Positions 1 through 64,000 of a DNA stretch of 64,000 nucleotides are shown piece by piece (the stretch's first letter is position 1; every line of letters begins with the position of its first letter). Under the pieces are notes generated by a model. The model had not been told where the DNA came from, did not search any database, and saw only the letters and a list, made by a program, of their open reading frames with translations. Source of the stretch: a phage; the sequence record PV467749.1, one strand, 5' to 3'. Position numbers and translations under genes: made by a program.

Positions 1-176
1 ATGTAATTATACACATTGGCTTCTTGATAGTTAGTTCCCAGTGTAGCTTGAACATAGATTTCATTTAACTTAATAATTTTATCAGTATCTGGTAGTTTTG
101 ATGTGTTAATGGCAAATAACTTCAAAAACAGTCCATTTAAGATTGTTAGGTATTCTTCGTCGGTAATGATTCGCAT
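1..176 (-). CDS. family-1 small protein (LGTNYQ motif), C-terminus cut by window edge
   Basis: Minus frame reads MRIITDEEYLTILNG..ATLGTNYQEANVYNY and runs off the left edge; same layout as the copies to its right. Confidence 0.6.
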   Translation of the reverse strand, partial: MRIITDEEYLTILNGLFLKLFAINTSKLPDTDKIIKLNEIYVQATLGTNYQEANVYNY

Positions 177-382
177 TTGCATTGGATAAACCTTTTTAGT
201 TCTTTGATGTAATCATTAATATTGCATTCTTGATAGTTAGTCCCTAGGGTAGCTTGAACATAGATTTCACTCATTAGAATATTTTTTTCTTCATCAGGTA
301 AATCTGTGGTCTTTGCTATATACAATTTTAGAATTAAACTACTTAATAGTTCGTGGTATTCACTTGGTGAAAGGATTTTCAT
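146..382 (-). CDS. family-1 small protein (LGTNYQ motif)
   Basis: Motif ATLGTNYQE. Start set at MKIL, giving an ATGA overlap with the upstream stop (track start 388 adds MQ). Confidence 0.75.
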   Translation of the reverse strand: MKILSPSEYHELLSSLILKLYIAKTTDLPDEEKNILMSEIYVQATLGTNYQECNINDYIKELKRFIQCKCESLPTKNT

Positions 383-594
383 TTGCATGTTCTCAGTACA
401 GATTCTTTAAGTTCATCGATGTAGTCCTCAACGAATTGCTCTTGGAAGTTAGTTCCAACATATAAAAGAACTCTTAAATCTGCTCTAAGTAACTCTTTTT
501 CATCATCATCTATATCAGACAATGTTATGTTTAAGAATTTACTTGTATTAAAGATTAACAATTCTGTTTGTTCACTGTGGCTTAAAATTTTCAT
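379..594 (-). CDS. family-1 small protein (LGTNYQ motif)
   Basis: Tandem paralog, motif YVGTNFQEQ, N-terminus MKILSHSEQ. Confidence 0.75.
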   Translation of the reverse strand: MKILSHSEQTELLIFNTSKFLNITLSDIDDDEKELLRADLRVLLYVGTNFQEQFVEDYIDELKESVLRTCK

Positions 595-802
595 AATCTC
601 TTTTTGCTTTCCTCGCCAAAAGGTACATATACGATTCTTCGTATTGTGCTTGGTAGTTTGTGTTTAAGAGTCGAAACAACTTCTGTTCTGCTAGAACGAG
701 TTGCTTATCTTCATAACAACGATAGCGTATCAACTTTTTGTATTCGATGTTGATTACATCCATTACTATAAGCCCATGTTCATCATCTGTCAAGTGTTTC
801 AT
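572..802 (-). CDS. family-1 small protein (LGTNYQ motif)
   Basis: Tandem paralog, motif LLNTNYQAQ; ATGA overlap with upstream gene. Confidence 0.75.
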   Translation of the reverse strand: MKHLTDDEHGLIVMDVINIEYKKLIRYRCYEDKQLVLAEQKLFRLLNTNYQAQYEESYMYLLARKAKRDYENFKPQ

Positions 803-1041
803 GCATTTTTTCTTTTTCTTATATGTTTAGTTAAAAGGTATATTAGTTTTCTGATGTATTCTTCTTGGTAGTTTGTTCCTAGGAGTGCAAGAAGCTTTGC
901 TTCAACTAGAGCTAATTGACGTTCTTCAAATGTGTGTTCCAGTATGTACTTTGGGTTTGATTTTTTAGAAATTGCACTATTAGTTTTCATTACAATCTTA
1001 TGATATTCATTAACTGTTAGGATTTTTAAATTCTTGAGCAT
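799..1041 (-). CDS. family-1 small protein (LGTNYQ motif)
   Basis: Tandem paralog, motif LLGTNYQEE. Confidence 0.75.
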   Translation of the reverse strand: MLKNLKILTVNEYHKIVMKTNSAISKKSNPKYILEHTFEERQLALVEAKLLALLGTNYQEEYIRKLIYLLTKHIRKRKNA

Positions 1042-1255
1042 GTACCTTTTCCTTTATAGAGAATTTAAGATATCGAAGCATACTTTCAATGTAATACTCT
1101 TGTCTGTCAGTTCCAAGAAAGTACATGAGTTGAATGTATAAAACTTCTGCACTCCTTTCGGCAGGTGACTTGTTTGTGTCGTTTGGAAGTTGATTTGTAA
1201 GTTTTCTGGATTTAATTAATCGTTCTTTTAACTCATCGTCTGTTAAGTATTTCAT
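1010..1255 (-). CDS. family-1 small protein (LGTDRQ variant)
   Basis: Motif FLGTDRQEY. Start set at MKYLTDDE, 1 nt after the upstream stop (track start 1267 adds MQNE). Close to copies at 1257 and 1477. Confidence 0.75.
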   Translation of the reverse strand: MKYLTDDELKERLIKSRKLTNQLPNDTNKSPAERSAEVLYIQLMYFLGTDRQEYYIESMLRYLKFSIKEKVHAQEFKNPNS

Positions 1256-1256
1256 T

Positions 1257-1475
1257 TCATTTTGCATTTACTTTTTCCATAATACTCATTACAAGATGTT
1301 CAATCATATTTTGAACCATAAATTCTTGTTTATCAGTTCCAAGAACGTATTGTAGCTTCTGAAACAATACATTCGCAGACATTTCATATATTGATTGATT
1401 TGGAACGAACTTAAGAGTAATGTTATTGGCTTTTAACATCTTCTCTTGAAATTCTTCATTCGTTAAGTATATCAT
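1257..1475 (-). CDS. family-1 small protein (LGTDKQ variant)
   Basis: Motif VLGTDKQEF; start set at MIYLTNEE (track 1487 adds MQSE). Confidence 0.75.
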   Translation of the reverse strand: MIYLTNEEFQEKMLKANNITLKFVPNQSIYEMSANVLFQKLQYVLGTDKQEFMVQNMIEHLVMSIMEKVNAK

Positions 1476-1476
1476 T

Positions 1477-1701
1477 TCACTTTGCATTTATTTTTTCCAT
1501 AATAGTGATTTTAAGATATTTAATTATACGTTCAACGTGATACTCTTGCCTATCAGTTCCAAGAAGGTATGGTAATGACTGGAATAAAACTTCTGCACTC
1601 CTTTCCGCTGGGGTTTGGTTTGGGTTGTGTGGAAGATATTTTGTAAGTTTTTTGGATTTATCTAGTCTTTCTGTTAACTCATCATGTGTTAAGTATATCA
1701 T
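1477..1701 (-). CDS. family-1 small protein (LGTDRQ variant)
   Basis: Motif LLGTDRQEY; start set at MIYLTHDE, giving an ATGA overlap (track 1713 adds MQNE). Confidence 0.75.
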   Translation of the reverse strand: MIYLTHDELTERLDKSKKLTKYLPHNPNQTPAERSAEVLFQSLPYLLGTDRQEYHVERIIKYLKITIMEKINAK

Positions 1702-1940
1702 TTCATTTTGCATTTAATGTTCCTTACGTAAATTGTCTGGATTAAAAGTGAAATCCATTTTTCTACATATTGGTTTTGATACTGTGTACCTAAGAGGAAC
1801 TGCATTTTAAACTCTGCTTCAAGTTCATATCTCTTTTCTATAGAAAAGCTTAAATGACCATATTCCTTATCGTATCGTCTCATAGCTTCCCCAATTCTAT
1901 CAAATCTTTCTGCTAATCTGATGTTATTCACAATATTCAT
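1698..1940 (-). CDS. family-1 small protein (LGTQYQ variant)
   Basis: Motif LLGTQYQNQ; ATGA overlap upstream. Confidence 0.7.
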   Translation of the reverse strand: MNIVNNIRLAERFDRIGEAMRRYDKEYGHLSFSIEKRYELEAEFKMQFLLGTQYQNQYVEKWISLLIQTIYVRNIKCKMK

Positions 1941-2194
1941 CGATCAGTACACCTCAGTGGTTGGGTCATTTGATAAAAGTACAGCTTACCTTTGATTTCC
2001 AATAGTAACTCCGCGATTAAGCGATTTACTTCTGGCTCTTGATAGTTTGTTCCTAAGAATACACCCATCTTTAACTCACGCATCATAATCATTTTCTTAC
2101 TGTGTTGAATTTCTGGGTTGTGATAGATTGTATTACGTTTGTGTGTAATTTTTGTCATACGCTCGGTATATTCATCTTTACTTAAATTGATCAT
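1937..2194 (-). CDS. family-1 small protein (LGTNYQ motif)
   Basis: Motif FLGTNYQEP; ATGA overlaps on both sides. Confidence 0.75.
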   Translation of the reverse strand: MINLSKDEYTERMTKITHKRNTIYHNPEIQHSKKMIMMRELKMGVFLGTNYQEPEVNRLIAELLLEIKGKLYFYQMTQPLRCTDR

Positions 2195-2427
2195 TTTTTA
2201 TTCTCCAAAGCATCGCATTTATTTTCGATACAATTCATTAGTTCTCTAAGATAGTTTTTTACCTTACCTGCCTGATAGTTCGTCCCCAGGAAGTTGCATA
2301 ACTCTGCTTCTATTATTTTGATTCTTCTGTTATCAGGTTTCAATTTTTTGTTATTGAAGATTTGAATCCTTATATCCCTTGATGCATTTAAACGTTTTTG
2401 ATAATCATGGTAAGATAAATGAATCAT
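2191..2427 (-). CDS. family-1 small protein (LGTNYQ motif)
   Basis: Motif FLGTNYQAG; ATGA overlaps. Confidence 0.75.
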   Translation of the reverse strand: MIHLSYHDYQKRLNASRDIRIQIFNNKKLKPDNRRIKIIEAELCNFLGTNYQAGKVKNYLRELMNCIENKCDALENKK

Positions 2428-2636
2428 TTACTTTGTATCTCTCTCTTGAGGGCATCAATTAACAACAGTACAGCATTCTCTTGATAGTTTGTTCCTAAGA
2501 CTGAAAGCATCTTAATCTCATTTACTACAATCAACTTCTTTGAGCGTTCAATAATGTTACTATTATAAACGGCGTTACGTGCTGGATAAGTTTTTGCAAG
2601 ACGATCATAATATTCATCTTTACTTAAATTAATCAT
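2424..2636 (-). CDS. family-1 small protein (LGTNYQ motif)
   Basis: Motif VLGTNYQEN; start set at MINLSKDEY, giving an ATGA overlap (track 2642 adds MQ). Confidence 0.75.
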   Translation of the reverse strand: MINLSKDEYYDRLAKTYPARNAVYNSNIIERSKKLIVVNEIKMLSVLGTNYQENAVLLLIDALKREIQSK

Positions 2637-2851
2637 TTGCATTTACTTTTGACCTCTTTCAGTAGAGCATCAACCCATATGTCTACATACATTTGTTGAT
2701 AGTTTGTGTCTAATAGTGCACCTACATATAGTTCAGCTACCATTGCGTGCTTTAGGTCAACAGGGATGCTCTTATCAGATTGAATCTTTACCCTTCTGCT
2801 TCCACATGTTTTCAGAAGCTTAACATATTCGTAACCTATTAATTTTCTCAT
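2633..2851 (-). CDS. family-1 small protein (LDTNYQ variant)
   Basis: Motif LLDTNYQQM; ATGA overlap. Confidence 0.75.
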   Translation of the reverse strand: MRKLIGYEYVKLLKTCGSRRVKIQSDKSIPVDLKHAMVAELYVGALLDTNYQQMYVDIWVDALLKEVKSKCK

Positions 2852-3063
2852 TCTCTGGATAACACCTTGTTGCGTAAGGCACTTAACAATACGTCAGTGT
2901 AGATGTTTTGATAGTTTGTTCCTACGAAAGCACCCAACTTCATTTCAGCTATTATAACACATTTGTCCTCTTGTGCAATAGACTTGTCTAAAGAAATACT
3001 AACAACTTTCCTTCTTATAGCTTGTAACCTCCAATGATACTGAAACTCATTTAGTGTTATCAT
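2848..3063 (-). CDS. family-1 small protein (LGTNYQ motif)
   Basis: Motif FVGTNYQNI. Confidence 0.75.
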   Translation of the reverse strand: MITLNEFQYHWRLQAIRRKVVSISLDKSIAQEDKCVIIAEMKLGAFVGTNYQNIYTDVLLSALRNKVLSRE

Positions 3064-3298
3064 TATCTCGTCTCCATATCTCGGTTCTAATGTGTTGACA
3101 TTGTGCTTCGATGAACATATCTATTGATTTGGCAATTGCGTTTTTATCTGTGCCAGTCATCAGTACAAGCATCTCGGCCTCACAGTGAAGTAAACGCATG
3201 ATATCATAGGGTAATATTCCAGATACCGTGTCATAGTGTTTCTGTGCCAGTGTCTGTAATAGTTTACAATACATTTTGTGATTTAGTCTGTGTCGCAT
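3047..3298 (-). CDS. family-1 small protein, divergent member
   Basis: Same size and position in the array, but the motif is degraded to MTGTDKNAI. Confidence 0.6.
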   Translation of the reverse strand: MRHRLNHKMYCKLLQTLAQKHYDTVSGILPYDIMRLLHCEAEMLVLMTGTDKNAIAKSIDMFIEAQCQHIRTEIWRRDNDNTK

Positions 3299-3537
3299 TG
3301 TTTATTCCATTCTTTTTTTTTGGCCTTGATGGTTTTATATTGGATTTGGTTTCTTAATGCTGATAAGTATCGTTGAATGAACAGATCTTGATAGTTTGTT
3401 CCAATGAATTTCATAAGATAAAGTTCACCGTTGATAACATCCACTTCAGGTGCACCATATAAGGCATTGTTTTTTCTAAGGGCATGGATTAAAGAGAATA
3501 GGGCAGTTTGATACTCAACTCCTGATAAAATCTTCAT
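3283..3537 (-). CDS. family-1 small protein (LGTNYQ motif)
   Basis: Motif FIGTNYQDL; start set at MKILSGVEY (track 3558 adds MIICSQN). Confidence 0.7.
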   Translation of the reverse strand: MKILSGVEYQTALFSLIHALRKNNALYGAPEVDVINGELYLMKFIGTNYQDLFIQRYLSALRNQIQYKTIKAKKKEWNKQCDTD

Positions 3538-3772
3538 GTTTTGTGAGCAAATAATCATCTAGTTTATCCTGTATAACATTCGTTAATTGTTCGATATATT
3601 CTGTGCAAAACTTATCTTGATATTGAGTCCCCATAAAGTACAGCAACCATAGCTCATTAACTTTAGCTCGCATTTGGTTCCATGTAAGGCTGGGGTCATC
3701 GTAGACTATCCTTGCTATAGGGGTTAGTTTACGGACTATAGTTTCATATTCATCTAGTGTTAAGTGTTTCAT
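3515..3772 (-). CDS. family-1 small protein (GTQYQ variant)
   Basis: Motif FMGTQYQDK; ATGA overlap upstream. Confidence 0.75.
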   Translation of the reverse strand: MKHLTLDEYETIVRKLTPIARIVYDDPSLTWNQMRAKVNELWLLYFMGTQYQDKFCTEYIEQLTNVIQDKLDDYLLTKHEDFIRS

Positions 3773-3987
3773 TTACATTTGTCCCTTATTAGATCAGTGA
3801 GGGCAACTATGTGTGCAACAACATACTCTTCCTGAAAGTTCGTCCCCAGTACAGCCATCATGCGTATATCGGTGGTGTTTATCCTGTGTTCCCTTACACA
3901 TAAACCTTCTGTGTGAGGAAGTGTAAAATATTTGTTTATTGCAGCAACGATAATTTTATTCTTCTCGGAGTTACTTAAATGTTTCAT
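3769..3987 (-). CDS. family-1 small protein (LGTNFQ variant)
   Basis: Motif VLGTNFQEE; ATGA overlaps. Confidence 0.75.
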   Translation of the reverse strand: MKHLSNSEKNKIIVAAINKYFTLPHTEGLCVREHRINTTDIRMMAVLGTNFQEEYVVAHIVALTDLIRDKCK

Positions 3988-4196
3988 AGTTTACTCCTGA
4001 TATAATTCTGAAGTGCAATTAAGTATTCCCCTACATAATACACCTGAAAGTCTGTATCAAGGAATGCACCCATAAGTAAATCTTTTTCTAATACCCTTGA
4101 TAAGTTAAGGTCTGCATTTGAAAGGTATATAAGTAAGATTTCACCCTGTGCGGAATTGAAACGTTTCTTATATTCTTCTGGTGTTAAAAAAATCAT
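3984..4196 (-). CDS. family-1 small protein (LDTDFQ variant)
   Basis: Motif FLDTDFQVY; close duplicate of 4193..4408 (shared DLNL..VLE..LLGAFL and YIRSKL). Confidence 0.75.
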   Translation of the reverse strand: MIFLTPEEYKKRFNSAQGEILLIYLSNADLNLSRVLEKDLLMGAFLDTDFQVYYVGEYLIALQNYIRSKL

Positions 4197-4408
4197 AATT
4201 TGCTCCTGATATATTTCTCAAGAGATGACAAATACTTTTCCTCATAATACTTCTGATAGTCTGTTCCTAAGAATGCACCCAAAAGTATTTCATTTTCCAA
4301 TACCTCGGCTAAGTTTAAATCAGAAGTCTCTTCGTATATTATGAGGATTTCAAGTTGTCTGGCAGCGATGCGTTCAGTATATTGATATGAGTTTTCTATA
4401 ATAATCAT
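4193..4408 (-). CDS. family-1 small protein (LGTDYQ variant)
   Basis: Motif FLGTDYQKY; ATGA overlaps. Confidence 0.75.
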   Translation of the reverse strand: MIIIENSYQYTERIAARQLEILIIYEETSDLNLAEVLENEILLGAFLGTDYQKYYEEKYLSSLEKYIRSKL

Positions 4409-4614
4409 AATTTACTCTTTATATCTTGAATTAAAAATCGAATCCATTCTTCAACATAATCTTCCTGATGGTTTGTGTTCAGTACAGCCAACATGCGGAT
4501 CTCTGCTCTTGCAACTTCAATTTCAGTTTTAGGAAGGTCTTTGCTGATATCCACCATTAAGTCCATGTATTTCAAGATAAGACCGTATGATTGGGTTCGT
4601 GTTATAGTTTTCAT
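4405..4614 (-). CDS. family-1 small protein (LNTNHQ variant)
   Basis: Motif VLNTNHQED; ATGA overlaps. Confidence 0.75.
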   Translation of the reverse strand: MKTITRTQSYGLILKYMDLMVDISKDLPKTEIEVARAEIRMLAVLNTNHQEDYVEEWIRFLIQDIKSKL

Positions 4615-4811
4615 TGTTTCCTCGTGGACAATATTTTATTTTTCAATGTATCCATATATTGAATCACCCATCTTTCCTGATAGTTAGTTCCCAAAGTAAT
4701 CAAAAGGTATAACTCCATTCGTTCTACGTGTGTGTCTGTATTATAAATCTTTGTGAAGTTTTTACGTAACAGTTCTTGATAATCTTCTTTATTTAAAATA
4801 CGCATTTTCAT
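4611..4811 (-). CDS. family-1 small protein (LGTNYQ motif)
   Basis: Motif TLGTNYQER; ATGA overlap. Confidence 0.75.
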   Translation of the reverse strand: MKMRILNKEDYQELLRKNFTKIYNTDTHVERMELYLLITLGTNYQERWVIQYMDTLKNKILSTRKQ

Positions 4812-5005
4812 AGTCTACCTTTTATGTCCCTTCGTAATTCTTGTAAGTATAGTTCGATATACTTTTCTTGATAGTTAGTTCCTATGAAAAGTTTCATAAC
4901 CAATTCACGCTTATATGCAATACCACGGATATGTGACATATGTAGGATATATGCCATGTTGGATATGAGTGTGTGGTTGTGCTCTTCTTGAGTTAAAATA
5001 CGCAT
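4808..5005 (-). CDS. family-1 small protein (LGTNYQ motif), first gene of the array
   Basis: Motif FIGTNYQEK; SD GGAG upstream; a promoter lies just upstream. Confidence 0.75.
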   Translation of the reverse strand: MRILTQEEHNHTLISNMAYILHMSHIRGIAYKRELVMKLFIGTNYQEKYIELYLQELRRDIKGRL

Positions 5006-5035
5006 AGGGACTCCATTAAAAATAATATCAATCCA

Positions 5036-5063
5036 ATAATATACGATTCATATAAAAAGTCAA
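5036..5063 (-). promoter_or_regulatory. sigma70-type promoter for the family-1 array
   Basis: TTGACT-N16-TATTAT on the minus strand, about 30 nt upstream of the ATG at 5005. Confidence 0.55.
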
Positions 5064-5254
5064 TAACATTTTATAAGTAATACCCCTTTATCGAAGTCGC
5101 TAAGGTTACCCGCCCTTTAGCCCCCTACGCATTTTGCCATAGTCCAATCCCTTTTTATTCATAAAAGTCAAGGGATTACCTATGCATTTTTTTAACGCTG
5201 AAGTTTAAAAATGCCTTGACTTTTTTATGATTCAGTACTAAATCCTTTTACGCA

Positions 5255-5464
5255 TTAATCCTTCGTTACGCTTACGATTATCTGTGTATCCCCATAGTCC
5301 TGCCATACTTCCACGCCAGCCGTCGCCCTGGTTAGTCGTGCTGTCATCTGCTTAATGGTCTTAGGCTTTAGTGGAACCTGTTGCAGTACTGTACGCATAG
5401 CACTATCGACGTTATCATGTACGCCTGCAATAGTGCCTAGGACGCTGTATACTGTATAGAACAT
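5255..5464 (-). CDS. hypothetical protein
   Basis: 69-aa ORF, SD AGGAGGG upstream; GGCCGC..GCGGCC stem-loop in the leader. Confidence 0.65.
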   Translation of the reverse strand: MFYTVYSVLGTIAGVHDNVDSAMRTVLQQVPLKPKTIKQMTARLTRATAGVEVWQDYGDTQIIVSVTKD

Positions 5465-5532
5465 ATGTATGCCCTCCTGATATAGTTAAGGCCGCTACAA
5501 GGCGGCCTATGATGTTTGGTGATGTGTAACGC

Positions 5533-5934
5533 TTACAGTCCTAAGATAGTGCGTGCTTCGTTACGTTCCGTACACAGCTGCATGATGTGAGCAAGTAAGT
5601 CCTTGCTAATGTATCCGGTGTTCATAGCTTCACGAATAGATACATCATAAGCACCGAACCCAGTGCGAACGATACGCACATCATTCAGGTTAGTATTATA
5701 GATACCGCCGAGATCAACGGCTTCGAATACTACATCAACAGAATATTCATTGTTGCCATCGTGGAAGTTTTCCAGTGCAATAGTATTGGAAACCGCCCAA
5801 CGTTTGCAGTTTCCAATGATGCGGCACTGTTCCGGTTGGATAGTGCCATTACTTACAGCGTACTCCAGTGCATCTTTACCAAAAGTCCGAGCCAGTACTA
5901 AAACGTCAGCGAAGGAAGTGATTGAGAAGGTCAT
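5533..5934 (-). CDS. hypothetical protein
   Basis: Start moved to MTFSITSF (SD AAGGAG). The 21 extra residues in the track are read-through of the promoter/hairpin cassette. Confidence 0.75.
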   Translation of the reverse strand: MTFSITSFADVLVLARTFGKDALEYAVSNGTIQPEQCRIIGNCKRWAVSNTIALENFHDGNNEYSVDVVFEAVDLGGIYNTNLNDVRIVRTGFGAYDVSIREAMNTGYISKDLLAHIMQLCTERNEARTILGL

Positions 5935-5988
5935 GATAAAACTCCTTAATTTAGGAGGGAGAACCATTTCCCCCTCTCTATGTAAAAC

Positions 5989-6016
5989 ATTATACATGAA
6001 TCTAAGTACTATGCAA
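5989..6016 (-). promoter_or_regulatory. promoter + 5' stem-loop cassette (PeSL-like)
   Basis: TTGCAT-N16-TATAAT, then GAGGGGGAAATGGTTCTCCC hairpin (about 5954-5978); drives 5533..5934. Confidence 0.7.
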
Positions 6017-6023
6017 GTACTTT

Positions 6024-6356
6024 TTACATTTTGATACCTGGATTCAGGTAGCGGTGAGATCCATACTCTGGATCGGTTTCGGTCCAGTACTGTAAATCGA
6101 TAGTACCTTTCGCGTTAATCTTGTCTACCAGCTTATTCATCTTAGCGTATACTACATCAGCATCGATGCGTTTAAAGCCAGTGGCTTTAGTGAAGTAGTA
6201 GTGATTTGCTTCACTATCATTCAGGATGTACCGAGAACCGTTTGCCGTTTGTGCGATAATGATTGAGTATTCTACGTTACGGTCGAGGCCGTCGATGAAT
6301 ACAGAGGAAACATTAGTACGGATGAATGCTTTAACGATAGCGATTGAAGTAGTCAT
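6024..6356 (-). CDS. hypothetical protein
   Basis: 110-aa ORF, SD GGAGAT, own promoter. Confidence 0.75.
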   Translation of the reverse strand: MTTSIAIVKAFIRTNVSSVFIDGLDRNVEYSIIIAQTANGSRYILNDSEANHYYFTKATGFKRIDADVVYAKMNKLVDKINAKGTIDLQYWTETDPEYGSHRYLNPGIKM

Positions 6357-6409
6357 TTTGAATCTCCTAACTTTGTGGGCCGTCGCACCATTGCCGCCCT
6401 ACGAGATAC

Positions 6410-6438
6410 ATTATCGCAGTACTGATATACTTTGTCAA
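6410..6438 (-). promoter_or_regulatory. sigma70-type promoter
   Basis: TTGACA-N17-GATAAT, followed by a GC-rich hairpin; drives 6024..6356. Confidence 0.65.
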
Positions 6439-6550
6439 TACTTTTTTATTAATAGTTTTCACCCCACCAGCAGATAGTTACTCACCGTTATTAACTATAT
6501 ATTTTGGATACACCTATGCACCCTGTGGGCTAGTTTTTGTCTATGCGTAT

Positions 6551-6590
6551 ATAATAGCAAAGGGACTGACCGGAGTCAATCCCTTTTTTT
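6551..6590 (-). promoter_or_regulatory. terminator-promoter fusion cassette
   Basis: Hairpin GGGATTGAC-TCCG-GTCAGTCCC (6562-6583) contains the -35 TTGACT; N17; TATTAT (6551-6556). Sits directly after the stop of 6602..6802. Confidence 0.6.
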
Positions 6591-6601
6591 ATTCTTTTTT
6601 G

Positions 6602-6802
6602 TTAGATGATTCTCCAATCATCAACGATCATGGTAAGATACCGAACCAGTGATTCGAGTGATTCGTGTTCTCGATAGTCTGCCGCTCCACCAGCGGTACA
6701 AGTACAGCCGATTAAGCCGTTTTGTAGTTCCTGGATCTTTACGTCGATCTGGTTGGCTTTAGCTTCTTTCAGTACTGCAACCAGGGCGATAGCGATAGAC
6801 AT
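6602..6802 (-). CDS. hypothetical protein
   Basis: 66-aa ORF, SD GGAG, own PeSL-like cassette. Confidence 0.65.
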   Translation of the reverse strand: MSIAIALVAVLKEAKANQIDVKIQELQNGLIGCTCTAGGAADYREHESLESLVRYLTMIVDDWRII

Positions 6803-6857
6803 AATGTTTTACTCCAAACTATTGGCGGGAGAACTATTCCCCCGCTCTATGTAAAAC

Positions 6858-6885
6858 ATTATACATTACTGGTTAGTACTGTCAA
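6858..6885 (-). promoter_or_regulatory. promoter + 5' stem-loop cassette (PeSL-like)
   Basis: TTGACA-N16-TATAAT, then GAGCGGGGGAATAGTTCTCCCGCC hairpin. Confidence 0.7.
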
Positions 6886-6892
6886 ATAGTTT

Positions 6893-7150
6893 TTATGAAA
6901 TATCTTCGATGTAGTCGGCCCATTTCATTTTTTCAGTACTGTCAATGGCGACCGGATTATTTGGATCAAACCATTCACCATCACCGCAATACATACCCAC
7001 GGCTACGGTTTTATAGCCATCCTGGGCAGTACACCACGACATTGCACGATAGATATGGCCTTTAACTGGTTGCAGTACTGGTAACGTTTTATGGTCTTCT
7101 ACGTAGGCCATAGCTTGTGGATTTACCCGATATTGTGTGAACTGATCCAT
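6893..7150 (-). CDS. hypothetical protein
   Basis: 85-aa ORF with own promoter. Confidence 0.7.
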   Translation of the reverse strand: MDQFTQYRVNPQAMAYVEDHKTLPVLQPVKGHIYRAMSWCTAQDGYKTVAVGMYCGDGEWFDPNNPVAIDSTEKMKWADYIEDIS

Positions 7151-7178
7151 TATGTTTCCCCTTGTAGTTAGTAAAGTT

Positions 7179-7207
7179 ATTACATCAGTACTATCAAGCT
7201 ATGTCAA
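7179..7207 (-). promoter_or_regulatory. sigma70-type promoter
   Basis: TTGACA-N17-TGTAAT; no hairpin. Confidence 0.55.
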
Positions 7208-7226
7208 TAGTACTGAAATAAAACTT

Positions 7227-7451
7227 TTAGATTAGATTATTGAGGCCGTCAATGGTAGACTCACCTTCTTCTTTCTCCCATTGTCGGTAGTACTTCCATG
7301 CTTCATGATAGGTGGCGATTAGTTCATCTTTTTGATCCTGGTTACATGCCAGTACTGAATCACGGTGAGCGGTGTTATAGATAGAATCGAATGATTTCTT
7401 CTCTTCTGCCAGGTTAGCTACTTCCCGCATCAGTTCATCAAAGTTAGCCAT
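7227..7451 (-). CDS. hypothetical protein
   Basis: 74-aa acidic ORF, SD AAGGAG. Confidence 0.7.
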   Translation of the reverse strand: MANFDELMREVANLAEEKKSFDSIYNTAHRDSVLACNQDQKDELIATYHEAWKYYRQWEKEEGESTIDGLNNLI

Positions 7452-7498
7452 TTTATTACTCCTTTTAGTGGGGGAGGATATCTCCCCCTATGCAAAAC

Positions 7499-7526
7499 AT
7501 TATACTTTGTTTTAGTTATTATGCAA
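7499..7526 (-). promoter_or_regulatory. promoter + 5' stem-loop cassette (PeSL-like)
   Basis: TTGCAT-N16-TATAAT, then GGGGGAGATATCCTCCCCC hairpin (7470-7488). Overlaps the stop of the upstream gene. Confidence 0.7.
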
Positions 7527-7782
7527 GTACTTTTTTCATATAAACATTAAATTCTACACCGCCGTAACCTTCCACGATGATATGTTTTGCGTTATCACGT
7601 TTGCACATAGTGAAACCGTTGTTGATGTGTTCTGAATTTTCCAGGGCGACATCACCGATAGCGGCACATACAGCACTAATAACAGTATTCCGCAAAGTAC
7701 TGGTATCATTGGCGGTCATAGTAGTTTGCAGTACTACGTTGTCGTATACGTGTGCATTGATAGTGATTTCGATAGTGTTCAT
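7519..7782 (-). CDS. hypothetical protein
   Basis: Start moved to MNTIEITI (SD AGGAG). The track N-terminus MFYIERGKWF.. is translated cassette sequence. Confidence 0.7.
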   Translation of the reverse strand: MNTIEITINAHVYDNVVLQTTMTANDTSTLRNTVISAVCAAIGDVALENSEHINNGFTMCKRDNAKHIIVEGYGGVEFNVYMKKVLA

Positions 7783-7834
7783 GTTGTATCTCCTGGACTT
7801 GAGGGGAAACCATTTCCCCCTCTCGATATAAAAC

Positions 7835-7862
7835 ATTATACGTTAATCTAACTACAATGCAA
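7835..7862 (-). promoter_or_regulatory. promoter + 5' stem-loop cassette (PeSL-like)
   Basis: TTGCAT-N16-TATAAT + GGGGGAAATGGTTTCCCC hairpin. Confidence 0.7.
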
Positions 7863-7869
7863 GTACTTT

Positions 7870-8061
7870 TTAAATTTTATTTCCGATATAGTCCGGCATG
7901 TTCTTTTCAGTCATACGCTTTGCTAATGTCTGCATATGGCTTATAGCGTTCAAGGTGTCTTCCTCCAGGGATGAATCGAGATAATCAGGATCATTCTTCA
8001 CCTTGCAATGATTATGATAGCGTAGTACTGCCAGTACTTTTTTAACTTCTTCAACTGTCAT
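7870..8061 (-). CDS. hypothetical protein
   Basis: 63-aa ORF, ATGA-coupled to 8058..8330. Confidence 0.65.
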   Translation of the reverse strand: MTVEEVKKVLAVLRYHNHCKVKNDPDYLDSSLEEDTLNAISHMQTLAKRMTEKNMPDYIGNKI

Positions 8062-8330
8062 AATAAGTACTCCACTTCGTTAGCTTTCAGGTTAGTATCA
8101 ATCATCAATGGTTTTTTGTAGTTCACAAAACGATTAGTTTTTTCGATAGCAAATCCCATATAATCCAGCTTACTAACAGTACATTCATTCTTAAAAACTT
8201 CTTTCGCTGCATCGATGGCTGATTGCATGGATAACCGACCATCTAAATTAATGTTTCCAAATGATCCACCAGCAGAAGTAGGATTACCGTTCATATCTTT
8301 AATGATCATAGTAGCGGAGTAGCTGGACAT
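8058..8330 (-). CDS. hypothetical protein
   Basis: 90-aa ORF, SD AAGGAA. Confidence 0.7.
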   Translation of the reverse strand: MSSYSATMIIKDMNGNPTSAGGSFGNINLDGRLSMQSAIDAAKEVFKNECTVSKLDYMGFAIEKTNRFVNYKKPLMIDTNLKANEVEYLL

Positions 8331-8383
8331 AATTTTGTTTCCTTTTATTGGTGGGGAGAACTATTCTCCCCTTGATGTAAACT

Positions 8384-8411
8384 ATTATACAGTACTGATA
8401 TACTTTGTCAA
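8384..8411 (-). promoter_or_regulatory. promoter + 5' stem-loop cassette (PeSL-like)
   Basis: TTGACA-N16-TATAAT (TG-extended) + GGGGAGAATAGTTCTCCCC hairpin. Confidence 0.75.
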
Positions 8412-8417
8412 ATACTT

Positions 8418-8825
8418 TTATTCGCCCATATAGATTAGATTATCATCGCCTACATAGGGATCGCAAACGTTGATTTCTTCGCAGTACTTAGTGAATATAT
8501 CATCATAGTGACCGATATCACGATCCCAAAAACCAGTGCCGTGACCTTCGCGAGTAAGAAAGAGATCATGACCTGCATGACTATAAGTATAATCAGGATT
8601 ATGGTGTTTTTGTACTGTTTCCATATCTTCACCATGTACAGCAAGGAAACGTGAACATGCAATCACTGCCGCTTGATGGGCTTGCTCTGATAATTCATAA
8701 TCTTCCAGGTATTCGCCGTTCTCATTGTGTACTGTACTGAATTGCATAGCTTCAATGTAACCAGCGACCATTGCAGCATGATTTTTATCGTTGGCGATGG
8801 ACCGAGCTTGATTAGTAGTAGTCAT
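8418..8825 (-). CDS. conserved hypothetical protein (GHDLFLTREGHGTGFWDR motif)
   Basis: 135-aa ORF. The H-D-x-F-L-T-R-x-G-H-G-x-G-F-W-D motif resembles a widespread phage/plasmid domain that I cannot name. Confidence 0.8.
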   Translation of the reverse strand: MTTTNQARSIANDKNHAAMVAGYIEAMQFSTVHNENGEYLEDYELSEQAHQAAVIACSRFLAVHGEDMETVQKHHNPDYTYSHAGHDLFLTREGHGTGFWDRDIGHYDDIFTKYCEEINVCDPYVGDDNLIYMGE

Positions 8826-8877
8826 GATTTTATTCCTTTTAGTATCGGGGAGAACTATTCTCCCCTTGATGTAAACT

Positions 8878-8905
8878 ATTATACAGTACTGGTATACTTT
8901 GTCAA
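8878..8905 (-). promoter_or_regulatory. promoter + 5' stem-loop cassette (PeSL-like)
   Basis: TTGACA-N16-TATAAT + GGGGAGAATAGTTCTCCCC; near-identical to the cassette at 8384. Confidence 0.75.
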
Positions 8906-8908
8906 TAC

Positions 8909-9130
8909 TTAATTACGTTTAAAATGATATGTACCTTTATCATCCTGTACGCCCCATACTGATTTACCATTTAAACCAGTGAAGCCGGATTGTAATTCAA
9001 TATGGAAACCATTATTATCAACTACAAAAACTTTTTTATTTTCATCCCGATAGCATTGATATTCTTCACCTGCTTTAAATGCTGCATCATTCAGAAGATT
9101 TGAAGCGTGAACGCAGGTCATAGTAGTCAT
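8909..9130 (-). CDS. hypothetical protein
   Basis: Start moved to MTTMTCVH (SD AAGGAA); 45 track residues upstream are cassette read-through. Confidence 0.65.
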   Translation of the reverse strand: MTTMTCVHASNLLNDAAFKAGEEYQCYRDENKKVFVVDNNGFHIELQSGFTGLNGKSVWGVQDDKGTYHFKRN

Positions 9131-9185
9131 CGTCTTGATTCCTTTTAGTACTAGGGAGAACCATTTCCCCCTCTCGATATAAAAC

Positions 9186-9213
9186 ATTATACGCTCATTG
9201 AGATAGTTTGCAA
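9186..9213 (-). promoter_or_regulatory. promoter + 5' stem-loop cassette (PeSL-like)
   Basis: TTGCAA-N16-TATAAT + GGGGGAAATGGTTCTCCC hairpin. Confidence 0.7.
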
Positions 9214-9307
9214 GTACTTTTTTAAAAATAGTTTTCAGTACTGAATACTTATATAATAGATACACTTCCGCACCCTATGGGTCAGTGAGTTATCTCTCAA
9301 TGGATAT

Positions 9308-9347
9308 ATAATAGCAAAGGGACTGACCGGAGTCAATCCCTTTTTTA
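9308..9347 (-). promoter_or_regulatory. terminator-promoter fusion cassette
   Basis: Hairpin 9319-9340 (GGGATTGAC-TCCG-GTCAGTCCC) carries TTGACT; N17; TATTAT. Follows the stop of 9355..9939. Confidence 0.6.
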
Positions 9348-9354
9348 ATCTTTT

Positions 9355-9939
9355 TTATCGTGTTACCTTACTTGCTGCCACATCACGCTTTTTATAGTAC
9401 TGATTCCAGATATTGCAGGTTAAACCGTAATCAAGTACTTTAATAAGGCCATTACGATCCTGGCCGATATTCTGTTTTCTGATATCTCTTATCGTTAGTG
9501 TTGATAATGTATCATCGACGTGTTGTAGTGCATCAGCAAAGCGGTGCTGGCGTTCGATTGCATTACGTTTAATATTGTACTTTAATTCATTGCACGCGTT
9601 TACGTGCTTCACACTACCTTTGCTTGCAGTACTCAACCGATCCATAACGATAAACATATTATCAGGATCGCATAAATGCATATGCACCTTTGCAAAGTAC
9701 TGTTTCAACTGAGGGCGGTCATAGTCTAAAAAATTCCATACCTTACATTCAGTTTCATTTTGTTCTACACCCGCATCACAATTCGCGACCTTAATCACTA
9801 ACCGATCATTTAAAGCGAAAACTATACGGGAAGAACCAGCACCGATGATCTCCAGGCCAGCTAACCGACAAGCTGAAAGGATCTCTTTGTTGGTTTCCAT
9901 TTCTGACAGTGTACGGATGAATTTAGTATAATTACGCAT
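9355..9939 (-). CDS. minimal protein-kinase-like protein
   Basis: Start at MRNYTKF (SD AAGGAG). IGAGSSRIVF (Gly loop), VIKV (Lys), DIRKQN (catalytic loop), LDYG (DFG-like); ends about 20 aa after DYG. Confidence 0.6.
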   Translation of the reverse strand: MRNYTKFIRTLSEMETNKEILSACRLAGLEIIGAGSSRIVFALNDRLVIKVANCDAGVEQNETECKVWNFLDYDRPQLKQYFAKVHMHLCDPDNMFIVMDRLSTASKGSVKHVNACNELKYNIKRNAIERQHRFADALQHVDDTLSTLTIRDIRKQNIGQDRNGLIKVLDYGLTCNIWNQYYKKRDVAASKVTR

Positions 9940-9967
9940 TGCATGTTCTCCTTGAGTTAATGAAACT

Positions 9968-9996
9968 ATATTACAGTACTTTACTATCAATGGCAA
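9968..9996 (-). promoter_or_regulatory. sigma70-type promoter
   Basis: TTGCCA-N17-TAATAT; overlaps the stop of 9971..10213. Confidence 0.5.
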
Positions 9997-10213
9997 CTAC
10001 TTTTTTAACATTAACGGCGTGGATCACTTCCTTCGTGTTTTTAGTACTGAATACTTTCGCCGCTCCTTGTTCGACCGTGATACGATAGCGACCATTAACA
10101 TCAACCATATTAATAAAGTCCGGCGTGCTGAATGGTGTTGTTTTACATTTGAGTACTGTTAACAGTTCCACCAGCGATGTAGTTTCTTTGATACGTTTTT
10201 CTAAAGTAATCAT
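9971..10213 (-). CDS. hypothetical protein
   Basis: Start moved to MITLEKRIK; the 19 upstream track residues (MTVLKCFST..) are promoter read-through. Confidence 0.65.
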   Translation of the reverse strand: MITLEKRIKETTSLVELLTVLKCKTTPFSTPDFINMVDVNGRYRITVEQGAAKVFSTKNTKEVIHAVNVKKVVAIDSKVL

Positions 10214-10241
10214 TTTGTTTCCCCCGTGTTGGTATGTACAT

Positions 10242-10270
10242 ATAGTACTAAAACATTTGAGTACTGTCAA
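10242..10270 (-). promoter_or_regulatory. sigma70-type promoter (duplicated unit)
   Basis: TTGACA-N17-TACTAT; the same 57-bp unit recurs at 10490-10546. Confidence 0.65.
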
Positions 10271-10489
10271 TTAGATAATATTATATTTCTTAAAATAAAA
10301 TGCGTCCTGTGTTGGTTGATACTCAATTCCATTGCCGTTATTGACTTCAACTAATAAACCTTTGTCAATAAGTTTTTTAATAGTACGATACCCTTGTTGA
10401 AAATTGGTAAAATGTGAATCATTACGAAAGGTATAACCGTGCTTAACTGCTTCATCAATAGTTTTCTTTTCGATTTTAGATAATTTCAT
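10271..10489 (-). CDS. hypothetical protein (possible winged-helix)
   Basis: Start moved to MKLSKIEKK; 72 aa; the KKLIDKGLLVEV segment is helix-turn-helix-like (weak). Confidence 0.6.
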   Translation of the reverse strand: MKLSKIEKKTIDEAVKHGYTFRNDSHFTNFQQGYRTIKKLIDKGLLVEVNNGNGIEYQPTQDAFYFKKYNII

Positions 10490-10517
10490 TTTGTTTCTCC
10501 CGTGTTGGTATGTGTAC

Positions 10518-10546
10518 ATAGTACTAAAACATTTGAGTACTGTCAA
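10518..10546 (-). promoter_or_regulatory. sigma70-type promoter (duplicated unit)
   Basis: TTGACA-N17-TACTAT; copy of 10242..10270. Confidence 0.65.
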
Positions 10547-10797
10547 CGTGATATTAGTTTTATTTTCTTATTGTATTGTTGATGCTCATAAAGGTTTATC
10601 TTTCCTGTGTTCTCGATTACTATCCTGTTGTTAGTGTCCACGTCGATTACACGCAGTTTCCCGTTGCTTAACTTCCTAGGTAATAGGTTACCATTAATAA
10701 ACTCATTAGCAAGCTGTACGGCCTTTGTGATGATTCTCTGAGGTGCTTTATAGTGTACCCGTAAGATGTTATCTTTATATAGTTGAACCTTAATCAT
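10543..10797 (-). CDS. hypothetical protein
   Basis: 84-aa ORF downstream of a terminator hairpin. Confidence 0.65.
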   Translation of the reverse strand: MIKVQLYKDNILRVHYKAPQRIITKAVQLANEFINGNLLPRKLSNGKLRVIDVDTNNRIVIENTGKINLYEHQQYNKKIKLISR

Positions 10798-10810
10798 TTT
10801 GTTTGTCCGA

Positions 10811-10837
10811 TAAAAAAGGCGGGAACTGATCCCGCCG
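10811..10837 (-). terminator. rho-independent terminator
   Basis: GGCGGGatcagttCCCGCC followed by TTTTTT on the minus strand, after the stop of 10859..11254. Confidence 0.7.
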
Positions 10838-10858
10838 TGTTGTTAGTACTGCAAGTTA

Positions 10859-11254
10859 TTAGATAACCTGGCGGCGTTTACTGTATACTGTTACACGATT
10901 ACCCTTACGATCATGTCGGATCTCTTTCTGGTTGCGAATCAGTTCACTTGGACGCTTAAGGTTTGCCAGGTGATCCGCGTGAGTCCATGCGGTGTGGTTT
11001 ACCTGTACTTTGATATCAGAATCAGCGATAAACTCATCTTGTGCGTCAAGTATTGCCGCCAGCATATCCGCTCGTTTTAGTTCTGCTGCTGTCAGTACTG
11101 GCTCAGGTGAATTCACAATATCAGAGATTTCTTTGAACTGTACGGCCCAGCGTTGACCTTTCGGTGCATCTTTGCCCATGTCTTTAAATGCTGCTCCTTC
11201 CTCGCGTGCAACAATACGGGCAGCTTCACGGGTAGCGTAGAATTTAGTAATCAT
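10859..11254 (-). CDS. hypothetical protein, paralog of 22841..23107
   Basis: Shared FATREAAR..FKDMG..KRWA..DRKGNRVTVY; start set at MITKFYATRE (track 11263 adds MYT). Confidence 0.75.
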   Translation of the reverse strand: MITKFYATREAARIVAREEGAAFKDMGKDAPKGQRWAVQFKEISDIVNSPEPVLTAAELKRADMLAAILDAQDEFIADSDIKVQVNHTAWTHADHLANLKRPSELIRNQKEIRHDRKGNRVTVYSKRRQVI

Positions 11255-11298
11255 GGTATACATCCTATTAGTTAAGTTAGTACTACAAGTTAGAGTCT

Positions 11299-11327
11299 AT
11301 TATAAAGTACTATCTGGACAGTGTCAA
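11299..11327 (-). promoter_or_regulatory. sigma70-type promoter
   Basis: TTGACA-N17-TATAAT. Confidence 0.65.
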
Positions 11328-11349
11328 ATAGTACTTTAAATGGATTCTA

Positions 11350-11673
11350 TTACATGTCTTTCTTACGTTTTACATCGTGGTAGCGAACTGTAATTTCTTT
11401 GTTGATCTCTTCCTCGATGCGGTGAATAACTTTTTCTTTCGGGTTGAAACCTATAACGGTTTCTTTAATGATCTCCAAGCCCGTGTATTCGCCTTGTGTA
11501 CCGTAACCGTATGTAAAGGTTTCGTGTCCCAGGTCTTCCCAGCGATCACCAATCAATGCGGACACGTAGCAGGAGTGGTAAGTATTGCCGTGGCTATCAG
11601 TCCACCGATTAACTTTAATGTCAAAGGAGGTTACAATTTTCAGTTCTACTTTCTGGGTAAGGATCATAGCCAT
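11350..11673 (-). CDS. hypothetical protein, paralog of 17861..18184
   Basis: Shared RWTDSxGNTYHSCxVS..FTYGY..V(K/Q)RKKD. Confidence 0.8.
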   Translation of the reverse strand: MAMILTQKVELKIVTSFDIKVNRWTDSHGNTYHSCYVSALIGDRWEDLGHETFTYGYGTQGEYTGLEIIKETVIGFNPKEKVIHRIEEEINKEITVRYHDVKRKKDM

Positions 11674-11729
11674 TTTTATTTCTCTCTCTTTGTTAGGAGG
11701 GGAACCATTCCCCTCGCTTGATGTAAACT

Positions 11730-11757
11730 ATTATACAGTACTAAGATACTTTGTCAA
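11730..11757 (-). promoter_or_regulatory. promoter + 5' stem-loop cassette (PeSL-like)
   Basis: TTGACA-N16-TATAAT + GAGGGGAATGGTTCCCCTCC hairpin; about 85 bp near-identical to the cassette at 11999. Confidence 0.75.
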
Positions 11758-11760
11758 TAC

Positions 11761-11943
11761 TTATTTTTTGGAAAGTTTACGCATTAATTCTACGCTTTCT
11801 TGTGAACGTTTTGCTACCTGGCAAGCTGTATGGGCAGTAAACATTTTTGTATAGTCTGACGCTTTGCCACCGAACCGAGCGGCACGTTCACGGGCACTTG
11901 GAACTAATACTATTTCTTTCTTGCAGATAGTGCACTTAGCCAT
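11761..11943 (-). CDS. hypothetical small basic protein
   Basis: 60-aa ORF MAKCTICKK..; own cassette. Confidence 0.65.
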   Translation of the reverse strand: MAKCTICKKEIVLVPSARERAARFGGKASDYTKMFTAHTACQVAKRSQESVELMRKLSKK

Positions 11944-11998
11944 TTTTATTTCTCTCTTTTAGTTAGGAGGGGAACCATTCCCCCTCTCGATGTAAACT

Positions 11999-12026
11999 AT
12001 TATACAGTACTAAGATACTTTGTCAA
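11999..12026 (-). promoter_or_regulatory. promoter + 5' stem-loop cassette (PeSL-like)
   Basis: TTGACA-N16-TATAAT + GGGGGAATGGTTCCCC hairpin. Confidence 0.75.
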
Positions 12027-12029
12027 TAC

Positions 12030-12305
12030 TTAAGTATTGTAAATGTCGTGAATAGTGATAAAGTTTTTACGACCGTAAACATGTAAATCAGTATCAATGT
12101 AGTGCTTATCAAGTACATCATCGACGCTTAAAGACGTGTCGTGAATATCTTCATAAAATTGTGGATCAACAATCGTGCTTAAGTCATCTGGCGTTAACTT
12201 ATCGTTAAGGCATTGAACCGCCTGGATATCTGCTTCACGTTTCCATTGTTCCAGATTAGTAGTCAGTACTTGCTCGATTTCGTTAGCTGTAAGTAAAGTC
12301 CGCAT
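12030..12305 (-). CDS. hypothetical acidic protein
   Basis: 91-aa ORF downstream of tandem promoters. Confidence 0.7.
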   Translation of the reverse strand: MRTLLTANEIEQVLTTNLEQWKREADIQAVQCLNDKLTPDDLSTIVDPQFYEDIHDTSLSVDDVLDKHYIDTDLHVYGRKNFITIHDIYNT

Positions 12306-12320
12306 TTTAATGTTTCCTTA

Positions 12321-12510
12321 TCAGTGGTTGATGTAAGTATTATACTCGTTTACTTTCTATTGTCAAACTATTTTATCAGGGGAGTTTTTCGTATGTCTTA
12401 CTCCTGGACTACTTAACGGGGTTACTTATTTCGTTCCCCGTCCTGATGTAAAACATTATACTTGATTCTAAGTACAATGCAAGTACTTTTTAAAAATAGT
12501 TTTCAGTACT
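12321..12510 (-). repeat. ~190-bp dual-promoter unit with structured ~75-nt spacer (copy A)
   Basis: Near-identical to 22107..22298. P1 12455-12482 (TTGCAT-N16-TATAAT), two-hairpin spacer, P2 12339-12366 (TTGACA-N16-TATAAT). Confidence 0.75.
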
Positions 12511-12572
12511 AGCCACCAGTAAACAATAGATACATTTATGCACCCGGTGGGCTGATTTGTTTCTATGCGTAT

Positions 12573-12611
12573 ATAATAGCAAAGGGACTGACCGGAGTCA
12601 ATCCCTTTTTC
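12573..12611 (-). promoter_or_regulatory. terminator-promoter fusion cassette
   Basis: Hairpin 12584-12605 with embedded TTGACT; N17; TATTAT; follows the stop at 12620. Confidence 0.6.
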
Positions 12612-12619
12612 AATTATTT

Positions 12620-12769
12620 TTAAACTTCTTTCGGGTTGCGATATGTGATAGCGTTCGGGTACATTTGTTTAATGTTATTCCATGCCTGGTTAACATTATA
12701 ACCACTTGATCGAATCAGTTGGTTATTACCGACACCTTGAAACACTACTTCAAATAAGAATTCTTTCAT
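12620..12769 (-). CDS. hypothetical small protein (49 aa, below ORF-track cutoff)
   Basis: My translation: MKEFLFEVVFQGVGNNQLIRSSGYNVNQAWNNIKQMYPNAITYRNPKEV; ATGA overlap with 12766..12939. Confidence 0.5.
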   Translation of the reverse strand: MKEFLFEVVFQGVGNNQLIRSSGYNVNQAWNNIKQMYPNAITYRNPKEV

Positions 12770-12939
12770 GCTTTCACCTCGCTATCTGCTTTGCCTTTAC
12801 GCCAGGCCGTTGCTAATTGTTCGCGTTGCCATAAGTCGAGTGATACGTAAAGTTTTGCATTATCACCCTTCGGATATTCGCCAGTAGTACCAATCCGATA
12901 AAACAGATCTTTCAGTACTGTTAATTCTACCTGGACCAT
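12766..12939 (-). CDS. hypothetical protein
   Basis: Start moved to MVQVELTVLK; 20 upstream track residues are cassette read-through. Confidence 0.6.
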   Translation of the reverse strand: MVQVELTVLKDLFYRIGTTGEYPKGDNAKLYVSLDLWQREQLATAWRKGKADSEVKA

Positions 12940-12990
12940 TATACTTTCCTCTTTGTTCGGAGGGGAACTATTCCCCTTCCGATATAAAAC

Positions 12991-13018
12991 ATTATACACT
13001 TTATTCAGTACTGTGCAA
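12991..13018 (-). promoter_or_regulatory. promoter + 5' stem-loop cassette (PeSL-like)
   Basis: TTGCAC-N16-TATAAT + GGGGAATAGTTCCCC hairpin. Confidence 0.65.
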
Positions 13019-13026
13019 GTACTTTT

Positions 13027-13239
13027 TTAATCTTTCAGCCAATGATCCTGAATGAATTTTTCACCGGAACCTTGCTGCATTGATTGTAACAGACGTTCGC
13101 GATGAGCGGCGGCGAATTGCTCAGTACTATGCGTTACACCTGGTTGATATCTGGATTCACCATTGGGGGCGATGTATTGTACATCCCACGGTTTTTCGTT
13201 AGTATCAGACCATTTACGAACGATTAGTTGACCTTGCAT
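13027..13239 (-). CDS. hypothetical protein
   Basis: 70-aa ORF, own cassette. Confidence 0.7.
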   Translation of the reverse strand: MQGQLIVRKWSDTNEKPWDVQYIAPNGESRYQPGVTHSTEQFAAAHRERLLQSMQQGSGEKFIQDHWLKD

Positions 13240-13288
13240 TTTTCTTTCCTCTTAGTGGGGAGAATCATTTCTCCCCTTCATGTAAACT

Positions 13289-13316
13289 ATTATACAGTAC
13301 TATAATCTATTGTCCA
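13289..13316 (-). promoter_or_regulatory. promoter + 5' stem-loop cassette (PeSL-like)
   Basis: TGGACA-N16-TATAAT + GGGGAGAAATGATTCTCCCC hairpin. Confidence 0.65.
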
Positions 13317-13324
13317 GTACTTTT

Positions 13325-13513
13325 TTACAGTTTATGAATCAATTCTTTATCTAAGCGATAGCGTACATTATTAATGGTAACAGCATTATTTTTAATGCTA
13401 CGCTGTACGGGTCCACCAGCAATAACAAACGTTGCTTTATTGCCCCGAACAATGATAGCACTTCCAGGATTACCGAAATCATCTTGTACTAAAATACTTG
13501 ATAAGTTTTCCAT
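13325..13513 (-). CDS. hypothetical protein
   Basis: 62-aa ORF, SD GAGGAA. Confidence 0.65.
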   Translation of the reverse strand: MENLSSILVQDDFGNPGSAIIVRGNKATFVIAGGPVQRSIKNNAVTINNVRYRLDKELIHKL

Positions 13514-13560
13514 TTTTATTTCCTCTTAGTAGGGGAAGATGTTTCCCCTTGATGCAAGTA

Positions 13561-13588
13561 CTATAACAGTACTGAAAACTAAATGCAA
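13561..13588 (-). promoter_or_regulatory. promoter + 5' stem-loop cassette (PeSL-like)
   Basis: TTGCAT-N16-TTATAG + GGGGAAACATCTTCCCC hairpin. Confidence 0.55.
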
Positions 13589-13591
13589 GTA

Positions 13592-13948
13592 CTATGATAA
13601 AATCATGATAGGATATTCACTATCGATCAGTACCTCGAATCCGAATCCTTCGTACCATTCTTTAAGATTAAAGGCGTTATCTTCTCCCGTATCGCATTCT
13701 AAGATGATACAATCTGAATCATCGGCGGCATCGATAAAGGCATTCATTAATTCGTTACCTTCACCATTGCCCCGACTATCAGGATCAACATAAAGAGAAT
13801 CAATAAACGCTACACGGTCATAATCAAGATCCGGTGCAATGATTCCACGTTTAACAAACCAGTACTGCAATTGTGCTACTTTGCCCTGTACTTGATAACC
13901 AGTGATCTCGCCATTGTCAGTAGTACGCGTGATATGTTGTATTCCCAT
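13592..13948 (-). CDS. GNAT-family N-acetyltransferase
   Basis: 118 aa; acetyl-CoA motif A-like LYVDPDSRGNGEGNELMNAF, followed by an acidic beta-strand region. Confidence 0.75.
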   Translation of the reverse strand: MGIQHITRTTDNGEITGYQVQGKVAQLQYWFVKRGIIAPDLDYDRVAFIDSLYVDPDSRGNGEGNELMNAFIDAADDSDCIILECDTGEDNAFNLKEWYEGFGFEVLIDSEYPIMILS

Positions 13949-13977
13949 GATTTCAATCCTCAGTTAAGATATAAAAC

Positions 13978-14005
13978 ATTATACACTACTGGATAGTACT
14001 GTCAA
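13978..14005 (-). promoter_or_regulatory. sigma70-type promoter
   Basis: TTGACA-N16-TATAAT, no hairpin. Confidence 0.65.
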
Positions 14006-14011
14006 TACTTT

Positions 14012-14269
14012 TTATCTCATAGATCTATGCCAACAATTACGCGGATCTCTTTTAAAAGTACTATCATGATCCTCCTGGCAAGTAATACAATACATGCACC
14101 CTATAACGGCCTGGCGTCGATTCTCAGGGATTTTATCGCCGCAGTCGAGGCAATGTACTAGTGATTCTCTTTGTGCGTTAATTTGCTTTCTAGCGTGGTT
14201 AACGGCGGCCTGAATCACTGCGTTAATCTCGTCTTGCTCGGCCCCATCTTTCGCGAATCCTACTGCCAT
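14012..14269 (-). CDS. DksA/TraR-family C4 zinc-finger protein
   Basis: 85 aa; CLDCGDKIPENRRQAVIGCMYCITCQ = C-x2-C-x17-C-x2-C, with IP..RR typical of TraR-like proteins. Confidence 0.8.
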   Translation of the reverse strand: MAVGFAKDGAEQDEINAVIQAAVNHARKQINAQRESLVHCLDCGDKIPENRRQAVIGCMYCITCQEDHDSTFKRDPRNCWHRSMR

Positions 14270-14429
14270 TATTTTAACCTCATTATAAAAATACTATAGT
14301 ACTGTAATGCTACAATAATACTACTAGTGTTTATCTTATTCAAACCATATGATACTACATATCCACCAGCATTACCACGGATAGTAACGCCTTTGTACTG
14401 TCTATATAAATTCAACTGCGTATATTGCC

Positions 14430-14512
14430 TTTGATCAAGAATTGATCAGAATTATACTCCTTATGCTAAATTGATCCAGTACTTTTTTGATCATTTATTG
14501 ATCGATATTATA
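14430..14512. repeat. cluster of five TTGATC(A) motifs (GATC sites) in the long leader of the TraR-like gene
   Basis: TTGATCAAGAATTGATCAG (inverted pair), TTGATCC, TGATCA, TTGATCG within about 80 bp. Confidence 0.6.
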
Positions 14513-14565
14513 TAGTTACATTTGTGCACCCTATGGGTTAGTGACGTTCTCGTCTTGATGTAAGT

Positions 14566-14594
14566 ATTATGCCAGTACTGGCATTGTATGTCAA
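14566..14594 (-). promoter_or_regulatory. sigma70-type promoter with downstream CCCAYNGGGTGC box
   Basis: TTGACA-N17-CATAAT; box at 14526-14537; about 290-nt ORF-free leader to 14269. Confidence 0.6.
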
Positions 14595-14605
14595 CAATTA
14601 TTTTC

Positions 14606-14642
14606 AAAAAAAGAAAAAGCCCACCAGCGTTAACCAGTGGGC
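14606..14642 (-). terminator. rho-independent terminator
   Basis: GCCCACtggttaacgctgGTGGGC + T-rich run on the minus strand, after the stop at 14650. Confidence 0.7.
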
Positions 14643-14649
14643 TATAATC

Positions 14650-14793
14650 TTACATCTTGCGGATAATCTTAACAGTATCTTTCACCGATTTACCGTTTTG
14701 CTGACATTGCTCGATCATTGCGTATTGTTCTGCGGTCAGATCCTCGCCAGTTTTTGCCAGTACTGCATCGATGAATGAATCCAGTGCGATCAT
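14650..14793 (-). CDS. hypothetical small protein (47 aa, below ORF-track cutoff)
   Basis: My translation: MIALDSFIDAVLAKTGEDLTAEQYAMIEQCQQNGKSVKDTVKIIRKM. Promoter upstream, terminator downstream; replaces antisense track ORF 14569..14778. Confidence 0.55.
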   Translation of the reverse strand: MIALDSFIDAVLAKTGEDLTAEQYAMIEQCQQNGKSVKDTVKIIRKM

Positions 14794-14837
14794 TTTGTTT
14801 CTCTCTTATGTTAAGTTAACTACTGTTTATAAAACTT

Positions 14838-14865
14838 ATTATACAGTACTATCAAACTATGTCAA
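14838..14865 (-). promoter_or_regulatory. sigma70-type promoter
   Basis: TTGACA-N16-TATAAT. Confidence 0.65.
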
Positions 14866-14884
14866 TAGTACTGGTAATATATTT

Positions 14885-15097
14885 TTAGTTAATGATAGTC
14901 AGTGTAAAATTGTAATCACCTGCCTGGTATAGTACTTTGTCGCCGAACGTTCCAACACGTTTCATATTGCAATAGATACCCATAACACTTTTTACATCTT
15001 TGATATTCCGAACGCCAGTAATATCCTTGTTTAAATGATCGTGATCAGAAAATAAAACTTGTTTTGCATTTTTCAGTACAGTGCAGATATTAGCCAT
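14885..15097 (-). CDS. hypothetical protein
   Basis: 70-aa ORF, own cassette. Confidence 0.7.
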   Translation of the reverse strand: MANICTVLKNAKQVLFSDHDHLNKDITGVRNIKDVKSVMGIYCNMKRVGTFGDKVLYQAGDYNFTLTIIN

Positions 15098-15151
15098 TTT
15101 GTTTTCTCTCTCTGTTAGTGGGGAGAAGTTTTTCTCCCCTTGATGTAAACT

Positions 15152-15179
15152 ATTATACAGTACTATAATCTATTGTCAA
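15152..15179 (-). promoter_or_regulatory. promoter + 5' stem-loop cassette (PeSL-like)
   Basis: TTGACA-N16-TATAAT + GGGGAGAAAAACTTCTCCCC hairpin. Confidence 0.75.
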
Positions 15180-15193
15180 ACTATTTTTTTATA

Positions 15194-15535
15194 TTATTCG
15201 AAATCTTCTGGACCGGACTGATAATCATCTTCACCGCATGCACTTTCTAACGTTTCACCAGTGTAGTCATCAGTTAGTGAGTCATCCTCATAGTTCACGT
15301 CTACGCCAGTGATGTAAAACTGGCTATCGTCTGGATCATTGAAATTAATTTTTTGGATGTTTACAATAACTGTATTGATACCCAGGACACCGCCATCAGC
15401 CGTTACAAAGTACTGATATTTTTCACAACCGCCTGAATTGAAACCGTAATTAATTTCGGCCCGACCATCATTTAAACGCAGTGCCTGGGCGATGATTTCA
15501 TTTTCAAAGTTAGATTGAGCAATTGAGATAGTCAT
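15194..15535 (-). CDS. hypothetical acidic protein
   Basis: 113-aa ORF, very D/E-rich C-terminus. Confidence 0.75.
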   Translation of the reverse strand: MTISIAQSNFENEIIAQALRLNDGRAEINYGFNSGGCEKYQYFVTADGGVLGINTVIVNIQKINFNDPDDSQFYITGVDVNYEDDSLTDDYTGETLESACGEDDYQSGPEDFE

Positions 15536-15586
15536 GATTTGTTTCCTTATTACCAGGGGAAACCGTTTCCCCTTTCGATGTAAAAC

Positions 15587-15614
15587 ATTATACGCTTATC
15601 AGGAAGTAATGCAA
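15587..15614 (-). promoter_or_regulatory. promoter + 5' stem-loop cassette (PeSL-like)
   Basis: TTGCAT-N16-TATAAT + GGGGAAACGGTTTCCCC hairpin. Confidence 0.7.
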
Positions 15615-15617
15615 GTA

Positions 15618-16085
15618 CTATTTCACGTTAATTTCAAAGTACTGCTCTTTGATGTTTTCCTGTTGGTAAATCTCGTTTAATGCTTTAAGATCTAAAACCT
15701 GTTTACCTGCTGCCTGAATATACTTTTTAAGAGTCGCTAACAGCTTCTCAGGCGTGTTTGTAGTCTTACGTGTTGGGATCTTATCGTGCCCCATAGCGTA
15801 ATACTGCTTACGTGCTATAGTACTGATAACACTGCGGTACGGTTCCATGATCAGCTTGTCTGTGTATTCGTCGCTATCCCCAAACTTCATACCGTGGATC
15901 GCAAAGGTCATCATCATGCGGTCGTTATCGCGGATATTGTGGGGGCAGTCGGCAAGCTCGCGAGTCAGTGACATAGTGATCCCCACGTCGCCACCCAGCG
16001 GTAAAGGTCGGGCGATAAAGAAACCGTTAGGGAATACTTTCAGGAAGTTTTCTTGAACTGCTGCGACGAATTCGATGCTATTCAT
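15618..16085 (-). CDS. hypothetical protein
   Basis: 155-aa ORF, SD AAGGAA. Confidence 0.8.
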   Translation of the reverse strand: MNSIEFVAAVQENFLKVFPNGFFIARPLPLGGDVGITMSLTRELADCPHNIRDNDRMMMTFAIHGMKFGDSDEYTDKLIMEPYRSVISTIARKQYYAMGHDKIPTRKTTNTPEKLLATLKKYIQAAGKQVLDLKALNEIYQQENIKEQYFEINVK

Positions 16086-16137
16086 AATTCATTTCCTTAA
16101 TTAGTGGGGGAAACCGTTTCCCCTTTCGATGTAAAAC

Positions 16138-16165
16138 ATTATACGCCTATTGAGATAGTTTGCAA
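16138..16165 (-). promoter_or_regulatory. promoter + 5' stem-loop cassette (PeSL-like)
   Basis: TTGCAA-N16-TATAAT + GGGGAAACGGTTTCCCC hairpin (same stem as the cassette at 15587). Confidence 0.7.
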
Positions 16166-16259
16166 GTACTTTTTAAAAATAGTTTTCAGTACTCAATACT
16201 TATATAATAGATACACTTCCGCACCCTGTGGGCTAGTGAGCTATCTCTCAATGAATATA

Positions 16260-16298
16260 TAATAGCAAAATGGCTGACCGAAGTCAACCACTTTTTTC
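16260..16298 (-). promoter_or_regulatory. terminator-promoter fusion cassette
   Basis: Hairpin TGGTTGAC-TTCG-GTCAGCCA (16272-16291) carries TTGACT; N17; TATTAT. Confidence 0.6.
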
Positions 16299-16300
16299 AT

Positions 16301-16435
16301 TTATTTTTTAGCTTTAAGTACTGCGGCCTTTCGCGTCATGCCTTGCTTGATGTACTCCTTTACTTTCGCTTTTTTAGCGTTTACCTTGTCTGCTTTCGTT
16401 TTAGGAGTACTGTAAATTATACCGTTAGGATTCAT
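16301..16435 (-). CDS. hypothetical small basic protein (44 aa, below cutoff)
   Basis: My translation: MNPNGIIYSTPKTKADKVNAKKAKVKEYIKQGMTRKAAVLKAKK; its start abuts the stop of the 29-aa ORF. Confidence 0.45.
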   Translation of the reverse strand: MNPNGIIYSTPKTKADKVNAKKAKVKEYIKQGMTRKAAVLKAKK

Positions 16436-16525
16436 TTAAATCACCATAAAGAATAGATAGGTTACTAACAATGCCGCGATCAATGCACCGACCAGGGCCG
16501 AACTATAGTAAGCTAATGATTTCAT
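16436..16525 (-). CDS. hypothetical 29-aa hydrophobic peptide
   Basis: My translation: MKSLAYYSSALVGALIAALLVTYLFFMVI (single TM-like helix); ATGA-coupled to 16522..16674. Confidence 0.4.
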   Translation of the reverse strand: MKSLAYYSSALVGALIAALLVTYLFFMVI

Positions 16526-16674
16526 TTTTTAGCCTGAAAATAATGTTTAATTTGAGCGGCGGTCAGTGCACAATTACGCAGGAAGTTTTCTGTATAACTT
16601 TTGCGAGTACTGAAAGAGAATTGACCTTTGCCGTTACCGATAGTAACATCAAACCGAGCGTTGTATTGTTTCAT
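16522..16674 (-). CDS. hypothetical small protein
   Basis: Start moved to MKQYNARFDV (50 aa); upstream track residues are cassette read-through. Confidence 0.55.
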   Translation of the reverse strand: MKQYNARFDVTIGNGKGQFSFSTRKSYTENFLRNCALTAAQIKHYFQAKK

Positions 16675-16724
16675 TTTGATTCTCCTGTTATTGGGGAGAA
16701 TCATTTCTCCCCTCTATGTAAAAC

Positions 16725-16752
16725 ATTATACGCGTTTAAAAACTAATTACAA
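16725..16752 (-). promoter_or_regulatory. promoter + 5' stem-loop cassette (PeSL-like)
   Basis: TTGTAA-N16-TATAAT + GGGGAGAAATGATTCTCCCC hairpin. Confidence 0.65.
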
Positions 16753-16755
16753 GTA

Positions 16756-16902
16756 CTATTTTTTAGATTTACGCAAACTTTCTACCATCTCAGGAGTAAG
16801 GCCCGGCGGGTAGGAAACTACTTCATCAACGAAACGTAATGGGAATACCCCATCTAAGGTTGAACGTGCTTTCTTGTTAGTACTCTTTTTTGATGCTTTC
16901 AT
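16756..16902 (-). CDS. hypothetical small basic protein (48 aa, below cutoff)
   Basis: My translation: MKASKKSTNKKARSTLDGVFPLRFVDEVVSYPPGLTPEMVESLRKSKK; SD AAGGAA 7 nt upstream. Confidence 0.5.
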   Translation of the reverse strand: MKASKKSTNKKARSTLDGVFPLRFVDEVVSYPPGLTPEMVESLRKSKK

Positions 16903-16953
16903 TTCATATTCCTTAATTAGTGGGGAGAATCATTTCTCCCCTTCATGTAAAAC

Positions 16954-16981
16954 ATTATACGCGTTTAAAAACTAATTACAA
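16954..16981 (-). promoter_or_regulatory. promoter + 5' stem-loop cassette (PeSL-like)
   Basis: TTGTAA-N16-TATAAT + GGGGAGAAATGATTCTCCCC; duplicate of the cassette at 16725. Confidence 0.65.
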
Positions 16982-17181
16982 GTACTATTTGAAAGTAAAT
17001 GCTCATACGCTGCATTAACTACGTTTTCAATAACCGACTGTACAGAAAGATCCCCCACGTCCTGGCTATAGTAGAAATTGCTTACAGTGGTGTCATCGTA
17101 TGCAAATACTTTACCAGGTACGGCATCAATCACATACATATTAACCTTTAAGATGTCGATCTTATCCTGTACAGTAAGCAT
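16972..17181 (-). CDS. hypothetical protein
   Basis: 69-aa ORF following 17187..17459. Confidence 0.65.
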   Translation of the reverse strand: MLTVQDKIDILKVNMYVIDAVPGKVFAYDDTTVSNFYYSQDVGDLSVQSVIENVVNAAYEHLLSNSTCN

Positions 17182-17186
17182 ATTAA

Positions 17187-17459
17187 TTACCCTTTTAAGT
17201 ACTGGATTAAGTAGTCTTGTTGATCTTCGGTGATTGCCGCCATCTTCCCTAGTACTGGATTAATGATATAATCCCCGGTAACGTCCTGTAACGCATTCTC
17301 AGGCGGTGAAACGGCTGGGGTAGCCATAGCCATCGCCTGGACTTGTTCGACGCTGTATCGCTCATATAGGCGGCATTCTTCCGGTGTTAACATAGCATCA
17401 GTACGCTTCATCGGTTTAATGATGCTTTCGATCTCATTCAGTACTTGATTAACGTTCAT
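17187..17459 (-). CDS. hypothetical protein
   Basis: 90-aa ORF. Confidence 0.7.
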   Translation of the reverse strand: MNVNQVLNEIESIIKPMKRTDAMLTPEECRLYERYSVEQVQAMAMATPAVSPPENALQDVTGDYIINPVLGKMAAITEDQQDYLIQYLKG

Positions 17460-17510
17460 GGTATAATCCCCAATATAAGCGGCCTGAATCGACCGCTAAC
17501 GATGTTTTGA

Positions 17511-17780
17511 TTAATAGGTGTATGGTTGACGCTCAAACAATGATTGCACGTTGTACGCCCCGCTTATGGGCTTCGCTGGTAAATCAATTTTATATTGTTC
17601 ACGCTTAAAGATAATAAAACGGCAATTGTTTTTAACATCAAAATTGATTGAACGTTCCAGGAGTTTTCCATCGTGCACAAATACAAGATAACCGCTTGCT
17701 ACTTGTTTTGTAGTACTGGTTGCAACCATAGACCGCCGAACATGTGTACCTGCGTCGATTAAAGTACTGATATTTTTCAT
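17511..17780 (-). CDS. hypothetical protein
   Basis: 89-aa ORF, SD AAGAGGA. Confidence 0.7.
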   Translation of the reverse strand: MKNISTLIDAGTHVRRSMVATSTTKQVASGYLVFVHDGKLLERSINFDVKNNCRFIIFKREQYKIDLPAKPISGAYNVQSLFERQPYTY

Positions 17781-17860
17781 TATACGATCCTCTTAAGTTA
17801 ATTTAATTTCTTTCCCCTATGCAGACACTATATCAAAGTATCTGCATAAAGTAAAGCTAA

Positions 17861-18184
17861 TTAAAGATCTTTTTTGCGTTTAACATTCTGTACAGTACAA
17901 TGCAACGGGATATTAAGATCATTGCACAAACGAGTAAGGGAGGTTTCATCAGTATTAAGCCCGTCTACTGATTCCTTTAAGAGAGATAACGCCGTTTGTT
18001 GATATGCATCTTCATAGCCATAAGTAAATGATTCAACCGCCAGATCATTCAAACCGTTATCCAGTTCAACGCTTACATGACAAGAATGATAAGTATTGCC
18101 ATATGAATCAGTCCAACGTTTACCGTCAACATTGATTGCACGGATTGCAGCCAGGGAAACGGTGTTAATGATAGTTTTAGCCAT
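17861..18184 (-). CDS. hypothetical protein, paralog of 11350..11673
   Basis: Shared RWTDSYGNTYHSCHVS..FTYGY..VKRKKDL. Confidence 0.8.
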   Translation of the reverse strand: MAKTIINTVSLAAIRAINVDGKRWTDSYGNTYHSCHVSVELDNGLNDLAVESFTYGYEDAYQQTALSLLKESVDGLNTDETSLTRLCNDLNIPLHCTVQNVKRKKDL

Positions 18185-18225
18185 TTTTGTATTCCTTAAA
18201 TTAATATGTTGTCTTGATAAAATCT

Positions 18226-18254
18226 ATTATGCCAGTACTATCAAACTATGTCAA
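18226..18254 (-). promoter_or_regulatory. sigma70-type promoter
   Basis: TTGACA-N17-CATAAT. Confidence 0.65.
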
Positions 18255-18273
18255 TAGTACTGTGATAATATTT

Positions 18274-18417
18274 TTACTTACTTTTTGCTTTCTTTGCTGC
18301 TTCCACCTGGTCGGCCCATTCTTTACCCCATACTTGTAAATTATAATGGTACTGGCAAAGAGCAACGCCCCGCTTTAAACCAGTAATAGATTTCTGACCA
18401 CATTGACAAGTTTTCAT
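18274..18417 (-). CDS. hypothetical small Cys-containing protein (47 aa, below cutoff)
   Basis: My translation: MKTCQCGQKSITGLKRGVALCQYHYNLQVWGKEWADQVEAAKKAKSK; own cassette. Confidence 0.5.
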   Translation of the reverse strand: MKTCQCGQKSITGLKRGVALCQYHYNLQVWGKEWADQVEAAKKAKSK

Positions 18418-18466
18418 TTTAGTTTCCTTGTAGTGGGGAGAACCATTTCTCCCCTTGATGTAATGT

Positions 18467-18494
18467 ATTATACTTTATTCGATTTACTTTGCAA
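18467..18494 (-). promoter_or_regulatory. promoter + 5' stem-loop cassette (PeSL-like)
   Basis: TTGCAA-N16-TATAAT + GGGGAGAAATGGTTCTCCCC hairpin. Confidence 0.7.
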
Positions 18495-18502
18495 GTACTT
18501 TT

Positions 18503-18730
18503 TTAATTTAATTCATCAAGGCAAAGGATACGCTCAACGCCCAAATCAGTTAAACTAATCGACGGCACTTGATAGGTTTCAATGTATGCTACACTTGCCC
18601 ACTGACCGAACTCATTAACGGCCCAGGTATTCATTGCATTTTGCAATTCCGCACCTTCCTTGTTGGTAATGACTGCAACTACTTGTTCGTTGCCAGTAGT
18701 ACCAGATACGCGAGTAATGATAATAGCCAT
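18503..18730 (-). CDS. hypothetical protein
   Basis: Start moved to MAIIITRV (75 aa); upstream track residues are cassette read-through. Confidence 0.65.
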   Translation of the reverse strand: MAIIITRVSGTTGNEQVVAVITNKEGAELQNAMNTWAVNEFGQWASVAYIETYQVPSISLTDLGVERILCLDELN

Positions 18731-18785
18731 TGTTTTGATTCCTTTGATTTTGAAGGAGAACCGTTTCCCCCTCTCGATGTAAAAC

Positions 18786-18813
18786 ATTATACGCTAATCT
18801 CTTAATCGTGCAA
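18786..18813 (-). promoter_or_regulatory. promoter + 5' stem-loop cassette (PeSL-like)
   Basis: TTGCAC-N16-TATAAT + GGGGGAAACGGTTCTCC hairpin. Confidence 0.65.
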
Positions 18814-18965
18814 GTACTTTTTATTACTTTTTGCAAAATACTTTAAACGCTCTCAATCGCGTTCTTACAGCCTTAACGCCACCAGCTAGGGCAATGCATC
18901 AGATAATCAGTTTAATGCGTTAGAATCGTTTCTAGGCGGTGCTGGTGGCCTGGTAAACGATAAAC

Positions 18966-18994
18966 ACAAAAAAGCCCACCGTTTAAGGTGGGCT
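18966..18994 (-). terminator. rho-independent terminator
   Basis: GCCCACCttaaacGGTGGGC + TTTTTT on the minus strand, after 19016..19498. Confidence 0.75.
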
Positions 18995-19015
18995 AGTGAT
19001 TCAGTACTTTAATTG

Positions 19016-19498
19016 TTATGCTTCAACTTTGCGATGAGCTTCGATCCATTCCTCGCGAGTCATACCACTGGAGTTAATCGCGTCCAGTACTACCGCAATA
19101 CAGTTACCACGCACCGGAATCAGATATTCTTCCCCGTTGTCCAGTACTACCGCTACGCGTTCCTGAATCCATTTTTTGGCTTTTACTTCTGGCTTGTCTT
19201 CCCCATACTTAACCGCCAGGGCTTTTTGTGCCATCTCTGTAACTACTTCCAGATCCAATCCAACTACTGCCGCCTGAATACTTTCGATTGTTGCTTGTAG
19301 TTCTGCTTCACGGGCCGCCTTTGCCGCTTCAATTTCTGCCGCTTTATTTGCTTGTAGTTCTTTCGCAGTACTGTACGCGATGTTAAAATTATTGCGTACC
19401 GCTTTCATGGTATCGTTATCCAGTTCAGCCAGGATCTCAGCCGCTACGTTAGTTTCATTTGCTACCAGTGCTTTGATGAATGATTTTACATTAGCCAT
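19016..19498 (-). CDS. hypothetical protein (Ala/Glu-rich helical N-terminal half)
   Basis: Start set at MANVKSF (SD GAGGAT); 160 aa. Confidence 0.8.
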   Translation of the reverse strand: MANVKSFIKALVANETNVAAEILAELDNDTMKAVRNNFNIAYSTAKELQANKAAEIEAAKAAREAELQATIESIQAAVVGLDLEVVTEMAQKALAVKYGEDKPEVKAKKWIQERVAVVLDNGEEYLIPVRGNCIAVVLDAINSSGMTREEWIEAHRKVEA

Positions 19499-19621
19499 TT
19501 TATAAATCCTCAATTAAAGTTTAGTTTACGTTTATTAGTGTATCAAAGTTTTCTCGACGTGTCCAGTTTTTCGTTCGACTTACTGGCGGTCTACTTAGTG
19601 CTCCCCGTCTTGATGTAATAC

Positions 19622-19649
19622 ATTCTACGCTTTTCTGCGGTAATGTCAA
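19622..19649 (-). promoter_or_regulatory. sigma70-type promoter with diverged copy of the structured leader
   Basis: TTGACA-N16-TAGAAT. The leader at about 19540-19620 resembles the spacer of the 12321/22107 repeats. Confidence 0.55.
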
Positions 19650-19700
19650 CTACTTTCTTAAAACTATTTTCAAAGTATCTCAGTACTACGATACTACAAA

Positions 19701-19725
19701 AACAAAAAAGCCCACCAGGTGGGCT
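19701..19725 (-). terminator. rho-independent terminator
   Basis: GCCCACctgGTGGGC + TTTTTTGTTTTT on the minus strand, after 19732..19962. Confidence 0.65.
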
Positions 19726-19731
19726 ATGTAC

Positions 19732-19962
19732 TTAATCAGTGAGTAAAATATTAAACACTTTACCATTTAACGTTATTGGTGCACTGCTACCAGGCTCAAG
19801 ATCCGTTAATATACCTGCAATCGCTTTATCATTGGCGACCTTTCCAGTGTCCAACAGTACTACAGTACTGATAAGATTAACGCTCGTTTCAATATCATAA
19901 TGCACGGCGTTAAGTAGTTGTGTAGTACTGCTTTCGTTAAGTAAAACAATTCGCTTAGTCAT
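19732..19962 (-). CDS. hypothetical protein
   Basis: 76-aa ORF. Confidence 0.7.
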   Translation of the reverse strand: MTKRIVLLNESSTTQLLNAVHYDIETSVNLISTVVLLDTGKVANDKAIAGILTDLEPGSSAPITLNGKVFNILLTD

Positions 19963-19983
19963 GATGTTACCCCGTAGTATCTA

Positions 19984-20283
19984 TCAACGGCAATTAATAA
20001 CGCCGGTATGCGTTACTTTCTCAGTATCCATTACAGTGACCGAACCGCGTTTAGTACTGGCATCATAATAAATTGTTGTGCTACCGTTTTCGTCTTCTTC
20101 ATGGAACGGGCCGTTTTTAAATGCTTCCGGCTGGATCTCTAAATCCTTTAATACAATCTCGCCAGTACTTTCATCGGTCATTGCAACAGTGCACTGAATG
20201 AATTTTTCACTACTTACATCTAATGACGCATTAACAGCGAAAGAGGAAACAGATAAAGCCAGGGCGATGATTGTAATTTTCAT
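19984..20283 (-). CDS. small secreted protein (signal peptide, two-Cys family)
   Basis: Start moved to MKITIIALALSVSSFAVNA|S; Cys near the mature N-terminus (FIQC) and 1 residue from the C-terminus (VINCR). Confidence 0.75.
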   Translation of the reverse strand: MKITIIALALSVSSFAVNASLDVSSEKFIQCTVAMTDESTGEIVLKDLEIQPEAFKNGPFHEEDENGSTTIYYDASTKRGSVTVMDTEKVTHTGVINCR

Positions 20284-20328
20284 TTGATTATCCTTAGTTA
20301 CCAGGGGAACCGCTCCCCTATGCAAAAC

Positions 20329-20356
20329 ATTATACGCGTTTAAAAACTAATTGCAA
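20329..20356 (-). promoter_or_regulatory. promoter + 5' stem-loop cassette (PeSL-like)
   Basis: TTGCAA-N16-TATAAT + GGGGAGCGGTTCCCC hairpin. Confidence 0.7.
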
Positions 20357-20389
20357 GTATTTTAATAAAAAGTATTTGAAAAATAATTG

Positions 20390-20418
20390 TTGACAACTGC
20401 ATCCAGTACTGGCATAAT
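20390..20418 (+). promoter_or_regulatory. plus-strand sigma70-type promoter with no ORF downstream
   Basis: TTGACA-N17-CATAAT; CCCACCGGGTGC box at 20447-20458. Confidence 0.6.
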
Positions 20419-20424
20419 TACTAC

Positions 20425-20519
20425 ATCAAGACGAAACAGTCACTAACCCACCGGGTGCCGAGATCCGTCTATTAAATGATTCAGTACTGAAAAAGTAACG
20501 GGGAGTTATTATCTCCCCG
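20425..20519 (+). ncRNA. candidate ~95-nt small RNA
   Basis: Runs from the promoter at 20390-20418 to the GGGGAGttattatCTCCCC hairpin (20500-20518). No ORF or SD; contains the conserved box. Confidence 0.3.
20488..20519 (-). terminator. terminator hairpin (possibly bidirectional)
   Basis: GGGGAGataataaCTCCCC, followed on the minus strand by gttaCTTTTT; lies after the stop of 20525..20746. Confidence 0.6.
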
Positions 20520-20524
20520 CGTTG

Positions 20525-20746
20525 TTATTTTGTAAGGTATAAACAGAAGTCGCCTTTATTTGCTACGCCGCCAGTGTAACGCGATGAATAGTTAGAAACG
20601 TCCTGGACTTCTGCTATTACCAGGGTATCATCATTCAATTCGTCGCAGAAGCAAACGGCTGGATCTTGTACGCCGATTTTGTCGGCATGTTCCCGCATAG
20701 ATTTAACCAGTGCTTCCAGTTGGGAAAGAGTAGTGATATTAGCCAT
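20525..20746 (-). CDS. hypothetical protein
   Basis: Start moved to MANITTLSQ (73 aa). Confidence 0.7.
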   Translation of the reverse strand: MANITTLSQLEALVKSMREHADKIGVQDPAVCFCDELNDDTLVIAEVQDVSNYSSRYTGGVANKGDFCLYLTK

Positions 20747-20796
20747 TTTATTTTCCTCATTACCAGGGAGAACCATTTCTCCCTTTGATGTAAACC

Positions 20797-20824
20797 ATTA
20801 TACAGTACTGAAAACTAATTGCAA
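20797..20824 (-). promoter_or_regulatory. promoter + 5' stem-loop cassette (PeSL-like)
   Basis: TTGCAA-N16-TATAAT + GGGAGAAATGGTTCTCCC hairpin. Confidence 0.7.
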
Positions 20825-20832
20825 GTACTTTT

Positions 20833-21093
20833 TCAATATTGTTTGTCGTCGTCTTCCTCGATGAATTGACCGACGAAATGATCTACTTTCGCTTTGAGGC
20901 TTTTATAATCTTCTTCTACTTCCTTTAAACGTTCCTGGTAGTATTCCAATGCTTCAAGATACGCCGCCTCAGCAGTTTTTGCACGCATGGCTAAATTCAT
21001 GCCACGCGTTTCATCAAATAGCCAATAACCATCGGTGCACTGGCTAATAGATAATGTCTTGCTTAGTGCTGTATAGCTAATTACTTTACTCAT
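20833..21093 (-). CDS. hypothetical protein (coiled-coil C-terminus)
   Basis: 86-aa ORF. Confidence 0.7.
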   Translation of the reverse strand: MSKVISYTALSKTLSISQCTDGYWLFDETRGMNLAMRAKTAEAAYLEALEYYQERLKEVEEDYKSLKAKVDHFVGQFIEEDDDKQY

Positions 21094-21131
21094 TAGATAA
21101 CCCTCAGTAAAGGCGGGAACTATTACCCGCC

Positions 21132-21161
21132 ATTATCTCAGTACTGAATATTACATTCCAA
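21132..21161 (-). promoter_or_regulatory. probable promoter + stem-loop
   Basis: TTGGAA-N18-GATAAT + GGCGGGtaatagttCCCGCC; overlaps the 3' end of 21151..21390. Confidence 0.45.
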
Positions 21162-21390
21162 CCATTGCAGCACGGATCGCAGTAGTGCTATATTTGAATC
21201 CGTCCGGCGTTGTAGTAGTACCGTTGGCTTTTAATCTGCGGTACATACATTCCGCAGCAATATCTTTAGTTCTACTTTGTGCGATGCAACTTTGTGCAAG
21301 CCGATACAATGACTCACCGTTATTAATCCAAAGGCTTACATTCCAATGAGTTTTGTTTTTGTGTCCGTTGTAAGTTTTAGTACTAGCCAT
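21151..21390 (-). CDS. hypothetical protein, paralog of 23196..23435
   Basis: Start moved to MASTKTYNGHK. Shared GHKNKTHWNVSLWINN.ESLYRLAQ and TPDGFKYSTTAIRAAMVGM. Confidence 0.8.
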   Translation of the reverse strand: MASTKTYNGHKNKTHWNVSLWINNGESLYRLAQSCIAQSRTKDIAAECMYRRLKANGTTTTPDGFKYSTTAIRAAMVGM

Positions 21391-21440
21391 TTTTAAATCC
21401 TCGTTTGAGCGGGGAACCACTCCCCGCCTTGATGTAAAGT

Positions 21441-21468
21441 ATTATACGCTTTTAAACTTAGTTTACAA
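21441..21468 (-). promoter_or_regulatory. promoter + 5' stem-loop cassette (PeSL-like)
   Basis: TTGTAA-N16-TATAAT + GGCGGGGAGTGGTTCCCCGC hairpin. Confidence 0.65.
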
Positions 21469-21480
21469 GTACTTTTTAAA

Positions 21481-22092
21481 TTAATATTCGATTGATTCCA
21501 CTACGCCATCAATAACATTGAATTGATATTCGTTACCCTCAATCAGTGCAGTAATGTTTTCAGTAGTGAATTGATCCTCATATGCATTCTCTAAATCACG
21601 GTACAACTTACGAGATAATTCACGGATCGCATCAGTCAGTAAGTTTTCCAGGTCATCAGCAAGTGCCGCTTGTTTTACAGTTAAATCAGTGTAGCGAGTA
21701 TCAACGCAACCGCTTACCGTGTTTTCGTGTGCGTAGCGAGAGTGTGAACGTTCTACACTCATTGCCAAATCATCTTCATTCAACAAGTGACGGATTGAAC
21801 GATATTTCGTTAACGCCTTAACCTTGCGTAAAAACTTCTCAGCGTCAACGTGGTTAGTACTGATTGATGCACCGTCACCTTGCGACCAAAAACCACTGTA
21901 TTGCAATTCAGCTTCATCTATGCCGTATTCTGGTAGTACTGTTTCTTTATAGTACTCGATAACGCCCTCAGCAAAGAAATTATCCTCACATGAACGCTCA
22001 CGATCCCGAACCAGTTCGATAGCCGCCGTTTTTTGTTCTGCGTTCAGTTCAGAAAAAGCCATAACAAAAGTAGTAGTAGTGATAGTTTTCAT
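21481..22092 (-). CDS. conserved hypothetical protein (YSGFWSQGDGAS motif)
   Basis: 203-aa acidic ORF. The motif is reminiscent of plasmid/phage-borne families, but I cannot assign one. Confidence 0.8.
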   Translation of the reverse strand: MKTITTTTFVMAFSELNAEQKTAAIELVRDRERSCEDNFFAEGVIEYYKETVLPEYGIDEAELQYSGFWSQGDGASISTNHVDAEKFLRKVKALTKYRSIRHLLNEDDLAMSVERSHSRYAHENTVSGCVDTRYTDLTVKQAALADDLENLLTDAIRELSRKLYRDLENAYEDQFTTENITALIEGNEYQFNVIDGVVESIEY

Positions 22093-22106
22093 TTTGTAAC
22101 CCTCAT

Positions 22107-22298
22107 TCAGTAGTTGATGTAAGTATTATACGCTTTTAAAAACATTTGTCAAACTATTTTATCAGGGGAGTTTTTCGTGTGCCTTACTCCTGGGCTACTT
22201 AACGGGAAGTTACTTATTTCGTTCCCCGTCCTGATGTAAAACATTATACGCTTATTGAGATAGTTTGCAAGTACTTTTTAAAAATAGTTTTCAGTACT
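22107..22298 (-). repeat. ~190-bp dual-promoter unit with structured ~75-nt spacer (copy B)
   Basis: Near-identical to 12321..12510. P1 22243-22270 (TTGCAA-N16-TATAAT), P2 22125-22152 (TTGACA-N16-TATAAT). Confidence 0.75.
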
Positions 22299-22316
22299 GA
22301 ATAGTAAAAAAAAGTA

Positions 22317-22345
22317 TTGACAGCATTATCAAGTACTGGCATAAT
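22317..22345 (+). promoter_or_regulatory. plus-strand promoter, convergent with 22461..22489
   Basis: TTGACA-N17-CATAAT; box CCCACCGGGTGC at 22367-22378; no ORF. Confidence 0.6.
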
Positions 22346-22460
22346 ATACCCCATGACAACAGCTAACCCACCGGGTGCACAATTGTAACTATACTAAACT
22401 AATTTTTCTATAGATACACTCCCGCACCCTATGGGCTACGGCTTATCTGCCAATGAATAC

Positions 22461-22489
22461 ATTATGCCAGTACTGACAAAATAAGTCAA
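22461..22489 (-). promoter_or_regulatory. minus-strand promoter, convergent with 22317..22345
   Basis: TTGACT-N17-CATAAT; box (minus sense CCCATAGGGTGC) at 22424-22435. Confidence 0.6.
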
Positions 22490-22522
22490 TACCGGCAATT
22501 GTAAATTTTTCAAAAAATATGA

Positions 22523-22753
22523 TTATACTGCAATCGCGTCCAGGCTGTAATAATAATAAGTGCCGTATTGGTGTACTTTATTACCTTTTATTTCAGTACT
22601 GAATGAATCCGAACGATTTGCATATGATGTTAATTTAAAGTACTTTGATTTGCTGATACGTTGCCATACACCACAGATCCGCTGTAAGTAAGTAGTTTTA
22701 TTCGTGGTCGTATCTTTTACGGTTTTAACTTCAGTCATATACATATTAGTCAT
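22523..22753 (-). CDS. hypothetical protein
   Basis: 76-aa ORF, SD GGAG. Confidence 0.7.
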   Translation of the reverse strand: MTNMYMTEVKTVKDTTTNKTTYLQRICGVWQRISKSKYFKLTSYANRSDSFSTEIKGNKVHQYGTYYYYSLDAIAV

Positions 22754-22805
22754 TTTTATTACTCCAGGTTATAGGCGGGAAGAGTTCCCGCTCTCGATGT
22801 AAAAC

Positions 22806-22833
22806 ATTATACGCCTTTAAACATAGTTTGCAA
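22806..22833 (-). promoter_or_regulatory. promoter + 5' stem-loop cassette (PeSL-like)
   Basis: TTGCAA-N16-TATAAT + GAGCGGGAACTCTTCCCGCC hairpin. Confidence 0.7.
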
Positions 22834-22840
22834 GTACTTT

Positions 22841-23107
22841 TTATTCAAGTACTGCAATCTTTTTAGTACGGTACACGGTCACGCGGTTGCCCTTTCGGTC
22901 GAGCTTTATTTCTACCACTCGACGCGATACACTATCGGGACTTTTTAAGGCCGCTAACCAGTACTGTAATGATCTGGCGGTACTACGCTTTACAATGGCC
23001 CAACGTTTACCACGTTCCGATTGTACGCCCATATCTTTAAACGTTGCCCCGTCCTGGCGTGCGGCGATCCGAGCTTGTTCACGCGTCGCAAAATACTTAA
23101 TATTCAT
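22841..23107 (-). CDS. hypothetical protein, paralog of 10859..11254
   Basis: Start moved to MNIKYFATREQAR; shared FKDMG, KRWA, DRKGNRVTVY. Confidence 0.75.
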   Translation of the reverse strand: MNIKYFATREQARIAARQDGATFKDMGVQSERGKRWAIVKRSTARSLQYWLAALKSPDSVSRRVVEIKLDRKGNRVTVYRTKKIAVLE

Positions 23108-23195
23108 GCTGTTGCCCTTATCGTTGGTGTATGAATAAAACACTATTATAAAGTACTATCCCCGTGCAATAGTACTTTAAATAAATTCTATTCTA

Positions 23196-23435
23196 TTACA
23201 TTCCAACCATTGCCGCACGGATCGCAGTAGTGCTATATTTGAATCCGTCCGGTGTTTTATCTTGTCCAGTCTGTTCTAAAAATAACATCATATGACGGGC
23301 CGCATCATTGCGATTAGTGCTATCGTTAATAAAGTCCTGGGCCAACCGGTATAATGATTCATCGTTATTAATCCAAAGGCTTACATTCCAATGAGTTTTG
23401 TTTTTGTGACCTAAGAACATTTTTGATTTAGCCAT
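23196..23435 (-). CDS. hypothetical protein, paralog of 21151..21390
   Basis: Start moved to MAKSKMFLGHK (SD AGAGGA). Confidence 0.8.
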   Translation of the reverse strand: MAKSKMFLGHKNKTHWNVSLWINNDESLYRLAQDFINDSTNRNDAARHMMLFLEQTGQDKTPDGFKYSTTAIRAAMVGM

Positions 23436-23486
23436 TTTTTTAATCCTCTTATATAGTGGGGAACTATTCCCCACCTGATGTAAAAC

Positions 23487-23514
23487 ATTATACGCTTTTA
23501 AACTTAGTTTGCAA
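23487..23514 (-). promoter_or_regulatory. promoter + 5' stem-loop cassette (PeSL-like)
   Basis: TTGCAA-N16-TATAAT + GGTGGGGAATAGTTCCCCAC hairpin. Confidence 0.7.
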
Positions 23515-23528
23515 GTACTTTATTAAAC

Positions 23529-23891
23529 TTATTTGTAAATTTTGCCACTTTCTACCCATACCAGGAAACGAGGCATATTATCCCATGCATCTTGCTTTAA
23601 GTTTAAGCCGTGCAATTCCTCAGTTGTTGCCATGCCTGGGACTGGTTTACTATACACCGAGAATTTTTCGCCCATGTACTGATAAACCATCGTCAAATCA
23701 CTGGCGATCATCTTATGGATCATCGCATCAAGCATCACGGTCGCGGCGTATTGTTCACGCTTAAGCGGCAGCATTTTAATCAGTTCGCGGTATGCGTCAA
23801 TGTGAGTTTTAACCGTTGCCGCCGGAAGATCTTTCATCTCGTCGCGGAAGTTAACCAGGTTAGCAATAATTTTGGTGATTTGAGTCGCCAT
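23529..23891 (-). CDS. hypothetical protein
   Basis: Start moved to MATQITKII (120 aa); 47 upstream track residues are cassette read-through. Confidence 0.7.
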   Translation of the reverse strand: MATQITKIIANLVNFRDEMKDLPAATVKTHIDAYRELIKMLPLKREQYAATVMLDAMIHKMIASDLTMVYQYMGEKFSVYSKPVPGMATTEELHGLNLKQDAWDNMPRFLVWVESGKIYK

Positions 23892-23948
23892 CGTTTTAAT
23901 CTCTCTTAAAAGTGAGTTAGGAGCGTTTCCCCCGTCTCGATGTAAAAC

Positions 23949-23976
23949 ATTATACGCCTTTAAACATAGTTTACAA
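23949..23976 (-). promoter_or_regulatory. promoter + 5' stem-loop cassette (PeSL-like)
   Basis: TTGTAA-N16-TATAAT + GACGGGGGAAACGCTCC hairpin; leftmost-pointing promoter at the edge of the ORF-free region. Confidence 0.65.
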
Positions 23977-24199
23977 GTACTTTCTACAAATACTTTTAAA
24001 ATAGTTTTCTTTCTATATAGGGAAACTATCATTCAGTACTGAATCAACCAAATCACTACTACACCCCGTAAAACGGCCTCAATCGCATTCTAACGCATTA
24101 TTACACCTAAGCTATACATTTGCACCATTCTAATCATTCCAGTGCGTTACGGGCCGTTTAAACGCGTTAAATTATTTTCAATTATTTTGTTTTTAGGTA

Positions 24200-24227
24200 T
24201 TGACTCAGTACTAAAAAAGCGTATAAT
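24200..24227 (+). promoter_or_regulatory. plus-strand promoter, no ORF
   Basis: TTGACT-N16-TATAAT; box CCCCAGGGGGTGC at 24255-24267; an opposite-sense box at 24313-24325. Confidence 0.6.
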
Positions 24228-24415
24228 TACTACATAGACGCGAGAAAGCGGATACCCCAGGGGGTGCGGAATTGTGCCCAAAATTCAAGATATAAAAAAA
24301 GGATACACTCCCGCACCCTAGCAGGTAAACGCACTTTCTCAGTACTGAAATATAGTACCATAGTCCGGCCCAGGATAGCAAGCAAATTAATTAAAACTTT
24401 TTTGCTTCCAGGGTA

Positions 24416-24443
24416 TTGCTTTATTTTTTCAGTACTGTATAAT
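24416..24443 (+). promoter_or_regulatory. plus-strand promoter, no ORF
   Basis: TTGCTT-N16-TATAAT (TG-extended); box CCCACCGGGTGC at 24472-24483. Confidence 0.55.
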
Positions 24444-24540
24444 AGTTCCATCAAGTCGAGAAAGACTCAAGCCCACCGGGTGCATAGTTACGCCCAAAAT
24501 TCAGTACTGAAAAAATTTTTAAAAATATCCGTCCAGGTCG

Positions 24541-24569
24541 TTGACATTGCCCCCAGTTTATAAGATAAT
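24541..24569 (+). promoter_or_regulatory. plus-strand promoter reading into the TAGCCRTC iterons
   Basis: TTGACA-N17-GATAAT; GCGGGGAaactaTCCCCaCGC hairpin about 40 nt downstream. Confidence 0.6.
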
Positions 24570-24666
24570 GATTCCAGATTCAGAAAAATCTAACACCAGA
24601 TACTGCGGGGAAACTATCCCCACGCGGTAGGGGAACTATTGGAAAAAACAAAATAAAATTTTGATT

Positions 24667-24778
24667 TAGCCGTCTATACTTCCAGACGTGTAACCATCTA
24701 GCCGTTTAGCCGTCCAAACGTCTAGCCATCCAGCCATCCAGAAATCTAGCCGTTTAGCCGTCTAGATGGATAGCCATC
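24667..24778 (+). repeat. iteron cluster, 8 copies of TAGCCGTY / YAGCCATC
   Basis: Copies at 24667, 24699, 24707, 24723, 24731, 24747, 24755, 24771. Flanked by a CTTCCAGAC pair and RCCCAAAATYC repeats. Confidence 0.8.
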
Positions 24779-25180
24779 TTTACTTCCAGACTTCTGGAGG
24801 GCTAGACATATCTACGCCCAAAATCCATCCAGGGTAACTACACCCAAAATCCGTCAGTACTATACCATAGATCTATCTTTTGAAAGGGAGTATTCAGTAC
24901 TGCCATCATAGCCCTCACTATGTTACCCTAGGAGGATGAAGACTATCATGTAGTACTGAATACTGTTAGAGGGAATCCACCAGCTTGTGCTGGTGGCATA
25001 ATGCTTTAGATTAAAATCAGTACTGACACCATTCTGTTAATATCAGTACTGTTATTACGATTTTCATATGAGGTTCAAAAAGATGTACCACCACAGGAGG
25101 AACTATCTTTTCTGTACTGTCTCACGACAGGAGGTAGAGTAAATGAATTGTTCGCAGCAACTCATCTCTCTATGTAGAAC

Positions 25181-25208
25181 ATTATACAGTACTGAATCAT
25201 AATGTCAA
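25181..25208 (-). promoter_or_regulatory. orphan PeSL-type promoter (no gene downstream)
   Basis: TTGACA-N16-TATAAT with a GTTCTACATAGAGAG leader like the early-gene cassettes, but followed only by ORF-free DNA. Confidence 0.55.
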
Positions 25209-25486
25209 TAGCTTTCTTTCATTATTCAGTACTGATATTCTTGAGAACTACCCGACTACAAACATCATTATATCCCACAAATCATAAACGTCCCAACGTA
25301 AATTTCAACTTTCGAAGAACCAACTTTTATTTCATAGGTACTCCAAAATTTTTAGGATCGAGATTTAGGATGGAGTACTAACCAACTTTTTGCTGGAGCC
25401 TCAAGGGGTAATTGAATTTTACCCCGAAGGGTAAAAGGGTAATTGAAATTAAGGTGAAAGTAATAATTCAGTACTAATCATTGCGT

Positions 25487-25514
25487 GATTACTTTTGATT
25501 ACATTTGATGTAAT
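25487..25514 (+). repeat. three GATTAC-type hexamers phased at 10 bp
   Basis: GATTACttttGATTACatttGATGTAAT. Confidence 0.7.
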
Positions 25515-25726
25515 TTGCAAAATGGAAAAGGAGCTTGGAAACTACAAAGTACGGCAGACTTCCTCTGCCTACTTAGTGACATATCGACACCTTCAGTACT
25601 GAATACTTTTAGGGCAGTACTGAATCCTTCCCTAGCATTCTTGAGTAATCTTGTCTATAATAATCAGTACTGAATCATATATAATCATTCTGTGATTCTA
25701 CGGTGCTCATATAAATGTTTATATAT

Positions 25727-25752
25727 GATTACTTATGACTACATATGATTAC
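25727..25752 (+). repeat. three GATTAC-type hexamers phased at 10 bp (second cluster)
   Basis: GATTACttatGACTACatatGATTAC. Confidence 0.7.
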
Positions 25753-25875
25753 GGGGTTTAGCCTGGGGAGAATCCTAGTGATCGCATTTGTCCAGGCTGA
25801 ATTTTAACAATTCTTCTAATTGTTAAAGCCTGTCCAATGCTTTCCCTGCGGAGCTTCCCCTGTCTATATGTTGAA

Positions 25876-26082
25876 TTACTTCCTATATATAAGCATTAAC
25901 ATATAGTAGTACTGATTATGCTGTACATTCTCTTTAATATTATAAGGGTCTATAGCAATCTCGGTACATCTGTTAAATGCATATCTATTAAATGCCAGTA
26001 CTATTATAGATCTAATCCATGCTTGGTCAGTCGGTGGTAGTTTACTTATATAGTACTCTTTATAGTTTTTTATGTTCTGCAT
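25876..26082 (-). CDS. family-2 small protein
   Basis: MQNIKNYKEYYISKL..YYYMLMLIYRK; last gene of the array. Confidence 0.7.
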   Translation of the reverse strand: MQNIKNYKEYYISKLPPTDQAWIRSIIVLAFNRYAFNRCTEIAIDPYNIKENVQHNQYYYMLMLIYRK

Positions 26083-26093
26083 AGTATACCTTA

Positions 26094-26285
26094 TTATTTC
26101 AAAGTACCATATAGTACTCTTAATAGGAAGTAGTACGTATTAGAGATATCATTAGTAGTTAAAACAATCTTAGTACACATATTAAATTCGTATTGAGTCA
26201 TTGCCAGGGGGATTAAATTGTTAACCCATGCTTGTTCGTTTTCTTTGAGTTTACTTATATAGAAATCTTTATGTTCTTTATTCAT
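26094..26285 (-). CDS. family-2 small protein
   Basis: MNKEHKDFYISKL..YYFLLRVLYGTLK. Confidence 0.7.
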   Translation of the reverse strand: MNKEHKDFYISKLKENEQAWVNNLIPLAMTQYEFNMCTKIVLTTNDISNTYYFLLRVLYGTLK

Positions 26286-26487
26286 ATAGGAATAGTATAC
26301 CTATGATGCCGGAGTACATATTAGTACTGTTATTATTGTCGTTTGCGTTTAAGGTCATTTGAATACAATTATTGTAGCATAATCTGCCGAAATATGTATC
26401 AGTACTTAAAGGTGCTGTAGTCCTTAGAAACATTTGTTCTGTGGGGCTGAGGTGTTTGGAGTAGAATTCTTTATGTTCTTTATTCAT
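26278..26487 (-). CDS. family-2 small protein
   Basis: MNKEHKEFYSKHLSPTEQMFLR..; close to 26861..27067. Confidence 0.7.
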   Translation of the reverse strand: MNKEHKEFYSKHLSPTEQMFLRTTAPLSTDTYFGRLCYNNCIQMTLNANDNNNSTNMYSGIIGILFLYE

Positions 26488-26492
26488 ATTAG

Positions 26493-26678
26493 TTAGTGTC
26501 TGTATATAAGTAATAGTAAGAATACGTACTGCACCTGTTCATCTTTAGTATTGAGTACTGTACGTATTGCGTCATGGAACAAGAATATAGTACTTGGGTC
26601 ATTAGAATTTAAGGGGTTTACGGGGACGGCGTGTTTGTAGTTCCCTTTAACAAATTGTATATAGTATTCTCTATGCAT
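26493..26678 (-). CDS. family-2 small protein
   Basis: MHREYYIQFV..YVFLLLLIYRH. Confidence 0.7.
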   Translation of the reverse strand: MHREYYIQFVKGNYKHAVPVNPLNSNDPSTIFLFHDAIRTVLNTKDEQVQYVFLLLLIYRH

Positions 26679-26679
26679 A

Positions 26680-26868
26680 TCAGTACCTATATATTAGGGC
26701 GAGAATGTAGTACAGTTTATATGTATTATAATCTGGGTTGATAGCACATAGTGTGTGGTAGTGGAATTGTTTGGTATTTTTCTTATCCTTGATATCTATT
26801 GGGATTTGTGGTATAAGCATTTGGGAGTTTAGATCGAGATGGCTTAAGTAGAATTCTTTGTTATTCAT
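26680..26868 (-). CDS. family-2 small protein
   Basis: MNNKEFYLSHL..LYYILALIYRY. Confidence 0.7.
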   Translation of the reverse strand: MNNKEFYLSHLDLNSQMLIPQIPIDIKDKKNTKQFHYHTLCAINPDYNTYKLYYILALIYRY

Positions 26869-27067
26869 AGAAGAATATTAGTCCCATTACGCCTGAGTAT
26901 TGAATATTTTTGTTATTGTTTTCTAAAGCTTCTAGAGTAATACGTATACAATTATTAAAGCAATCTCTGGCGTGTGGTGTATCTAAACGTAAAGGTGATA
27001 CACTCCTTAGAAACATTTGTTCTGATGCACTGAGGTGTTTGGTGTAAAATTCTTTCTGTTCGTTCAT
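26861..27067 (-). CDS. family-2 small protein
   Basis: MNEQKEFYTKHLSASEQMFLR.. Confidence 0.7.
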   Translation of the reverse strand: MNEQKEFYTKHLSASEQMFLRSVSPLRLDTPHARDCFNNCIRITLEALENNNKNIQYSGVMGLIFFYE

Positions 27068-27077
27068 ATTGGCCTCT

Positions 27078-27266
27078 TTAGTACACGAAAGCTAGGTACA
27101 GTACATGATACAGTACTCGATGATAGCTATCAAAATCTAGTATACATGCTTTAGTGCACATAGTAAAGTACACTTTATCGTTTTGAGCATTGATACCGCG
27201 AGGTTTATCTAATAGATTAGTACTGAGGTACATTGGGAAATATTTTGTGTAGTATTCTTTATGCAT
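27078..27266 (-). CDS. family-2 small protein
   Basis: Start set at MHKEYYTKYF (the track adds 15 residues that overlap the upstream gene). Confidence 0.7.
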   Translation of the reverse strand: MHKEYYTKYFPMYLSTNLLDKPRGINAQNDKVYFTMCTKACILDFDSYHRVLYHVLYLAFVY

Positions 27267-27267
27267 A

Positions 27268-27450
27268 TTAGTACCTGAATATAAGTAGGATAGTGTTATA
27301 TAATTGGTCATAGCTACTACTATTTTCTATACTGCGTTCTATGCAATTATTGAATCCCAGTACTGCCAAATCGTTATCCAGGGGGACTTTATATCTGGCG
27401 TAGTGTTCAAATATACTGGGGAGAAATTGTGTGTAGTATTCTTTGTGCAT
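27268..27450 (-). CDS. family-2 small protein
   Basis: MHKEYYTQFL..LYNTILLIFRY. Confidence 0.7.
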   Translation of the reverse strand: MHKEYYTQFLPSIFEHYARYKVPLDNDLAVLGFNNCIERSIENSSSYDQLYNTILLIFRY

Positions 27451-27451
27451 A

Positions 27452-27643
27452 TTAGTACTTATATATTAGTAAAAGGATGTGATACAGTACTCTATTATAG
27501 TCCTCAATATATATCGAGGATTTAGTGCACTGAATGAAGTAGTCTTTTTCGTAGTCTTTTTCTATACTCAATTGTTTTGTTGGTACAAGGTGTTGGAGAT
27601 ACATTGGGAGTTTCTCTATGTAGTATTCTTTGTGGTTATTCAT
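27452..27643 (-). CDS. family-2 small protein
   Basis: MNNHKEYYIEKL..LYHILLLIYKY. Confidence 0.7.
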   Translation of the reverse strand: MNNHKEYYIEKLPMYLQHLVPTKQLSIEKDYEKDYFIQCTKSSIYIEDYNRVLYHILLLIYKY

Positions 27644-27651
27644 ATTATGTG

Positions 27652-27825
27652 TTATTTCGTGAAAACAAGGGTTAGTACTGCATAGTACAAGTCATACGTA
27701 TCTTTAGGGTTAATAGCACCTTTAATACATTCTTTCATTACTTCATTATAGATAATTTTAGTACTGAATGTATTGGATGTTACTATATCGGAATTAAGGT
27801 ACGAGAGGTAGAATTCTTTATACAT
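27652..27825 (-). CDS. family-2 small protein
   Basis: Start set at MYKEFYLSYL (57 aa); 8-nt overlap with the stop of 27818..28477. Confidence 0.65.
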   Translation of the reverse strand: MYKEFYLSYLNSDIVTSNTFSTKIIYNEVMKECIKGAINPKDTYDLYYAVLTLVFTK

Positions 27826-28477
27826 AGTTTGAAATATACGTAATGAGGTGATGAAATTTCTTATCAGTACTGATAAGTTCCTGTACATGTTTTGTTAGTT
27901 TGTACGCGTTTTTATAGAGTCCTGGATTATCGATTACAGTACTGTACATGAATTCTTCTTCCTCGGATAATTCTTTGTGTTCTAGTTCTTTGAGGAATTG
28001 CAGTACTGTATCAGTTTCGTTAGTACGTTGCTTTTGGAAGAAGTGCATGTTATCGTGTATTTTTTCTGAACCCATGCAGTACATATCGCCGATTTGGAAT
28101 TGTGCAGTACTGATATCATGGGTGCTATTACAATTCCCGAAGAAGTATACATTCCCGAAAGATAGAATTATAGTGCACGGGATATTATCCATGTGTATAT
28201 AGATAGATGCATTCTTTAGTGCTTTTGTGCTGGTATTAGTACTCAATACTTTTAAATCAGTATTATAGATATTAATAAAAGCAAGAGCTATATTATTTTT
28301 CTTCAAGTACGATTTGAGGTTCTTAGATACGAGAACATTTCTGGATTTTTTCTTTTTATTTCGTTTCTTTAGTACACACGGGTCGTAAGTATATGCTGGT
28401 GTAAAAGATTCTGCTTGAATACTGTTGAGGTATTTAAAGTGCTTAAGGTATTGTTTGCTGTGTGCATTAAGTTTCAT
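27818..28477 (-). CDS. hypothetical 219-aa protein, distant paralog of 48973..49623 and 62828..63400
   Basis: Basic N-terminus with a family-2-like KQYLKHFKYL. Shared late motif ELSEEEEFMYSTVI vs KLPEEQLFQYSLI vs KLNEEEYFQESIV. Confidence 0.75.
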   Translation of the reverse strand: MKLNAHSKQYLKHFKYLNSIQAESFTPAYTYDPCVLKKRNKKKKSRNVLVSKNLKSYLKKNNIALAFINIYNTDLKVLSTNTSTKALKNASIYIHMDNIPCTIILSFGNVYFFGNCNSTHDISTAQFQIGDMYCMGSEKIHDNMHFFQKQRTNETDTVLQFLKELEHKELSEEEEFMYSTVIDNPGLYKNAYKLTKHVQELISTDKKFHHLITYISNYV

Positions 28478-28487
28478 TTGGTTTCCT

Positions 28488-28667
28488 TTATACAGATGCG
28501 AGAGCGAGGATTTCCCTGAAGGGATTATCTTTTGTTAGTGCGTGATGAATGCAGCTATTGAGATTAATATTTTTAGTACTATTAGTTGCCAGGTTGTAGT
28601 ACTTCACGAAGGTGTCGTACATGAAACGGTCTTTAATGCTTATGTGTTCTATATAGTATTCTTGCAT
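28488..28667 (-). CDS. family-2 small protein (59 aa, below ORF-track cutoff)
   Basis: My translation: MQEYYIEHISIKDRFMYDTFVKYYNLATNSTKNINLNSCIHHALTKDNPFREILALASV. Confidence 0.6.
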   Translation of the reverse strand: MQEYYIEHISIKDRFMYDTFVKYYNLATNSTKNINLNSCIHHALTKDNPFREILALASV

Positions 28668-28675
28668 ATTATTCC

Positions 28676-28864
28676 TTACATAGAGATGAGTTTCAGTACA
28701 TCAATATACATATAACGTTCAGATGACAGTACACGGGTAGTGATAATCTCAATCGATATATTTTTAATTCCATGTGCAGATGATTGATGGTGCTGAATAA
28801 ATGAGTTGTGCATACTTTGTTCTATGTGGTTTAGTTTATTGAAGTAGTACTCAAAAGTGTTCAT
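28676..28864 (-). CDS. family-2 small protein
   Basis: MNTFEYYFNKL..YMYIDVLKLISM. Confidence 0.7.
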   Translation of the reverse strand: MNTFEYYFNKLNHIEQSMHNSFIQHHQSSAHGIKNISIEIITTRVLSSERYMYIDVLKLISM

Positions 28865-28871
28865 GTCTACC

Positions 28872-29051
28872 TTAGATTAAGATTAGTTTAAGTACTTCTC
28901 TGTACGTGTACTTTTCGTTTTGTGCTTCTACTGTACACGAGAGTAGATAACGTTTTTTATCTCTTTTGTTCCCGACTGTGTAGTACCTTTGGAATTTATT
29001 ATAGTTGTATCTATCTTTGTGCTGGAGGTTATAGATATAGAATTCTTGCAT
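28872..29051 (-). CDS. family-2 small protein (59 aa, below ORF-track cutoff)
   Basis: My translation: MQEFYIYNLQHKDRYNYNKFQRYYTVGNKRDKKRYLLSCTVEAQNEKYTYREVLKLILI. Confidence 0.65.
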   Translation of the reverse strand: MQEFYIYNLQHKDRYNYNKFQRYYTVGNKRDKKRYLLSCTVEAQNEKYTYREVLKLILI

Positions 29052-29059
29052 AGAGTACC

Positions 29060-29245
29060 TTAGATTGCTATCAGTTTGAGTACTTCAATATATGTGCGGT
29101 ACTCTGCTTTAATTAAATTTGTACACACTGTAAGGGAATTTCTTTGTATAAGTTTATTGCCGCTTTTATACGCATTTCTCCACACATAGAGATGAGATCT
29201 TTCAGGCATAGATAGTTTATTTGTATAGTACTCAAATGTGTTCAT
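29060..29245 (-). CDS. family-2 small protein
   Basis: MNTFEYYTNKL..YRTYIEVLKLIAI. Confidence 0.7.
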   Translation of the reverse strand: MNTFEYYTNKLSMPERSHLYVWRNAYKSGNKLIQRNSLTVCTNLIKAEYRTYIEVLKLIAI

Positions 29246-29253
29246 ATATTACC

Positions 29254-29436
29254 TCAAATAGAGATTAGTTTAAGTACTTCTCTGTATGTGTACTTTTCGT
29301 TTTGTGCATCTCTTGTGCTTGTATATAGGTATCCTCGACGATATTTGTTGCTCCCGTTCTTGTAGTTGAATTCGAACTTATTGTAGATGAATCTATCGCC
29401 AGGCTGTAATTTACTTAAGTACAATTCAATGTTCAT
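29254..29436 (-). CDS. family-2 small protein
   Basis: Start set at MNIELYLSKL (track 29457 adds MICKENT); ends YTYREVLKLISI. Confidence 0.65.
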   Translation of the reverse strand: MNIELYLSKLQPGDRFIYNKFEFNYKNGSNKYRRGYLYTSTRDAQNEKYTYREVLKLISI

Positions 29437-29446
29437 AGTATTCTCT

Positions 29447-29632
29447 TTACATATCAATAAGTTTCAGTACTGCTCTGTACGTGTACTTAGTTGTTAGTGC
29501 TTCTTTTATAGCAATACAGAAGTAATGTTGTTTGTCTCTTATACTACCGCGTTTGTAGTACCATACATTGGAGTTGTGGGTGTACTTGTCCCTGTCGGAT
29601 AGATTTTGGTAATAGTATAATATATGATTCAT
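29447..29632 (-). CDS. family-2 small protein
   Basis: MNHILYYYQNL..YTYRAVLKLIDM; ATGA overlap upstream. Confidence 0.7.
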   Translation of the reverse strand: MNHILYYYQNLSDRDKYTHNSNVWYYKRGSIRDKQHYFCIAIKEALTTKYTYRAVLKLIDM

Positions 29633-29841
29633 GGTAATGTAATTAGCCTTATTATGTTAAAGTACTCGGTCCCTGGTACACCTTGTAGAATATTATCAAC
29701 TACATTTTCTTGGTGCAGGATTAATACATTCGGTGCGGTTCTTTTAAGGTTTTTTAAAGTACTGTATTCTTGTTTAAGGATGAACTGTACATCTTTAGGG
29801 AGAATATCTAAGTAGTACTGGTGTATGTTCATAGTTTTCAT
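29629..29841 (-). CDS. family-2 small protein
   Basis: MKTMNIHQYYLDIL..YFNIIRLITLP. Confidence 0.7.
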   Translation of the reverse strand: MKTMNIHQYYLDILPKDVQFILKQEYSTLKNLKRTAPNVLILHQENVVDNILQGVPGTEYFNIIRLITLP

Positions 29842-29852
29842 ATAGTACTCTT

Positions 29853-30038
29853 TTAGAACTTAAAGATGAGGTTCATGATAGATAAGTACTTAGTTTCAGG
29901 AAATTGATGTTCTATTGCATAACGTGTCTCCAGTCTGAAGTCAAATTTATAAAAGGGACTATTCATATCCATAGGTTCATTGGGAAATGAATCTCTGTAT
30001 TGTTTGTGCAGCTTACTACAGTAGAATTCTTTATACAT
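29853..30038 (-). CDS. family-2 small protein
   Basis: MYKEFYCSKL..YLSIMNLIFKF. Confidence 0.7.
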   Translation of the reverse strand: MYKEFYCSKLHKQYRDSFPNEPMDMNSPFYKFDFRLETRYAIEHQFPETKYLSIMNLIFKF

Positions 30039-30039
30039 A

Positions 30040-30252
30040 TTAGTGCTCGATTAAAAGGGTTAGGATGTAATAGTATTGCATACTTTCTACCCCTTGTACA
30101 GCATTTCTTATTTTATTATTCCTGTACGAGTTCAAGAGTTTAGGACAATGTTTGAAGTTTATATAATTATTTTGTGTATACAGTAGGCTTTCTCGTAGAC
30201 CTTTTGTTGGTAGTGCATCAATGTAGTACTGTTCAATGTTCATAGTGTTCAT
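30040..30252 (-). CDS. family-2 small protein
   Basis: MNTMNIEQYYIDAL..YYYILTLLIEH; ATGA overlap. Confidence 0.7.
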   Translation of the reverse strand: MNTMNIEQYYIDALPTKGLRESLLYTQNNYINFKHCPKLLNSYRNNKIRNAVQGVESMQYYYILTLLIEH

Positions 30253-30476
30253 AGAGCTACCAGTACTAAGATTTTTGATAATTGTTTATTGCTATCCCCG
30301 CAGATGTTGCTGTGTAAAATACTCACTACAAGGGTATCAAGTGCATTGTTCAGCATAAGGTTACATCCAGTACTGTTATGTGTTTTTAGCTCAATTAGCC
30401 ACGAACTATCCGCGAGAAACTTCGCGTACTCTAGTTCATTTAGAGTATTAATGTAGTACTTAAGTGTAGTTGTCAT
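30249..30476 (-). CDS. family-2 small protein, first gene of the array
   Basis: MTTTLKYYINTLNELE..LSKILVLVAL; SD AAGGAG. Confidence 0.65.
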   Translation of the reverse strand: MTTTLKYYINTLNELEYAKFLADSSWLIELKTHNSTGCNLMLNNALDTLVVSILHSNICGDSNKQLSKILVLVAL

Positions 30477-30485
30477 GTACAGTTC

Positions 30486-30512
30486 TCCTTATATTCCTTA
30501 TATTCCTTCTAT
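30486..30512 (-). repeat. 3 x 9-bp tandem repeat in the leader of the family-2 array
   Basis: Plus strand: TCCTTATAT TCCTTATAT TCCTTCTAT. Minus strand: ATAGAAGGA ATATAAGGA ATATAAGGA (SD-like AAGGA x3). Confidence 0.8.
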
Positions 30513-30539
30513 AGTACATCAGTACTGAAAGGTTGTCAA
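30511..30539 (-). promoter_or_regulatory. sigma70-type promoter for the family-2 array
   Basis: TTGACA-N17-TACTAT on the minus strand, in the divergent gap shared with the RCC1 array. Confidence 0.65.
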
Positions 30540-30565
30540 GGGTTTTCTTTTTGGGGTAAATATGA

Positions 30566-30587
30566 TATAATGAATAAAGGAGGAAAT
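30566..30587 (+). promoter_or_regulatory. RCC1-array leader (-10 TATAAT + SD), copy 1
   Basis: TATAATGAATAAAGGAGGAAAT then ATG; no recognisable -35. Confidence 0.45.
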
Positions 30588-31724
30588 ATGTTACCTTTTG
30601 CAAGAATGGTTAAGTACGGGAACGTAGCACCAGATAAACTAAAAATACGTGATATTGTTGCAGGTGCTAATTCATTATTACTAATAACCGAGGATAATGA
30701 ATTATGGGTGCGTGGTAATAATGCGTATGGCAAATTAGGTATAGGAACTGATACTATAGTGAATGTAACCGAGTGGACTAAAGTTAGAGATGATGTTAAG
30801 TTTGCTTGTGCTAGTAATTTAGTATGCGTTGTATTAACTGTAGATAATAAAATTTTCTACTGTGGTGATCAATGGTTTGAATCTGGTGGTTCGACAAGTT
30901 CTAAAGTTGTTACATGGAAAGATGTTACGACACAATTTAGTGCAGTGAATCTAAGCACAGTTCGTGAAATGAAAATAACTTATTATTGTGTAGGATTACT
31001 TACAAATGATAATAGATTATATGCTAAAGGATATGATAATAACCAATCATTTGGTGGTTCAACAAGCAAAGTTAATGCTGTATTAGTTGCGTCAAATGTT
31101 TCAAAATTCTACACTTCTCTATCTGGTACTATATATTCTAGTACTACTGGTGGTTACTACCGCTGTGGTATAAGCAATACTGGAGCATTGGGTACTAGCA
31201 CAAATTTAACTTCTTATAATTTGTACTCTGCTCCCGAATTTGCATCCGAATGTGCAGTTGGTATGTCAACATTAAACTCTGGTATATTATATTATGATAC
31301 TAATGGTATCACTAGATATGTTATAGCAGGTCAAAATAGAAATTATCAACTAGGTAATTCTTCTTCAAATACCACAAACGTATATTCGTATACAGAATTA
31401 ACCGGATATAGAGGCAGGTTTAGGGATTTGTGGAGTGATATGAATAACTCTGTTCTTTCTTTTGCTATAAGCACAGATGGCAATACTTTATATTATGCTG
31501 GTACTAACAATACACTATCTTCTGGTGATCCTGGTGTTGAATATTCATCTGCATTTAAAGAAGTACCACACGGGTTTAATGATATAACAAAGGTGGTATC
31601 GTTAGCCTATCTATCTATAGTGCAAGATTCAACTGGATGGTATTATTCTGGAAATGCAACTACGTTATATGGTTTGCCATCGAGTGATGAATTTATACCA
31701 TTACCATTACCAACAATAATTTAA
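30588..31724 (+). CDS. RCC1-like seven-bladed beta-propeller protein, array copy 1
   Basis: Start at MLPFARMVKYGN (the track adds MNKGGN = translated SD). Blades e.g. LWVRGNNAYGKLGIG; close to copy 5. Confidence 0.85.
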   Translation: MLPFARMVKYGNVAPDKLKIRDIVAGANSLLLITEDNELWVRGNNAYGKLGIGTDTIVNVTEWTKVRDDVKFACASNLVCVVLTVDNKIFYCGDQWFESGGSTSSKVVTWKDVTTQFSAVNLSTVREMKITYYCVGLLTNDNRLYAKGYDNNQSFGGSTSKVNAVLVASNVSKFYTSLSGTIYSSTTGGYYRCGISNTGALGTSTNLTSYNLYSAPEFASECAVGMSTLNSGILYYDTNGITRYVIAGQNRNYQLGNSSSNTTNVYSYTELTGYRGRFRDLWSDMNNSVLSFAISTDGNTLYYAGTNNTLSSGDPGVEYSSAFKEVPHGFNDITKVVSLAYLSIVQDSTGWYYSGNATTLYGLPSSDEFIPLPLPTII

Positions 31725-31730
31725 ATACAG

Positions 31731-31757
31731 GCCAGTACTTGATACTGGCTTTTTTTG
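31731..31757 (+). terminator. rho-independent terminator
   Basis: GCCAGTActtgaTACTGGC + TTTTTTT. Confidence 0.8.
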
Positions 31758-31768
31758 ATTAAATATAG

Positions 31769-31790
31769 TATAATGAATAAGGGAGGGAAT
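31769..31790 (+). promoter_or_regulatory. RCC1-array leader cassette (-10 + SD), copy 2
   Basis: TTGATTAAATATAGTATAATGAATAAGGGAGGGAAT then ATG. Confidence 0.45.
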
Positions 31791-32939
31791 ATGTTACCTT
31801 TTGTAAGAATGTTTGATTATGGAAATGAAGCTCCTACCAACTCTGGTCGTTATAAAATATATTCCAGTGATTCTATGTATCTTCATGATACTTATACTGA
31901 CAAGTTGTATGCATCTTCTGCGACGAATTGGGGTACTGGTACAGGTGTAGCATCGAGTAAATTTATTCTTTGTGCGGAGAATGTTAAACGAGTTCTATTG
32001 GAAGATAACAGTAGTGATTGTCAATTGTATGAAGAGAAAGGTACTGGAAAAGTTTTTATCACTGGTAACACGAAGGCATTCACTGGTGTAACTGATAGAA
32101 AAACTTTGTGGACGGACTGTACTACGTGGATAACATCAAGTGGTATTAATGTTTCTGATATAAAATACATGAGTAGTTTTTATGATATGAAGGTGAATTT
32201 GATAACAAACGATGGTACATTGTATTGTTGTGGAGCTAACAATATATCGAACATATCATCATTTGGTGATGGCACAAACATTAATTCTTTTAACACATTC
32301 AAAAGAGTAGATACTATAACTTCGGTTAAAAAGGCTGTTGGTAACATTTATTTGCGAGAAGATAATACTTTATGGGGTTGTGGTTTTAACTATTACTACC
32401 AGTTGGGCACGGGTAATCAAACTTCTATTACTGGGGTGACGATGATTTCTTCGGATGTTATAGATTTTAATGTAAGTTATCAGAGTACATTTTTTATCAA
32501 ATCGGATAATAATTTGTACGCTTGTGGTAAACAGTTCGGTGCACAATATGGGAACGAATTTGGTACAGGTGGTACTTCCTCTTCTACTGATATACAATAT
32601 AAAACTCCGACATTATTGAGTTCAGGAGTTTATACTCTATATACTTGTGTTGGTAACATGGCATCACATATTGTCAAAGCAGATGAAGTTCTATATGCTT
32701 CTGGATCGAATAGGTTTGGGCAATTAGGTGTTGGTAATAATAATAATCAGTACTCCTATACTCCTTCATATACTTCGTTTAATACTTCGTGTAATTTGGT
32801 ACGCACTCCATCTGGTTCACTTATACTTACTGACACTTCGAAGTTATATTATTCGGGTGCTTCATTTGTAGTAATGGGTGGTGGTGCTGGACAGAACGTT
32901 CTTAATTATACCGAAGTCGATATGTCATTTGTGCAGTAA
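31791..32939 (+). CDS. RCC1-like beta-propeller protein, copy 2
   Basis: MLPFVRMFDYGN; LWGCGFNYYYQLGTG, LYASGSNRFGQLGVG. Confidence 0.85.
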   Translation: MLPFVRMFDYGNEAPTNSGRYKIYSSDSMYLHDTYTDKLYASSATNWGTGTGVASSKFILCAENVKRVLLEDNSSDCQLYEEKGTGKVFITGNTKAFTGVTDRKTLWTDCTTWITSSGINVSDIKYMSSFYDMKVNLITNDGTLYCCGANNISNISSFGDGTNINSFNTFKRVDTITSVKKAVGNIYLREDNTLWGCGFNYYYQLGTGNQTSITGVTMISSDVIDFNVSYQSTFFIKSDNNLYACGKQFGAQYGNEFGTGGTSSSTDIQYKTPTLLSSGVYTLYTCVGNMASHIVKADEVLYASGSNRFGQLGVGNNNNQYSYTPSYTSFNTSCNLVRTPSGSLILTDTSKLYYSGASFVVMGGGAGQNVLNYTEVDMSFVQ

Positions 32940-32947
32940 ATTAATAT

Positions 32948-32977
32948 GCCAGTACTTGAGTACTGGCTTTTCTTTTT
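32948..32977 (+). terminator. rho-independent terminator
   Basis: GCCAGTACTtgAGTACTGGC + TTTTCTTTTT. Confidence 0.8.
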
Positions 32978-32990
32978 GTATTAAATATAG

Positions 32991-33012
32991 TATAATGAAT
33001 AAGGGAGGAAAT
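32991..33012 (+). promoter_or_regulatory. RCC1-array leader cassette, copy 3
   Basis: TATAATGAATAAGGGAGGAAAT then ATG. Confidence 0.45.
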
Positions 33013-34122
33013 ATGTTACCTTTTGTAAGAATGGTTAAGTACGGGAATATTGCACCAGTACCGAAAAAAATAAAGAAAGTTATAGCAGGATATGATAATT
33101 TATATGTACTATATGGTGATGGTTCGCTATATGGTTGTGGAATCAATAACTATCAACAGTTAAATATTGATGGAACTGCTACACAAAATAATTGGGTACT
33201 AATTACCAATGGTGTTAGTAATGCATGGGCTGGTGGATACAATATTTTATATTTGAAAGAAGATAAATTTATAATGCACGGAACTAATGTCTCATTAGGT
33301 TTAGGAAATACTACAATTCCATTAGGTGGAGTAGATGTAACTTCTTCATTCCCAGATATCTCTAATATTAAAATGATATCCATTGGTTTTGATTCAATGC
33401 ACTATGTTAGTGCTGATGGTACAACTGTATATGGAAGAGGTATGAACACAAATGGTTCTGTTGGTTCAGGTAGTACTTACTCACAGAGTACTTTCACTTC
33501 AGTACTGAATAATGGAACTAATCAGGTTATTGATATATTTGGTAACGTTAATAATACAGTGCTTCTAACATCGAATGGTGAGCTTCGAGCATGTGGGACA
33601 AGTGCTTATGGTTCTATAGGAAATGAAACTGGTAAGTGGACATCGTTTGGTTTAAAATTATCTGGCACTAAAATAATGGGTGGTAATGGGTATAGTACGC
33701 TTGCATATACAAATTCGGGAATGTACCACTCAGGGTGGCAGTTAAATGGGGAACTAGGAAATGGTTTAAATACTAACGTACAGGTATATCCATTTCAATT
33801 TAACTCTAAAACGATAGATAGCAAGATAGATAAAATTGCCAAATCATCATCTGGGTCATATGTTAACATGTACTCAACAACAGAAGGAAAGATATATACG
33901 ACAGGTTCGTTTGGTAAAAACGGGTCAACTACTGCATTGAATTTGTTCACCAATACATTAACACTTATAAATTACAATCCAGATACCGCCTCGTTGTATA
34001 CGTGCACAAACTTCAGTGTTGTGTATGATGGTAATGAAACTATTGCTGTAAGTGGTAGTCCTACATATGTACCAGGGGGCGTTGCCGCTAATAGATGGAC
34101 TACAATTCCATTACCCAAGTAA
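33013..34122 (+). CDS. RCC1-like beta-propeller protein, copy 3
   Basis: MLPFVRMVKYGNIAP; LYGCGINNYQQL, VYGRGMNTNGSVGSG, MYHSGWQLNGELGNG. Confidence 0.85.
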   Translation: MLPFVRMVKYGNIAPVPKKIKKVIAGYDNLYVLYGDGSLYGCGINNYQQLNIDGTATQNNWVLITNGVSNAWAGGYNILYLKEDKFIMHGTNVSLGLGNTTIPLGGVDVTSSFPDISNIKMISIGFDSMHYVSADGTTVYGRGMNTNGSVGSGSTYSQSTFTSVLNNGTNQVIDIFGNVNNTVLLTSNGELRACGTSAYGSIGNETGKWTSFGLKLSGTKIMGGNGYSTLAYTNSGMYHSGWQLNGELGNGLNTNVQVYPFQFNSKTIDSKIDKIAKSSSGSYVNMYSTTEGKIYTTGSFGKNGSTTALNLFTNTLTLINYNPDTASLYTCTNFSVVYDGNETIAVSGSPTYVPGGVAANRWTTIPLPK

Positions 34123-34128
34123 TACTAT

Positions 34129-34155
34129 GCCAGTACTTGATACTGGCTTTTTTTT
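34129..34155 (+). terminator. rho-independent terminator
   Basis: GCCAGTActtgaTACTGGC + T8. Confidence 0.8.
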
Positions 34156-34167
34156 GATTAAATATAG

Positions 34168-34190
34168 TATAATGAATAAAGGAGGGAATT
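34168..34190 (+). promoter_or_regulatory. RCC1-array leader cassette, copy 4
   Basis: TATAATGAATAAAGGAGGGAATT then ATG. Confidence 0.45.
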
Positions 34191-35318
34191 ATGTTACCTT
34201 TTGTTAGAATGTTTGATTATGGGAATATAATCGAAGTTAATAATATAAAGAAAAGTGTTGTTAGTTACACTCTTGAAATGTTTCTAATGCAAGATGGCAC
34301 TGTATATGCACACGGTGAAGATTCAAACTATAATGCGGGTTTAAGTACACAGTTTGTATCGTTAGGAGCAGTTCAACAAATCACAACTGAAGTTGATGAC
34401 TTATGGTTAGGATCGTTTTCCGTTGTTATTAAAGGTGATAAAATATATGGTTCAGGTTCAACATATGCATTCACGAATTCTAATACTTTCCAACAAGGAT
34501 ATACTGACTGGGCTGTGTATTTCACTGGTATAGATGTTACCCAAATTAAAAAAATGTTATGTGGTTATACAGCATTTATATTAATGAAAGACGGAACACT
34601 TTATGGAAGAGGATGGAATCGAAGTGGTGCATTAGGTTTAGGACATAAAAATTATGTTTCAGCGTGGACTGTACTTGACACTAATGTGGATAATATATTT
34701 GGCGGTTACCTTGGCGATACATTGTTTAAGATTAAAAACGATGGAACTGTATATGGTTCAGGTTCAAATAACAGCTTTCAAGTTAAAGCAACATCGGGTG
34801 ATGCAACCACATTTGTTCCATTGTTTGATGATATATCTTATGATATAAAATGCAGTTTTGTTTCTGGTGTTGGTTTTGTAATGATAACATCTGATAATAA
34901 AATATATACAACTGGAACTACTTTTGCTGGTAGTGGTGCACATAGTAAAGTTTTTGATGTTGGTTTTACTATAGGTGATATGAGTAATATATATCATCCT
35001 GATTCGTTGGACTATTCGACTAGTGTTGTATTTTTAATTAATGCAGATACAAACAAACTAATAGCAACTGGGCATACCCCATTTACGGGAAGTAGTTCAA
35101 GTTCCCTTCCATATTTTACAGCATTTCAAGAATTCAATTTTACATCGTTCAATTCGAATACACGATATAGTGGGTCTTTATACTGGAATACATTTTACGA
35201 AGGTAATAATGTATGGATGAATGGATATAATCCTGAAAATACGGGTGGAAAGAATTTCTCATTGTGTTCAATACCGTTAGATACTATTATTACTAAGCAA
35301 ATTGATTTACCTTTTTGA
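34191..35318 (+). CDS. RCC1-like beta-propeller protein, copy 4
   Basis: MLPFVRMFDYGN; LYGRGWNRSGALGLG, VYGSGSNNSFQV. Confidence 0.85.
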   Translation: MLPFVRMFDYGNIIEVNNIKKSVVSYTLEMFLMQDGTVYAHGEDSNYNAGLSTQFVSLGAVQQITTEVDDLWLGSFSVVIKGDKIYGSGSTYAFTNSNTFQQGYTDWAVYFTGIDVTQIKKMLCGYTAFILMKDGTLYGRGWNRSGALGLGHKNYVSAWTVLDTNVDNIFGGYLGDTLFKIKNDGTVYGSGSNNSFQVKATSGDATTFVPLFDDISYDIKCSFVSGVGFVMITSDNKIYTTGTTFAGSGAHSKVFDVGFTIGDMSNIYHPDSLDYSTSVVFLINADTNKLIATGHTPFTGSSSSSLPYFTAFQEFNFTSFNSNTRYSGSLYWNTFYEGNNVWMNGYNPENTGGKNFSLCSIPLDTIITKQIDLPF

Positions 35319-35325
35319 ATACTAT

Positions 35326-35353
35326 GCCAGTACTTGATACTGGCTTTTTTTTT
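35326..35353 (+). terminator. rho-independent terminator
   Basis: GCCAGTActtgaTACTGGC + T9. Confidence 0.8.
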
Positions 35354-35365
35354 GATTAAATATAG

Positions 35366-35388
35366 TATAATGAATAAAGGAGGGAATT
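35366..35388 (+). promoter_or_regulatory. RCC1-array leader cassette, copy 5
   Basis: Identical cassette sequence. Confidence 0.45.
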
Positions 35389-36510
35389 ATGTTACCTTTT
35401 GTTAGAATGTTTGATTATGGAAATGAAGTACCTGATCCTAGTTCGGGATTTCGAATAATAAGTACAGGAGACGCATTACTATTAATTACTAAGAGTGGTG
35501 ATTTGTGGGTGCGTGGTTATAACCGTTATGGTAAGTTAGGTATAGGTAATAACACCACTACCTATGTACTTGATTGGACGAAGGTTAGAAGTGATGTAAA
35601 GTTTGCGTGTGGTAGTGGATTGGTAACAGTTATCTTTACTAAGGATAATCGCATATTGTACTGTGGTGACAAATGGTTTGAAACGGGTGGTGTTGGTAGT
35701 GCACAGATTTTCACATGGACAGATGTTACGCATCAATTTGGGGTAGTAGATTTGAGTACTGTAAGGGATATGAAAATATCTTATTACGCGATTGGGTTAG
35801 TTACTACTAATAATCAATTATACGCTAAGGGATTTGATAATAACCTATCATTTGGTGGGGTTACTAATAAGGCGACTGCTGTGTTTATTGCGAATAATGT
35901 ACAAGAGTTGTATACGAGTTTAGTTAGTACTATCTACGTTGATACAAGTGGTATATTACATCGTTGTGGCATGAGTGATAACGGTTCGTTGGGTAATAAT
36001 GGTAGTTTAACTTCGTATCTAAGTTATTCACAGACTGGTATGACGATTAAGGACATTGGAATGATGACTACGAACACTGGGTTATTATATACTGATTCTA
36101 GTGCACGCACGAGATATTTTATTGCTGGACAGAACTTGAATAAACAGATGGGTAATGCGGCGGGTGCGAGTGCCATTACGAGTACTTACACAGAGCTTTC
36201 TGGTAGTGTTGATAAGTTTTCTTCTTTATGGGAGAATGATGGGATATTGATGACATTTGCTGTGGGTAAGAACACTAATCAGTTATTTTATGCTGGGATG
36301 AATACTTTTCATGCGAGTGGTGGTGAATCTTCATATGCGGATACATATGAGTTAGTCCCGATGGTGTTTAATGACATACAGGAAGTGTTATGTGCACAGC
36401 GTTTATCGGTGGTACATGATTCTACGAAGTGGTATTACTGTGGTGATGCTAATTCAATGTATGGTTTACCGGACGTAAGTACTTTTACTGAGTTACCGTT
36501 GCCCTTTTAA
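35389..36510 (+). CDS. RCC1-like beta-propeller protein, copy 5
   Basis: MLPFVRMFDYGN; LWVRGYNRYGKLGIG; close paralog of copy 1. Confidence 0.85.
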   Translation: MLPFVRMFDYGNEVPDPSSGFRIISTGDALLLITKSGDLWVRGYNRYGKLGIGNNTTTYVLDWTKVRSDVKFACGSGLVTVIFTKDNRILYCGDKWFETGGVGSAQIFTWTDVTHQFGVVDLSTVRDMKISYYAIGLVTTNNQLYAKGFDNNLSFGGVTNKATAVFIANNVQELYTSLVSTIYVDTSGILHRCGMSDNGSLGNNGSLTSYLSYSQTGMTIKDIGMMTTNTGLLYTDSSARTRYFIAGQNLNKQMGNAAGASAITSTYTELSGSVDKFSSLWENDGILMTFAVGKNTNQLFYAGMNTFHASGGESSYADTYELVPMVFNDIQEVLCAQRLSVVHDSTKWYYCGDANSMYGLPDVSTFTELPLPF

Positions 36511-36516
36511 TAATAG

Positions 36517-36546
36517 GTCAGTACTCAAGTACTGGCTTTTCTTTTT
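36517..36546 (+). terminator. rho-independent terminator
   Basis: GTCAGTACTcaAGTACTGGC + TTTTCTTTTT. Confidence 0.75.
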
Positions 36547-36558
36547 GATTAAATATAG

Positions 36559-36581
36559 TATAATGAATAAAGGAGGGAATT
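36559..36581 (+). promoter_or_regulatory. RCC1-array leader cassette, copy 6
   Basis: Identical cassette sequence. Confidence 0.45.
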
Positions 36582-37763
36582 ATGTTACCTTTTGTTAGAA
36601 TGTTTGATTATGGGAACGTCGTTGAGCCACCTGTGGGTACACGTTATACCTGTAGTGACTATAGTGCGACTTATAGTTTAATAAAGGATGGTGTGTTATA
36701 TGTATCTGGGATGAATAACTATTATCAGTTAGGTAATAACACTAACGTAACACGTTACAACGAGTGGTTAAAAGTTCCAGAGACTGATAGTGTTAAGTTT
36801 TGTAGTACTGGTTATAGTCAGACAATGTATCTGACTAACAATGGTAGGATAATGATAGCAGGTGAAGATCCTACTTCCAGTGCGACTTCGGTAAGTGTAA
36901 AGGTTTGGACGGATATAACTTCTAGATTTCGTGCAGTTGATACTAAAAAGATTGTTTATATTTCAATAGAACGCTTTGGTGTAATGATGATCATGGAAGA
37001 TGGTTCAGTATGGGCGTGTGGTGTTGATAATACTGGTTGGAGTGGACAAGGGAGTAAGACTGTTGGTTTCTTTACTTTCAGACAAATATACACCGGAAGT
37101 GCAGGAAGTGCAGTTGCTTGTACTGCTGGTACTGGTACTGCGAGAATTCTGTTAGCTAATGGAACAATCTTGTCCTCTGGTACTAATACATATCATCAAT
37201 GTAATGCTAGTACTAATCCGGCTGTTCTAACATTCACTGAATCATTCCCTGGGGTTGATCCTTCATTGATATATCAAATCAAGATGTGTAATAACAACTG
37301 TATTATATTTTTGAGTGATAAGAGATATTACGGTACTGGCTGGGGAAGTTTTGGTGCATTGGGTGATGGTGATATTACGGGTTCGAATAATAAATTCTAT
37401 GCAGGTACATTGTCAGTTGCTCCTAAAAACATGCGTGCTTATATGTCGTATCTATGTAGTTCTTCTGGGGATTCTAGTATGTACATAGGCGATGATAATT
37501 TCATATACACCTGCGGTTATCGTGGGAGGAACTTAATAAATGCCACTACAGATATTGGTACGTTCACGAAATGCATTCAAAGTGCACAAGGATACAAGAA
37601 TGGACTTATATATAGTGGGAATTATTGTGCTGTAGTTTTTGATCCAGATTTGGGTTCAGGAATGTCATATGCGGTTTCATCACCAAAATTGAATTCTCCA
37701 GCACCACAGGCTAGTGTTCCAGCATTGGGTATGAGTTCGTTACAATCTATCATTTTACCATAA
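36582..37763 (+). CDS. RCC1-like beta-propeller protein, copy 6
   Basis: MLPFVRMFDYGN; LYVSGMNNYYQLGNN, YYGTGWGSFGALGDG. Confidence 0.85.
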   Translation: MLPFVRMFDYGNVVEPPVGTRYTCSDYSATYSLIKDGVLYVSGMNNYYQLGNNTNVTRYNEWLKVPETDSVKFCSTGYSQTMYLTNNGRIMIAGEDPTSSATSVSVKVWTDITSRFRAVDTKKIVYISIERFGVMMIMEDGSVWACGVDNTGWSGQGSKTVGFFTFRQIYTGSAGSAVACTAGTGTARILLANGTILSSGTNTYHQCNASTNPAVLTFTESFPGVDPSLIYQIKMCNNNCIIFLSDKRYYGTGWGSFGALGDGDITGSNNKFYAGTLSVAPKNMRAYMSYLCSSSGDSSMYIGDDNFIYTCGYRGRNLINATTDIGTFTKCIQSAQGYKNGLIYSGNYCAVVFDPDLGSGMSYAVSSPKLNSPAPQASVPALGMSSLQSIILP

Positions 37764-37766
37764 ATG

Positions 37767-37802
37767 ATACCAGTACTGAAATACGTACTGGTATTTTTTT
37801 GT
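37767..37802 (+). terminator. rho-independent terminator
   Basis: ATACCAGTACtgaaatacGTACTGGTAT + T8. Confidence 0.8.
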
Positions 37803-37810
37803 AAATACAT

Positions 37811-37837
37811 TATAATTATTATATGGAGATTTTAGTT
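37811..37837 (+). promoter_or_regulatory. variant leader (-10 + SD), copy 7
   Basis: TATAATTATTATATGGAGATTTTAGTT then ATG. Confidence 0.4.
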
Positions 37838-38968
37838 ATGTTACCTTTTGTTAGAATGTTTGATTATGGGAATACAGTGGCTGCTCCCACTGGTATAAAG
37901 GATTTCCAAGCAAATGGAAGCCACTGTATGGCACTAACATATAGTGGTGAGATGTGGGCTTATGGTACAAGTACAAGTGGATCAATGGGAACCGGATTCA
38001 CGGTGGGTGCTGCTGATAAGGGTTGGTACAAGTCTAACATTAGTAATGTTAAATCATTCAGTTCTAATATGCAGACTAGCACAGTGGCTTTGACAAATGA
38101 TGATAGAGTGCTAGTTTGTGGCTCAACTAGATTTGACAAATTCAGTACTCCAGATATTGCATCATCTAACCTTGATTGGTTGGATGTTACTGATCATATT
38201 CCACAGGAAGTTATTGATGCTGGGATGAAGCAAGTTATTAACCACGCATATTATGTTGCCATTTTTACTGAAAACAATCTATTATATAGTGTGGCATTAT
38301 CTTTGGGTAATACTAGTACTATAATAGATAGAACATGGCGAAGAAATACATTTGGTGATATACAAGTTGAACGTGTTGTTTCGTTGACACAAACCCCAAG
38401 TGGTCCTTTGTGTATAGTTCAAGATGCTGCCGGATACCAGTATGGTATTGGATATAATGGTAATAAGATTATTGATAATACTTCCACTAATTCATATTCT
38501 GTATATACCAAAATGGGTACACTTCCTTACAATGAATTTGCCATATCGAATAGCGGGAAATTCAGTTCAGCGGTATTATCAGATGGGAGAAGTGTTTATA
38601 GTGGTACATTTCCAAAGTCATTCAATGATAGTTTTGGTTCATTTTTGAAAGTTGGTGCGGTATCAAATACTGTGTTTGGTTTAGATGCAAAAAATATGCG
38701 TGGTCAATATGGTCAAAATCAATTACCAATTGCGTCGGCTGATAACAATGCAAGTAATGGCGTTGTGAGCCTTCGTAATGTTCCAGCGGGAACACAAACG
38801 AAAGACATTCGATTTATATGCGGAAATGATGTAAAGAACGTTTATATCATATACACAAATGAAGACGGCATTAGTTCATTTTATGGATTGGGACCAAACT
38901 TTGATCAAAATTCCTCAGCATATGCACAATTCGTCAAAGTGGATTTGCCAGGGGCATTACTAAATTAA
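37838..38968 (+). CDS. RCC1-like beta-propeller protein, copy 7
   Basis: Start at MLPFVRMFDYGN (the track adds MEILV); more diverged blades (MWAYGTSTSGSMGTG). Confidence 0.8.
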   Translation: MLPFVRMFDYGNTVAAPTGIKDFQANGSHCMALTYSGEMWAYGTSTSGSMGTGFTVGAADKGWYKSNISNVKSFSSNMQTSTVALTNDDRVLVCGSTRFDKFSTPDIASSNLDWLDVTDHIPQEVIDAGMKQVINHAYYVAIFTENNLLYSVALSLGNTSTIIDRTWRRNTFGDIQVERVVSLTQTPSGPLCIVQDAAGYQYGIGYNGNKIIDNTSTNSYSVYTKMGTLPYNEFAISNSGKFSSAVLSDGRSVYSGTFPKSFNDSFGSFLKVGAVSNTVFGLDAKNMRGQYGQNQLPIASADNNASNGVVSLRNVPAGTQTKDIRFICGNDVKNVYIIYTNEDGISSFYGLGPNFDQNSSAYAQFVKVDLPGALLN

Positions 38969-38978
38969 GGAGAGAAAT

Positions 38979-47787: not shown

Positions 47788-48939
47788 ATGTTACCTTTTG
47801 CAAGAATGGTTAAGTACGGGAATATTTCACCTGTTCCTGCAACACCAACTATAAAAGATTTTAAGATTGGTTTTACCCATGAAGTGTTATTGGACAGTGC
47901 AGGTGATGTGTGGGGTATTGGATATAATACCGCTGGACAGTTGGGATTTCTGGATGCTAACACAAATTCAATAGGAATGTGGTCTAAGATACATGAGAAT
48001 GTTAGATTAATTGGCGTTACTGCCAAATATACTGTAGTTGTTACAAATGATAATAGAATACTTTACGCCGGAAATAACTTAATTTCTAGTACTACAACGC
48101 TTGGGTGGAACGATATAACGTCCAGTATGGGAGAGGTTGCAGTGGATAGTATAGATACATTATATTGCACAGATGGAATGATGCATATTAAAACTGCTGA
48201 TGGCTCTTTATATGCATATGGACGTAATATGAACGCGAACGCTGGAGTTACAGGCGTTTCTGGCGTTATTAGTGTTGCAACTAAAGTTAATGGTTTACCA
48301 TCGGCAGTGAAGGATATACGATATACGTTTAGTTATGGTTCAGTACTATGCCAATTTGATACCACTTCGGTATATGGATGGGGAAGAAATGTCAATGGTG
48401 AATTAGGTCAGGGGAATGCAGCCGCAGTTCCTGCCCCATACCTATTGGCGGGAGCTTCTATTGTTATAGGTACTTCTTATAATGCTACTGCCATTGTTTC
48501 TGGTACTGGAACGTTAGTTACATGTGGTGGACAAAATAATGGTCAGTTAGGTAATGGTATTACTACTGCTGGTAATGTATACATATATGGTGCTAGGTCA
48601 TACCCTGGCGATCTTAATAATATAAGAAGTCCAGTAGATTGTAGTACAACTTATACTTCCGCATTTATGAGTACAGATGGTATATATTACACGGGTTCGA
48701 ACCGAAGTGTTTTTGGTGGTGCGAGTGGTTCTGCTACTGTTGCATTATATACTAAATGTAGTGATTTGCCAATATTATATTCCAATATAACTCAGTGGGG
48801 TAGTGGTACTATTGGTGGGGCGATATGTAGCAGAACTGAATTATATCAGTGTGGTACAGGTAGATACATTGCCGGAGATGGACAGAACGCAACTAGGTAT
48901 GGGTTTAGAAAGACACCATTACCTTGGGATGTTTATTGA
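47788..48939 (+). CDS. RCC1-like beta-propeller protein, copy 15
   Basis: MLPFARMVKYGNISP. Seven clear blades: VWGIGYNTAGQLG, VYGWGRNVNGELGQG, LVTCGGQNNGQLGNG ... Confidence 0.9.
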   Translation: MLPFARMVKYGNISPVPATPTIKDFKIGFTHEVLLDSAGDVWGIGYNTAGQLGFLDANTNSIGMWSKIHENVRLIGVTAKYTVVVTNDNRILYAGNNLISSTTTLGWNDITSSMGEVAVDSIDTLYCTDGMMHIKTADGSLYAYGRNMNANAGVTGVSGVISVATKVNGLPSAVKDIRYTFSYGSVLCQFDTTSVYGWGRNVNGELGQGNAAAVPAPYLLAGASIVIGTSYNATAIVSGTGTLVTCGGQNNGQLGNGITTAGNVYIYGARSYPGDLNNIRSPVDCSTTYTSAFMSTDGIYYTGSNRSVFGGASGSATVALYTKCSDLPILYSNITQWGSGTIGGAICSRTELYQCGTGRYIAGDGQNATRYGFRKTPLPWDVY

Positions 48940-48944
48940 AATAA

Positions 48945-48975
48945 TGCCAGTACTCAAGTACTGGCATTTCTTTTA
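48945..48975 (+). terminator. terminator between convergent genes
   Basis: TGCCAGTACTcaAGTACTGGCA + TTTCTTTT. Confidence 0.75.
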
Positions 48976-49623
48976 CATATTATATAATGTGAATGCAGTC
49001 ACTTTACCAGTTGTTGTTAGTTCATTATAAAGATACTCCAAGATTCTCGCACACTCTAAGTATATCTCGATATCATCATGAATAAGTGAGTACTGAAATA
49101 GCTGTTCTTCAGGTAATTTGTATTGACTTCCTTTTAATGAATTGAGAATATCTTTCACATCATCAAGTACTGGGTAAAGTACGAAATCTTCATCATATTT
49201 TGAAGCAATAAATTCAAATCCACCACCATCAGTACTAGATATACCAATCAGTACTTTATCAATCAAGTTAATGTTTATATAACGGTTGTGATTTGGGTGA
49301 ATTGAAATCTCAAACATACGAGTACTGTTACAATCAACATCAATATACAAATATACATCATTGAATTTATAAGTTAAACAACCGTACTCAAGAAAATCAG
49401 AACAAATAATTGATGAGTTTTTTCTTGTCTCTGCGTAATGCATCTTGATATTCTTTTCACGCATAAGTAATTCGAACTTTGCACTAAACTTGCCACCAGC
49501 AAGATAGTTAGTATTAGGACGTTTGTAACTTGCAACTGGTCGGTGGGATGATGTAAAGTATTTTTTTGTGAATCGTTTCTGTTTAGTGAAATATTCTTGA
49601 TAGAACTTACTTCTTTTATTCAT
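48973..49623 (-). CDS. hypothetical 216-aa protein inverted inside the RCC1 array; distant paralog of 27818..28477 and 62828..63400
   Basis: Basic N-terminus MNKRSKFYQEYFTKQ (family-2-like); KLPEEQLFQYSLI motif. Confidence 0.75.
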   Translation of the reverse strand: MNKRSKFYQEYFTKQKRFTKKYFTSSHRPVASYKRPNTNYLAGGKFSAKFELLMREKNIKMHYAETRKNSSIICSDFLEYGCLTYKFNDVYLYIDVDCNSTRMFEISIHPNHNRYININLIDKVLIGISSTDGGGFEFIASKYDEDFVLYPVLDDVKDILNSLKGSQYKLPEEQLFQYSLIHDDIEIYLECARILEYLYNELTTTGKVTAFTLYNM

Positions 49624-49700
49624 GAGTACCTCAATTAAATCGCTGTAAAATTGTACATTATAAAATGATTAAATAAAGTATAACACAAGGAGATTTTATC

Positions 49701-50825
49701 ATGTTACCTTTCGTATTGTTATTTGATTATGGGAACGAAAAACAAGAAAGTTCTTATGATGTTAGTGTATATGGAAACAATAACTACATTTTAAATAAAC
49801 AAACTGGAAACCTTTTTGCATCCGGTGCTGCGGCATTCATGGGTGATAACACAGTTAAGTATTATATTACCCAAATAGAATCAAATGTTCATAGCTGTGA
49901 GATAGGTTTCCTATCATCATGGATAATTAAGAAGGACAAAACTGTTTTCATTTTAGGAAACAAAAGCAGTATAGGATTAACTGGTTCGACAACATCATGG
50001 TTCGAAATTACAAATTTATTTTCTGCTGTTCCTGAAATATGGGACAACCTATTTGAATGTAAAGTTCAATTGGGATATAACTGTATACGTGTTATGACAC
50101 CACTAGGATCAATCTATGCGATTGGTACAAACACTTATGGTGCATTGGGTACTGGTACTACATCCTCATCAACTTCGTTCGTTAAAAGTGGTGCTGTGGA
50201 TGCTGTACGCATGGAATCAACAGAACGTTCAGTGTTCTATCAAAACAGTTCTGGACAATGGTTTGGATGTGGTGATAACACATATGGTATACTAGGTCTA
50301 GGAACTACCGCGAGTCGTGTAAACTCATACACCGCACCAGTATGGACTAATGCAGAAGCTGTTAGCTTCTCTAACCGTGGGATCATATACAGCCTCAATG
50401 GTACTCTATACTCATGTGGTGACAAAGTTAATGGTCAGCTAGGGGATGGATATACACAAAGCATAGACGCTGCCAGGAGCACACCATACACCATAGGAAC
50501 CGCATTCCAAATTGGTAAGGCAATAACATCAGCTACACAAGCATCAGCCAACGTATTCATTGGTAAAGATAATAAGTTCTATGGTACTGGTAGTATTGCT
50601 GCTGGTATAAATGGTAGTACTAGTGCTGCATTAAGTAAAGTTACTGCGTTATCAGCAGCACTACCACCTGACATTACATACAATGATATTATAACATTTA
50701 ATACAGGGACCGTAACTTTTATTCAAGCAAAAGGACAACTATATTATGTTGGTAGAAGAACTTACATAGATAATAGTTCAGACGTTACCACACAGTTCAG
50801 TGTAATTGGTGGCTTAGATAATTAA
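49701..50825 (+). CDS. RCC1-like beta-propeller protein, copy 16
   Basis: MLPFVLLFDYGN; IYAIGTNTYGALGTG, WFGCGDNTYGILGLG, LYSCGDKVNGQLGDG; unique upstream region. Confidence 0.85.
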   Translation: MLPFVLLFDYGNEKQESSYDVSVYGNNNYILNKQTGNLFASGAAAFMGDNTVKYYITQIESNVHSCEIGFLSSWIIKKDKTVFILGNKSSIGLTGSTTSWFEITNLFSAVPEIWDNLFECKVQLGYNCIRVMTPLGSIYAIGTNTYGALGTGTTSSSTSFVKSGAVDAVRMESTERSVFYQNSSGQWFGCGDNTYGILGLGTTASRVNSYTAPVWTNAEAVSFSNRGIIYSLNGTLYSCGDKVNGQLGDGYTQSIDAARSTPYTIGTAFQIGKAITSATQASANVFIGKDNKFYGTGSIAAGINGSTSAALSKVTALSAALPPDITYNDIITFNTGTVTFIQAKGQLYYVGRRTYIDNSSDVTTQFSVIGGLDN

Positions 50826-50831
50826 AATTAA

Positions 50832-50860
50832 TCCAGTACTATTATAGTACTGGATTTTTT
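50832..50860. terminator. bidirectional terminator between convergent arrays
   Basis: TCCAGTACTattatAGTACTGGA flanked by T-runs on both strands. Confidence 0.75.
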
Positions 50861-50861
50861 A

Positions 50862-51233
50862 TTATAACATACGTTTTTTACGAATAGTATTGTGGATATT
50901 TTTTAAGTAGTTCACACCTTTACACAACCCATAAAATACACCAGCACATACACCAAATGCAGGTATCATACATGCAAACATCGTTATCAATTCCCACATC
51001 TCCATGCCATCTTGATTCGGTCCAAGGTCAAAGATAACAACCGAAACCAAACCTGTGATACTTAGCATATAATATGCCATGAAGATAATAAAAGAAACAA
51101 TACCAACATCAGAGCGAACTGAATTTAGCATATTATATACTGGGGTTACACAGAAGTAATACAATAACCAAATCAAAGAACCTAAACTAAACACAATAAT
51201 AGTAATGATCGAAAATATTTCACGATAACTCAT
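50862..51233 (-). CDS. small multi-pass membrane protein, TM family member
   Basis: 123 aa, 3-4 hydrophobic helices, basic tail IHNTIRKKRML. Confidence 0.75.
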   Translation of the reverse strand: MSYREIFSIITIIVFSLGSLIWLLYYFCVTPVYNMLNSVRSDVGIVSFIIFMAYYMLSITGLVSVVIFDLGPNQDGMEMWELITMFACMIPAFGVCAGVFYGLCKGVNYLKNIHNTIRKKRML

Positions 51234-51234
51234 T

Positions 51235-51597
51235 TTAGTTCCTCTTACCTAAACGCTCATGGATTTCGGAAATCTTATTATACATCCATGCCAGCAACTC
51301 AACGGATGCACAGAGAATAACCACACACAGTGTTAGTGAACATACCATAATACCAAATGTTATAAAATTCGAACTCGATGTTAATAATGCAACCAGCATT
51401 AGAATAAAACCAAAATTGAATGCTGTACTCAACACAGTATATGCTGGACTATATCTCCTTTGTATTACATCATATATATTTGATAATGGTCGCTTATGGA
51501 AGTACTTCCCAATGCACACGAATGCATTCAGTGAGAAGATAAATGTATACGCCATTACCATTAATTGACCAATAAAAGATAATTCAATATTATTCAT
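51235..51597 (-). CDS. small multi-pass membrane protein, TM family member
   Basis: 120 aa; tail IHERLGKRN. Confidence 0.75.
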   Translation of the reverse strand: MNNIELSFIGQLMVMAYTFIFSLNAFVCIGKYFHKRPLSNIYDVIQRRYSPAYTVLSTAFNFGFILMLVALLTSSSNFITFGIMVCSLTLCVVILCASVELLAWMYNKISEIHERLGKRN

Positions 51598-51598
51598 G

Positions 51599-51970
51599 TT
51601 ATCCTCGTTTGCGGTATTTGATGCTTTGGTGCATTCTCTGAAAATGTGGAACTAATACATATTGTACGGTTTGCCAAATTACCATCAGATTATGGACAGC
51701 ACCACCGAGTAGACCAAACACTACACAGATAATTGCCAGTACTGGATCACCATCTACCATACCCCATTTGAATATATGTAAAATCCATACAGTGATAAGT
51801 AGTAATAAACTAATCCAATACGTAGTAAAAAATCCTGCATGTAATTCATAGTCATCAGCAATTTCATCGTATACGGTTTCCAAGAAGGATACACAGAAGA
51901 ACTTGCCAATAATAATAATTGTACTAATAAACAACATAGCAGTTAATATAATAAGTGCAATTTCCATCAC
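51599..51970 (-). CDS. small multi-pass membrane protein, TM family member
   Basis: 123 aa; tail MHQSIKYRKRG; ATGA overlap upstream. Confidence 0.75.
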   Translation of the reverse strand: MMEIALIILTAMLFISTIIIIGKFFCVSFLETVYDEIADDYELHAGFFTTYWISLLLLITVWILHIFKWGMVDGDPVLAIICVVFGLLGGAVHNLMVIWQTVQYVLVPHFQRMHQSIKYRKRG

Positions 51971-52281
51971 ATCCCTCGTTTACGCTTTTGATTGCGTCTA
52001 AATTCGGTTAGCCCACGACTAATCGGTGGCATCAGACTACATAAAAAAATAACAGTTGTTGGTAATAACATGAAGTCAATCATTGCTGTATTAACAGGTG
52101 GATCACATACCAAATAATACAAACAAGTAATACTAATTATGGTTGACCCAATAAAAGGAATACAAAATTCTTTTATCTGTTTTTCAACATAATCAAACAT
52201 CTTCAATACAAATAAAAATCCAACCCAACACATAATAAAATAGAATGAATAAAGCGTGTAAATCAATGTTACGATATCCAT
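51967..52281 (-). CDS. small multi-pass membrane protein, TM family member
   Basis: 104 aa; tail EFRRNQKRKRGM. Confidence 0.75.
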   Translation of the reverse strand: MDIVTLIYTLYSFYFIMCWVGFLFVLKMFDYVEKQIKEFCIPFIGSTIISITCLYYLVCDPPVNTAMIDFMLLPTTVIFLCSLMPPISRGLTEFRRNQKRKRGM

Positions 52282-52619
52282 TAGTACCTCGCATCAGGAA
52301 CTTTAGCACGTAATTTATGAACGACTGGGAACAACAACAAACTTACATATGCAATAGTTGAACCCCAATAGAATACTAATATAATTGGTTCACCATTGGA
52401 ACGGAACCCTCTACTAATCATTGAGTAGTGAATAATAGGCATGAACATCGCCATACCAAACCATGCGTGTAATTTTAATTGCAGCATGTTATCAGAGATG
52501 AATACTGAAATTGGTCGTTTGAAGAACCACATCAGAAAGTAGAATCCAGCACTAAGGATATAGTACATAGTACTAACTTTCATATACCACGGCAGTAAGT
52601 GTAAAAAATATTCCATCAT
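52281..52619 (-). CDS. small multi-pass membrane protein, TM family member
   Basis: 112 aa; tail KLRAKVPDARY. Confidence 0.75.
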   Translation of the reverse strand: MMEYFLHLLPWYMKVSTMYYILSAGFYFLMWFFKRPISVFISDNMLQLKLHAWFGMAMFMPIIHYSMISRGFRSNGEPIILVFYWGSTIAYVSLLLFPVVHKLRAKVPDARY

Positions 52620-52963
52620 TCCTCCGGTATCTTGTTTCGAAGTTCAATCATAACACAACAAAGTTTAATGGTCAAGTAAAAAACTACACATATCATACCC
52701 AATGTACCGTAAACTGCGGAGAATGCTGGCAGTACCTTTCCTGTGAGTGTTGCTACAATACATGCTATCAATGTTGATGCAAACAACGATTGATTAATGA
52801 AAGAATTCATAAAATCTTCACCATTACGCTTATAGAATTGTCGTTTAAAATACCATCCTAGAAACATAACTACCCAAAATGTTACATAACCTGTTAGAAT
52901 AATCCCTGCAATTGAATGTGCAACAGAACTACTCTTTAAAAACTCAAGATAAGATTCAAACAT
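52616..52963 (-). CDS. small multi-pass membrane protein, TM family member
   Basis: 115 aa; tail ELRNKIPEE. Confidence 0.75.
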   Translation of the reverse strand: MFESYLEFLKSSSVAHSIAGIILTGYVTFWVVMFLGWYFKRQFYKRNGEDFMNSFINQSLFASTLIACIVATLTGKVLPAFSAVYGTLGMICVVFYLTIKLCCVMIELRNKIPEE

Positions 52964-53301
52964 TAGAAGTCCCCACGAATTTTTGCTCTACCATTAATGA
53001 TGAGATTAAACAAGTATATCAGCACCCAAATTAGTAATCCAAGGAATACAATATATTGTGATATTGAGTTCAACTGTGGATTAGCACAATAAATTAAGTG
53101 TGCGATAAGACCAACAATTGCAAACATACCTTGGATAATAGTGAAAAGAAGTAGTGAAATGTTTCCATCTGGATACAGTTTGAAAACGATTTTCTTTTTA
53201 AAATACCATAGTACTACAACTAGTGCATGATAAAAGAAAAAACCAAACAGATAAATCAAAGTAATACTAAGCATTGTATCTGAATTAAAAAACTCAAGCA
53301 T
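52963..53301 (-). CDS. small multi-pass membrane protein, TM family member (first of the operon)
   Basis: 112 aa; tail INGRAKIRGDF. Confidence 0.75.
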   Translation of the reverse strand: MLEFFNSDTMLSITLIYLFGFFFYHALVVVLWYFKKKIVFKLYPDGNISLLLFTIIQGMFAIVGLIAHLIYCANPQLNSISQYIVFLGLLIWVLIYLFNLIINGRAKIRGDF

Positions 53302-53330
53302 ATCGTATCTCCGGTGGTGAATATTAAGTT

Positions 53331-53359
53331 ATAGTACTACACTATGGTAGTACTGTCAA
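53331..53359 (-). promoter_or_regulatory. sigma70-type promoter for the membrane-protein operon
   Basis: TTGACA-N17-TACTAT. Confidence 0.65.
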
Positions 53360-53368
53360 TACATGTAA

Positions 53369-54142
53369 TTAAATTTTCTCAAGGAACATGTTTTCTGCCA
53401 TTGACTCCCAATCATATGGAAATTTATTATACAGACCAGCGATCAGTACTGGCATACGCAGAGAAGGTGAACGCAGCTTTTCTTCGTTGTTCAGCATCCA
53501 GTTTAAGATAGCTTTACAACCATTTTTATTAACCCCATTGTTCTCAAGAATATTAGTCTTGTTCATGATGTTCTCAATGTGAATCATAACTTCTTCGTTA
53601 GTGAACAGTTGAAGATCAACAAAGATACTACGAGTAATCAGTGCATCAATGTGTGGTGCTAAACTGCTTTTACCTTTAGCAATCTGTGACAGGTTTTTGT
53701 TCGTCAGGAAGATTACCTTCCCACGGAATTCAAACTGCTTAGGAATACCCTGCTGTTCCAGGTACTTCCCAGAAGTTGCATAAGATACAACCCGCTTCTC
53801 TGAAGTATCCAGTACTGCTTTGAGCAAGTCAATGTTGGTTTCATCGCTGAAGATATCAACGTCATCAAGTAACAGTACTGAAGCGGCATGACGTGAACGA
53901 TACAGTGCTTCGTACAAACCCATAGTGGTTACTTTACCGCTGATCTTTTTGTAGTCGATTTCAAAGTTATCATCAGCTTTCTGTAAACGCTGGTCAACGT
54001 TGTAAGTTTTACCAACACCACCTTTACCAGATACAATCAGGGAATTGATTGAATTAGCTTGGGTATCAAGTAAACATTCCAAAGCTGCCATCATGCTGTT
54101 GAAGTTCTTTTCGATTTGGATTGCTTTCTCTGTACGGGTCAT
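53369..54142 (-). CDS. P-loop NTPase (AAA-like ATPase)
   Basis: 257 aa; Walker A SGKGGVGKT, Walker B VLLLDDVD, sensor-like FLTN. Confidence 0.85.
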   Translation of the reverse strand: MTRTEKAIQIEKNFNSMMAALECLLDTQANSINSLIVSGKGGVGKTYNVDQRLQKADDNFEIDYKKISGKVTTMGLYEALYRSRHAASVLLLDDVDIFSDETNIDLLKAVLDTSEKRVVSYATSGKYLEQQGIPKQFEFRGKVIFLTNKNLSQIAKGKSSLAPHIDALITRSIFVDLQLFTNEEVMIHIENIMNKTNILENNGVNKNGCKAILNWMLNNEEKLRSPSLRMPVLIAGLYNKFPYDWESMAENMFLEKI

Positions 54143-54170
54143 GTATTCATCCTCTCGTCTTGATGAAATA

Positions 54171-54210
54171 ATTATAGCAAAAAGGGCTGACCGAAGTCAA
54201 CCCTTTTTTC
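54171..54210 (-). promoter_or_regulatory. terminator-promoter fusion cassette
   Basis: GGGTTGAC-TTCG-GTCAGCCC hairpin + T5, with TTGACT as the -35; N18; TATAAT. The HNH gene's TGA stop lies inside GGGTTGACT. Confidence 0.7.
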
Positions 54211-54610
54211 TTTCAATCAAACATAGTCTACCAGAATGTACCATGCGATGGTGATTAGAACAAAGAATCATACACTTTCGAATTTCATCTTTGATAGCAT
54301 CTCGACTTTTACTGAACATAGAACTTGGTGTATGTTCTTTGGTATTAGGGTCAAGATGGTGAAAGTCTAAACATTCTGGATACTTCATCATACAAACACT
54401 ACAACCATAAAATGATTTAACTCTGGTCATGAAATCTTTATTTTTTCTTTTGATTTCTTCAAGTTTTTTGACATCAGTTTTTTTATTTCTGGTTTTCTTA
54501 CTGGTAATATTACTACAACCTTTGCATGTATTTCTATGTTTCCCAGTATCACTTCTTATACCAAATTCACTAATGTCTTTTTCAATATTACACGTGATAC
54601 ACTTCTTCAT
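54197..54610 (-). CDS. HNH endonuclease (free-standing, homing-endonuclease-like)
   Basis: 137 aa; Cys pairs CITC, CKGC, CSVC; LDFHHLDP..K..; ILCSNHHRMVH. Confidence 0.85.
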   Translation of the reverse strand: MKKCITCNIEKDISEFGIRSDTGKHRNTCKGCSNITSKKTRNKKTDVKKLEEIKRKNKDFMTRVKSFYGCSVCMMKYPECLDFHHLDPNTKEHTPSSMFSKSRDAIKDEIRKCMILCSNHHRMVHSGRLCLIERKKG

Positions 54611-54912
54611 TGTTTAATCCATTTATTCAACAATGCACCCAACTTCACAATCTCATACCCATCCAGATAGCCATAGGAACACTCAGGTGTTTCATAAGTT
54701 GAACCATCATGGATACCTTGGCATTGGCTTTTGGAACGTTCAAGCAATCGTTGCAGTACTGATACGTCATCAAGAACGTAATACAAGTTAGCATATGGGT
54801 CCGTCACAATACAGTACTTAAACATACCAAATGTATCAATCGATTTTTCAACCTTAGCAAATTGTTTCTTTTCTTTATTATACAGTGCGTACATATTAAT
54901 CTCCACAATCAA
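54607..54912 (-). CDS. hypothetical protein
   Basis: 101-aa ORF; ATGA overlap with the HNH gene. Confidence 0.7.
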   Translation of the reverse strand: MIVEINMYALYNKEKKQFAKVEKSIDTFGMFKYCIVTDPYANLYYVLDDVSVLQRLLERSKSQCQGIHDGSTYETPECSYGYLDGYEIVKLGALLNKWIKQ

Positions 54913-55267
54913 GTTTAACTAACTTACCACCCAGATACCCAAAGTTTTCTGGCTTCGCATCTGAATAGAAGAAGTCAGTACTCAACTCTGAATCCAATGC
55001 TAAAGCACACAACTCCACCCAAAATAAACCCCTATGTTGTACTGGCTTACAACGTTTCTGTACAGTTACTAGTCCAGTACATGATGACCACAACGTAGGG
55101 CAGATACCACTATCACTACGCTTGGAGTACTGCATCCAAGAACGTTCATTGAGGTTAGCTATCATCCCTGTTAAGAATAGCTTCCAACTTTTAAAGGTTG
55201 GAATCTTGATAGCATATTCCCCAATGAGTATGACAGTTCGGGTTGCACCTTTCAAATCTATATTCAT
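54896..55267 (-). CDS. minimal protein-kinase-like protein (second copy of the architecture)
   Basis: 123 aa; YAIKIP (Lys), DAKPENFG (catalytic loop D-x-K-P-x-N), KLDCGD (DFG-like) at the very C-terminus. Confidence 0.6.
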   Translation of the reverse strand: MNIDLKGATRTVILIGEYAIKIPTFKSWKLFLTGMIANLNERSWMQYSKRSDSGICPTLWSSCTGLVTVQKRCKPVQHRGLFWVELCALALDSELSTDFFYSDAKPENFGYLGGKLVKLDCGD

Positions 55268-55276
55268 ATTTTTTAA

Positions 55277-55528
55277 TTAGAAGAACACAAACCAAGTCCA
55301 GAATAAATTCCACACTACAAATAAAGACATAGTGGTTTTATGTACAATATCAGCAGTACTGGTCCATCCTCCACCGTGTCCTATTCCATTTATGAATAGA
55401 ACTAAGAACAAGATACCATTTACTACAATAGTACATAGTAAGTACACAAACACATTCCATGCAAGTTCAGGGGATACTAACGTAAATGGTAAAACAATTA
55501 GTAGTATTAGAACTAATAAAATTTTCAT
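55277..55528 (-). CDS. small membrane protein
   Basis: 83 aa, three hydrophobic segments. Confidence 0.7.
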   Translation of the reverse strand: MKILLVLILLIVLPFTLVSPELAWNVFVYLLCTIVVNGILFLVLFINGIGHGGGWTSTADIVHKTTMSLFVVWNLFWTWFVFF

Positions 55529-55556
55529 TTATCGCCTCACTTAATTAACGTGACAA

Positions 55557-55733
55557 TTAGTACGAATCAGATTCCCAGTACTCGATTGCTTCTTTCAGCA
55601 ATTCTTTAGCACGTTGTTTTGCAATGCGAGCGGGTAACAGATATGTGTACATTAACTGACGCTTCACTTCATTCAGTGAAAGCTGTTCATGGTACAGTGC
55701 ATCCATCAGTCGATTACGAGTACGTAGTTTCAT
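55557..55733 (-). CDS. hypothetical small protein (58 aa, below cutoff)
   Basis: My translation: MKLRTRNRLMDALYHEQLSLNEVKRQLMYTYLLPARIAKQRAKELLKEAIEYWESDSY. SD AAGGATAA; replaces antisense track ORF 55619..55822. Confidence 0.55.
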   Translation of the reverse strand: MKLRTRNRLMDALYHEQLSLNEVKRQLMYTYLLPARIAKQRAKELLKEAIEYWESDSY

Positions 55734-55744
55734 ATAAGTTATCC

Positions 55745-56299
55745 TTATTTCAAAGAATCATAGTAAGCAGTGTCAAAGATTGGAGTCATAATAACATAGT
55801 CAATACGGTCAATGTAAGTTGAACTCCACATTTCTGGTTTGTCATAAAATTGACGCTCGCGTTCATTCATACGAGTCAGTACTTCTTCCAATTTACTACG
55901 TGAAGCCATCAATGTATTACGCGATCCATAAGTGAAGTACTCAGTCCATTGATATTCATATTCAGTACTGATAGATTGAATAGTACCATCTTTGAAATGA
56001 GCTAAGGCATATCCTTTCTCTACAAAGTTATCAGGTGGAAGAACACTATCTGGATTAGTTTTCAATGCTTTGGTTAACTTTTCTTTAATTTCAGTTAACG
56101 TGCATACTGAACGAATGTTCTTCAGGTTTGATACTTGAAAATCACTGTACTTTCCAAAGAAAAATACACGCCAATCTTTAGGTTCATTATCAGATACGGT
56201 AATATTCGGATGATGGGCGAGTAAACGAAGAAGGCCAGCTTTGTGACCGTTAATGTAGATCTCATGGATGTGGTTAGCAGTTTTCTTAAAAGTAATCAT
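55745..56299 (-). CDS. hypothetical protein
   Basis: Start moved to MITFKKTANH (SD GAGGAA); 184 aa. Confidence 0.8.
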   Translation of the reverse strand: MITFKKTANHIHEIYINGHKAGLLRLLAHHPNITVSDNEPKDWRVFFFGKYSDFQVSNLKNIRSVCTLTEIKEKLTKALKTNPDSVLPPDNFVEKGYALAHFKDGTIQSISTEYEYQWTEYFTYGSRNTLMASRSKLEEVLTRMNERERQFYDKPEMWSSTYIDRIDYVIMTPIFDTAYYDSLK

Positions 56300-56355
56300 G
56301 ACAATTCCTCGATTGTGGGATGAGAAGTTCATCCCCTTGATAAACATTATACAGT

Positions 56356-56383
56356 ACTGAATGAGTTTGTCAACTCAAAATAA
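56356..56383 (-). promoter_or_regulatory. promoter + 5' stem-loop cassette (PeSL-like)
   Basis: TTGACA-N16-TATAAT + GGGATGAacttcTCATCCC hairpin; overlaps the 3' end of 56375..56755. Confidence 0.7.
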
Positions 56384-56755
56384 ATTCATTTCATGTGCGT
56401 ATTGTGGTTCAAGATGCGATAAGTTTTTGAAGCTTTCTTTCAACTCAGCATCATCTACATACACCGTGCCTGGTACATTCCCCATAGTGAAACCTACCCA
56501 CACAGTCATGTCACCAGTCCCTAAGCGTGGCATTGATAGCGAACCATCAGGTGAAACATCAAACGCTACACTGAAGTCATCAGTAACAACGTCAGAACCA
56601 TTTTCGAGAATAATACATCCACTATCTTTAAGCTTCTGAATGTGGATAGCAGCCTCTACAGCACGTTTGAAGTTATAGTAAGACTCTTTATCCTCAAACA
56701 TTGATTGTTTAATCAGACGCTTGTTTAGCTCGGTTACTTTGTGCATTTGACGCAT
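56375..56755 (-). CDS. hypothetical protein
   Basis: 126-aa ORF. Confidence 0.75.
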   Translation of the reverse strand: MRQMHKVTELNKRLIKQSMFEDKESYYNFKRAVEAAIHIQKLKDSGCIILENGSDVVTDDFSVAFDVSPDGSLSMPRLGTGDMTVWVGFTMGNVPGTVYVDDAELKESFKNLSHLEPQYAHEMNLF

Positions 56756-57012
56756 TACTTATCCATCTCCCACAGTTGTAGAATTTCATAAGAGCCTGGT
56801 GGTGCTGGATTCCTGATCTCAGGGAATTGAGTACTTTTAGGATTTCCACCAGCATTAAATTCGTCAAGTAATGATTCCAGTTCGCGACGATCCTGAACAA
56901 CATAAACACAATCACCTGAACCTTCTTCGAGAATCATTTCACTTCCTGCACAATCCCATACTGTTGAGATACATAGAATCTCTTTTGTATTTTTATTACG
57001 CAATGCAAACAT
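56755..57012 (-). CDS. hypothetical protein
   Basis: 85-aa ORF; 1-nt overlap with the downstream start. Confidence 0.7.
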   Translation of the reverse strand: MFALRNKNTKEILCISTVWDCAGSEMILEEGSGDCVYVVQDRRELESLLDEFNAGGNPKSTQFPEIRNPAPPGSYEILQLWEMDK

Positions 57013-57020
57013 AGCACCCC

Positions 57021-57365
57021 CTATCGATTTGGCATTTTATCTCGTAATCTAATGAGATAATCAACCACAGACCATGTTGAAATGAAAGTGATATAAGTAC
57101 CGAAGAATCCTACCAGAATAAAGGCAACAAGTGTACTCCCATTTGGATCTTCAGCTTTAATACCGATGATACCATCAAATACAGTGAAAAATGTAGACAT
57201 ACACGTTAAACAGATGTACATCACCAATAAGAATTCATGTTTCAATGATGGATATAAACGGTCAAAGAGTTTATAAAATTTAAAGTACAGTAGGAGTATA
57301 CCAACAAAGACATAGAAAGTAAACAGTGTTGTTATGATATATGATATTAAATTTAAATTATACAT
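57021..57365 (-). CDS. small multi-pass membrane protein, TM family member
   Basis: Start set at MYNLNLISY (2 nt after the upstream stop); tail LIRLRDKMPNR. Confidence 0.7.
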   Translation of the reverse strand: MYNLNLISYIITTLFTFYVFVGILLLYFKFYKLFDRLYPSLKHEFLLVMYICLTCMSTFFTVFDGIIGIKAEDPNGSTLVAFILVGFFGTYITFISTWSVVDYLIRLRDKMPNR

Positions 57366-57366
57366 C

Positions 57367-57714
57367 TCAACGCTCCGGTAGATTATCACGTAATGTTTTG
57401 ATTCGATTATACAATTTCATTGCTACATTTCCAAATAAACCAAAACCCATTACTAAAATGTATGCGATGATCATAGTAATAATTACAATAGTACCTAGAC
57501 TGTAATGTACTGCACTGATACCCATTATTGTTTCTACAATGATGTGAGCAACAGAAATAATCAAAAGTACTACTACAATTGGATGATTTGGATACATTCG
57601 GTTAAACAATGTTTTGTACTTAAAGAAGTACAGTACTCCACCAAATAAGAAGTACACAATGTAGATTGATGCAACTGCATAAGCAAACGCATTAGTGTAA
57701 AAAATCATTATCAA
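57367..57714 (-). CDS. small multi-pass membrane protein, TM family member
   Basis: 115 aa; tail IKTLRDNLPER. Confidence 0.75.
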   Translation of the reverse strand: MIMIFYTNAFAYAVASIYIVYFLFGGVLYFFKYKTLFNRMYPNHPIVVVLLIISVAHIIVETIMGISAVHYSLGTIVIITMIIAYILVMGFGLFGNVAMKLYNRIKTLRDNLPER

Positions 57715-57717
57715 TCC

Positions 57718-58056
57718 TTACTTTTCAGGGATTTTATTACGCCACTCATCGATGCGATGAAGCAGTTTAAAGAGCAAAAATATCGGAACAGTAGCTATCA
57801 TAGTAGCAATTGTTAGTAATGTCAACACCGATACGAGATTTAATTCGTCAGTACTATATCCACATACCAGTGCTTCAATTATCCCCCACGTACATACACT
57901 GAACATCAAAAATGAAATTGGTGCATCGTAGTATATGCGTTGATACAAGGTCGTGTATCGGAAGAATGCAATAATGTAACAAAACATGTAATACACCCAA
58001 ATTAACGATACTACATAAAATGATACCTTATTAATTAATTCAAAATGATGTTCCAT
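57718..58056 (-). CDS. small multi-pass membrane protein, TM family member
   Basis: 112 aa; tail IDEWRNKIPEK (compare ELRNKIPEE at 52616). Confidence 0.75.
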   Translation of the reverse strand: MEHHFELINKVSFYVVSLIWVYYMFCYIIAFFRYTTLYQRIYYDAPISFLMFSVCTWGIIEALVCGYSTDELNLVSVLTLLTIATMIATVPIFLLFKLLHRIDEWRNKIPEK

Positions 58057-58065
58057 TTTTACCCC

Positions 58066-58341
58066 CTACATATATTCTAAGAATAATGTATTAGCTTCGT
58101 CTATGTTCTTAAGATAATACATGTAATACAGATTTGGTTGTCCGTCTTTTGAACTCAAATCAAAGTACTTTAAACTATGCACCTTCATGACAAAAACAAA
58201 TAATGACTTAAAACCAATCTCACCGTACTTAATAAACAGTTCATCTAAATGAATGTAACTCTTAGTTTCAGATAATTCCTTCACATCATCTTCAATTTCT
58301 TGTAAGCGAAGTTTACCGATTAAGTTTTCAAATGAACGCAT
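58066..58341 (-). CDS. hypothetical protein
   Basis: Start set at MRSFENL (SD AAGGAA); the track start 58368 overlaps the upstream gene. Confidence 0.65.
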   Translation of the reverse strand: MRSFENLIGKLRLQEIEDDVKELSETKSYIHLDELFIKYGEIGFKSLFVFVMKVHSLKYFDLSSKDGQPNLYYMYYLKNIDEANTLFLEYM

Positions 58342-58352
58342 GATGTTGTTCC

Positions 58353-58766
58353 TTATGCTGGTACACAATTTTTTATAATGAATACACGTTTCATGAATGA
58401 ACTTTCATATACGTACTTCAGTTTACCATTTTCACGCATACGATGAAACACATCTTTACCGCTAGTACTCCATGTTGAACCAGTCTCTGCATCAACATTG
58501 TTCATTACACCAGATGTTACATTCACCCCGTACTTGAAGCTAAAGGTACTACCTTCTTCTACTAGAGGGATTGGTGTACTACGTTCATGTTCCAGTACAA
58601 GTTTACTGCCGATGATGTTGTACGAAGTTAGCTTGCATTTTAAAACACCCATCTCTTGTGCAGTTGGGTAATTCTTCTCAAATAAATCAGATACTTCATT
58701 TGCATAACAAACTGAACTAATCATAAGAAGTAATGAACTGATAGAACGGAAAATAACTTTTAACAT
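58353..58766 (-). CDS. secreted protein (signal peptide, two-Cys family)
   Basis: MLKVIFRSISSLLLMISSVCYA|NEV; Cys at VLKC and 3 residues from the C-terminus (IKNCVPA). Confidence 0.75.
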   Translation of the reverse strand: MLKVIFRSISSLLLMISSVCYANEVSDLFEKNYPTAQEMGVLKCKLTSYNIIGSKLVLEHERSTPIPLVEEGSTFSFKYGVNVTSGVMNNVDAETGSTWSTSGKDVFHRMRENGKLKYVYESSFMKRVFIIKNCVPA

Positions 58767-58792
58767 GTTTGCCTCCAGTAGTTGATGAAATG

Positions 58793-58832
58793 ATTATAGC
58801 AAAAAGGGCCGACCGAAGTCAACCCTTTTCTT
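58793..58832 (-). promoter_or_regulatory. terminator-promoter fusion cassette
   Basis: GGGTTGAC-TTCG-GTCGGCCC hairpin + T-run; TTGACT-N18-TATAAT. Confidence 0.7.
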
Positions 58833-59207
58833 TTATATTTTACATGTCATGTCTGGTTTTGGCTTTTCATTCTTTGGCTTTTCAAATGGATTTGGCTTAG
58901 GGGACTTTTTATCTTTGTCATCTTTAGCTTTCTTTTTGTTTTCTTTTTTATCCGATTTGTCAGCTTTGTCTTTCTTATCTTTTGAATCTTTGTCAGCTTT
59001 AGATTGTGGTTCCTCACATACAGCAGTTTTTGGCTCCGGCATATCACATGAGTTATCCACTGGTTTAATGAACTCTTTACAGTTGTAGAAGTATAAACTT
59101 TCATTGGTAGTAAGATTGTGGAATCTAAAGGTATTTTCACCATTAGTATATACTTTCTTAGTACTCTCAATATCATTACACATTGCAACTGTGTCACCGG
59201 AATTCAT
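58833..59207 (-). CDS. hypothetical protein with Lys/Asp-rich low-complexity tail
   Basis: 124 aa; C-terminal KADKDSKDKKDKADKSDKKENKKKAKDDKDKK; preferred over alternative frame 58847..59197. Confidence 0.6.
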   Translation of the reverse strand: MNSGDTVAMCNDIESTKKVYTNGENTFRFHNLTTNESLYFYNCKEFIKPVDNSCDMPEPKTAVCEEPQSKADKDSKDKKDKADKSDKKENKKKAKDDKDKKSPKPNPFEKPKNEKPKPDMTCKI

Positions 59208-59445
59208 GCTCGATACCTATTACATCCGACTTACGTTCAGATAGTATTCCAGACGTATATCGATCTTTGTTATCAAATGCATTGAACCCTATAGTTTTAT
59301 TATTGTCATGTACCAATCCTCTAGTGTAAGACTTGGTATAGAACTCACCGTTTCTAAACTCCTGTCTAGCAATGGAGCACTGGTATTCAGTACTATAAAC
59401 TATATCAGTAAACAATACAAGTGAAAATAAAACATATTTAAACAT
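59194..59445 (-). CDS. small secreted protein (signal peptide)
   Basis: MFKYVLFSLVLFTDIVYS|TEYQC..; 83 aa. Confidence 0.65.
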   Translation of the reverse strand: MFKYVLFSLVLFTDIVYSTEYQCSIARQEFRNGEFYTKSYTRGLVHDNNKTIGFNAFDNKDRYTSGILSERKSDVIGIEHEFR

Positions 59446-59480
59446 TGCATTACCTCTTATAAAACCCTCTACAATATTTA

Positions 59481-59507
59481 CAAAAAAAGGTTGACCGAAG
59501 TCAACCT
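59481..59507 (-). terminator. rho-independent terminator (UUCG tetraloop)
   Basis: GGTTGAC-TTCG-GTCAACC + T7 on the minus strand, after the stop of 59517..61028. Confidence 0.8.
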
Positions 59508-59516
59508 TTTAAATGT

Positions 59517-61028
59517 TTATTTTTTATCCTTTCCAACACCACGGTCGTACTCTTTGAATGAGTTATCAAGTGTAGTTAGTGCATACTCATATGCTTCTGG
59601 TGATTCAATGTCAACATCATCTGCACCATTTACTAAATCAGCCCAAGCCTTTTGAAGTTTACGAGCATTGTTACCAACATTATCTTTAATCCAACTAATA
59701 TTTTTGTTGATACTTTTACTATCAGCACCTGCTTTTTTACCAATCTCGGATATCCACATCATTAACTTTTGAAGTTCATGAATTGATTTATCAGTCATTT
59801 CAAGATGTTCTTCTTCCATACCGTCAGAATCAGATGAACCAACGTCAATTCCATGTTTAGCTAATAGTTTACCAAGTTCAAAGAATGCAGCTTCAGCAGG
59901 GAAGTCATAACCTTTGTCTTTGTAGTTATTCCATGCACTATCAAACTCGTCAACAAAACGGTTAGCATAATCTGGATTTTTAACTAATGCTTTATATACT
60001 GCCATTGCATGTTCAAAACCTTCTTTATCTGACCCAAACTCTTCCATCTCAGGACGATGAATATATCCATCCATATCAACGGTATCAGGTAGATCTTCTT
60101 GTTCAGGTTCTACATCTTTCTGTTCAACTGCACCTTCTTCATCTGCACGCTTTAGATAACCATCTGGTGTTACCTTCTCACCATGTTCTGCTTCATACTT
60201 TTTCATAGTGTTGAATGCAGCATCCATAGCTGTTACGAAGCGACTTTTCTCACCTTGTACATAAGATTTAAGTGCACTGTTAACTGCATCTGATACGAGC
60301 TTAACCTTATCGTCTTTACCTTCTAAACGGTTTTCAAGTTTAGCCAGTACATTCTTGATTTGCTGGGCATTAGCACGGTCTGCTTTACCAATACTATCAA
60401 AAGTTTTAAGAATACCATCAAGACTTGCTTCACCCTGTTCAGGTTCTTTCGAATCTTCTTTGTGTGTACCTTCAAGTGCACGCATGATAGTACTGAATAC
60501 TTCAGTGGGTTCAGTACTCTTATTACCTTTCATTGCATCAAGTACAGCTTGTGCTTTACCTTTGAGTTCTTCTTTAGGAACTGCCTGTAGTGCTTTGACA
60601 ATACCCTGAATCAACTGTGGTTTGTTAGCAAAGATCTTACCTAAGTTATCAGATAACTCTTTAACAGGGTTAGCTGCTTTAGGAGCTTCTGGTTTTGGTT
60701 CTTCTTTAGGAACTGCTTGTTCTTTCTCAGCACGTTCCATATCAGCAAGGCGTTGTTTCTGTGTTGCGTTAAGAAGACCTAATGAGTTAACATAACGTAG
60801 CTTTTCTAGCTCAGTCATGTTCTCAGTACTCTTAACTTCACCTGCTTCTGCGTTTGCCTTACCAGCTAAACCTGTCCCTTGATTACGTGAACCACGTGAC
60901 CCCTGTCCTGCTTGGTAGCTATTTTGACGACGATTGCGTTCACTCCATTTATCAGAGTGACCTGCCATGTTCCCGCCATTTTTATCAGTAAATTGACCTG
61001 GCATTTGATTTCTCTCCATAGATTTCAT
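59517..61028 (-). CDS. large acidic hypothetical protein; N-terminal region paralogous to 61861..62259
   Basis: 503 aa. Shared DKWS/DKWN, Y(V/L)(N/D)SLGLL, PKEE(L/H).(G/A)K. Alternative start at MPGQF (61004) has the better SD, GGAGAG. Confidence 0.8.
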   Translation of the reverse strand: MKSMERNQMPGQFTDKNGGNMAGHSDKWSERNRRQNSYQAGQGSRGSRNQGTGLAGKANAEAGEVKSTENMTELEKLRYVNSLGLLNATQKQRLADMERAEKEQAVPKEEPKPEAPKAANPVKELSDNLGKIFANKPQLIQGIVKALQAVPKEELKGKAQAVLDAMKGNKSTEPTEVFSTIMRALEGTHKEDSKEPEQGEASLDGILKTFDSIGKADRANAQQIKNVLAKLENRLEGKDDKVKLVSDAVNSALKSYVQGEKSRFVTAMDAAFNTMKKYEAEHGEKVTPDGYLKRADEEGAVEQKDVEPEQEDLPDTVDMDGYIHRPEMEEFGSDKEGFEHAMAVYKALVKNPDYANRFVDEFDSAWNNYKDKGYDFPAEAAFFELGKLLAKHGIDVGSSDSDGMEEEHLEMTDKSIHELQKLMMWISEIGKKAGADSKSINKNISWIKDNVGNNARKLQKAWADLVNGADDVDIESPEAYEYALTTLDNSFKEYDRGVGKDKK

Positions 61029-61059
61029 ATTGTTTATTCTCTATGACTATATTTATAGT

Positions 61060-61088
61060 ATAAAGAAAAGGTTGACCGAAGTCAACCC
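61060..61088 (-). terminator. rho-independent terminator (UUCG tetraloop) overlapping a -35 TTGACT
   Basis: GGTTGAC-TTCG-GTCAACC + TTTTCTTT; TATACT/TACTAT -10 candidates follow. Confidence 0.75.
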
Positions 61089-61109
61089 TATTTTCACTGT
61101 ACTATACCA

Positions 61110-61406
61110 TTAGTAGTTACAGTCAGCTTTCGCTGTGAATGTTTTACTTTCACCTCGTTGTGTGGTGATTCGTCCGAGTAAAGTAGTTTTGTCAATAGTC
61201 ATTGTAGTTAGTACTGGAACATTACCTTCAAAGTCAATAGCTTTGAAATTGTAGGTGGTTTCATTCTCCACTACACTTGGACCAAAGAGTTCATATGTGT
61301 TGATTTCAAGTGTGTCACCATCTGAACGCAACAGTGTGCAGTCCAGATTAGGAGTAGCCAGTACTGGGAAAGCCAAACACATCATCATTACAATAATTAA
61401 TTTCAT
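61110..61406 (-). CDS. small secreted protein (signal peptide, two-Cys family)
   Basis: Start moved to MKLIIVMMMCLAFPVLA|TPNLDC; C-terminal KADCNY. Confidence 0.75.
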   Translation of the reverse strand: MKLIIVMMMCLAFPVLATPNLDCTLLRSDGDTLEINTYELFGPSVVENETTYNFKAIDFEGNVPVLTTMTIDKTTLLGRITTQRGESKTFTAKADCNY

Positions 61407-61407
61407 T

Positions 61408-61665
61408 TCACTTCTCCTGTTTTTTCTTAGGATCAACCAATGACCAAATGAAGAATCCGAGAATTACAAGTACCCACAGAATCATGATAAAGAAAGCAAA
61501 CAGTACAATAGTATTTGTCAAAAAGAAATACAATAGAATGTTCGACCCAATACTACATACAATCAATGCAGCTTCATGTTTAACAACACGAATGGCTGTA
61601 ATGAGTGCGGGAAGAAATCCGACAAATAACAGTACTAATGCATATAGTGATAATGTTTCAGCCAT
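61408..61665 (-). CDS. small membrane protein
   Basis: 85 aa, three hydrophobic helices, basic tail. Confidence 0.7.
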   Translation of the reverse strand: MAETLSLYALVLLFVGFLPALITAIRVVKHEAALIVCSIGSNILLYFFLTNTIVLFAFFIMILWVLVILGFFIWSLVDPKKKQEK

Positions 61666-61673
61666 GATATCCC

Positions 61674-61787
61674 TTATTTGGTTTGTTCAACACTAGGTGT
61701 ATTGATATAGGTGTCAATTGAATAACATACTGTACCCACTACAACAGCAGCGATTAGGGCAGTGATGATGAATTTAGTACCTTGCAT
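61674..61787 (-). CDS. hypothetical 37-aa single-TM peptide (below cutoff)
   Basis: My translation: MQGTKFIITALIAAVVVGTVCYSIDTYINTPSVEQTK; SD GAGGT 8 nt upstream. Confidence 0.45.
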   Translation of the reverse strand: MQGTKFIITALIAAVVVGTVCYSIDTYINTPSVEQTK

Positions 61788-61834
61788 AATTTAATACCTC
61801 ACGTTGTTTGTATTTTGTATCACTTGATGAAAAT

Positions 61835-61868
61835 ATTATACGACAAAGGGCTGACTGAAGTCAACCCC
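61835..61868 (-). promoter_or_regulatory. terminator-promoter fusion cassette
   Basis: GGGGTTGAC-TTCA-GTCAGCCC hairpin; TTGACT-N18-TATAAT. The TGA stop of 61861..62259 lies inside GGGGTTGACT. Confidence 0.7.
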
Positions 61869-62259
61869 TTTTAATTATTTTTTTAAACTTATGTTTTTCG
61901 CCTTCAATAGAGTTCACGATGTCATCATGAATCTTGCGAAGGTTATGAGTTTTCTTTAGTGCTTCATGTAGTGCACGGAATGCTGCGTGTACTGTTGCCT
62001 TGAAGTGCTCTTTAGGAGTCACTTTAAGTTTCTCAATGATATCACGTACATAAATTGGATGATCTTCAAATACACGATTCAATTCATGGCCTAGTGATTC
62101 TAGACTGAAAGCTTTTTCACGTGAAGGACGATCATGTGCAAGACTTTGGTCAGGCTTTAGTAGACCTAGTGAATCAAGATACTTATGCTTATGTGCATTA
62201 TCAATTCCAGAAATATCCACATCATGCGATGGATCTTTCTTATTCCATTTATCAACCAT
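61861..62259 (-). CDS. hypothetical protein, short paralog of the N-terminal region of 59517..61028
   Basis: 132 aa; see shared motifs above. Confidence 0.75.
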   Translation of the reverse strand: MVDKWNKKDPSHDVDISGIDNAHKHKYLDSLGLLKPDQSLAHDRPSREKAFSLESLGHELNRVFEDHPIYVRDIIEKLKVTPKEHFKATVHAAFRALHEALKKTHNLRKIHDDIVNSIEGEKHKFKKIIKRG

Positions 62260-62370
62260 TTCATACTCCTTAAAGAGATAAATTACTTTAATATTTATAC
62301 TTCATGTGCTGTTTATTTCAACAGACACTTAAGATTATATCACATATGAAATGGTTGTTCCAACGTCAAA

Positions 62371-62814
62371 TCAGTACTGTTTAAGTTCTGAACTGAAGAT
62401 AAAGGAATCCATATCTTCTAGTGTTAACTTCAAGTTCGGTGTGTACTTTAATATCACACATTCAGGTTTCTTAATGGCAGCTTGATAGGCAGCAATTGCC
62501 AACTGTTGAAGCTGCTCTGGTGTGTAGTTCATGCGTTCTGCATTGAATACGATGTTCTTAATATCACCACCTGGCAGCTTCTCAAACTCACGCATAACAG
62601 CAGCCATCACATCATCAGATGTATTCTTATAAGCCCAATGAGGTAGTTGCATAACGTCATAAATCTCGCCATTGTCGTTCATAAGAGAGATCCATTTTTT
62701 ACCGTCCGATGAACTAAACAGACGACCTTTAATAGCAATGTTCTCTACCAAATTAACAAAGGCAAATATGTCTTGCTCATTTAGCTCAATGCTATTAACG
62801 TTAATCCAACCCAT
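62371..62814 (-). CDS. hypothetical protein
   Basis: 147-aa ORF, SD GGAGAT. Confidence 0.8.
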   Translation of the reverse strand: MGWINVNSIELNEQDIFAFVNLVENIAIKGRLFSSSDGKKWISLMNDNGEIYDVMQLPHWAYKNTSDDVMAAVMREFEKLPGGDIKNIVFNAERMNYTPEQLQQLAIAAYQAAIKKPECVILKYTPNLKLTLEDMDSFIFSSELKQY

Positions 62815-62827
62815 ACTTCATCTCCAG

Positions 62828-63400
62828 TTATAAATCACGAACGACATTCATTAAACACAATTTGGGCTTTATCGCATTCAAAACCCATATGCATTCTTTG
62901 TAAGTTGCTATTATAGCATCTAAATGCTCAGTTACAATGCTTTCTTGAAAATATTCTTCTTCATTGAGCTTTGCTAAATTAGTTACATCACATGTAGGTA
63001 CTATAGGTCTGGATTGTACACCCATTCCATTATTGATATTGGTAAAATGTAAAAAATTGTACTTCACCACACCTTTATCTACATTTATGATACATGACAA
63101 ATGTTCCAACTCAGTTAGTTCTGTATTACAAGTGACATTAATGAATCCAGCATTATAGGCTCTATAATCATCTACTGATATCTCAAAATCATTACGTTCA
63201 AATATAAGTGAAATGAGTTTGTCTTGTGGTTTAACCTTCTGAAATTTTACCGAATTTACGTATGATACGTTAATCTTAGATGAAATTATCTTTTTACTAA
63301 GTGCAGTTAATTCTTCTTTAGCCTTAAAAGTTAAAGTTATAGGTCTAAATCTAGAACTTTTGTTCTTCTTTGATACTTTGAACTTACCTTTTCTATTCAT
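62828..63400 (-). CDS. hypothetical 190-aa protein, distant paralog of 27818..28477 and 48973..49623
   Basis: Basic N-terminus; KLNEEEYFQESIV motif. Confidence 0.7.
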   Translation of the reverse strand: MNRKGKFKVSKKNKSSRFRPITLTFKAKEELTALSKKIISSKINVSYVNSVKFQKVKPQDKLISLIFERNDFEISVDDYRAYNAGFINVTCNTELTELEHLSCIINVDKGVVKYNFLHFTNINNGMGVQSRPIVPTCDVTNLAKLNEEEYFQESIVTEHLDAIIATYKECIWVLNAIKPKLCLMNVVRDL

Positions 63401-63454
63401 TAATTAAACCCCACATAAAGTAAAAGGGATGGCATATTACCAACCCTATATCTT

Positions 63455-63691
63455 TTATTTTTTAATAGATTCATAAAGCAGAAACAACCAAATAAACATT
63501 GATGAACAAACTACTACTGGGATTAATGTAAATTCAGTAAAGAATAAAAGTATTCCATAAGTTAGTATGCAACATAAGTTTACGTACATAATTGCTTCTG
63601 CATTTTTATTTTTCATTTTATATGCAATGAATGTTGGTGACCACATTACCAAAAATGCAAACAACGCACATATGATGATTATAGTTTCCAT
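63455..63691 (-). CDS. small membrane protein
   Basis: 78 aa, 2-3 hydrophobic helices; SD GGAGGTG. Confidence 0.75.
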   Translation of the reverse strand: METIIIICALFAFLVMWSPTFIAYKMKNKNAEAIMYVNLCCILTYGILLFFTEFTLIPVVVCSSMFIWLFLLYESIKK

Positions 63692-63761
63692 ATTACACCT
63701 CCGTAAAATAATGTTCTGTACTGCTATTATTTACAGAGAATATCTGAAAAATTGATCTAGA

Positions 63762-63986
63762 TCAATTTTTAGTCACTTTACAATTTGAATCTTTTTTGTA
63801 CTGAACAATCACATTGTTCTTAAGGAAGATGATGGTCCCATAGGAACCTTGGGCTGCAACTTCAACAATATGGTTCTTATATGTTTCAGTATACCCTTCC
63901 ATCTCGTTGATACACACTACATGATACTTTGGTTTAGCACATACAACAGTACTCAAGAATAGCAGTACTAGTACTAGATATTTCAT
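63762..63986 (-). CDS. small secreted protein (signal peptide, two-Cys family)
   Basis: MKYLVLVLLFLSTVVCA|KPKYHVVC..; C-terminal DSNCKVTKN. Confidence 0.75.
   Translation of the reverse strand: MKYLVLVLLFLSTVVCAKPKYHVVCINEMEGYTETYKNHIVEVAAQGSYGTIIFLKNNVIVQYKKDSNCKVTKN

Positions 63987-64000: not shown

Follow-up and report, generated by a model that had tools for sequence, protein, structure and literature searches.

The long gene-free stretch of this phage genome is best explained, with a probability of roughly 0.7, as a non-coding control region that occupies the promoter-proximal border of a direct terminal repeat (DTR) of about 20.5 kb; by analogy, it most likely plays a role similar to that of Repeat Region 3 of phage T5. 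Non-coding elements make up, like a mosaic, the 1.5 kb lying within the repeat, and several of them are conserved across genera. The window analysed here, i.e., the 64,000 nucleotides taken from record PV467749.1, belongs to an Asteriusvirus jumbo coliphage of the PBECO4/121Q/G17 type and is matched by 42 phage records at 88-98%.

The gene-free region and the end of the packaged chromosome

An earlier note, made from the sequence alone, had described positions 24,033-25,875 as devoid of any credible ORF. This description is borne out, as the ORFs overlapping the region (25-99 aa) are frame noise only, a conserved ORF is likewise absent, and G17 has no annotated gene in the matching gap. Short genes do not fill the region either: four short ORFs carry a Shine-Dalgarno motif, and each of them is lost or broken in at least one of the four Asteriusvirus relatives used for comparison. 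The window's two longest gaps (750 and 494 bp) both lie here, the other gaps being of at most 430 bp in a crude gene map. Rfam gave no match over the whole window at the gathering score and, at a permissive threshold, only chance-level matches in 23900-26000 (E of at least 0.03). A tRNA scan found none, and the neighbouring genes fall, by Pfam and PHROGs, into families of unknown function only, with no clue as to DNA binding. The region is, on the other hand, filled with repeats (27 direct-repeat families and 93 inverted pairs in 2.1 kb), and the promoters and repeats listed in the earlier note are found where it had placed them (Table 1).

Table 1. Features of the gene-free region and of the terminal repeat (window coordinates)
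Feature	Position	Strand	Remark
DTR, one copy, about 20.5 kb (20,471 bp)	5103..25573		From G17 DTR mapping
Inverted partner CT|TAGCGAC, left DTR border	5096..5104	-	Motif search
ORF-free region	24033..25875		1,541 bp within DTR and 302 bp of unique DNA
P1, TTGACT-16-TATAAT	24200..24227	+	Motif; sigma-70
P1 unit, structured RNA/long imperfect palindrome	24234..24359	+	5' hairpin with GAGAAA loop; long stem GGGTGCGG...CCGCACCC
P2, TTGCTT-16-TATAAT	24416..24443	+	Motif; TG extension (extended -10)
P2 unit, truncated P1-unit paralogue	24450..24572	+	GTC-GAGAAA-GAC hairpin, CCCACCGGGTGC box, GCCCAAAATTCA box; 27 bits, E 4e-5
P3, TTGACA-17-GATAAT	24541..24569	+	Motif
Leader box ACGCGGTAGGGGAACTATTGGAAAA	24622..24646	+	Between P3 and array; cross-genus comparison
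19 tandem 8-bp boxes	24668..24819		Period-8 array; column-majority consensus AGACGTCT = MetJ metbox
Two RCCCAAAATYC boxes	24816..24852	+	Directly 3' of array; motif search
Inverted Chi pair, hairpin CCACCAGC-ttgt-GCTGGTGG	24977..24996		577-596 bp from right terminus
14-bp-stem hairpin, two CAGTACTG motifs, then T-run	25018..25051	-	Terminator-like; z -5.2 (minus-strand 24960-25060)
Orphan early-type promoter, perfect TTGACA-16-TATAAT	25181..25208	-	CAGTACTG in spacer; points inward from terminus
Near-terminal conserved block AGGTACTCCAAAATTTTTAGGATCGAGATTTAGGATGGAGTACT	25336..25379		Candidate packaging (terminase) recognition site
Three 10-bp-phased TGATTAC repeats	25486..25519	+	54-87 bp inside terminus
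Terminal hairpin GGCAGA-cttcc-TCTGCC, extendable	25548..25573		Ends at last DTR base = right end of virion DNA
Junction motif CT|TAGTGAC, right DTR border	25572..25580	+	Cut after 25573
Unique-side flank	25594..25752	+	Three CAGTACTGAAT repeats and second 10-bp-phased GATTAC/GACTAC set; repeat search

The region straddles the right border of the DTR. In G17, the DTR is 20,668 bp long (1..20668 equals 350150..370817, with 0 mismatches); its position 1 corresponds to window 5103 and its last base to window 25573. The DTR contains some 50 small early genes, all of them on the minus strand and all provided with a promoter of the sigma-70 type and a 5' leader hairpin. Nine GenBank records with the repeat stop exactly at the base equivalent to 25573, some of them being possibly trimmed to fit an earlier record. 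Among the relatives, the termini of fEgEco12 were determined by PhageTerm and restriction digests and those of G17 from read coverage, and the repeats of the Klebsiella phages fENko-Kae01 and Muenster are PhageTerm-mapped according to their annotation. The repeat of fENko-Kae01, a distant relative, begins in a similar 1.6-kb gap, and that of Muenster with a 1.3-kb gene-free leader. By comparison with these records, the right physical end of the packaged chromosome is placed at 25573, within the region. A genome terminus was one of the options offered in the earlier note, and it proves to be right; its regulatory hub was a fair suggestion as well.

CTTAGYGAC is matched only twice in the window, at the two DTR borders and in inverted orientation, and an outward-reading T|TAG(C/T) junction is found at six out of six borders in three genera, Muenster and fENko-Kae01 included. 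The terminus of fENko-Kae01 also opens with a hairpin, which has a perfect 8-bp stem. The near-terminal block is 91-93% identical in fENko-Kae01 and XbC2 and partially conserved in pEa_SNUABM_12, lies 85-240 bp from the terminus in these three phages, and is the best-conserved bin within Asteriusvirus (0.96). The two GATTAC triplets noticed earlier are both present and phased by 10 bp. Identity among Asteriusviruses is of 80-96% inside the repeat and falls to 40-69% at the junction, the unique-side flank being the most variable part of the region. Packaging recognition sites are probably located here.

Comparison with related genomes, a check that the earlier note had proposed, reveals that non-coding blocks are conserved across genera: blocks of 25-65 nt are 91-93% identical among phages of E. 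coli, Klebsiella, Erwinia and Xanthomonas, the genomes of which share about 29% identity, and the same architecture is observed in every genus examined.

A proposed role and its relation to T5 and T7 ends

Chi sites are enriched about 100-fold in the repeat, and nine of its 11 sites are oriented against RecBCD entering from the left end, which points to the left end as the one that stays exposed longest. The inverted Chi pair of the region, whose plus-strand site is oriented against RecBCD entering from the right terminus, is also present in fENko-Kae01, 484-503 bp from the terminus. Like known Chi/RecBCD hotspots, it offers the exact octamer GCTGGTGG in the right orientation for the nearby DNA end but, unlike them, it is an inverted pair able to form a hairpin, which is called a terminator in the G17 annotation. 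We infer that Chi plays a role in end protection or in recombination between the repeats.

A scenario integrating these elements can be proposed. During packaging, terminase or an associated nickase would recognise the outward-facing TAGYGAC motifs, probably helped in this by the phased GATTAC repeats and by the conserved block close to the terminus. The concatemer would hold one copy of the repeat, which the enzyme would nick at either border, on opposite strands; strand-displacement synthesis would then yield the second copy, in the manner suggested for ends of the T7 type. Once the phage has infected a cell, RecBCD would be blunted, and recombination of one repeat with the other favoured, by the Chi pair located 0.6 kb from the right end and by the nine co-oriented Chi sites facing the other end. 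Host RNA polymerase would start at P1-P3 and produce a structured non-coding RNA, and the 19-box metbox-like array would be bound by a ribbon-helix-helix protein, most likely host MetJ (see below). Finally, by analogy with T5 only, the whole region would mark the inner end of the host-takeover DNA that enters first and would govern the hand-over to the rest of the genome.

The analogy is with Repeat Region 3 of T5 (9194-10409; the T5 repeat ends at 10139), the injection-stop region, which is untranslated, located mostly in the left repeat, and dense in repeats and palindromes. Our region most likely does the same job. Both are untranslated, exceed 1 kb and close a long DTR on its inner side, and both run on into unique DNA, for 270 bp in T5 and 302 bp here. 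In both cases, small early genes driven by host promoters point toward the terminus (dmp, A1 and A2 among the T5 pre-early genes), and T5-like phages of Vibrio and Aeromonas carry the same 8-bp array in this region. In sequence, however, the region does not resemble T5 itself; it lacks the paired DnaA boxes found in the T5 inverted repeats, and the repeat is twice as long, in a jumbo myovirus. Structured-RNA promoters, a Chi pair and a metbox-like array are, moreover, present here in addition. A1/A2 homologues were sought with a piece of AhSzq-1, a T5-like phage, which includes the A2 gene and a portion of A1; tblastn of its ORFs against the window and 120 kb of G17 gave no match at E <0.01.

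Long terminal repeats have already been reported for this clade of jumbo phages, and the clade literature that we searched is silent both on the sequence of the repeat border and on this non-coding region. The elements described here provide testable cis elements for three processes: the cutting of a 370-kb chromosome with regeneration of a 20-kb repeat (inverted CT|TAGYGAC and near-terminal block), the survival of the ends against RecBCD (the dense, oriented Chi sites of the repeat), and the first minutes of infection. They also connect the clade with the injection-stop region of T5, through a common layout and, in the case of the 8-bp array, through sequence as well. To our knowledge, the mechanism of the T5 injection stop has remained open since the 1960s-80s.

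The left end of T7, which is the leading end in T7-like phages, comprises about 0.9 kb of non-coding DNA and three tandem host promoters; Dunn and Studier reportedly described there, in 1983, a terminal repeat, the SRL/SRR short-repeat arrays and the tandem host promoters A1-A3. Our region shares with it non-coding DNA beside a direct terminal repeat, short-repeat arrays and three close, strong host-polymerase promoters. It could thus be imagined that terminus 25573 is a leading end of the T7 type, which would enter first: the 1.5 kb of non-coding DNA would be ejected by the machinery, the promoter at 25208 and about 30 co-directional early promoters would help to pull in the rest, and the array and Chi pair would protect the end or pause its entry. 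Entry from the right end would indeed run in the same direction as all the early genes and as the genes on the minus strand outside the repeat, a correctly oriented Chi lies 0.58 kb away, and an 8-bp array of this kind is found in the T7-like phage PGT2, where it lies 38-117 nt from the left end. We nevertheless consider this reading rather unlikely. P1-P3, which are the strongest conserved promoters here, face outward to the nearby right terminus rather than into the genome, and are followed by structured RNA rather than by genes; the repeat measures 20 kb rather than 160 bp; the large majority of the repeat Chi sites face the left end (see above); and T5, with the same gene topology, enters by its far end.

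The 8-bp array and its likeness to MetJ operators

The TAGCCRTC iteron cluster of the earlier note does exist, with five copies in the region, and is part of the longer period-8 array. The boxes match the metbox at 5.74 out of eight positions on average, to be compared with 5.5-6.0 in the E. coli metJ/metB and metF operators. Over the window, the 10-box mean is 2.00 (sd 0.38), with a maximum of 3.70 outside the array. The array resembles MetJ operators in its strict 8-bp tandem periodicity, its CTAG junctions and its consensus, and differs from them by its 19 boxes instead of 2-5, by a C at position 3 in half of the boxes, and by its setting, as it overlaps no promoter, has no met gene nearby and is carried by a phage genome. 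It is on the basis of these matches that a ribbon-helix-helix protein, and most likely host MetJ, is proposed to bind it, which provides a specific candidate protein for the array. Two observations count against this assignment: about 92 nt separate the P3 start site from the array downstream of it, whereas met operators overlie the promoter, and it is also carried by the Xanthomonas phage XbC2, although Xanthomonadales are without MetJ. No phage-encoded MetJ homologue was found, nor did we find any literature on MetJ or met boxes in bacteriophages.

The array is absent from the Klebsiella phages fENko-Kae01 and Muenster and is therefore not essential to the clade. It recurs, however, near record or genome ends in three unrelated groups of repeat-bearing phages. 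The T7-like phages PGT2, phiKT and KPV811 have the same kind of array near their record ends. In AhSzq-1, it lies in the non-coding pre-early gap, about 2.8 kb from the A2/A1 genes, and in the T5-like phage Pontus, which like AhSzq-1 belongs to the Demerecviridae, it adjoins T5-type GATTTGCAC repeats, DnaA boxes and a LexA-box palindrome. A tblastn search for an array-binding protein shared with AhSzq-1, using all ORFs of a 7.7-kb piece against the window and 120 kb of G17, gave no match.

One possibility, which we put forward tentatively and with low confidence, is that MetJ-type 8-bp arrays are a shared, previously unrecognised cis element of the non-coding end regions of T7-like PGT2/phiKT, of T5-like phages of Vibrio, Aeromonas and Providencia, and of Rak2-like jumbo phages, where they would recruit SAM-sensing host MetJ and build a long, cooperative nucleoprotein block on the DNA that enters first. 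Other members have sites of the Fur, LexA or DnaA type in similar non-coding DNA near their ends, and there it could be Fur, LexA or DnaA that is recruited. If this were true, the block could provide the physical explanation, long looked for, of the injection stop and hand-over in stepwise DNA entry or, alternatively, could be a metabolic checkpoint or a decoy at the start of infection.

The array could also be viewed outside of any function of the border, the position of which would then be incidental: the region would combine a small-RNA locus with a MetJ sponge, de-repressing the synthesis of methionine and S-adenosylmethionine. A conserved structured RNA with its own promoter is present, the array equals real MetJ operators in per-box quality while being 4-5 times longer, and it is located in DNA present twice per genome. 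We find this improbable, since the array recurs near the ends of three unrelated phage groups and the terminus, the junction motif and the near-terminal block are all gathered in the same ORF-free stretch.

Promoters, structured RNA and recurrent motifs

TTGACW-N15-18-TATAAT occurs 17 times in the window, for 0.45 expected. Four promoters had been listed in the region (24200, 24416 and 24541 on the plus strand, 25181 on the minus strand) and described as followed by no gene. All four are in place and no protein gene follows; the description has to be amended in that P1 and P2 lead into members of a conserved promoter-leader/structured-RNA family, and P3 into the conserved leader box and the 8-bp array. 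The -10 hexamer and start region of P1 are 91-100% conserved in Klebsiella, Erwinia and Xanthomonas phages, and a promoter similar to P3 is found at the same relative place in fENko-Kae01 and pEa_SNUABM_12. The orphan minus-strand promoter has a counterpart in Muenster, 299 bp from the terminus.

The P1 unit is predicted to fold stably (MFE -39.3 kcal/mol, z -4.8), scores 118.8 bits to covariance model R1, and has homologues in all Rak2-like loci searched, with compensatory changes in its stems across genera. Both strands of the element are matched by the model, the minus strand giving the more stable fold (-53 kcal/mol), so that it may act through its plus strand, through its minus strand or at the DNA level. 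A second palindrome of the family is located at 22328-22475, and half-units are scattered through the repeat. As for the shorter motifs, 23 of the 25 bases of the leader box are identical in the Erwinia phage pEa_SNUABM_12, and a close variant exists in XbC2. The four RCCCAAAATYC repeats previously noticed (24276 in the P1 unit, 24492 in the P2 unit, 24816 and 24842) prove to be the only ones of the window, and CAGGGTAACTACACCCAAAATC is conserved in fENko-Kae01. CCCAYNGGGTGC has a single exact copy in the region (24472) and a one-mismatch copy at 24256, out of 10 in the window, all in the terminal repeat; GGGTAATTGAA and ACCAACTTTT are each present twice in the region.

Promoters firing into gene-free DNA had led the earlier note to favour a transcription-activated origin of replication like ori(uvsY) and ori(34) of T4. 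Spelled out for this region, transcription from P1-P3, or convergent transcription into the palindrome at 24217-24364, would generate an R-loop or an extruded hairpin priming DNA synthesis. The three strong promoters without a downstream protein gene are consistent with this idea, as are the conservation, in several genera, of a long palindrome flanked by promoters on both sides and the window minimum of the cumulative GC skew at about 25.8-26.2 kb. The idea is nevertheless not supported by the other data, and it seems to us improbable. The only AT-rich 30-mer (24166) is upstream of P1 and no unwinding element lies downstream of any promoter, the transcribed DNA being, unlike that of the T4 origins, G+C-rich and strongly structured (very stable hairpins of -39 to -53 kcal/mol). 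Neither DnaA boxes (TTWTNCACA, or TTATCCACA with at most one mismatch) nor a GATC cluster are found in 23900-26000. The skew does change sign near 26 kb, but it mostly follows gene orientation. The second palindrome and the scattered half-units suit a promoter-leader family better than a unique origin, and the T5 origins are located mid-genome and not in the equivalent region. LexA and Fur boxes are likewise absent from the region, which contains one IHF-like match.

That the region is a functionless spacer, made of decayed genes and promoter debris between two gene blocks, is very improbable: AGTACT, CCCAYNGGGTGC units and early-type promoters are indeed motifs common throughout the repeat, and neither a leader hairpin nor a gene follows the orphan promoter as they usually do, but the cross-genus identity of the 25-65 nt blocks, the covariation of the stems and the constancy of the architecture all argue against it.

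AGTACT had been pointed out as a signal of the region, with 12 sites at 24856-25675. The 12 sites are real, and five further ones are present at 24035-24503, but the motif is not specific to the region, as it occurs 274 times in the window, for 21.5 expected, and is denser in the other non-coding DNA of the repeat (12.3 per kb) than here (about 9 per kb). It was rejected as a regional signal, being of genome scale. Pairs of AGTACT were also rejected as LexA boxes, their spacings not fitting when positions were inspected, and no literature was found on this motif in jumbo phages. The flood of AGTACT and the conserved RNA/palindrome are further clade-wide signals. The flanks of the AGTACT sites have nearly no consensus besides a C at -1 and a G at +6.

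Terminal repeat and physical end of the genome

The 1,843 bases of window 24033-25875 match 42 phage records at 88-98% identity in a database sequence search, all of them jumbo coliphages or Salmonella phages of the PBECO4/121Q/G17 group (genus Asteriusvirus, genomes of ~350 kb). As the earlier note had proposed, the region is free of ORFs: those overlapping it are only short frame noise, the equivalent gap of the relative G17 has no annotated gene, and, of four short ORFs with a Shine-Dalgarno motif, not one is preserved intact across the four Asteriusvirus relatives compared. Searching the window with Rfam at the gathering threshold and with a tRNA scan gave no match. The four promoters noticed here are recovered, three of them agreeing with the consensus at 11-12 of 12 positions (TTGACW-N15-18-TATAAT occurs 17 times in the window, for 0.45 expected), as are the TAGCCRTC cluster, the GGGTAATTGAA and ACCAACTTTT pairs, the phased GATTAC triplets and four RCCCAAAATYC boxes, which have no other copy in the window. 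The feature was real and correctly delimited, but its interpretation was mostly a misreading: this is where the terminal repeat of an Asteriusvirus has its border and leader.

Two copies of the region are present in several related records, which exceed the others in length by 20-36 kb. G17 begins and ends with the same 20,668 bases, and mapping places its first base at window 5103 and its last base at window 25573. Nine records that contain the repeat (G17, fEgEco12, BF17, ELP-22, CRJP21, E9.1, vB_Ec-M-J, WPEC3 and WPEC5) share one exact end, ...GGCAGACTTCCTCTGCCTACT at window 25573, or begin with it when oppositely oriented. These shared ends rest on experiment, since fEgEco12 has a 20,993-bp direct terminal repeat determined by PhageTerm and confirmed by restriction digests, and G17 a ~20-kb redundancy deduced from read coverage. 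Judged from the G17 mapping, the nine shared ends and the experimental termini of these relatives, window 5103-25573 is therefore a single 20,471-bp copy of the direct terminal repeat (DTR). Of the ORF-free region, 1,541 bp are within the DTR and 302 bp beyond it, and conservation of the region in Asteriusvirus is 80-96% in the interior and 40-69% around and beyond the junction.

The comparison with related genomes that had been suggested indicates that a gene-free leader is a clade-wide architecture. The PhageTerm-mapped repeat of the Klebsiella phage fENko-Kae01, which shares ~29% genome identity with fEgEco12, begins in a gap of 1.6 kb that separates the first early gene from a large outward one; the PhageTerm-predicted repeat of Muenster, another Klebsiella phage, opens with a 1.3-kb leader without genes, and the records of pEa_SNUABM_12 (Erwinia) and XbC2 (Xanthomonas) have no genes in their initial 1.7-1.8 kb. 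The existence of the terminal repeat is already known, and the published papers on the clade that we searched contain no discussion of its non-coding border. The junction motif, near-terminal block, Chi pair, conserved RNA/palindrome and metbox-like array described below are, to our knowledge, new. Beyond the position of the terminus, we infer all functions.

Conserved elements of the border region

Read outward from the repeat, with a slash at the border, the junctions are ACT/TAGTGAC (right) and CCT/TAGCGAC (left) in the window, ACT/TAGTGGC and GCT/TAGCACT in Muenster, and ATA/TAGCGGA and CCT/TAGCCAC in fENko-Kae01. In the 64 kb, CTTAGYGAC has just two copies, one per DTR border and on opposite strands, with TAGTGAC at 25574-25580 on the right and GTCGCTA at 5096-5102 on the left. 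On the T7 model, regeneration of the terminal repeat by nicking and strand displacement would need an inverted pair of sites, such as that found at the DTR borders. Both the window and fENko-Kae01 have a hairpin immediately at their terminus, and the conserved near-terminal block (see the table) is always 85-240 bp from the genome end; together with the phased GATTAC repeats, this block is a candidate packaging recognition site. The left DTR border (window 5103-5254) falls in a 249-bp intergenic gap. About 45 bp inside this end lies a GATTGGACTATG block, common to fENko-Kae01 and loosely to Muenster, which may be the recognition site for the left end.

Coordinates of features of the terminal repeat in the window
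Feature	Position	Strand or direction	Remarks
Promoters P1, P2, P3	24200-24227, 24416-24443, 24541-24569	plus	
Metbox-like array	24668-24819		19 tandem 8-bp boxes (iterons of the earlier note); frame AGNCNTCT
Inverted Chi pair	24977-24996		CCACCAGC-ttgt-GCTGGTGG
Orphan promoter	25208-25181	minus, points inward	perfect early-type match
Near-terminal block	25336-25379		44 bp; 91-93% identical in fENko-Kae01 and XbC2, partial in pEa_SNUABM_12
Second complete P1-family palindrome	22328-22475		between convergent TTGACA/CATAAT promoters
Chi sites in the repeat	6464, 6687, 8266, 10168, 13413, 14363, 14621, 18879, 18941, 24977, 24989		

The repeat contains 11 Chi octamers for ~0.2 expected (about 100-fold enriched), and the other 43 kb of the window only 3. 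Nine of the 11 are minus-strand sites, in the orientation that acts against RecBCD coming in at the left terminus; the plus-strand Chi of the inverted pair faces the right end. In fENko-Kae01, this pair recurs at about the same distance from the terminus, and co-oriented Chi enrichment is observed there too.

The claim that no gene follows the promoters holds for protein genes, but P1 and P2 are followed by a predicted structured RNA, and P3 by a conserved leader box kept in Erwinia and Xanthomonas phages. The 65 nt from the P1 -10 onward are 91% identical in XbC2, shorter parts being 91-92% identical in fENko-Kae01 and pEa_SNUABM_12, and homologous units are found in CBB, GAP32, a Yersinia phage and uncultured 371-kb genomes. 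The fold common to 10 aligned sequences combines a long stem with a 5' hairpin whose loop is GAGAAA, and has compensatory changes in 9 of its 21 base pairs; the 5' stem varies between CGC/GCG, CCA/TGG and CGA/TCG in this alignment, from which the P2 unit of the window (GTC/GAC) was left out. In the window, the P1 element folds at -39.3 kcal/mol (z -4.8), and a covariance model scores it at 75-127 bits in every Rak2-like locus searched. The element is also a long imperfect palindrome, at 24217-24364; the model scores the minus strand too, which folds better (-53 kcal/mol). The CCCAYNGGGTGC box marks full or half P1-family units; its 10 copies are all inside the repeat, including those in other 300-430-bp intergenic gaps (6518, 9270, 12540, 14526, 16221, 20447, 22367 and 22424). 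The second complete palindrome of the family again folds better on the minus strand (-74.8 kcal/mol, z -10.7) than on the plus strand (-48.3). Candidate roles for the P1 element are RNase III-type processing or stability, function as a small RNA, and action as a site at the DNA level.

In fENko-Kae01 and pEa_SNUABM_12, the loop of the P1-type element holds an insert, …AATGATAATCATTCGCATT…, which resembles palindromes E-I and direct repeat C of T5 Repeat Region 3, as well as a palindrome just after the array of the T5-like Aeromonas phage AhSzq-1.

The orphan promoter lacks the leader hairpin and gene that come after each of the ~30 remaining early promoters in the repeat. The latter are on the minus strand of window 6000-24000 (for example at 23976, 23514, 22833, 21468, 16981 and 8905) and consist of TTGCAA or TTGACA, N16-17 and TATAAT; each is followed by a near-invariant start GTTTTACATC, a 5' GGGGA-N-TCCCC hairpin and a small gene with its Shine-Dalgarno motif. 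Host-polymerase units of one or two genes each make up the entire repeat as a battery.

The metbox-like array and the likeness to T5

MetJ operators are characterized by tandem boxes with a period of 8 bp. The 19 boxes of the array match the MetJ metbox AGACGTCT at a mean of 5.74 of 8 positions, and their column-majority consensus is exactly AGACGTCT; by the same measure, the genuine E. coli metJ/metB and metF operators reach 5.5-6.0, and ten consecutive boxes elsewhere in the window score at most 3.7 (mean 2.0, sd 0.38). Similar arrays occur in Rak2-like phages of Erwinia, Serratia, Yersinia, Cronobacter and Xanthomonas, in T5-like phages of Aeromonas, Vibrio and Providencia, and in the T7-like phages PGT2, phiKT and KPV811, either close to the ends of records or genomes or within pre-early non-coding DNA. 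MetJ is limited to Enterobacterales, Vibrionales, Aeromonadales, Pasteurellales and Alteromonadales, to which the Xanthomonas phage is an exception. The leaders of fENko-Kae01 and Muenster (1.5-1.7 kb) lack the array, that of fENko-Kae01 having in its place, at the same distance from the terminus, a Fur-box look-alike. We found no phage-encoded MetJ homologue, and a tblastn comparison of the ORFs in a 7.7-kb piece of AhSzq-1 with the window and 120 kb of G17 gave, as an alternative binder, no protein common to the jumbo phage and AhSzq-1. On the basis of its sequence, we hypothesize that the array is a giant MetJ operator, with predicted binding by MetJ.

In the T5-like Vibrio phage Pontus, a 17-box array adjoins GATTTGCAC repeats, two DnaA boxes and one perfect LexA box. 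GATTTGCAC is the reverse complement of T5 direct repeat D, and these surroundings correspond to Repeat Region 3 of T5. The AhSzq-1 array is found in a non-coding gap of 950 bp, and the DNA-transfer genes A2 and A1 are ~2.8 kb away from it.

The untranslated region of T5 (9194-10856) includes Repeat Region 3 (9194-10409), which is mostly within the 10,139-bp left terminal repeat and overruns it by 270 bp into unique DNA. The pre-early genes dmp, A1 and A2 of T5 point toward the left terminus and the ~50 early genes here are likewise terminus-directed, so that, in both its untranslated border region and its gene direction, the layout is the same as in T5. The array, via the T5-like Vibrio and Aeromonas phages, is the bridge to the T5 region at the sequence level; T5-type paired DnaA boxes are absent from the region, which has no sequence homology to T5 itself. 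By analogy, the region would work like T5 Repeat Region 3, and we do not file it as a member.

Other predicted sites were observed in these regions. In the T5 injection-stop region (AY587007 9330-9633), the known DnaA boxes are accompanied by a LexA box that is perfect (palindrome D, TACTGTATAAATATACAGT) and by sequences resembling Fur boxes (15-16 of 19 matches); in Pontus, the LexA and two DnaA boxes beside the array are at 700-800. The Fur-like boxes of fENko-Kae01, at 775-799 and 2342, have 16-17 of 19 matches. In AhSzq-1, one DnaA box is ~100 bp past the array and a further five are in the non-coding gap next to it; this phage also has a Fur-like box with 16 of 19 matches. In these phages, the non-coding parts of the terminal repeat (pre-early regions in T5-like phages) look like collections of predicted host-protein binding sites.

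Alternative readings and AGTACT sites

One alternative is a T7-like entry led by the right end, with the region reaching the cell before any other DNA. Gene direction, the Chi copy facing the right end and the PGT2 array, at 38-117 nt from the left end of that phage, are consistent with it, but the direction of P1-P3 is wrong for it and the opposite end is the one guarded by most Chi sites, which makes it doubtful. That the region could be a pure decoy or small-RNA locus is a little less probable still, as this would leave unexplained why terminus, junction motif and near-terminal block are co-located in one stretch. The replication origin, which was the leading idea of the earlier note, is unlikely, slightly more so than the decoy: the defining unwinding element is absent, and the GC-skew evidence is ambiguous. 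Finally, a functionless spacer is contradicted by the cross-genus conservation of the blocks and is highly improbable.

The AGTACT sites previously noticed in the region are present, but are not specific to it, as other non-coding DNA of the surrounding block is equally dense in them (12.3 per kb, versus ~9 per kb in the region). With 274 copies in the window for 21.5 expected, AGTACT is the second most over-represented hexamer, after the overlapping CAGTAC. Being the top hexamer, at 15-26 times expected, in fENko-Kae01, Muenster and the Erwinia and Xanthomonas relatives, it is a clade-wide signal; our literature searches on it found nothing. Its contexts are often CAGTACTG or TCAGTACTGA, with almost no flanking consensus, and many early promoters have it inside their spacer (...CAGTACTGTATAAT). 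Found in coding as well as non-coding DNA, it is missing from window 1-5102, has a sharp onset at ~5230, and occurs at ~6.5 per kb in the repeat and the paralogue array up to ~30 kb and at 2-4 per kb beyond. In window 26000-30000, where ~65-aa paralogous genes (PHROG 11711) are on the minus strand, G+C falls to 30-35% and the plus-strand GC skew is +0.15 to +0.33, a G excess opposite to that of every other minus-strand block in the window.

Follow-up and report, generated by a model that had tools for sequence, protein, structure and literature searches.

The window analysed here, a stretch of 64,000 nucleotides from sequence record PV467749.1, originates from an Asteriusvirus-like jumbo coliphage and carries a tandem array of 8-bp units within an ORF-free control region spanning one end of a long terminal repeat. 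The features of the locus, by position in the window, are:

5103–25573, no strand assigned: direct terminal repeat of ~20.5 kb, placed by homology to fEgEco12, the termini of which were determined experimentally.
24150–25870, no strand assigned: ORF-free, repeat-rich control region (~1.7 kb) spanning the terminal-repeat boundary and holding the array, from the ORF list.
24300–24319, minus strand: terminator-like hairpin and T-run for leftward transcripts that have passed the array, from a terminator scan.
24541–24569, plus strand: sigma-70-type promoter, TTGACA-17-GATAAT, reading into the array, from a promoter scan.
24601–24629, plus strand: conserved leader hairpin (TACTGCGGGGAAACTATCCCCACGCGGTA) between promoter and array, from RNAalifold.
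24630–24667, plus strand: conserved block GGGGAACTATTGGAAAAAA, then an A/T-rich spacer up to the first box, from alignment.
24668–24779, no strand assigned: core array, with units 1–7 in order AGCCGTCT ATACTTCC AGACGTGT AACCATCT AGCCGTTT AGCCGTCC AAACGTCT and units 8–14 in order AGCCATCC AGCCATCC AGAAATCT AGCCGTTT AGCCGTCT AGATGGAT AGCCATCT.
24780–24811, no strand assigned: degenerate 3' extension in the array register, units ttacttcc AGACTTCT ggagggct AGACATAT.
25181–25208, minus strand: perfect-consensus sigma-70 promoter, TTGACA-16-TATAAT, ~365 bp from the genome end, from the promoter scan.
25486–25519 and 25715–25752, plus strand: two TGATTAC clusters of 10-bp period flanking the terminus, from a repeat search and TRF.
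25553–25573, no strand assigned: terminal-repeat boundary and left physical genome end (25573), to which fEgEco12 position 1 (5'-AGTAGGCAGAGGAAGTCTGCC) maps.

The core array comprises 14 contiguous, strictly in-phase 8-bp units, 11 of them distinct, and Tandem Repeats Finder returns a period of 8 with 12.4 copies, plus super-periods of 16, 24 and 32 bp. The original prediction listed eight copies of an 8-bp iteron in this interval, all of which are present, with TAGCCGTC at 24667, 24707, and 24755, TAGCCGTT at 24699 and 24747, TAGCCATC at 24723 and 24771, and CAGCCATC at 24731. Eight is nonetheless an under-count, the supposed spacers (caaacgtc, cagaaatc, tagatgga, and others) being degenerate copies in the same register, which gives 14 units and a further two good ones up to 24811. 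The two copies of CTTCCAGAC thought to bracket the cluster (24679–24687, previously given as 24680, and 24783–24791) lie 104 bp, or 13 units, apart and in phase, and are themselves array units. A shift of one base converts the listed 8-mers to array units including AGCCGTCT, AAACGTCT, AGACGTGT, and AGCCATCT, which fit the consensus AGACGTCT of the metbox, the half-site of MetJ, the methionine repressor. A search for the 8-mer outside the cluster upheld its local enrichment in the 64-kb window, where TAGCCGTY occurs five times, always within the array, and TAGCCRTY matches 19 times compared with 6.1 expected. The 12 TAGCCRTY matches outside the array are all TAGCCAT[TC], that at 23429 being the reverse complement of the ATGGCTA start-codon context of a minus-strand gene (ORF translation).

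A dimeric ribbon-helix-helix protein, MetJ uses S-adenosylmethionine (SAM) as its co-repressor, with one dimer binding each 8-bp metbox and dimers polymerising cooperatively along tandem boxes. Strict 8-bp head-to-tail phasing is the known binding mode of this repressor (PMC2775130). Scanning employed the published metbox matrix and thresholds (PMC3228920), under which a box must reach 3.145 bits, a quarter of the consensus score, and a site requires at least two adjacent in-phase boxes totalling at least 12.58 bits, the consensus score itself. All 14 units score at least 3.145 bits, for a total of 102.8 bits, the array thereby possessing both the unit fit and the adjacent in-phase boxes of a MetJ operator; two of the four units of the 3' extension also pass (8.63 and 8.57 bits). 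No other site exists in the 64-kb window, the next-best run reaching 10.1 bits, and a single register is positive (+89 bits, compared with −73 to −369 bits for the other seven). The best run in 300 first-order Markov sequences of 64 kb was at most 21.6 bits and at most four boxes, and a chance origin of the array is excluded. As a positive control, the top matches in E. coli K-12 were two runs of 4 boxes, one between metJ and metB (31.2 bits) and one immediately upstream of metF (24.9 bits), the array having ~3 times the box count of these two host operators.

The similarity to the metbox extends beyond the consensus. Compared with the metbox matrix over all eight rotations, a frequency matrix of 180 units drawn from 11 phages gives r = 0.90 in one of them and 0.03 or less in each of the rest. 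The phage units share the minor metbox preferences for G at position 1 and C at position 8, and never have T at position 3 or A at position 6. The MetJ operators of E. coli and other Gammaproteobacteria are built of the same AGACGTCT-type 8-bp unit in strictly contiguous head-to-tail boxes, with 5–11 bits per box in the chromosomal operators and a mean of 7.3 bits in the array, and the box words AGCCGTCC, AGCCATCT, ATCCATCC, and AAACGTCT are identical in the two; among the listed chromosomal operators, AGCCGTCC is found in metR/metE and AGCCATCT..ATCCATCC in metK. In contrast to the 2–5 boxes of the chromosomal operators compared, the phage arrays hold 14–28, and they lie on the terminal repeats of virulent phages as opposed to beside methionine or SAM genes, without overlap of −35 and −10 hexamers. 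C occupies position 3 in 52% of the units from phages, compared with 10% of chromosomal metboxes, and an asymmetry of the unit (AGCC on one side, GTCT on the other) that a symmetric dimer does not require is kept across phages. Counting against a MetJ operator, the array overlaps no promoter and controls no methionine gene: 24150–25870 contains no ORF, and the array begins 127 bp downstream of the −35 hexamer of the 24541 promoter. On balance, the array is probably a super-sized operator for host MetJ and one that works in cis, as a genome-end roadblock or checkpoint, a reading that we hold with somewhat more confidence than doubt.

In-phase arrays that share this unit profile, with 8–28 boxes, recur near terminal-repeat boundaries in other jumbo genera and in T5-like and T7-like phages, always inside the terminal repeat and at a distance of 0.04–0.9 kb. 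Where the boundary is known, this distance is ~0.8 kb in Asteriusvirus and 0.77 kb in PR1; measured from the record start, it is 0.65–0.8 kb in CBB, XbC2, and pEa12, and the array of T7-like PGT2 lies ~40 bp from the left end. Close relatives differ by whole boxes (8, 12, 14, or 15), and in the 69%-identical EJP2 the unit sequences have turned over, yet 21 of 24 units pass the threshold. Such variation by whole units, together with the monotonous 8-bp microsatellites of similar sequence present in many bacterial phyla, might suggest a functionless minisatellite born of replication slippage. This is most improbable, with 11 of the 14 units distinct and all fitting the matrix, per-position conservation uneven and MetJ-patterned, and the phase of the array maintained across genera and families that have no detectable similarity in the surrounding DNA, always near a repeat boundary.

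The microsatellites do bear on how the pattern is read. A stricter 4-box pattern searched against 185,579 bacterial and archaeal genomes gave, among the matches listed, hits in many phyla that are almost all monotonous 8-bp microsatellites with 1–3 distinct units, and as many of these phyla lack MetJ, the 4-box pattern alone is not diagnostic and the resemblance can arise without MetJ. Similarly, many of the 54 loci from a degenerate 4-box scan of IMG/VR are (ATCC)n tetranucleotide microsatellites that barely pass, and real arrays of 9–36 boxes were also recovered. Searched by blastn against 5,426 complete genomes of E. coli and against 72,556 plasmids, the array itself has no match, and therefore is not a copy of host, prophage, or plasmid sequence.

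Only five gammaproteobacterial orders have MetJ (PMC3228920), among which are the Enterobacterales, Vibrionales, and Aeromonadales that supply the hosts of array-bearing phages in three unrelated families, all hosts but one falling in MetJ orders. E. coli K-12 carries metJ, and the closest relatives infect E. coli and Salmonella. The exception is XbC2, which infects Xanthomonas, a genus outside the five orders, and has an intact array with 14 of 16 units passing. Only ~3 independent phage lineages carry the array, making the host-range argument statistically weak. No phage-encoded MetJ was found, with tblastn of the E. coli protein against 50,697 phage records returning only three records, all bacterial contaminants, and neither MetJ nor T5 A1, A2, dmp, or ORF007 gave a significant tblastn match in the window.

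The position of the array relative to the genome end follows from homology to fEgEco12, the repeat boundaries of which (1 and 20993) map to 25573 and 5103 of the window; the repeat of Sharanji is 20,668 bp. The records of ELP-22, CRJP21, and E9.1 start at base 25573, and those of BF17 and vB_Ec-M-J within ~10 bases of it, as judged from match coordinates. By this homology the array is set 0.8 kb in from the left physical end, 795–906 bp from the cut. A hairpin, GGCAGA-N5-TCTGCC (25553–25569), ends four nucleotides from 25573, and the clusters flanking the terminus hold 4 of the 16 TGATTAC copies in the window. The terminal sequences read for XbC2 and pEa12 do not show these clusters, which are better candidates than the array for phage-specific packaging-recognition sites.

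The original prediction assigned the cluster to initiator iterons, terminase small-subunit sites, or partition-protein sites. Its description of a dense protein-site array in one orientation, fed by a promoter, stands, and the distance of 0.8 kb to the terminus permits the genome-end link it implied; none of the three named classes is supported in the form proposed. Terminase small-subunit sites, as proposed, are not supported: such sites are expected to be phage-specific, yet the 8-mer profile is common to jumbo myoviruses, T5-like siphoviruses, and T7-like podoviruses, the array faces the repeat boundary in opposite directions in different families, and the terminus is flanked by other repeats (TGATTAC). 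Nor is a partition site supported as proposed, no partition genes having been noticed in ORF lists or annotation tables and the phages being lytic, with relatives described as virulent. Initiator iterons fail since the units are 8 bp and contiguous, as opposed to 17–22 bp on helical phase, with no ORF in 24150–25870 and no DnaA box in 24000–26000.

A broader form of the packaging idea is that the binder is a phage-encoded protein, or a host protein other than MetJ, with an 8-bp tandem mode of binding, such as another ribbon-helix-helix protein, serving to recruit terminase, define the repeat cut, or protect the end. The constant location inside the terminal repeat, 0.04–0.9 kb from the boundary or record start, is consistent with this, as are the retention of the array by XbC2 on a MetJ-less host genus and the conservation of both the unit asymmetry and an upstream CGCRGnAGGGG element, suggestive of a mobile module of common descent. 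Host factors also assist packaging elsewhere, with an IHF site (I1) in lambda cosB and IHF/HU stimulation at P1 pac. These resemble the present locus in placing a site for a host DNA-binding protein (here putatively MetJ) near a terminase cut and beside phage-specific repeats, but each involves one bending site, compared with a 14-box polymerisation array 0.8 kb from the cut. Against a non-MetJ binder, the unit profile mirrors the MetJ matrix down to its minor preferences and is common to jumbo myoviruses, T5-like phages, and T7-like phages, the packaging proteins of which are presumed unrelated. Furthermore, the array points in opposite directions relative to the boundary in jumbo and T5-like phages, the distance varies among phages from 40 to 900 bp, the cut site itself is flanked by phage-specific repeats (TGATTAC here, DRD repeats in T5), and the window contains nothing homologous to T5 A1, A2, or dmp. 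We consider such a binder unlikely, while giving it more weight than any other alternative to MetJ.

The promoter at 24541 that was predicted to read into the cluster is borne out by the promoter scan, matching 11 of 12 consensus positions, and with the transcript start inferred from the −10 position the array would begin ~90 nt into its transcript. EJP2 has the identical arrangement, with the promoter 127 bp upstream of the array, and promoter-like hexamers align in CBB, XbC2, pEa12, and fENko-Kae01. The 24541 and 25208 promoters converge with the array between them, the latter having a counterpart in EJP2, at equal distance, and in fEgEco12. In the leader hairpin, RNAalifold finds five stem pairs with compensatory changes and one U.G pair invariant in 6 of 6 jumbo phages, a covariation across six sequences that is suggestive and not proof. 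A CGCRGnAGGGG element, related to the conserved block GGGGAACTATTGGAAAAAA, stands ahead of the array in T5-like Pontus, AhSzq-1, and PR1. Relatives have short hypothetical ORFs annotated at the control region, or none; tRNA and Rfam scans of the whole window gave no match, and scans of 24000–26000 found no Fur boxes or DnaA boxes.

Transcription from both sides raises the possibility that the array acts as RNA, made from the 24541 or 25208 promoter, either as a repeat-bearing non-coding RNA sequestering an RNA-binding protein or as a structured early RNA. The strength of these promoters, the hairpin covariation with its invariant U.G pair, the conserved orientation of the array relative to the leader, and the terminator-like site at 24300–24319, which would end a leftward non-coding transcript of ~880 nt, are all compatible with such a role. 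It is nevertheless very unlikely, as the units are near-palindromic in DNA, the form expected where a dimer binds DNA, none of the known RNA-binder motifs is repeated from unit to unit, and no Rfam family matches. Moreover, the arrays of T5-like and T7-like phages have no sigma-70-type promoter (at least 10 of 12 positions) within ~570 bp; flanking promoters are a feature of the jumbo phages, a point that also weighs against the MetJ reading.

The same upstream elements could instead belong to a replication origin, whether of the iteron type or a T4-type transcription-primed origin in which the 24541 promoter, A/T-rich spacer, and downstream block would yield a stable R-loop primer. ParG and omega are ribbon-helix-helix proteins that bind arrays phased at 7–8 bp. 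Plasmid and phage origin iterons, and centromere repeats of the ParR, ParG, and omega types, share with the array multiple direct repeats in one orientation and cooperative protein binding, but no adjacent rep or par genes were noticed here, the unit profile is of the MetJ type, and the phages are lytic; the A/T-rich spacer (24640–24667) is the only companion of an iteron-type origin present. Cumulative GC skew reaches its minimum at 24–26 kb (−0.1 to the left, +0.2 to the right) though minus-strand genes lie to either side, the promoter, hairpin, and A/T-rich stretch directly upstream of the array are conserved, DnaA boxes adjoin the arrays of T5-like phages, and RaK2-like phages have T4-like replisomes (PMC5259590). 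The skew minimum is not decisive, because the switch falls exactly on the terminal-repeat boundary, where the gene family also changes, and these can account for it with no origin. With contiguous 8-bp units unlike iterons, no initiator gene and no DnaA box in 24000–26000, T5 origins mapping near the genome centre (preprint 10.1101/866236), and the array of T7-like PGT2 ~40 bp from the genome end, an origin is improbable, if slightly less so than a function in RNA.

Among genome-end elements, the locus resembles Untranslated Repeat Region 3 of T5, the injection stop signal (iss) region, which is likewise an ORF-free, repeat-dense stretch (~1.2–1.7 kb across the two) extending ~0.3 kb past the terminal-repeat boundary; here, 24150–25870 overruns 25573. 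In both, phage-specific direct repeats flank the boundary and host-factor sites are clustered, and the metbox-like arrays of the T5-like phages PR1, Pontus, JSF10, and AhSzq-1 lie in this very region, beside DnaA boxes. However, T5 itself has no 8-bp array, the window lacks both DnaA boxes in 24000–26000 and A1/A2 homologs, the module of the jumbo phages is inverted relative to the boundary, and jumbo phages are not known to inject their DNA in two steps. Short-repeat arrays, SRL and SRR, beside the T7 terminal repeat were reportedly described by Dunn and Studier in 1983. These too are short direct repeats beside a terminal repeat, as is the metbox-like array of PGT2, but their unit is different and their spacing is said to be irregular. 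In the sister jumbo lineage Munch/fENko-Kae01, the same promoter and leader are retained and Fur-box-like repeats replace the array, which, with the DnaA boxes beside T5-like arrays, suggests that arrays for host repressors are the functional unit. As T5 and Munch/fENko-Kae01 share the genome-end strategy and lack the array, it must be dispensable or replaceable.

We infer from the sequence that MetJ is the binder, that its binding would block a motor, and which motor may matter. In a SAM-replete cell, ~14–16 MetJ·SAM dimers would coat 112–144 bp of terminal-repeat DNA, forming, 0.8 kb in from the genome end, an unbroken spiral of protein that would begin ~90 nt downstream of the conserved early 24541 promoter and lie between it and the 25208 promoter. 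Such a coat could be a cis-acting roadblock or checkpoint for RNA polymerase, and possibly for the machinery of DNA entry or packaging, where these cross the end of the terminal repeat, coupling early genome-end events to host SAM status, with the many moderate-affinity boxes potentially giving a switch-like response. Titration of MetJ by the array as a decoy is a secondary possibility within the MetJ reading. More speculatively, and with considerable doubt, virulent phages with long terminal repeats may place interchangeable arrays for polymerising host metabolic repressors beside the genome end as state-dependent roadblocks gating entry, early transcription, or packaging, which would implicate MetJ·SAM here, Fur-like boxes in the iss region of T5 and in Munch/fENko-Kae01, and DnaA boxes in T5-like phages.

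If MetJ does bind, no other natural MetJ operator would come close to this one in size, and a lytic phage would have built a host sensor of a metabolite, SAM, into the biology of its genome end; our literature search found no paper describing metbox arrays in phage genomes. The shared cis element links the terminal repeats of jumbo RaK2-like, T5-like, and some T7-like phages, and brings the decades-old question of the T5 injection stop signal to concrete experiments, with the interchangeable-array reading, if true, giving that signal a molecular identity. For phage therapy and engineering, the array represents a small non-coding element that may tie infection to the methionine and SAM status of the host.

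The eight 8-bp copies named in the original prediction were all found at 24667-24778 with the sequence described, and the TAGCCGTY form is confined to the array within the 64-kb window. The supposed spacers between the units are degenerate copies in the same register, so that 14 8-bp units follow one another without a gap and in strict phase, with two further good units up to 24811. The two occurrences of CTTCCAGAC (24679-24687 and 24783-24791), previously taken as brackets, lie in phase and 13 units apart, making them members of the array. Tandem Repeats Finder describes a period-8 array of 12.4 copies, with super-periods of 16, 24, and 32 bp. The array is without the defining features of iterons, and the iteron reading is not supported as stated.

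Shifting the register by one base gives the units AGCCGTCT, AGACGTGT, AAACGTCT, AGCCATCT, and AGACTTCT, each agreeing at 6 or 7 of 8 positions with AGACGTCT. This motif is the metbox of the methionine repressor MetJ. Scored with the matrix and thresholds that Augustus and Spicer published (PMC3228920), 24668-24779 was the single qualifying site in the window (14 boxes, 102.8 bits), with the second-best run reaching 10.1 bits, under the threshold, and the score positive in only one of eight registers. The maximum over 300 simulated 64-kb sequences was 21.6 bits (4 boxes), and in a positive control with the same code, 8.5 kb of E. coli K-12, the metJ/metB intergenic region ranked first (31.2 bits) and the region immediately upstream of metF second (24.9 bits). 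Furthermore, a frequency matrix was built from 180 units of 11 phages; its correlation with the metbox matrix is r=0.90 in the rotation of the array and does not exceed 0.03 in any of the other seven, and the minor metbox preferences are also reproduced (G favoured at position 1 and C at position 8, with T never found at position 3 and A never at position 6). Phage box words occur in listed chromosomal operators, e.g. those of metR/metE (AGCCGTCC) and metK (AGCCATCT..ATCCATCC), and a random 8-mer tandem unit has a probability of 0.003 of agreeing, in some rotation, with at least 7 of the 8 positions of AGACGTCT. The chief deviation is C at position 3, present in 52% of phage units against 10% of chromosomal boxes. 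The array resembles a MetJ operator in unit profile, adjacency, total score, and a MetJ-encoding host; unlike MetJ operators, it controls no methionine gene and overlaps no promoter.

Sensitive blastn with the array as query found it in 96 phage records, with the hosts belonging to Escherichia (36), Vibrio (33), Erwinia (7), Aeromonas (5), Salmonella (4), Providencia (4), Pectobacterium (2), Cronobacter (2), Serratia (2), and Xanthomonas (1). None of 5,426 complete E. coli genomes or 72,556 plasmids contained it. The carriers form three unrelated groups:

RaK2-like jumbo myoviruses: Asteriusvirus, Mimasvirus, Eneladusvirus
T5-like Demerecviridae: PR1, Pontus, JSF10, AhSzq-1, PVo5, pVp-1
T7-like Ermolevavirus: PGT2, phiKT

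At every locus retrieved and scored, the units are in phase and fit the matrix.

Boxes reaching the published MetJ half-site threshold at individual phage loci
Sharanji: 12
SHEFM2K: 8
fEgEco12: 15
EJP2: 21/24
CBB: 14/15
XbC2: 14/16
pEa12: 14/17
Pontus: 16/17
JSF10: 16/19
PR1: 9/9, 88.5 bits
PVo5: 8/8
PGT2: 9/9
AhSzq-1: 28/28, 221 bits

Among close relatives the array gains or loses boxes as whole units, and EJP2, with 69% identity in the array region, uses other unit words yet retains the metbox fit, so that selection appears to act on motif and phase, not on exact sequence. Among uncultivated viruses, an IMG/VR contig of 119,931 bp (T5-sized) carries 34 in-phase metbox-like boxes of 7 distinct units at 4513-4784 (272 bits), and another viral contig carries 36 boxes of AGATGTCT/AGATGTCC at 7257-7544.

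No MetJ homologue is encoded by the phage records, and the window, which covers the entire terminal repeat, contains no homologue of MetJ or of T5 A1, A2, or dmp. MetJ is restricted to the Enterobacterales, Pasteurellales, Vibrionales, Aeromonadales, and Alteromonadales (PMC3228920), with the hosts of array-bearing phages all falling within these orders except for that of XbC2. This phage is a Xanthomonas isolate and belongs to Mimasvirus, a genus with GAP32 and CBB as its named species. Phage-specific elements such as the terminus-flanking TGATTAC repeats vary by lineage whereas the 8-mer profile is constant, the pattern expected of a site for a conserved host protein, and for this reason host MetJ·SAM is, on balance, probably the likeliest ligand. 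Whilst the sequence strongly suggests MetJ as the binder, caveats are the C bias at position 3, a conserved asymmetry of the units, the XbC2 exception, and the small number of independent lineages (~3) carrying the array. Additionally, simple 8-bp microsatellites in MetJ-less phyla can fit the metbox pattern in degenerate form, and searches by pattern alone call for caution. Among the matches listed for a degenerate 4-box pattern in GTDB contigs were the monotonous repeats (AGATGTTT)n, (AGCCGTCC)n, and (GGATGTTT)n, with carriers including Bacteroidota, Gemmatimonadales, Chloroflexi, Streptomyces, and Acinetobacter.

The window derives from an Asteriusvirus-like jumbo coliphage, kin of PBECO4, 121Q, and SP27, with 42 similar phage records at 80-98% identity (most >90%); no tRNA or Rfam families were found in it. 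In the related jumbo coliphage fEgEco12, direct terminal repeats of 20,993 bp were verified with PhageTerm as well as with restriction digests (PMC13070987). Position 1 of fEgEco12 (5'-AGTAGGCAGAGGAAGTCTGCC) is the reverse complement of window 25553-25573, and position 20993 corresponds to window 5103. By match coordinates, the records of ELP-22, CRJP21, and E9.1 begin at the base of fEgEco12 position 1 (window 25573), with BF17 and vB_Ec-M-J starting within ~10 bases of it; the terminal repeat of Sharanji is 20,668 bp. By homology to the fEgEco12 termini, the terminal repeat would span 5103-25573 and place the array 795-906 bp inside the left physical end. The surrounding features are as follows:

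24150-25870, ORF-free stretch of 1.7 kb holding the array, flanked by minus-strand early-type genes
24541, promoter TTGACA-17-GATAAT, rightward into the array
25208, perfect promoter TTGACA-16-TATAAT, leftward into the array
25486-25519 and 25715-25752, TGATTAC repeats of 10-bp period on one strand, on both sides of the terminus
25553-25573, region of a hairpin (GGCAGA-N5-TCTGCC) four nucleotides from the terminus at 25573

The promoter at 24541 is oriented into the array as originally described. Four of the 16 TGATTAC copies in the window cluster around the terminus, and these repeats and the hairpin are candidate terminase recognition elements; no TGATTAC repeats were seen in the terminal sequences of XbC2 and pEa12 inspected. 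The boundary at 5103, in a short intergenic region (~5010-5290) near which GC content rises from ~0.32-0.35 to ~0.40, has neither a metbox run nor a TGATTAC cluster.

Cumulative GC skew over 1-64000 has its minimum at the terminal-repeat boundary (~24000-26000), with skew of ~-0.1 to the left and ~+0.2 to the right and minus-strand genes on both sides (21481-24032, 25876-28477), a switch that may reflect an origin, a change of gene family, or composition. Directly outside the repeat (25876-27888, on to ~30000) lie at least 10 tandem minus-strand paralogous ORFs of 60-78 aa sharing M[NH]KE[HQ]KEFY...L..[IL][FY]R[YHK], annotated as hypothetical throughout in relatives. The palindrome TCAGTACTG occurs at 58 sites in the window against 0.67 expected, most densely at 6400-30500 (e.g. 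24033, 24339, 24429, 24501, 25017, 25187, 25226, 25593, 25664), often in the spacer or just 5' of the -10 of sigma-70-like promoters (..CAGTACTGTATAAT, TTGACTCAGTACT..), and may serve a regulator of early promoters as its operator; AGTACT-rich motifs fill the terminal regions of XbC2, pEa12, fENko-Kae01, and T5-like AhSzq-1. Paralogous promoter-plus-leader units at 24200-24330 (TTGACT-16-TATAAT, 24200) and 24416-24510 (TTGCTT-17-TGTATAAT, 24416) both yield ..GAGAAAG..GGGTGC..GCCCAAAATTCA, and the motif ACRCCCAAAATYC lies on both sides of the array (near 24275, 24491, 24815, and 24841) and in pEa12, XbC2, and fENko-Kae01. These may represent small early RNAs or another binding site.

MetJ binds as one dimer per box and polymerises around DNA on adjacent boxes, with affinity raised by SAM (PMC2775130). 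An array of 14-16 moderate boxes would give a long, switch-like, SAM-dependent protein coat, which in the jumbo phages would begin ~90 nt into a transcript that starts from a conserved promoter. This transcript opens with a hairpin for which six phages of four lineages provide support, through covariation and an invariant U.G pair. The coat would lie between the 24541 promoter and a convergent consensus promoter ~0.4 kb off, an arrangement kept in EJP2, and the simplest mechanism would be that it acts in cis as a roadblock or checkpoint to RNA polymerase, possibly other motors, crossing the end of the terminal repeat. Comparably close promoters are absent from the arrays of T5-like and T7-like phages. 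The feature common to all carriers is nearness to a repeat boundary or record start: the left end is ~650-900 bp away in all jumbo genera and ~40 bp away in PGT2, and in PR1 the annotated repeat boundary lies at a distance of 770 bp. For this reason a role in DNA entry or packaging may also be considered. The array could possibly act as a decoy that titrates MetJ, so that the synthesis of methionine and SAM is derepressed, however this accounts less well for its terminal position and is hard to square with T5, which degrades host DNA early in infection. We infer these functional steps, whether coat, roadblock, or decoy.

Klebsiella phage fENko-Kae01 and Salmonella Munch-like phages still carry this promoter and hairpin as well as the CGCGGTAGG...AATGGAAAAA block, with no metbox run across their 22-kb left end. 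The metbox position in this lineage is taken by repeats matching 14-16 of 19 positions of the Fur box, a match equalled by none of 5000 local shuffles. Similar repeats occur in T5, and those of both phages are locally significant against shuffles:

fENko-Kae01, 690-810, Fur-box-like repeats, e.g. GAGAATAATAATGATTATC (16/19)
T5, 9540-9725, Fur-box-like repeats, e.g. TGAGAATCATTATCA, in the injection stop signal (iss) region near the calculated first-step-transfer shear point

T5 itself has no 8-bp array. The array of T5-like phages lies between DnaA boxes and the T5-type terminus-flanking (DRD) repeats, in the counterpart of the T5 untranslated Repeat Region 3, the candidate iss. The window array lies where the iss region of T5 does, without sharing the components of that region.

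None of the papers searched describes metboxes in the genomes of phages, and the comparative study of T5-like iss regions by Davison mentions neither MetJ nor Fur. The observation of the array itself is solid and unexpected. As a lead drawn from a swap in one lineage, the Fur-like repeats, together with the DnaA boxes of T5-like phages, suggest that these genome ends carry, as interchangeable modules, arrays for host repressors that polymerise.

Follow-up and report, generated by a model that had tools for sequence, protein, structure and literature searches.

A run of 21 consecutive minus-strand genes (positions 25876-30476) in an Asteriusvirus jumbo coliphage, a phage of E. coli belonging to the 121Q/PBECO4 group, is a single translationally coupled operon with a conserved promoter that matches the host sigma-70 consensus; nineteen of these genes are diverged paralogues of one ~7-kDa, soluble, tyrosine-rich protein that is predicted to be all-helical. 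The best reading of the locus, which we would hold at a probability of about 45%, is that the small proteins are early, non-virion effectors acting upon host (or phage) targets, and that they were expanded by tandem duplication. Coordinates are those of the window, meaning the whole stretch of 64,000 nucleotides (from record PV467749.1) that was analysed, to which the related phages WPEC5 and fEgEco12 are 98.9% identical.

A compact operon beside a terminal repeat

All of the genes described in an earlier note, made from the sequence alone, are present: ten small genes lie to the right and ten to the left of a gene for a 219-residue protein (here termed ‘M219’), including two 59-residue members (28488-28667 and 28872-29051). 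The genes are tiny and tightly packed behind one upstream promoter, as had been stated, with gene-to-gene gaps of -8 to +11 nt and with junctions that carry either Shine-Dalgarno-like sequences or overlapping start and stop codons. Three reading frames have their true starts at internal ATG codons (R06 at 29254-29436, L01 at 27652-27825 and L04 at 27078-27266). The region is AT-rich (33% GC), and the arrays are already annotated in GenBank as hypothetical proteins. The individual features are listed below, with the evidence for each in brackets; where none is given, the assignment was made by leave-one-out HMM.

30511..30539, minus: operon promoter TTGACA-N17-TACTAT, spacer with TTCAGTACTG (consensus scan, 10/12; sequence reading; conservation)
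30485..30490, minus: Shine-Dalgarno AAGGAG of the first gene (sequence reading; invariant in alignment)
30249..30476, minus: R01, 75 aa, operon gene 1, conserved, family membership not demonstrable (leave-one-out HMM; hhalign)
30040..30252, minus: R02, 70 aa, family member, forms a pair with R04 (leave-one-out, 19.0 bits; shuffle maximum, 12.7)
29853..30038, minus: R03, 61 aa, left-type, inside the right block (left-block HMM, 35 bits; leave-one-out, 30.4 bits)
29629..29841, minus: R04, 70 aa, family member, forms a pair with R02 (leave-one-out, 18.1 bits; shuffle maximum, 8.8)
29447..29632, minus: R05, 61 aa, R05-R10 clade
29254..29436, minus: R06, 60 aa, internal ATG start, R05-R10 clade (leave-one-out HMM; WPEC5 annotation agrees)
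29060..29245, minus: R07, 61 aa, R05-R10 clade
28872..29051, minus: R08, 59 aa, R05-R10 clade
28676..28864, minus: R09, 62 aa, R05-R10 clade
28488..28667, minus: R10, 59 aa, R05-R10 clade
27818..28477, minus: M219, 219 aa, unknown function, PHROG 29152, between the blocks (PHROG match; synteny)
27652..27825, minus: L01, 57 aa, internal ATG start, left-type
27452..27643, minus: L02, 63 aa, left-type, protein modelled with AlphaFold (leave-one-out HMM; pLDDT 90.1)
27268..27450, minus: L03, 60 aa, left-type
27078..27266, minus: L04, 62 aa, internal ATG start, left-type
26861..27067, minus: L05, 68 aa, left-type, duplicate partner of L08 (5e-27 to L08; DNA repeat D1)
26680..26868, minus: L06, 62 aa, left-type
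26493..26678, minus: L07, 61 aa, left-type
26278..26487, minus: L08, 69 aa, left-type
26094..26285, minus: L09, 63 aa, left-type
25876..26082, minus: L10, 68 aa, left-type, last operon gene
25553..25569, minus: hairpin GGCAGAGGAAGTCTGCC, weak terminator candidate, ~305 nt past the last stop codon (terminator scan)

The promoter (TTGACA-N17-TACTAT, reading from 30539 to 30511) was found where it had been placed and is kept in 8 genomes: 7 Asteriusvirus genomes have identical -35 and -10 hexamers, and the version in JNE01, the most divergent relative, is TTGACA-N17-TACAAT. A scan of 6.5 kb returned 25 sites scoring at least 9/12 against 31.5 expected, and it is because of conservation and position that the promoter is credible, a score of 10/12 being itself common in AT-rich DNA. 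The operon stands back-to-back with an array of genes for RCC1-like beta-propellers, across a divergent region that was earlier put at ~110 bp and that measures 111 bp if the RCC1 gene begins at 30588, the start with the better support (or 93 bp if it begins with the ATG at 30570). The operon also lies ~300 bp inside the edge of a roughly 20.5-kb terminal repeat, as mapped from phage G17, in which positions 1-20668 and 350150-370817 are the same at 100% identity; the inner end of that repeat maps to approximately position 25572 of the window, and the hairpin at 25553..25569 abuts it.

The plan of promoter, R01, right block, M219 and left block is kept genus-wide, with M219 found between the two blocks in each of seven related genomes examined. 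The match of M219 to PHROG 29152 extends along the entire protein (E = 3e-113); M219 is unrelated to the small proteins by hhalign, its single match in Pfam-A is weak (15.9 bits, where the cut-off is 24), and its AlphaFold model is unusable (pLDDT 37.5).

One family of diverged, predicted helical proteins

Each small protein was scored against a leave-one-out HMM, with 300 shuffles of the same sequence as the control. Nineteen of the 20 reach 18-53 bits, against shuffle maxima of 8-17 bits, and the conserved profile is thus more than a bias of AT-rich composition. Pairwise identity within the family (‘family 2’) is only 15-45%. The original proposal of a 20-gene family is therefore solid for 19 of its genes and fails for R01, which was dropped as a member (4.2 bits, below its shuffle maximum of 14, with an hhalign probability of 3.5%); orthologues of R01 occur in all of the genomes examined, JNE01 included. 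No additional members were found elsewhere in the window, and hhalign (probability 1.7%) agrees with the earlier view that no relationship exists to ‘family 1’, the array with the LGTNYQE motif at 146-5005. The proposed division into two sub-families, split by the 219-residue gene, is roughly right and needs two amendments: R03 is left-type by the left-block HMM (35 bits) despite its position in the right block (which contains a left-type gene in related phages as well), and R02 and R04 form a third group (R02 matches R04 at 1e-10 and L10 at 7e-6) that is linked to L10. The ‘YTYREVLKLISI’ clade is limited to R05-R10.

The earlier note recognised no homologue, and the searches bear this out. 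Among the 20 small proteins nothing exceeds the gathering threshold in Pfam-A (three chance hits fall below it, the best at E = 0.007), and the only match is to PHROG 11711, of unknown function, which covers 11 of the 20 (best E = 2e-27; L02 at 4e-24, over positions 1-62 of 62). That PHROG is limited to left-type members, the R05-R10 clade, R02/R04 and R01 being in no PHROG; R01, R02, R04 and R08, when scanned one by one against it, gave no match. Both PHROG 11711 and PHROG 29152 are without function, structure or literature.

The N-terminal motif that all members were said to share is looser than claimed, with Tyr8 as its sole invariant position and Leu12 present in 33 of 37 non-redundant sequences. 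The conserved core comprises Glu6, Tyr/Phe7, Tyr8 and Leu12 in the N-terminal half, followed by Phe36, Cys39, Thr/Ile40, Leu44, Tyr53, Val/Ile56, Leu57, Leu59, Ile60 and Phe/Tyr61. In the column entropy profile this aromatic and aliphatic core is conserved and the middle is variable; the paralogues differ freely at residues ~14-35 and in surface charge (isoelectric points of 5.5-9.6). The AlphaFold model of L02 (pLDDT 90.1) places helices at residues 4-10, 14-17, 30-45 and 49-62, and no structural match to it was found outside the family. Across 19-residue windows, Kyte-Doolittle means peak at 0.95 for the 19 members and at 1.13 for R01, below the 1.6 from which a membrane segment is usually called, and the C-terminal hydrophobic helix spans only ~14 residues, with charged or polar residues among them. 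A small membrane protein (a holin, spanin or superinfection-exclusion peptide) was considered and rejected, since neither a transmembrane segment nor a lipoprotein signal was found.

The small proteins are under purifying but relaxed selection, with a pooled dN/dS of 0.27-0.44 against about 0.2 in neighbouring genes. In the conserved N- and C-terminal segments dN/dS is low (0.18-0.34) while dS is normal, which places the constraint at the level of the protein rather than the DNA. The middle segment gives 0.47-0.62; because the ratio stays below 1 even there, diversifying selection is not demonstrated.

Distribution and turnover of the array

Family 2 is confined to a narrow group of phages: an exhaustive search of 1.84 billion proteins produced only 33 matching clusters, all from Asteriusvirus-like phages, and of 50,697 phage records 36 contain a match, all of them from phages with Escherichia or Salmonella as host. 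Within that group the number of members per genome ranges from 15 to 21 and differs between strains, and the architecture of the array is kept even in JNE01, yet the L02 orthologue there is just 37.5% identical. DNA repeats in the array are spaced at ~190, 383 and 585 nt, equal to one-, two- and three-gene units (repeat D1, shared by L05 and L08, has 72% identity at a spacing of 583 nt). The array grows by tandem duplication of such units, and strains are still gaining and losing members.

In this respect family 2 resembles the lineage-specific tandem expansions of jumbo phages, as a case of genome growth via small-gene tandem duplication in the 121Q lineage; unlike the zinc ribbon of those expansions, it has no recognisable domain. 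Tandem arrays in 121Q are mentioned in a single sentence of a published study, which describes ‘very similar’ genes (PMC5646251); the array so described is more likely to be family 1 (146-5005) than family 2.

Proposed early effectors and competing readings

Under the preferred reading, host RNA polymerase would transcribe the operon early, from the edge of the terminal repeat, and each protein would bind a host (or phage) macromolecule via its variable segment, as a non-structural effector; diversification of the paralogues might then broaden a repertoire for host takeover or counter-defence. We infer the early timing solely from the type and position of the promoter. Several characteristics of early host-takeover regions are found here, namely a sigma-70-type promoter, variable content and absence from the virion proteome of phage phAPEC6. 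The 62 phAPEC6 virion proteins include neither M219 nor a product of any annotated small gene (gp540c-548c); virion mass spectrometry can overlook very small proteins, and the set does include one of 4.7 kDa. The small proteins are probably not virion components. No structural or sequence similarity to characterised host-takeover or anti-defence proteins was found, no helix-turn-helix or other Pfam domain occurs in any of the 21 products, and the PADLOC models (which describe defence families, not anti-defence) gave no match. An anti-CRISPR-type locus is likewise not indicated, with no aca-like helix-turn-helix regulator among these products and no similarity to known anti-defence proteins in these searches.

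Among large T4-related myophages, the T4-type phages possess ‘hyperplastic’ regions of small early reading frames behind sigma-70-type promoters. In the related, Rak2-like phage CBB, RpoD-like promoters before short hypothetical genes near the terminal repeat have been read as marking early host-takeover genes (PMC5259590). Like the regions in both, family 2 consists of small reading frames without homologues behind a host-type -35/-10 promoter, at or beside a terminal repeat, and closely related phages differ in the genes that they carry there. The small genes of those regions are for the most part unrelated to one another and often have a promoter and terminator each, whereas family 2 has one promoter and 19 translationally coupled paralogues of one fold. 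Host-takeover modules also lie in or beside the terminal repeats of SPO1 (gp37-60) and T5 (the pre-early genes), and large eukaryotic DNA viruses carry terminal multigene families (MGF110/360 in ASFV; the gene ‘accordions’ of poxviruses). With these family 2 has no sequence or structural relationship; the likeness would be one of analogy, in lying at an end of the genome, in encoding small non-structural proteins, in copy numbers that differ from strain to strain and in a presumed role in host interaction.

A less probable alternative is that these are small nucleic-acid-binding or transcription-modulating proteins that serve the phage’s own programme and not host targets. In its favour, R05-R08, four of the six proteins in the R05-R10 clade, abound in Tyr, Lys and Arg and have a strongly basic character (pI 9.4-9.6, net charge +5 to +6), and the phage genome is enriched in AGTACT (~13-fold) and CAGTACTG (~90-fold), which implies that some component of the system is a sequence-specific binder. 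However, the left-type members are mostly neutral or acidic (pI 5.5-8.7), Pfam detects no nucleic-acid-binding domain (helix-turn-helix, zinc-ribbon or other), and ~19 diverged paralogues are hard to justify for an internal regulatory role.

Somewhat more doubtful is the proposal that the small proteins are dedicated partners (assembly chaperones, adaptors or inhibitors) of the adjacent RCC1-like propellers. All 8 genomes examined, JNE01 included, have the two arrays back-to-back, and the copies here are of similar order (about 16 RCC1 genes and 19-20 small genes). Copy-number co-variation between the two arrays, as raised in the earlier note, was checked and is not seen: the counts of RCC1 and family-2 genes are uncoupled, at 16/20, 15/20, 12/21, 12/17 and 11/18 (the RCC1 count of 11 being taken from PMC7247149). 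The promoters also differ in class, the small-gene operon having sigma-70 -35 and -10 elements and most RCC1 genes having their own terminator and a promoter/ribosome-binding cassette, ‘TTAAATATAGTATAATGAATAAAGGAGG’, without a -35 element. Furthermore, the RCC1 array has a mosaic make-up that does not follow the small genes. WPEC5, with a small-gene array that is 98.9% identical, has no counterpart of the RCC1 paralogue at 35389-36510 (its best match is at 26% identity), whereas TH47 carries that paralogue at 97.9% identity beside small genes that have diverged much further; RCC1-like genes are also present in GAP32, Munch, 7t3 and others, where L02 has no match at E <= 0.1. Finally, the phAPEC6 virion proteome includes eight RCC1 paralogues and no family-2 protein. 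Functional coupling of the family to the propellers is not supported.

It is quite improbable that the small proteins are internal head or ejected proteins that travel with the DNA: the bubblegram pattern of 121Q is consistent with an inner body (PMC5646251) and the small genes adjoin virion-associated RCC1 genes, but the 62 virion proteins of phAPEC6 include none of the family, and the promoter is of sigma-70 type, unlike that before the virion-associated RCC1 genes. The notion that the reading frames are non-functional duplication relics, or that their similarity is compositional, draws on the 33% GC of the region, the tiny size of the proteins and the confinement of homologues to one genus, but has in effect been refuted by the tests for selection and against shuffled sequences (dN/dS well below 1; shuffle controls beaten by about 10-40 bits), and is further opposed by the architecture kept in JNE01 at 37.5% identity, by the confident AlphaFold model and by seven related genomes in which every reading frame is intact and no small-gene copy is disrupted.

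Position and layout of the array

The minus-strand array of family 2 (21 genes between 25876 and 30476, most of them of about 60 codons) is one operon, encoding a genus-specific, selected family of small predicted-helical proteins with strain-to-strain turnover; it has a conserved promoter of the sigma-70 type and sits where the phage's terminal repeat has its inner edge. That repeat is recognisable in the linear record of phage G17, where positions 1-20668 equal 350150-370817 at 100% identity (its authors give a terminal redundancy of about 20 kb; PMC6563267). Because the G17 repeat maps onto approximately 5103-25572 of the window, the following arrangement can be drawn.

Layout of the window around the family-2 array
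146-5005, minus strand: family-1 array of small genes, with the motif LGTNYQE
~5103-25572: terminal repeat, mapped from G17, filled with small minus-strand genes
~300 bp: non-coding DNA between the terminal repeat and the array
25876-30476, minus strand: the array under study
93 bp: divergent spacer between the array and the RCC1 genes
30570-50825, plus strand: ~16 RCC1-like (beta-propeller) genes

The phage is a jumbo coliphage of the genus Asteriusvirus, in the 121Q/PBECO4 group. The array spans 4.6 kb and adjoins the terminal repeat; the region 25800-30600 is 98.9% identical to WPEC5 and fEgEco12 and is present in 34 phage records (30 Escherichia, 4 Salmonella). All 21 open reading frames claimed earlier are present, numbered here from the promoter as R01-R10 and L01-L10 on either side of the gene for M219, a protein of 219 residues. 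Three of them (R06 at 29254-29436, L01 at 27652-27825 and L04 at 27078-27266) have an internal true start, in agreement with the GenBank annotation of WPEC5, while the members of 59 residues fell under the reading-frame cut-off of the earlier note. Intergenic gaps run from -8 to +11 nt; AGG, AAGG or GAGG precedes most starts, the start otherwise overlapping the preceding stop codon, and the last codons Arg-Tyr-stop (AGG TAC TAA) often double as the next gene's ribosome-binding site.

The operon promoter previously proposed, TTGACA-N17-TACTAT, is found at 30539-30511 and is invariant, as is the ribosome-binding site AAGGAG of R01 (the first and longest small gene of the operon), in seven genomes whose coding sequences diverge by up to ~25% in protein identity; JNE01 has TTGACA-N17-TACAAT. 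A 10/12 match is by itself not significant in the AT-rich DNA of the window, and the promoter is credible because it is conserved and positioned before R01, not because of its match score. No prominent internal promoter or terminator was seen within the array, and the first hairpin past the last gene lies at 25553-25569, at the terminal-repeat boundary.

The genes of family 2 have already been deposited as hypothetical proteins, part of the family being PHROG 11711. Deposited annotations are incomplete: that of phAPEC6 holds nine of 19 small genes (18 family members and the R01 homologue) plus M219, and several small genes are missing from each of those of slurp01 and SP27. The present gene calls correct the annotation of several deposited genomes whose records omit some array genes.

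Membership, selection and predicted fold

The 20 small genes had been taken for one family with a conserved profile, and leave-one-out HMM searches bear this out for 19 of them (18-53 bits, where the highest score among 300 shuffled versions of the sequence concerned is 8-17 bits). R01 was rejected as a member (4.2 bits against a best shuffle of 14; hhalign probability to the family, 3.5%). The suggested division into two sub-families split by M219 holds approximately, in that R05-R10 form a tight clade, but R03 groups with the left block (35 bits) and R02 pairs with R04, their strongest tie beyond the pair being to L10; a left-type gene lies inside the right block in SHEFM2K, G17, slurp01, phAPEC6 and SP27. 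No further members were found elsewhere within the window, and the family is indeed unrelated to family 1 (hhalign probability 1.7%).

M219 itself stands apart. Its C-terminal 60 residues (FLKEL...FHHLITYISNY), which resemble family 2 to the eye, were tried as a family-2 domain; they score 1.1 bits with the left-block HMM and an hhalign probability of 0.1%, and the idea was rejected. No relation of M219 to the small family was detected, a domain search of the protein found no domain, remote searches gave proteins of roughly its own length and no homologue beyond the genus, and an AlphaFold model made with 21 homologues (pLDDT 37.5) is unusable.

All copies are intact in WPEC5, SHEFM2K, G17, slurp01, phAPEC6, SP27 and the distant JNE01. 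Pooled dN/dS of the small genes (Nei-Gojobori, orthologous pairs) is 0.27-0.44; in the same genome pairs, 13-14 neighbouring genes have ~0.20-0.22 and a virion protein of 503 residues has 0.14-0.18. Within the small genes, dN/dS is 0.18-0.34, at ordinary dS, over the conserved N-terminus (1-13) and C-terminus (47-63), so the constraint on their motifs acts on the protein; for the middle segment (14-35) the ratio is 0.47-0.62, which is relaxed and not above 1, and positive selection on it was not seen. The reading frames of the array are genes. Given the 13-fold excess of AGTACT in the genome, the N-terminal Glu-Tyr-Tyr motif was also examined as a possible DNA-level AGTACT motif; this was rejected, Glu being GAA in 12 of 15 genes, which creates no AGTACT, and AGTACT occupying that position in only six of 20 genes (the Tyr7 codon is TAC in 12/12).

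An AlphaFold2 model of L02, a left-type member of 63 residues, from a family alignment of 39 sequences (pLDDT 90.1, pTM 0.73), has predicted helices at 4-10, 14-17, 30-45 and 49-62 and a loop at 18-29. Among 37 sequences, non-redundant at 60% identity, Tyr8 is invariant, the other conserved positions are Tyr/Phe7, Leu12, Phe36, Cys39, Thr/Ile40, Leu44, Tyr53, Val/Ile56, Leu57, Leu59, Ile60 and Phe/Tyr61, and variability at positions 14-35 is near its maximum. The conserved positions are aromatic or aliphatic, which fits a buried core in the predicted structure. No transmembrane segment is present in the small proteins, whose isoelectric points span 5.5-9.6 and which contain up to 16% tyrosine (5% in neighbouring proteins). 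A Foldseek search of the PDB gave no match to the fold and a fold search of BFVD matched family-2 members only; PADLOC, Rfam and tRNA scans gave no match.

The earlier note recognised no homologue, and among the named matches and divergent clusters checked, remote searches return Asteriusvirus-like phages only. A word-indexed search of 5.8 billion proteins gave 35 matches and an exhaustive profile search of 1.84 billion cluster representatives gave 33 clusters (all of 59-69 residues, the most divergent from phages JNE01 and A4), the matches of both searches being of roughly family-2 length. By tblastn, L02 matches 36 of 50,697 phage records, all of them Escherichia or Salmonella Asteriusvirus-like phages; the matches of an RCC1 protein and a virion protein extend to Cronobacter, Klebsiella, Erwinia and Xanthomonas phages.

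Within this range the copy number of the family varies, from 21 in SHEFM2K through 20 in the window, WPEC5 and slurp01, 19 in SP27, 18 in phAPEC6 and 17 in G17 to 15 in JNE01 (R01 is included throughout except in JNE01, whose R01 homologue is counted separately). JNE01, in which the L02 orthologue has 37.5% identity, has the order promoter, R01 homologue, right block, M219 and ten left-type genes. The best paralogue pairs stand two or three genes apart (R06/R08, R07/R09, R02/R04, L02/L04, L05/L08) and DNA repeats in the array are spaced by ~190, 383 and 585 nt; these distances show that the array grew by duplication of blocks of one, two and three genes.

Possible roles of the small proteins

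Phage T5 has a pre-early module, and SPO1 a host-takeover module. By analogy with these, and with the early region behind RpoD promoters in CBB, a related phage (PMC5259590), host RNA polymerase would transcribe the operon early. The small proteins would be non-structural effectors whose variable segment sets their target; we hold this combined reading tentatively, at a probability of about 0.45. Were the proteins such early host-directed effectors, they could explain part of the differences between Asteriusvirus strains, and would offer ~19 natural variants of a helical binder scaffold of 60 residues.

It is unlikely, though conceivable, that the array is a phage 'repertoire' family, in which a single conserved mini-helical scaffold would carry residues ~14-35 diversified per paralogue, each paralogue would neutralise a different E. 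coli defence or surface-stress factor, and the set would be maintained through duplication and loss at the genome terminus. If so, it would correspond, among phages, to the multigene families at the genome ends of large eukaryotic DNA viruses, with a fold lacking a structural relative beyond the family. Of the two main alternatives to the effector reading, one is that the small proteins serve transcription or the handling of DNA by the phage itself, which seems distinctly improbable.

Very doubtful is the other, that they are partners of the RCC1 proteins. The back-to-back adjacency of the two arrays, from which the earlier note drew a possible tie, is conserved; no other observation speaks for functional coupling. 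Most RCC1 genes carry a cassette of their own that lacks a -35 element and consists, in this order, of a hairpin (GCCAGTACT...AGTACTGGC), a T-run and TTAAATATAGTATAATGAATAAAGGAGG, so that two promoter classes face each other across the divergent spacer. Copy numbers of RCC1 and family-2 genes (16/20, 15/20, 12/21, 12/17 and 11/18; one RCC1 count from PMC7247149) show no convincing co-variation in five genomes, a comparison that is weak because the genomes are mutually related. EC.P1 and TH47 have copies of the RCC1 paralogue 35389-36510 that are conserved at 98-99%; in WPEC5, whose small-gene array is 98.9% identical to that of the window, its best match is 26%. Eight RCC1 paralogues are associated with the phAPEC6 virion, in which no product of the annotated small genes or of M219 (gp540c-548c) was detected. 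As the 4.6-kb operon is kept genus-wide, it is unlikely to be dispensable.

Jumbo phages are under development for therapy, and no function has been assigned to some four-fifths of their genes. The kind of feature seen here, tandem expansion of small early phage genes within a lineage, is already known, and the tandem arrays of 121Q receive one sentence in PMC5646251; a literature search found no paper that analyses family 2, which, like its predicted fold, is uncharacterised.

Surrounding sequence and further arrays

Several observations concern the DNA around the operon. A ~970-bp non-coding stretch (24900-25875) separates it from the first terminal-repeat genes and contains the inner repeat boundary (~25572), several copies of the palindrome CAGTACTG, short tandem repeats and a perfect 12/12 sigma-70 promoter (25208-25181, minus strand); an Rfam scan of this stretch gave no family match. 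Inside the terminal repeat, at 24667-24765, an 8-mer with the consensus TAGCCGTC (~64% matches) is present in ~12 tandem copies.

Over the whole window CAGTACTG occurs 61 times against ~0.7 expected (most densely at 4.4-25.7 kb), AGTACT, the ScaI site, 274 times against 21.5, and TTCAGTACTG with at most one mismatch 140 times against 5.1 in shuffles. Copies of CAGTACTG lie in promoter spacers directly 5' of the -10 element (TTGACA-N8-CAGTACTG-TATAAT at 6417, 8390, 8884, 25187 and 56352, all minus strand), form stems of terminator hairpins and are also found within coding sequence; the motif suggests a genome-wide, sequence-specific function at the DNA or RNA level. The M219 gene (660 bp) has four exact CAGTACTG sites (27865, 27937, 28001 and 28105), three of which encode Ser-Thr. 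All four occur in the window, WPEC5, SHEFM2K and SP27, one or two in G17, slurp01 and phAPEC6 and none in JNE01, so they are not strictly conserved.

Between the window and G17 or SHEFM2K, dS is 0.17-0.26 in the array and ~0.6 in genes 20-30 kb away (50862-61028), a two- to threefold difference, which suggests that recombination has made this part of the genome a mosaic. The RCC1 paralogues are highly divergent (~26% identity), and phages that are otherwise nearly identical carry different sets of them; for the first gene, the second ATG, at 30588 (MLPF...), after a AAAGGAGG site, is probably the true start, and not 30570.

Family 1 comprises at least 22 tightly overlapping minus-strand genes for proteins of 65-91 residues with the LGTNYQE motif. 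It runs past the left edge of the window and at its other end stops ~100 bp short of the terminal repeat (5103); with family 2 at the opposite boundary, the two arrays thus flank both inner terminal-repeat edges in virion DNA. Further tight minus-strand runs of reading frames of 100-137 residues, with overlapping start and stop codons, lie at 50862-53301 and 57021-58766; neighbouring genes among their SHEFM2K counterparts share PHROGs (19454 twice, 19285 twice), and these runs are therefore probably additional small paralogous arrays.
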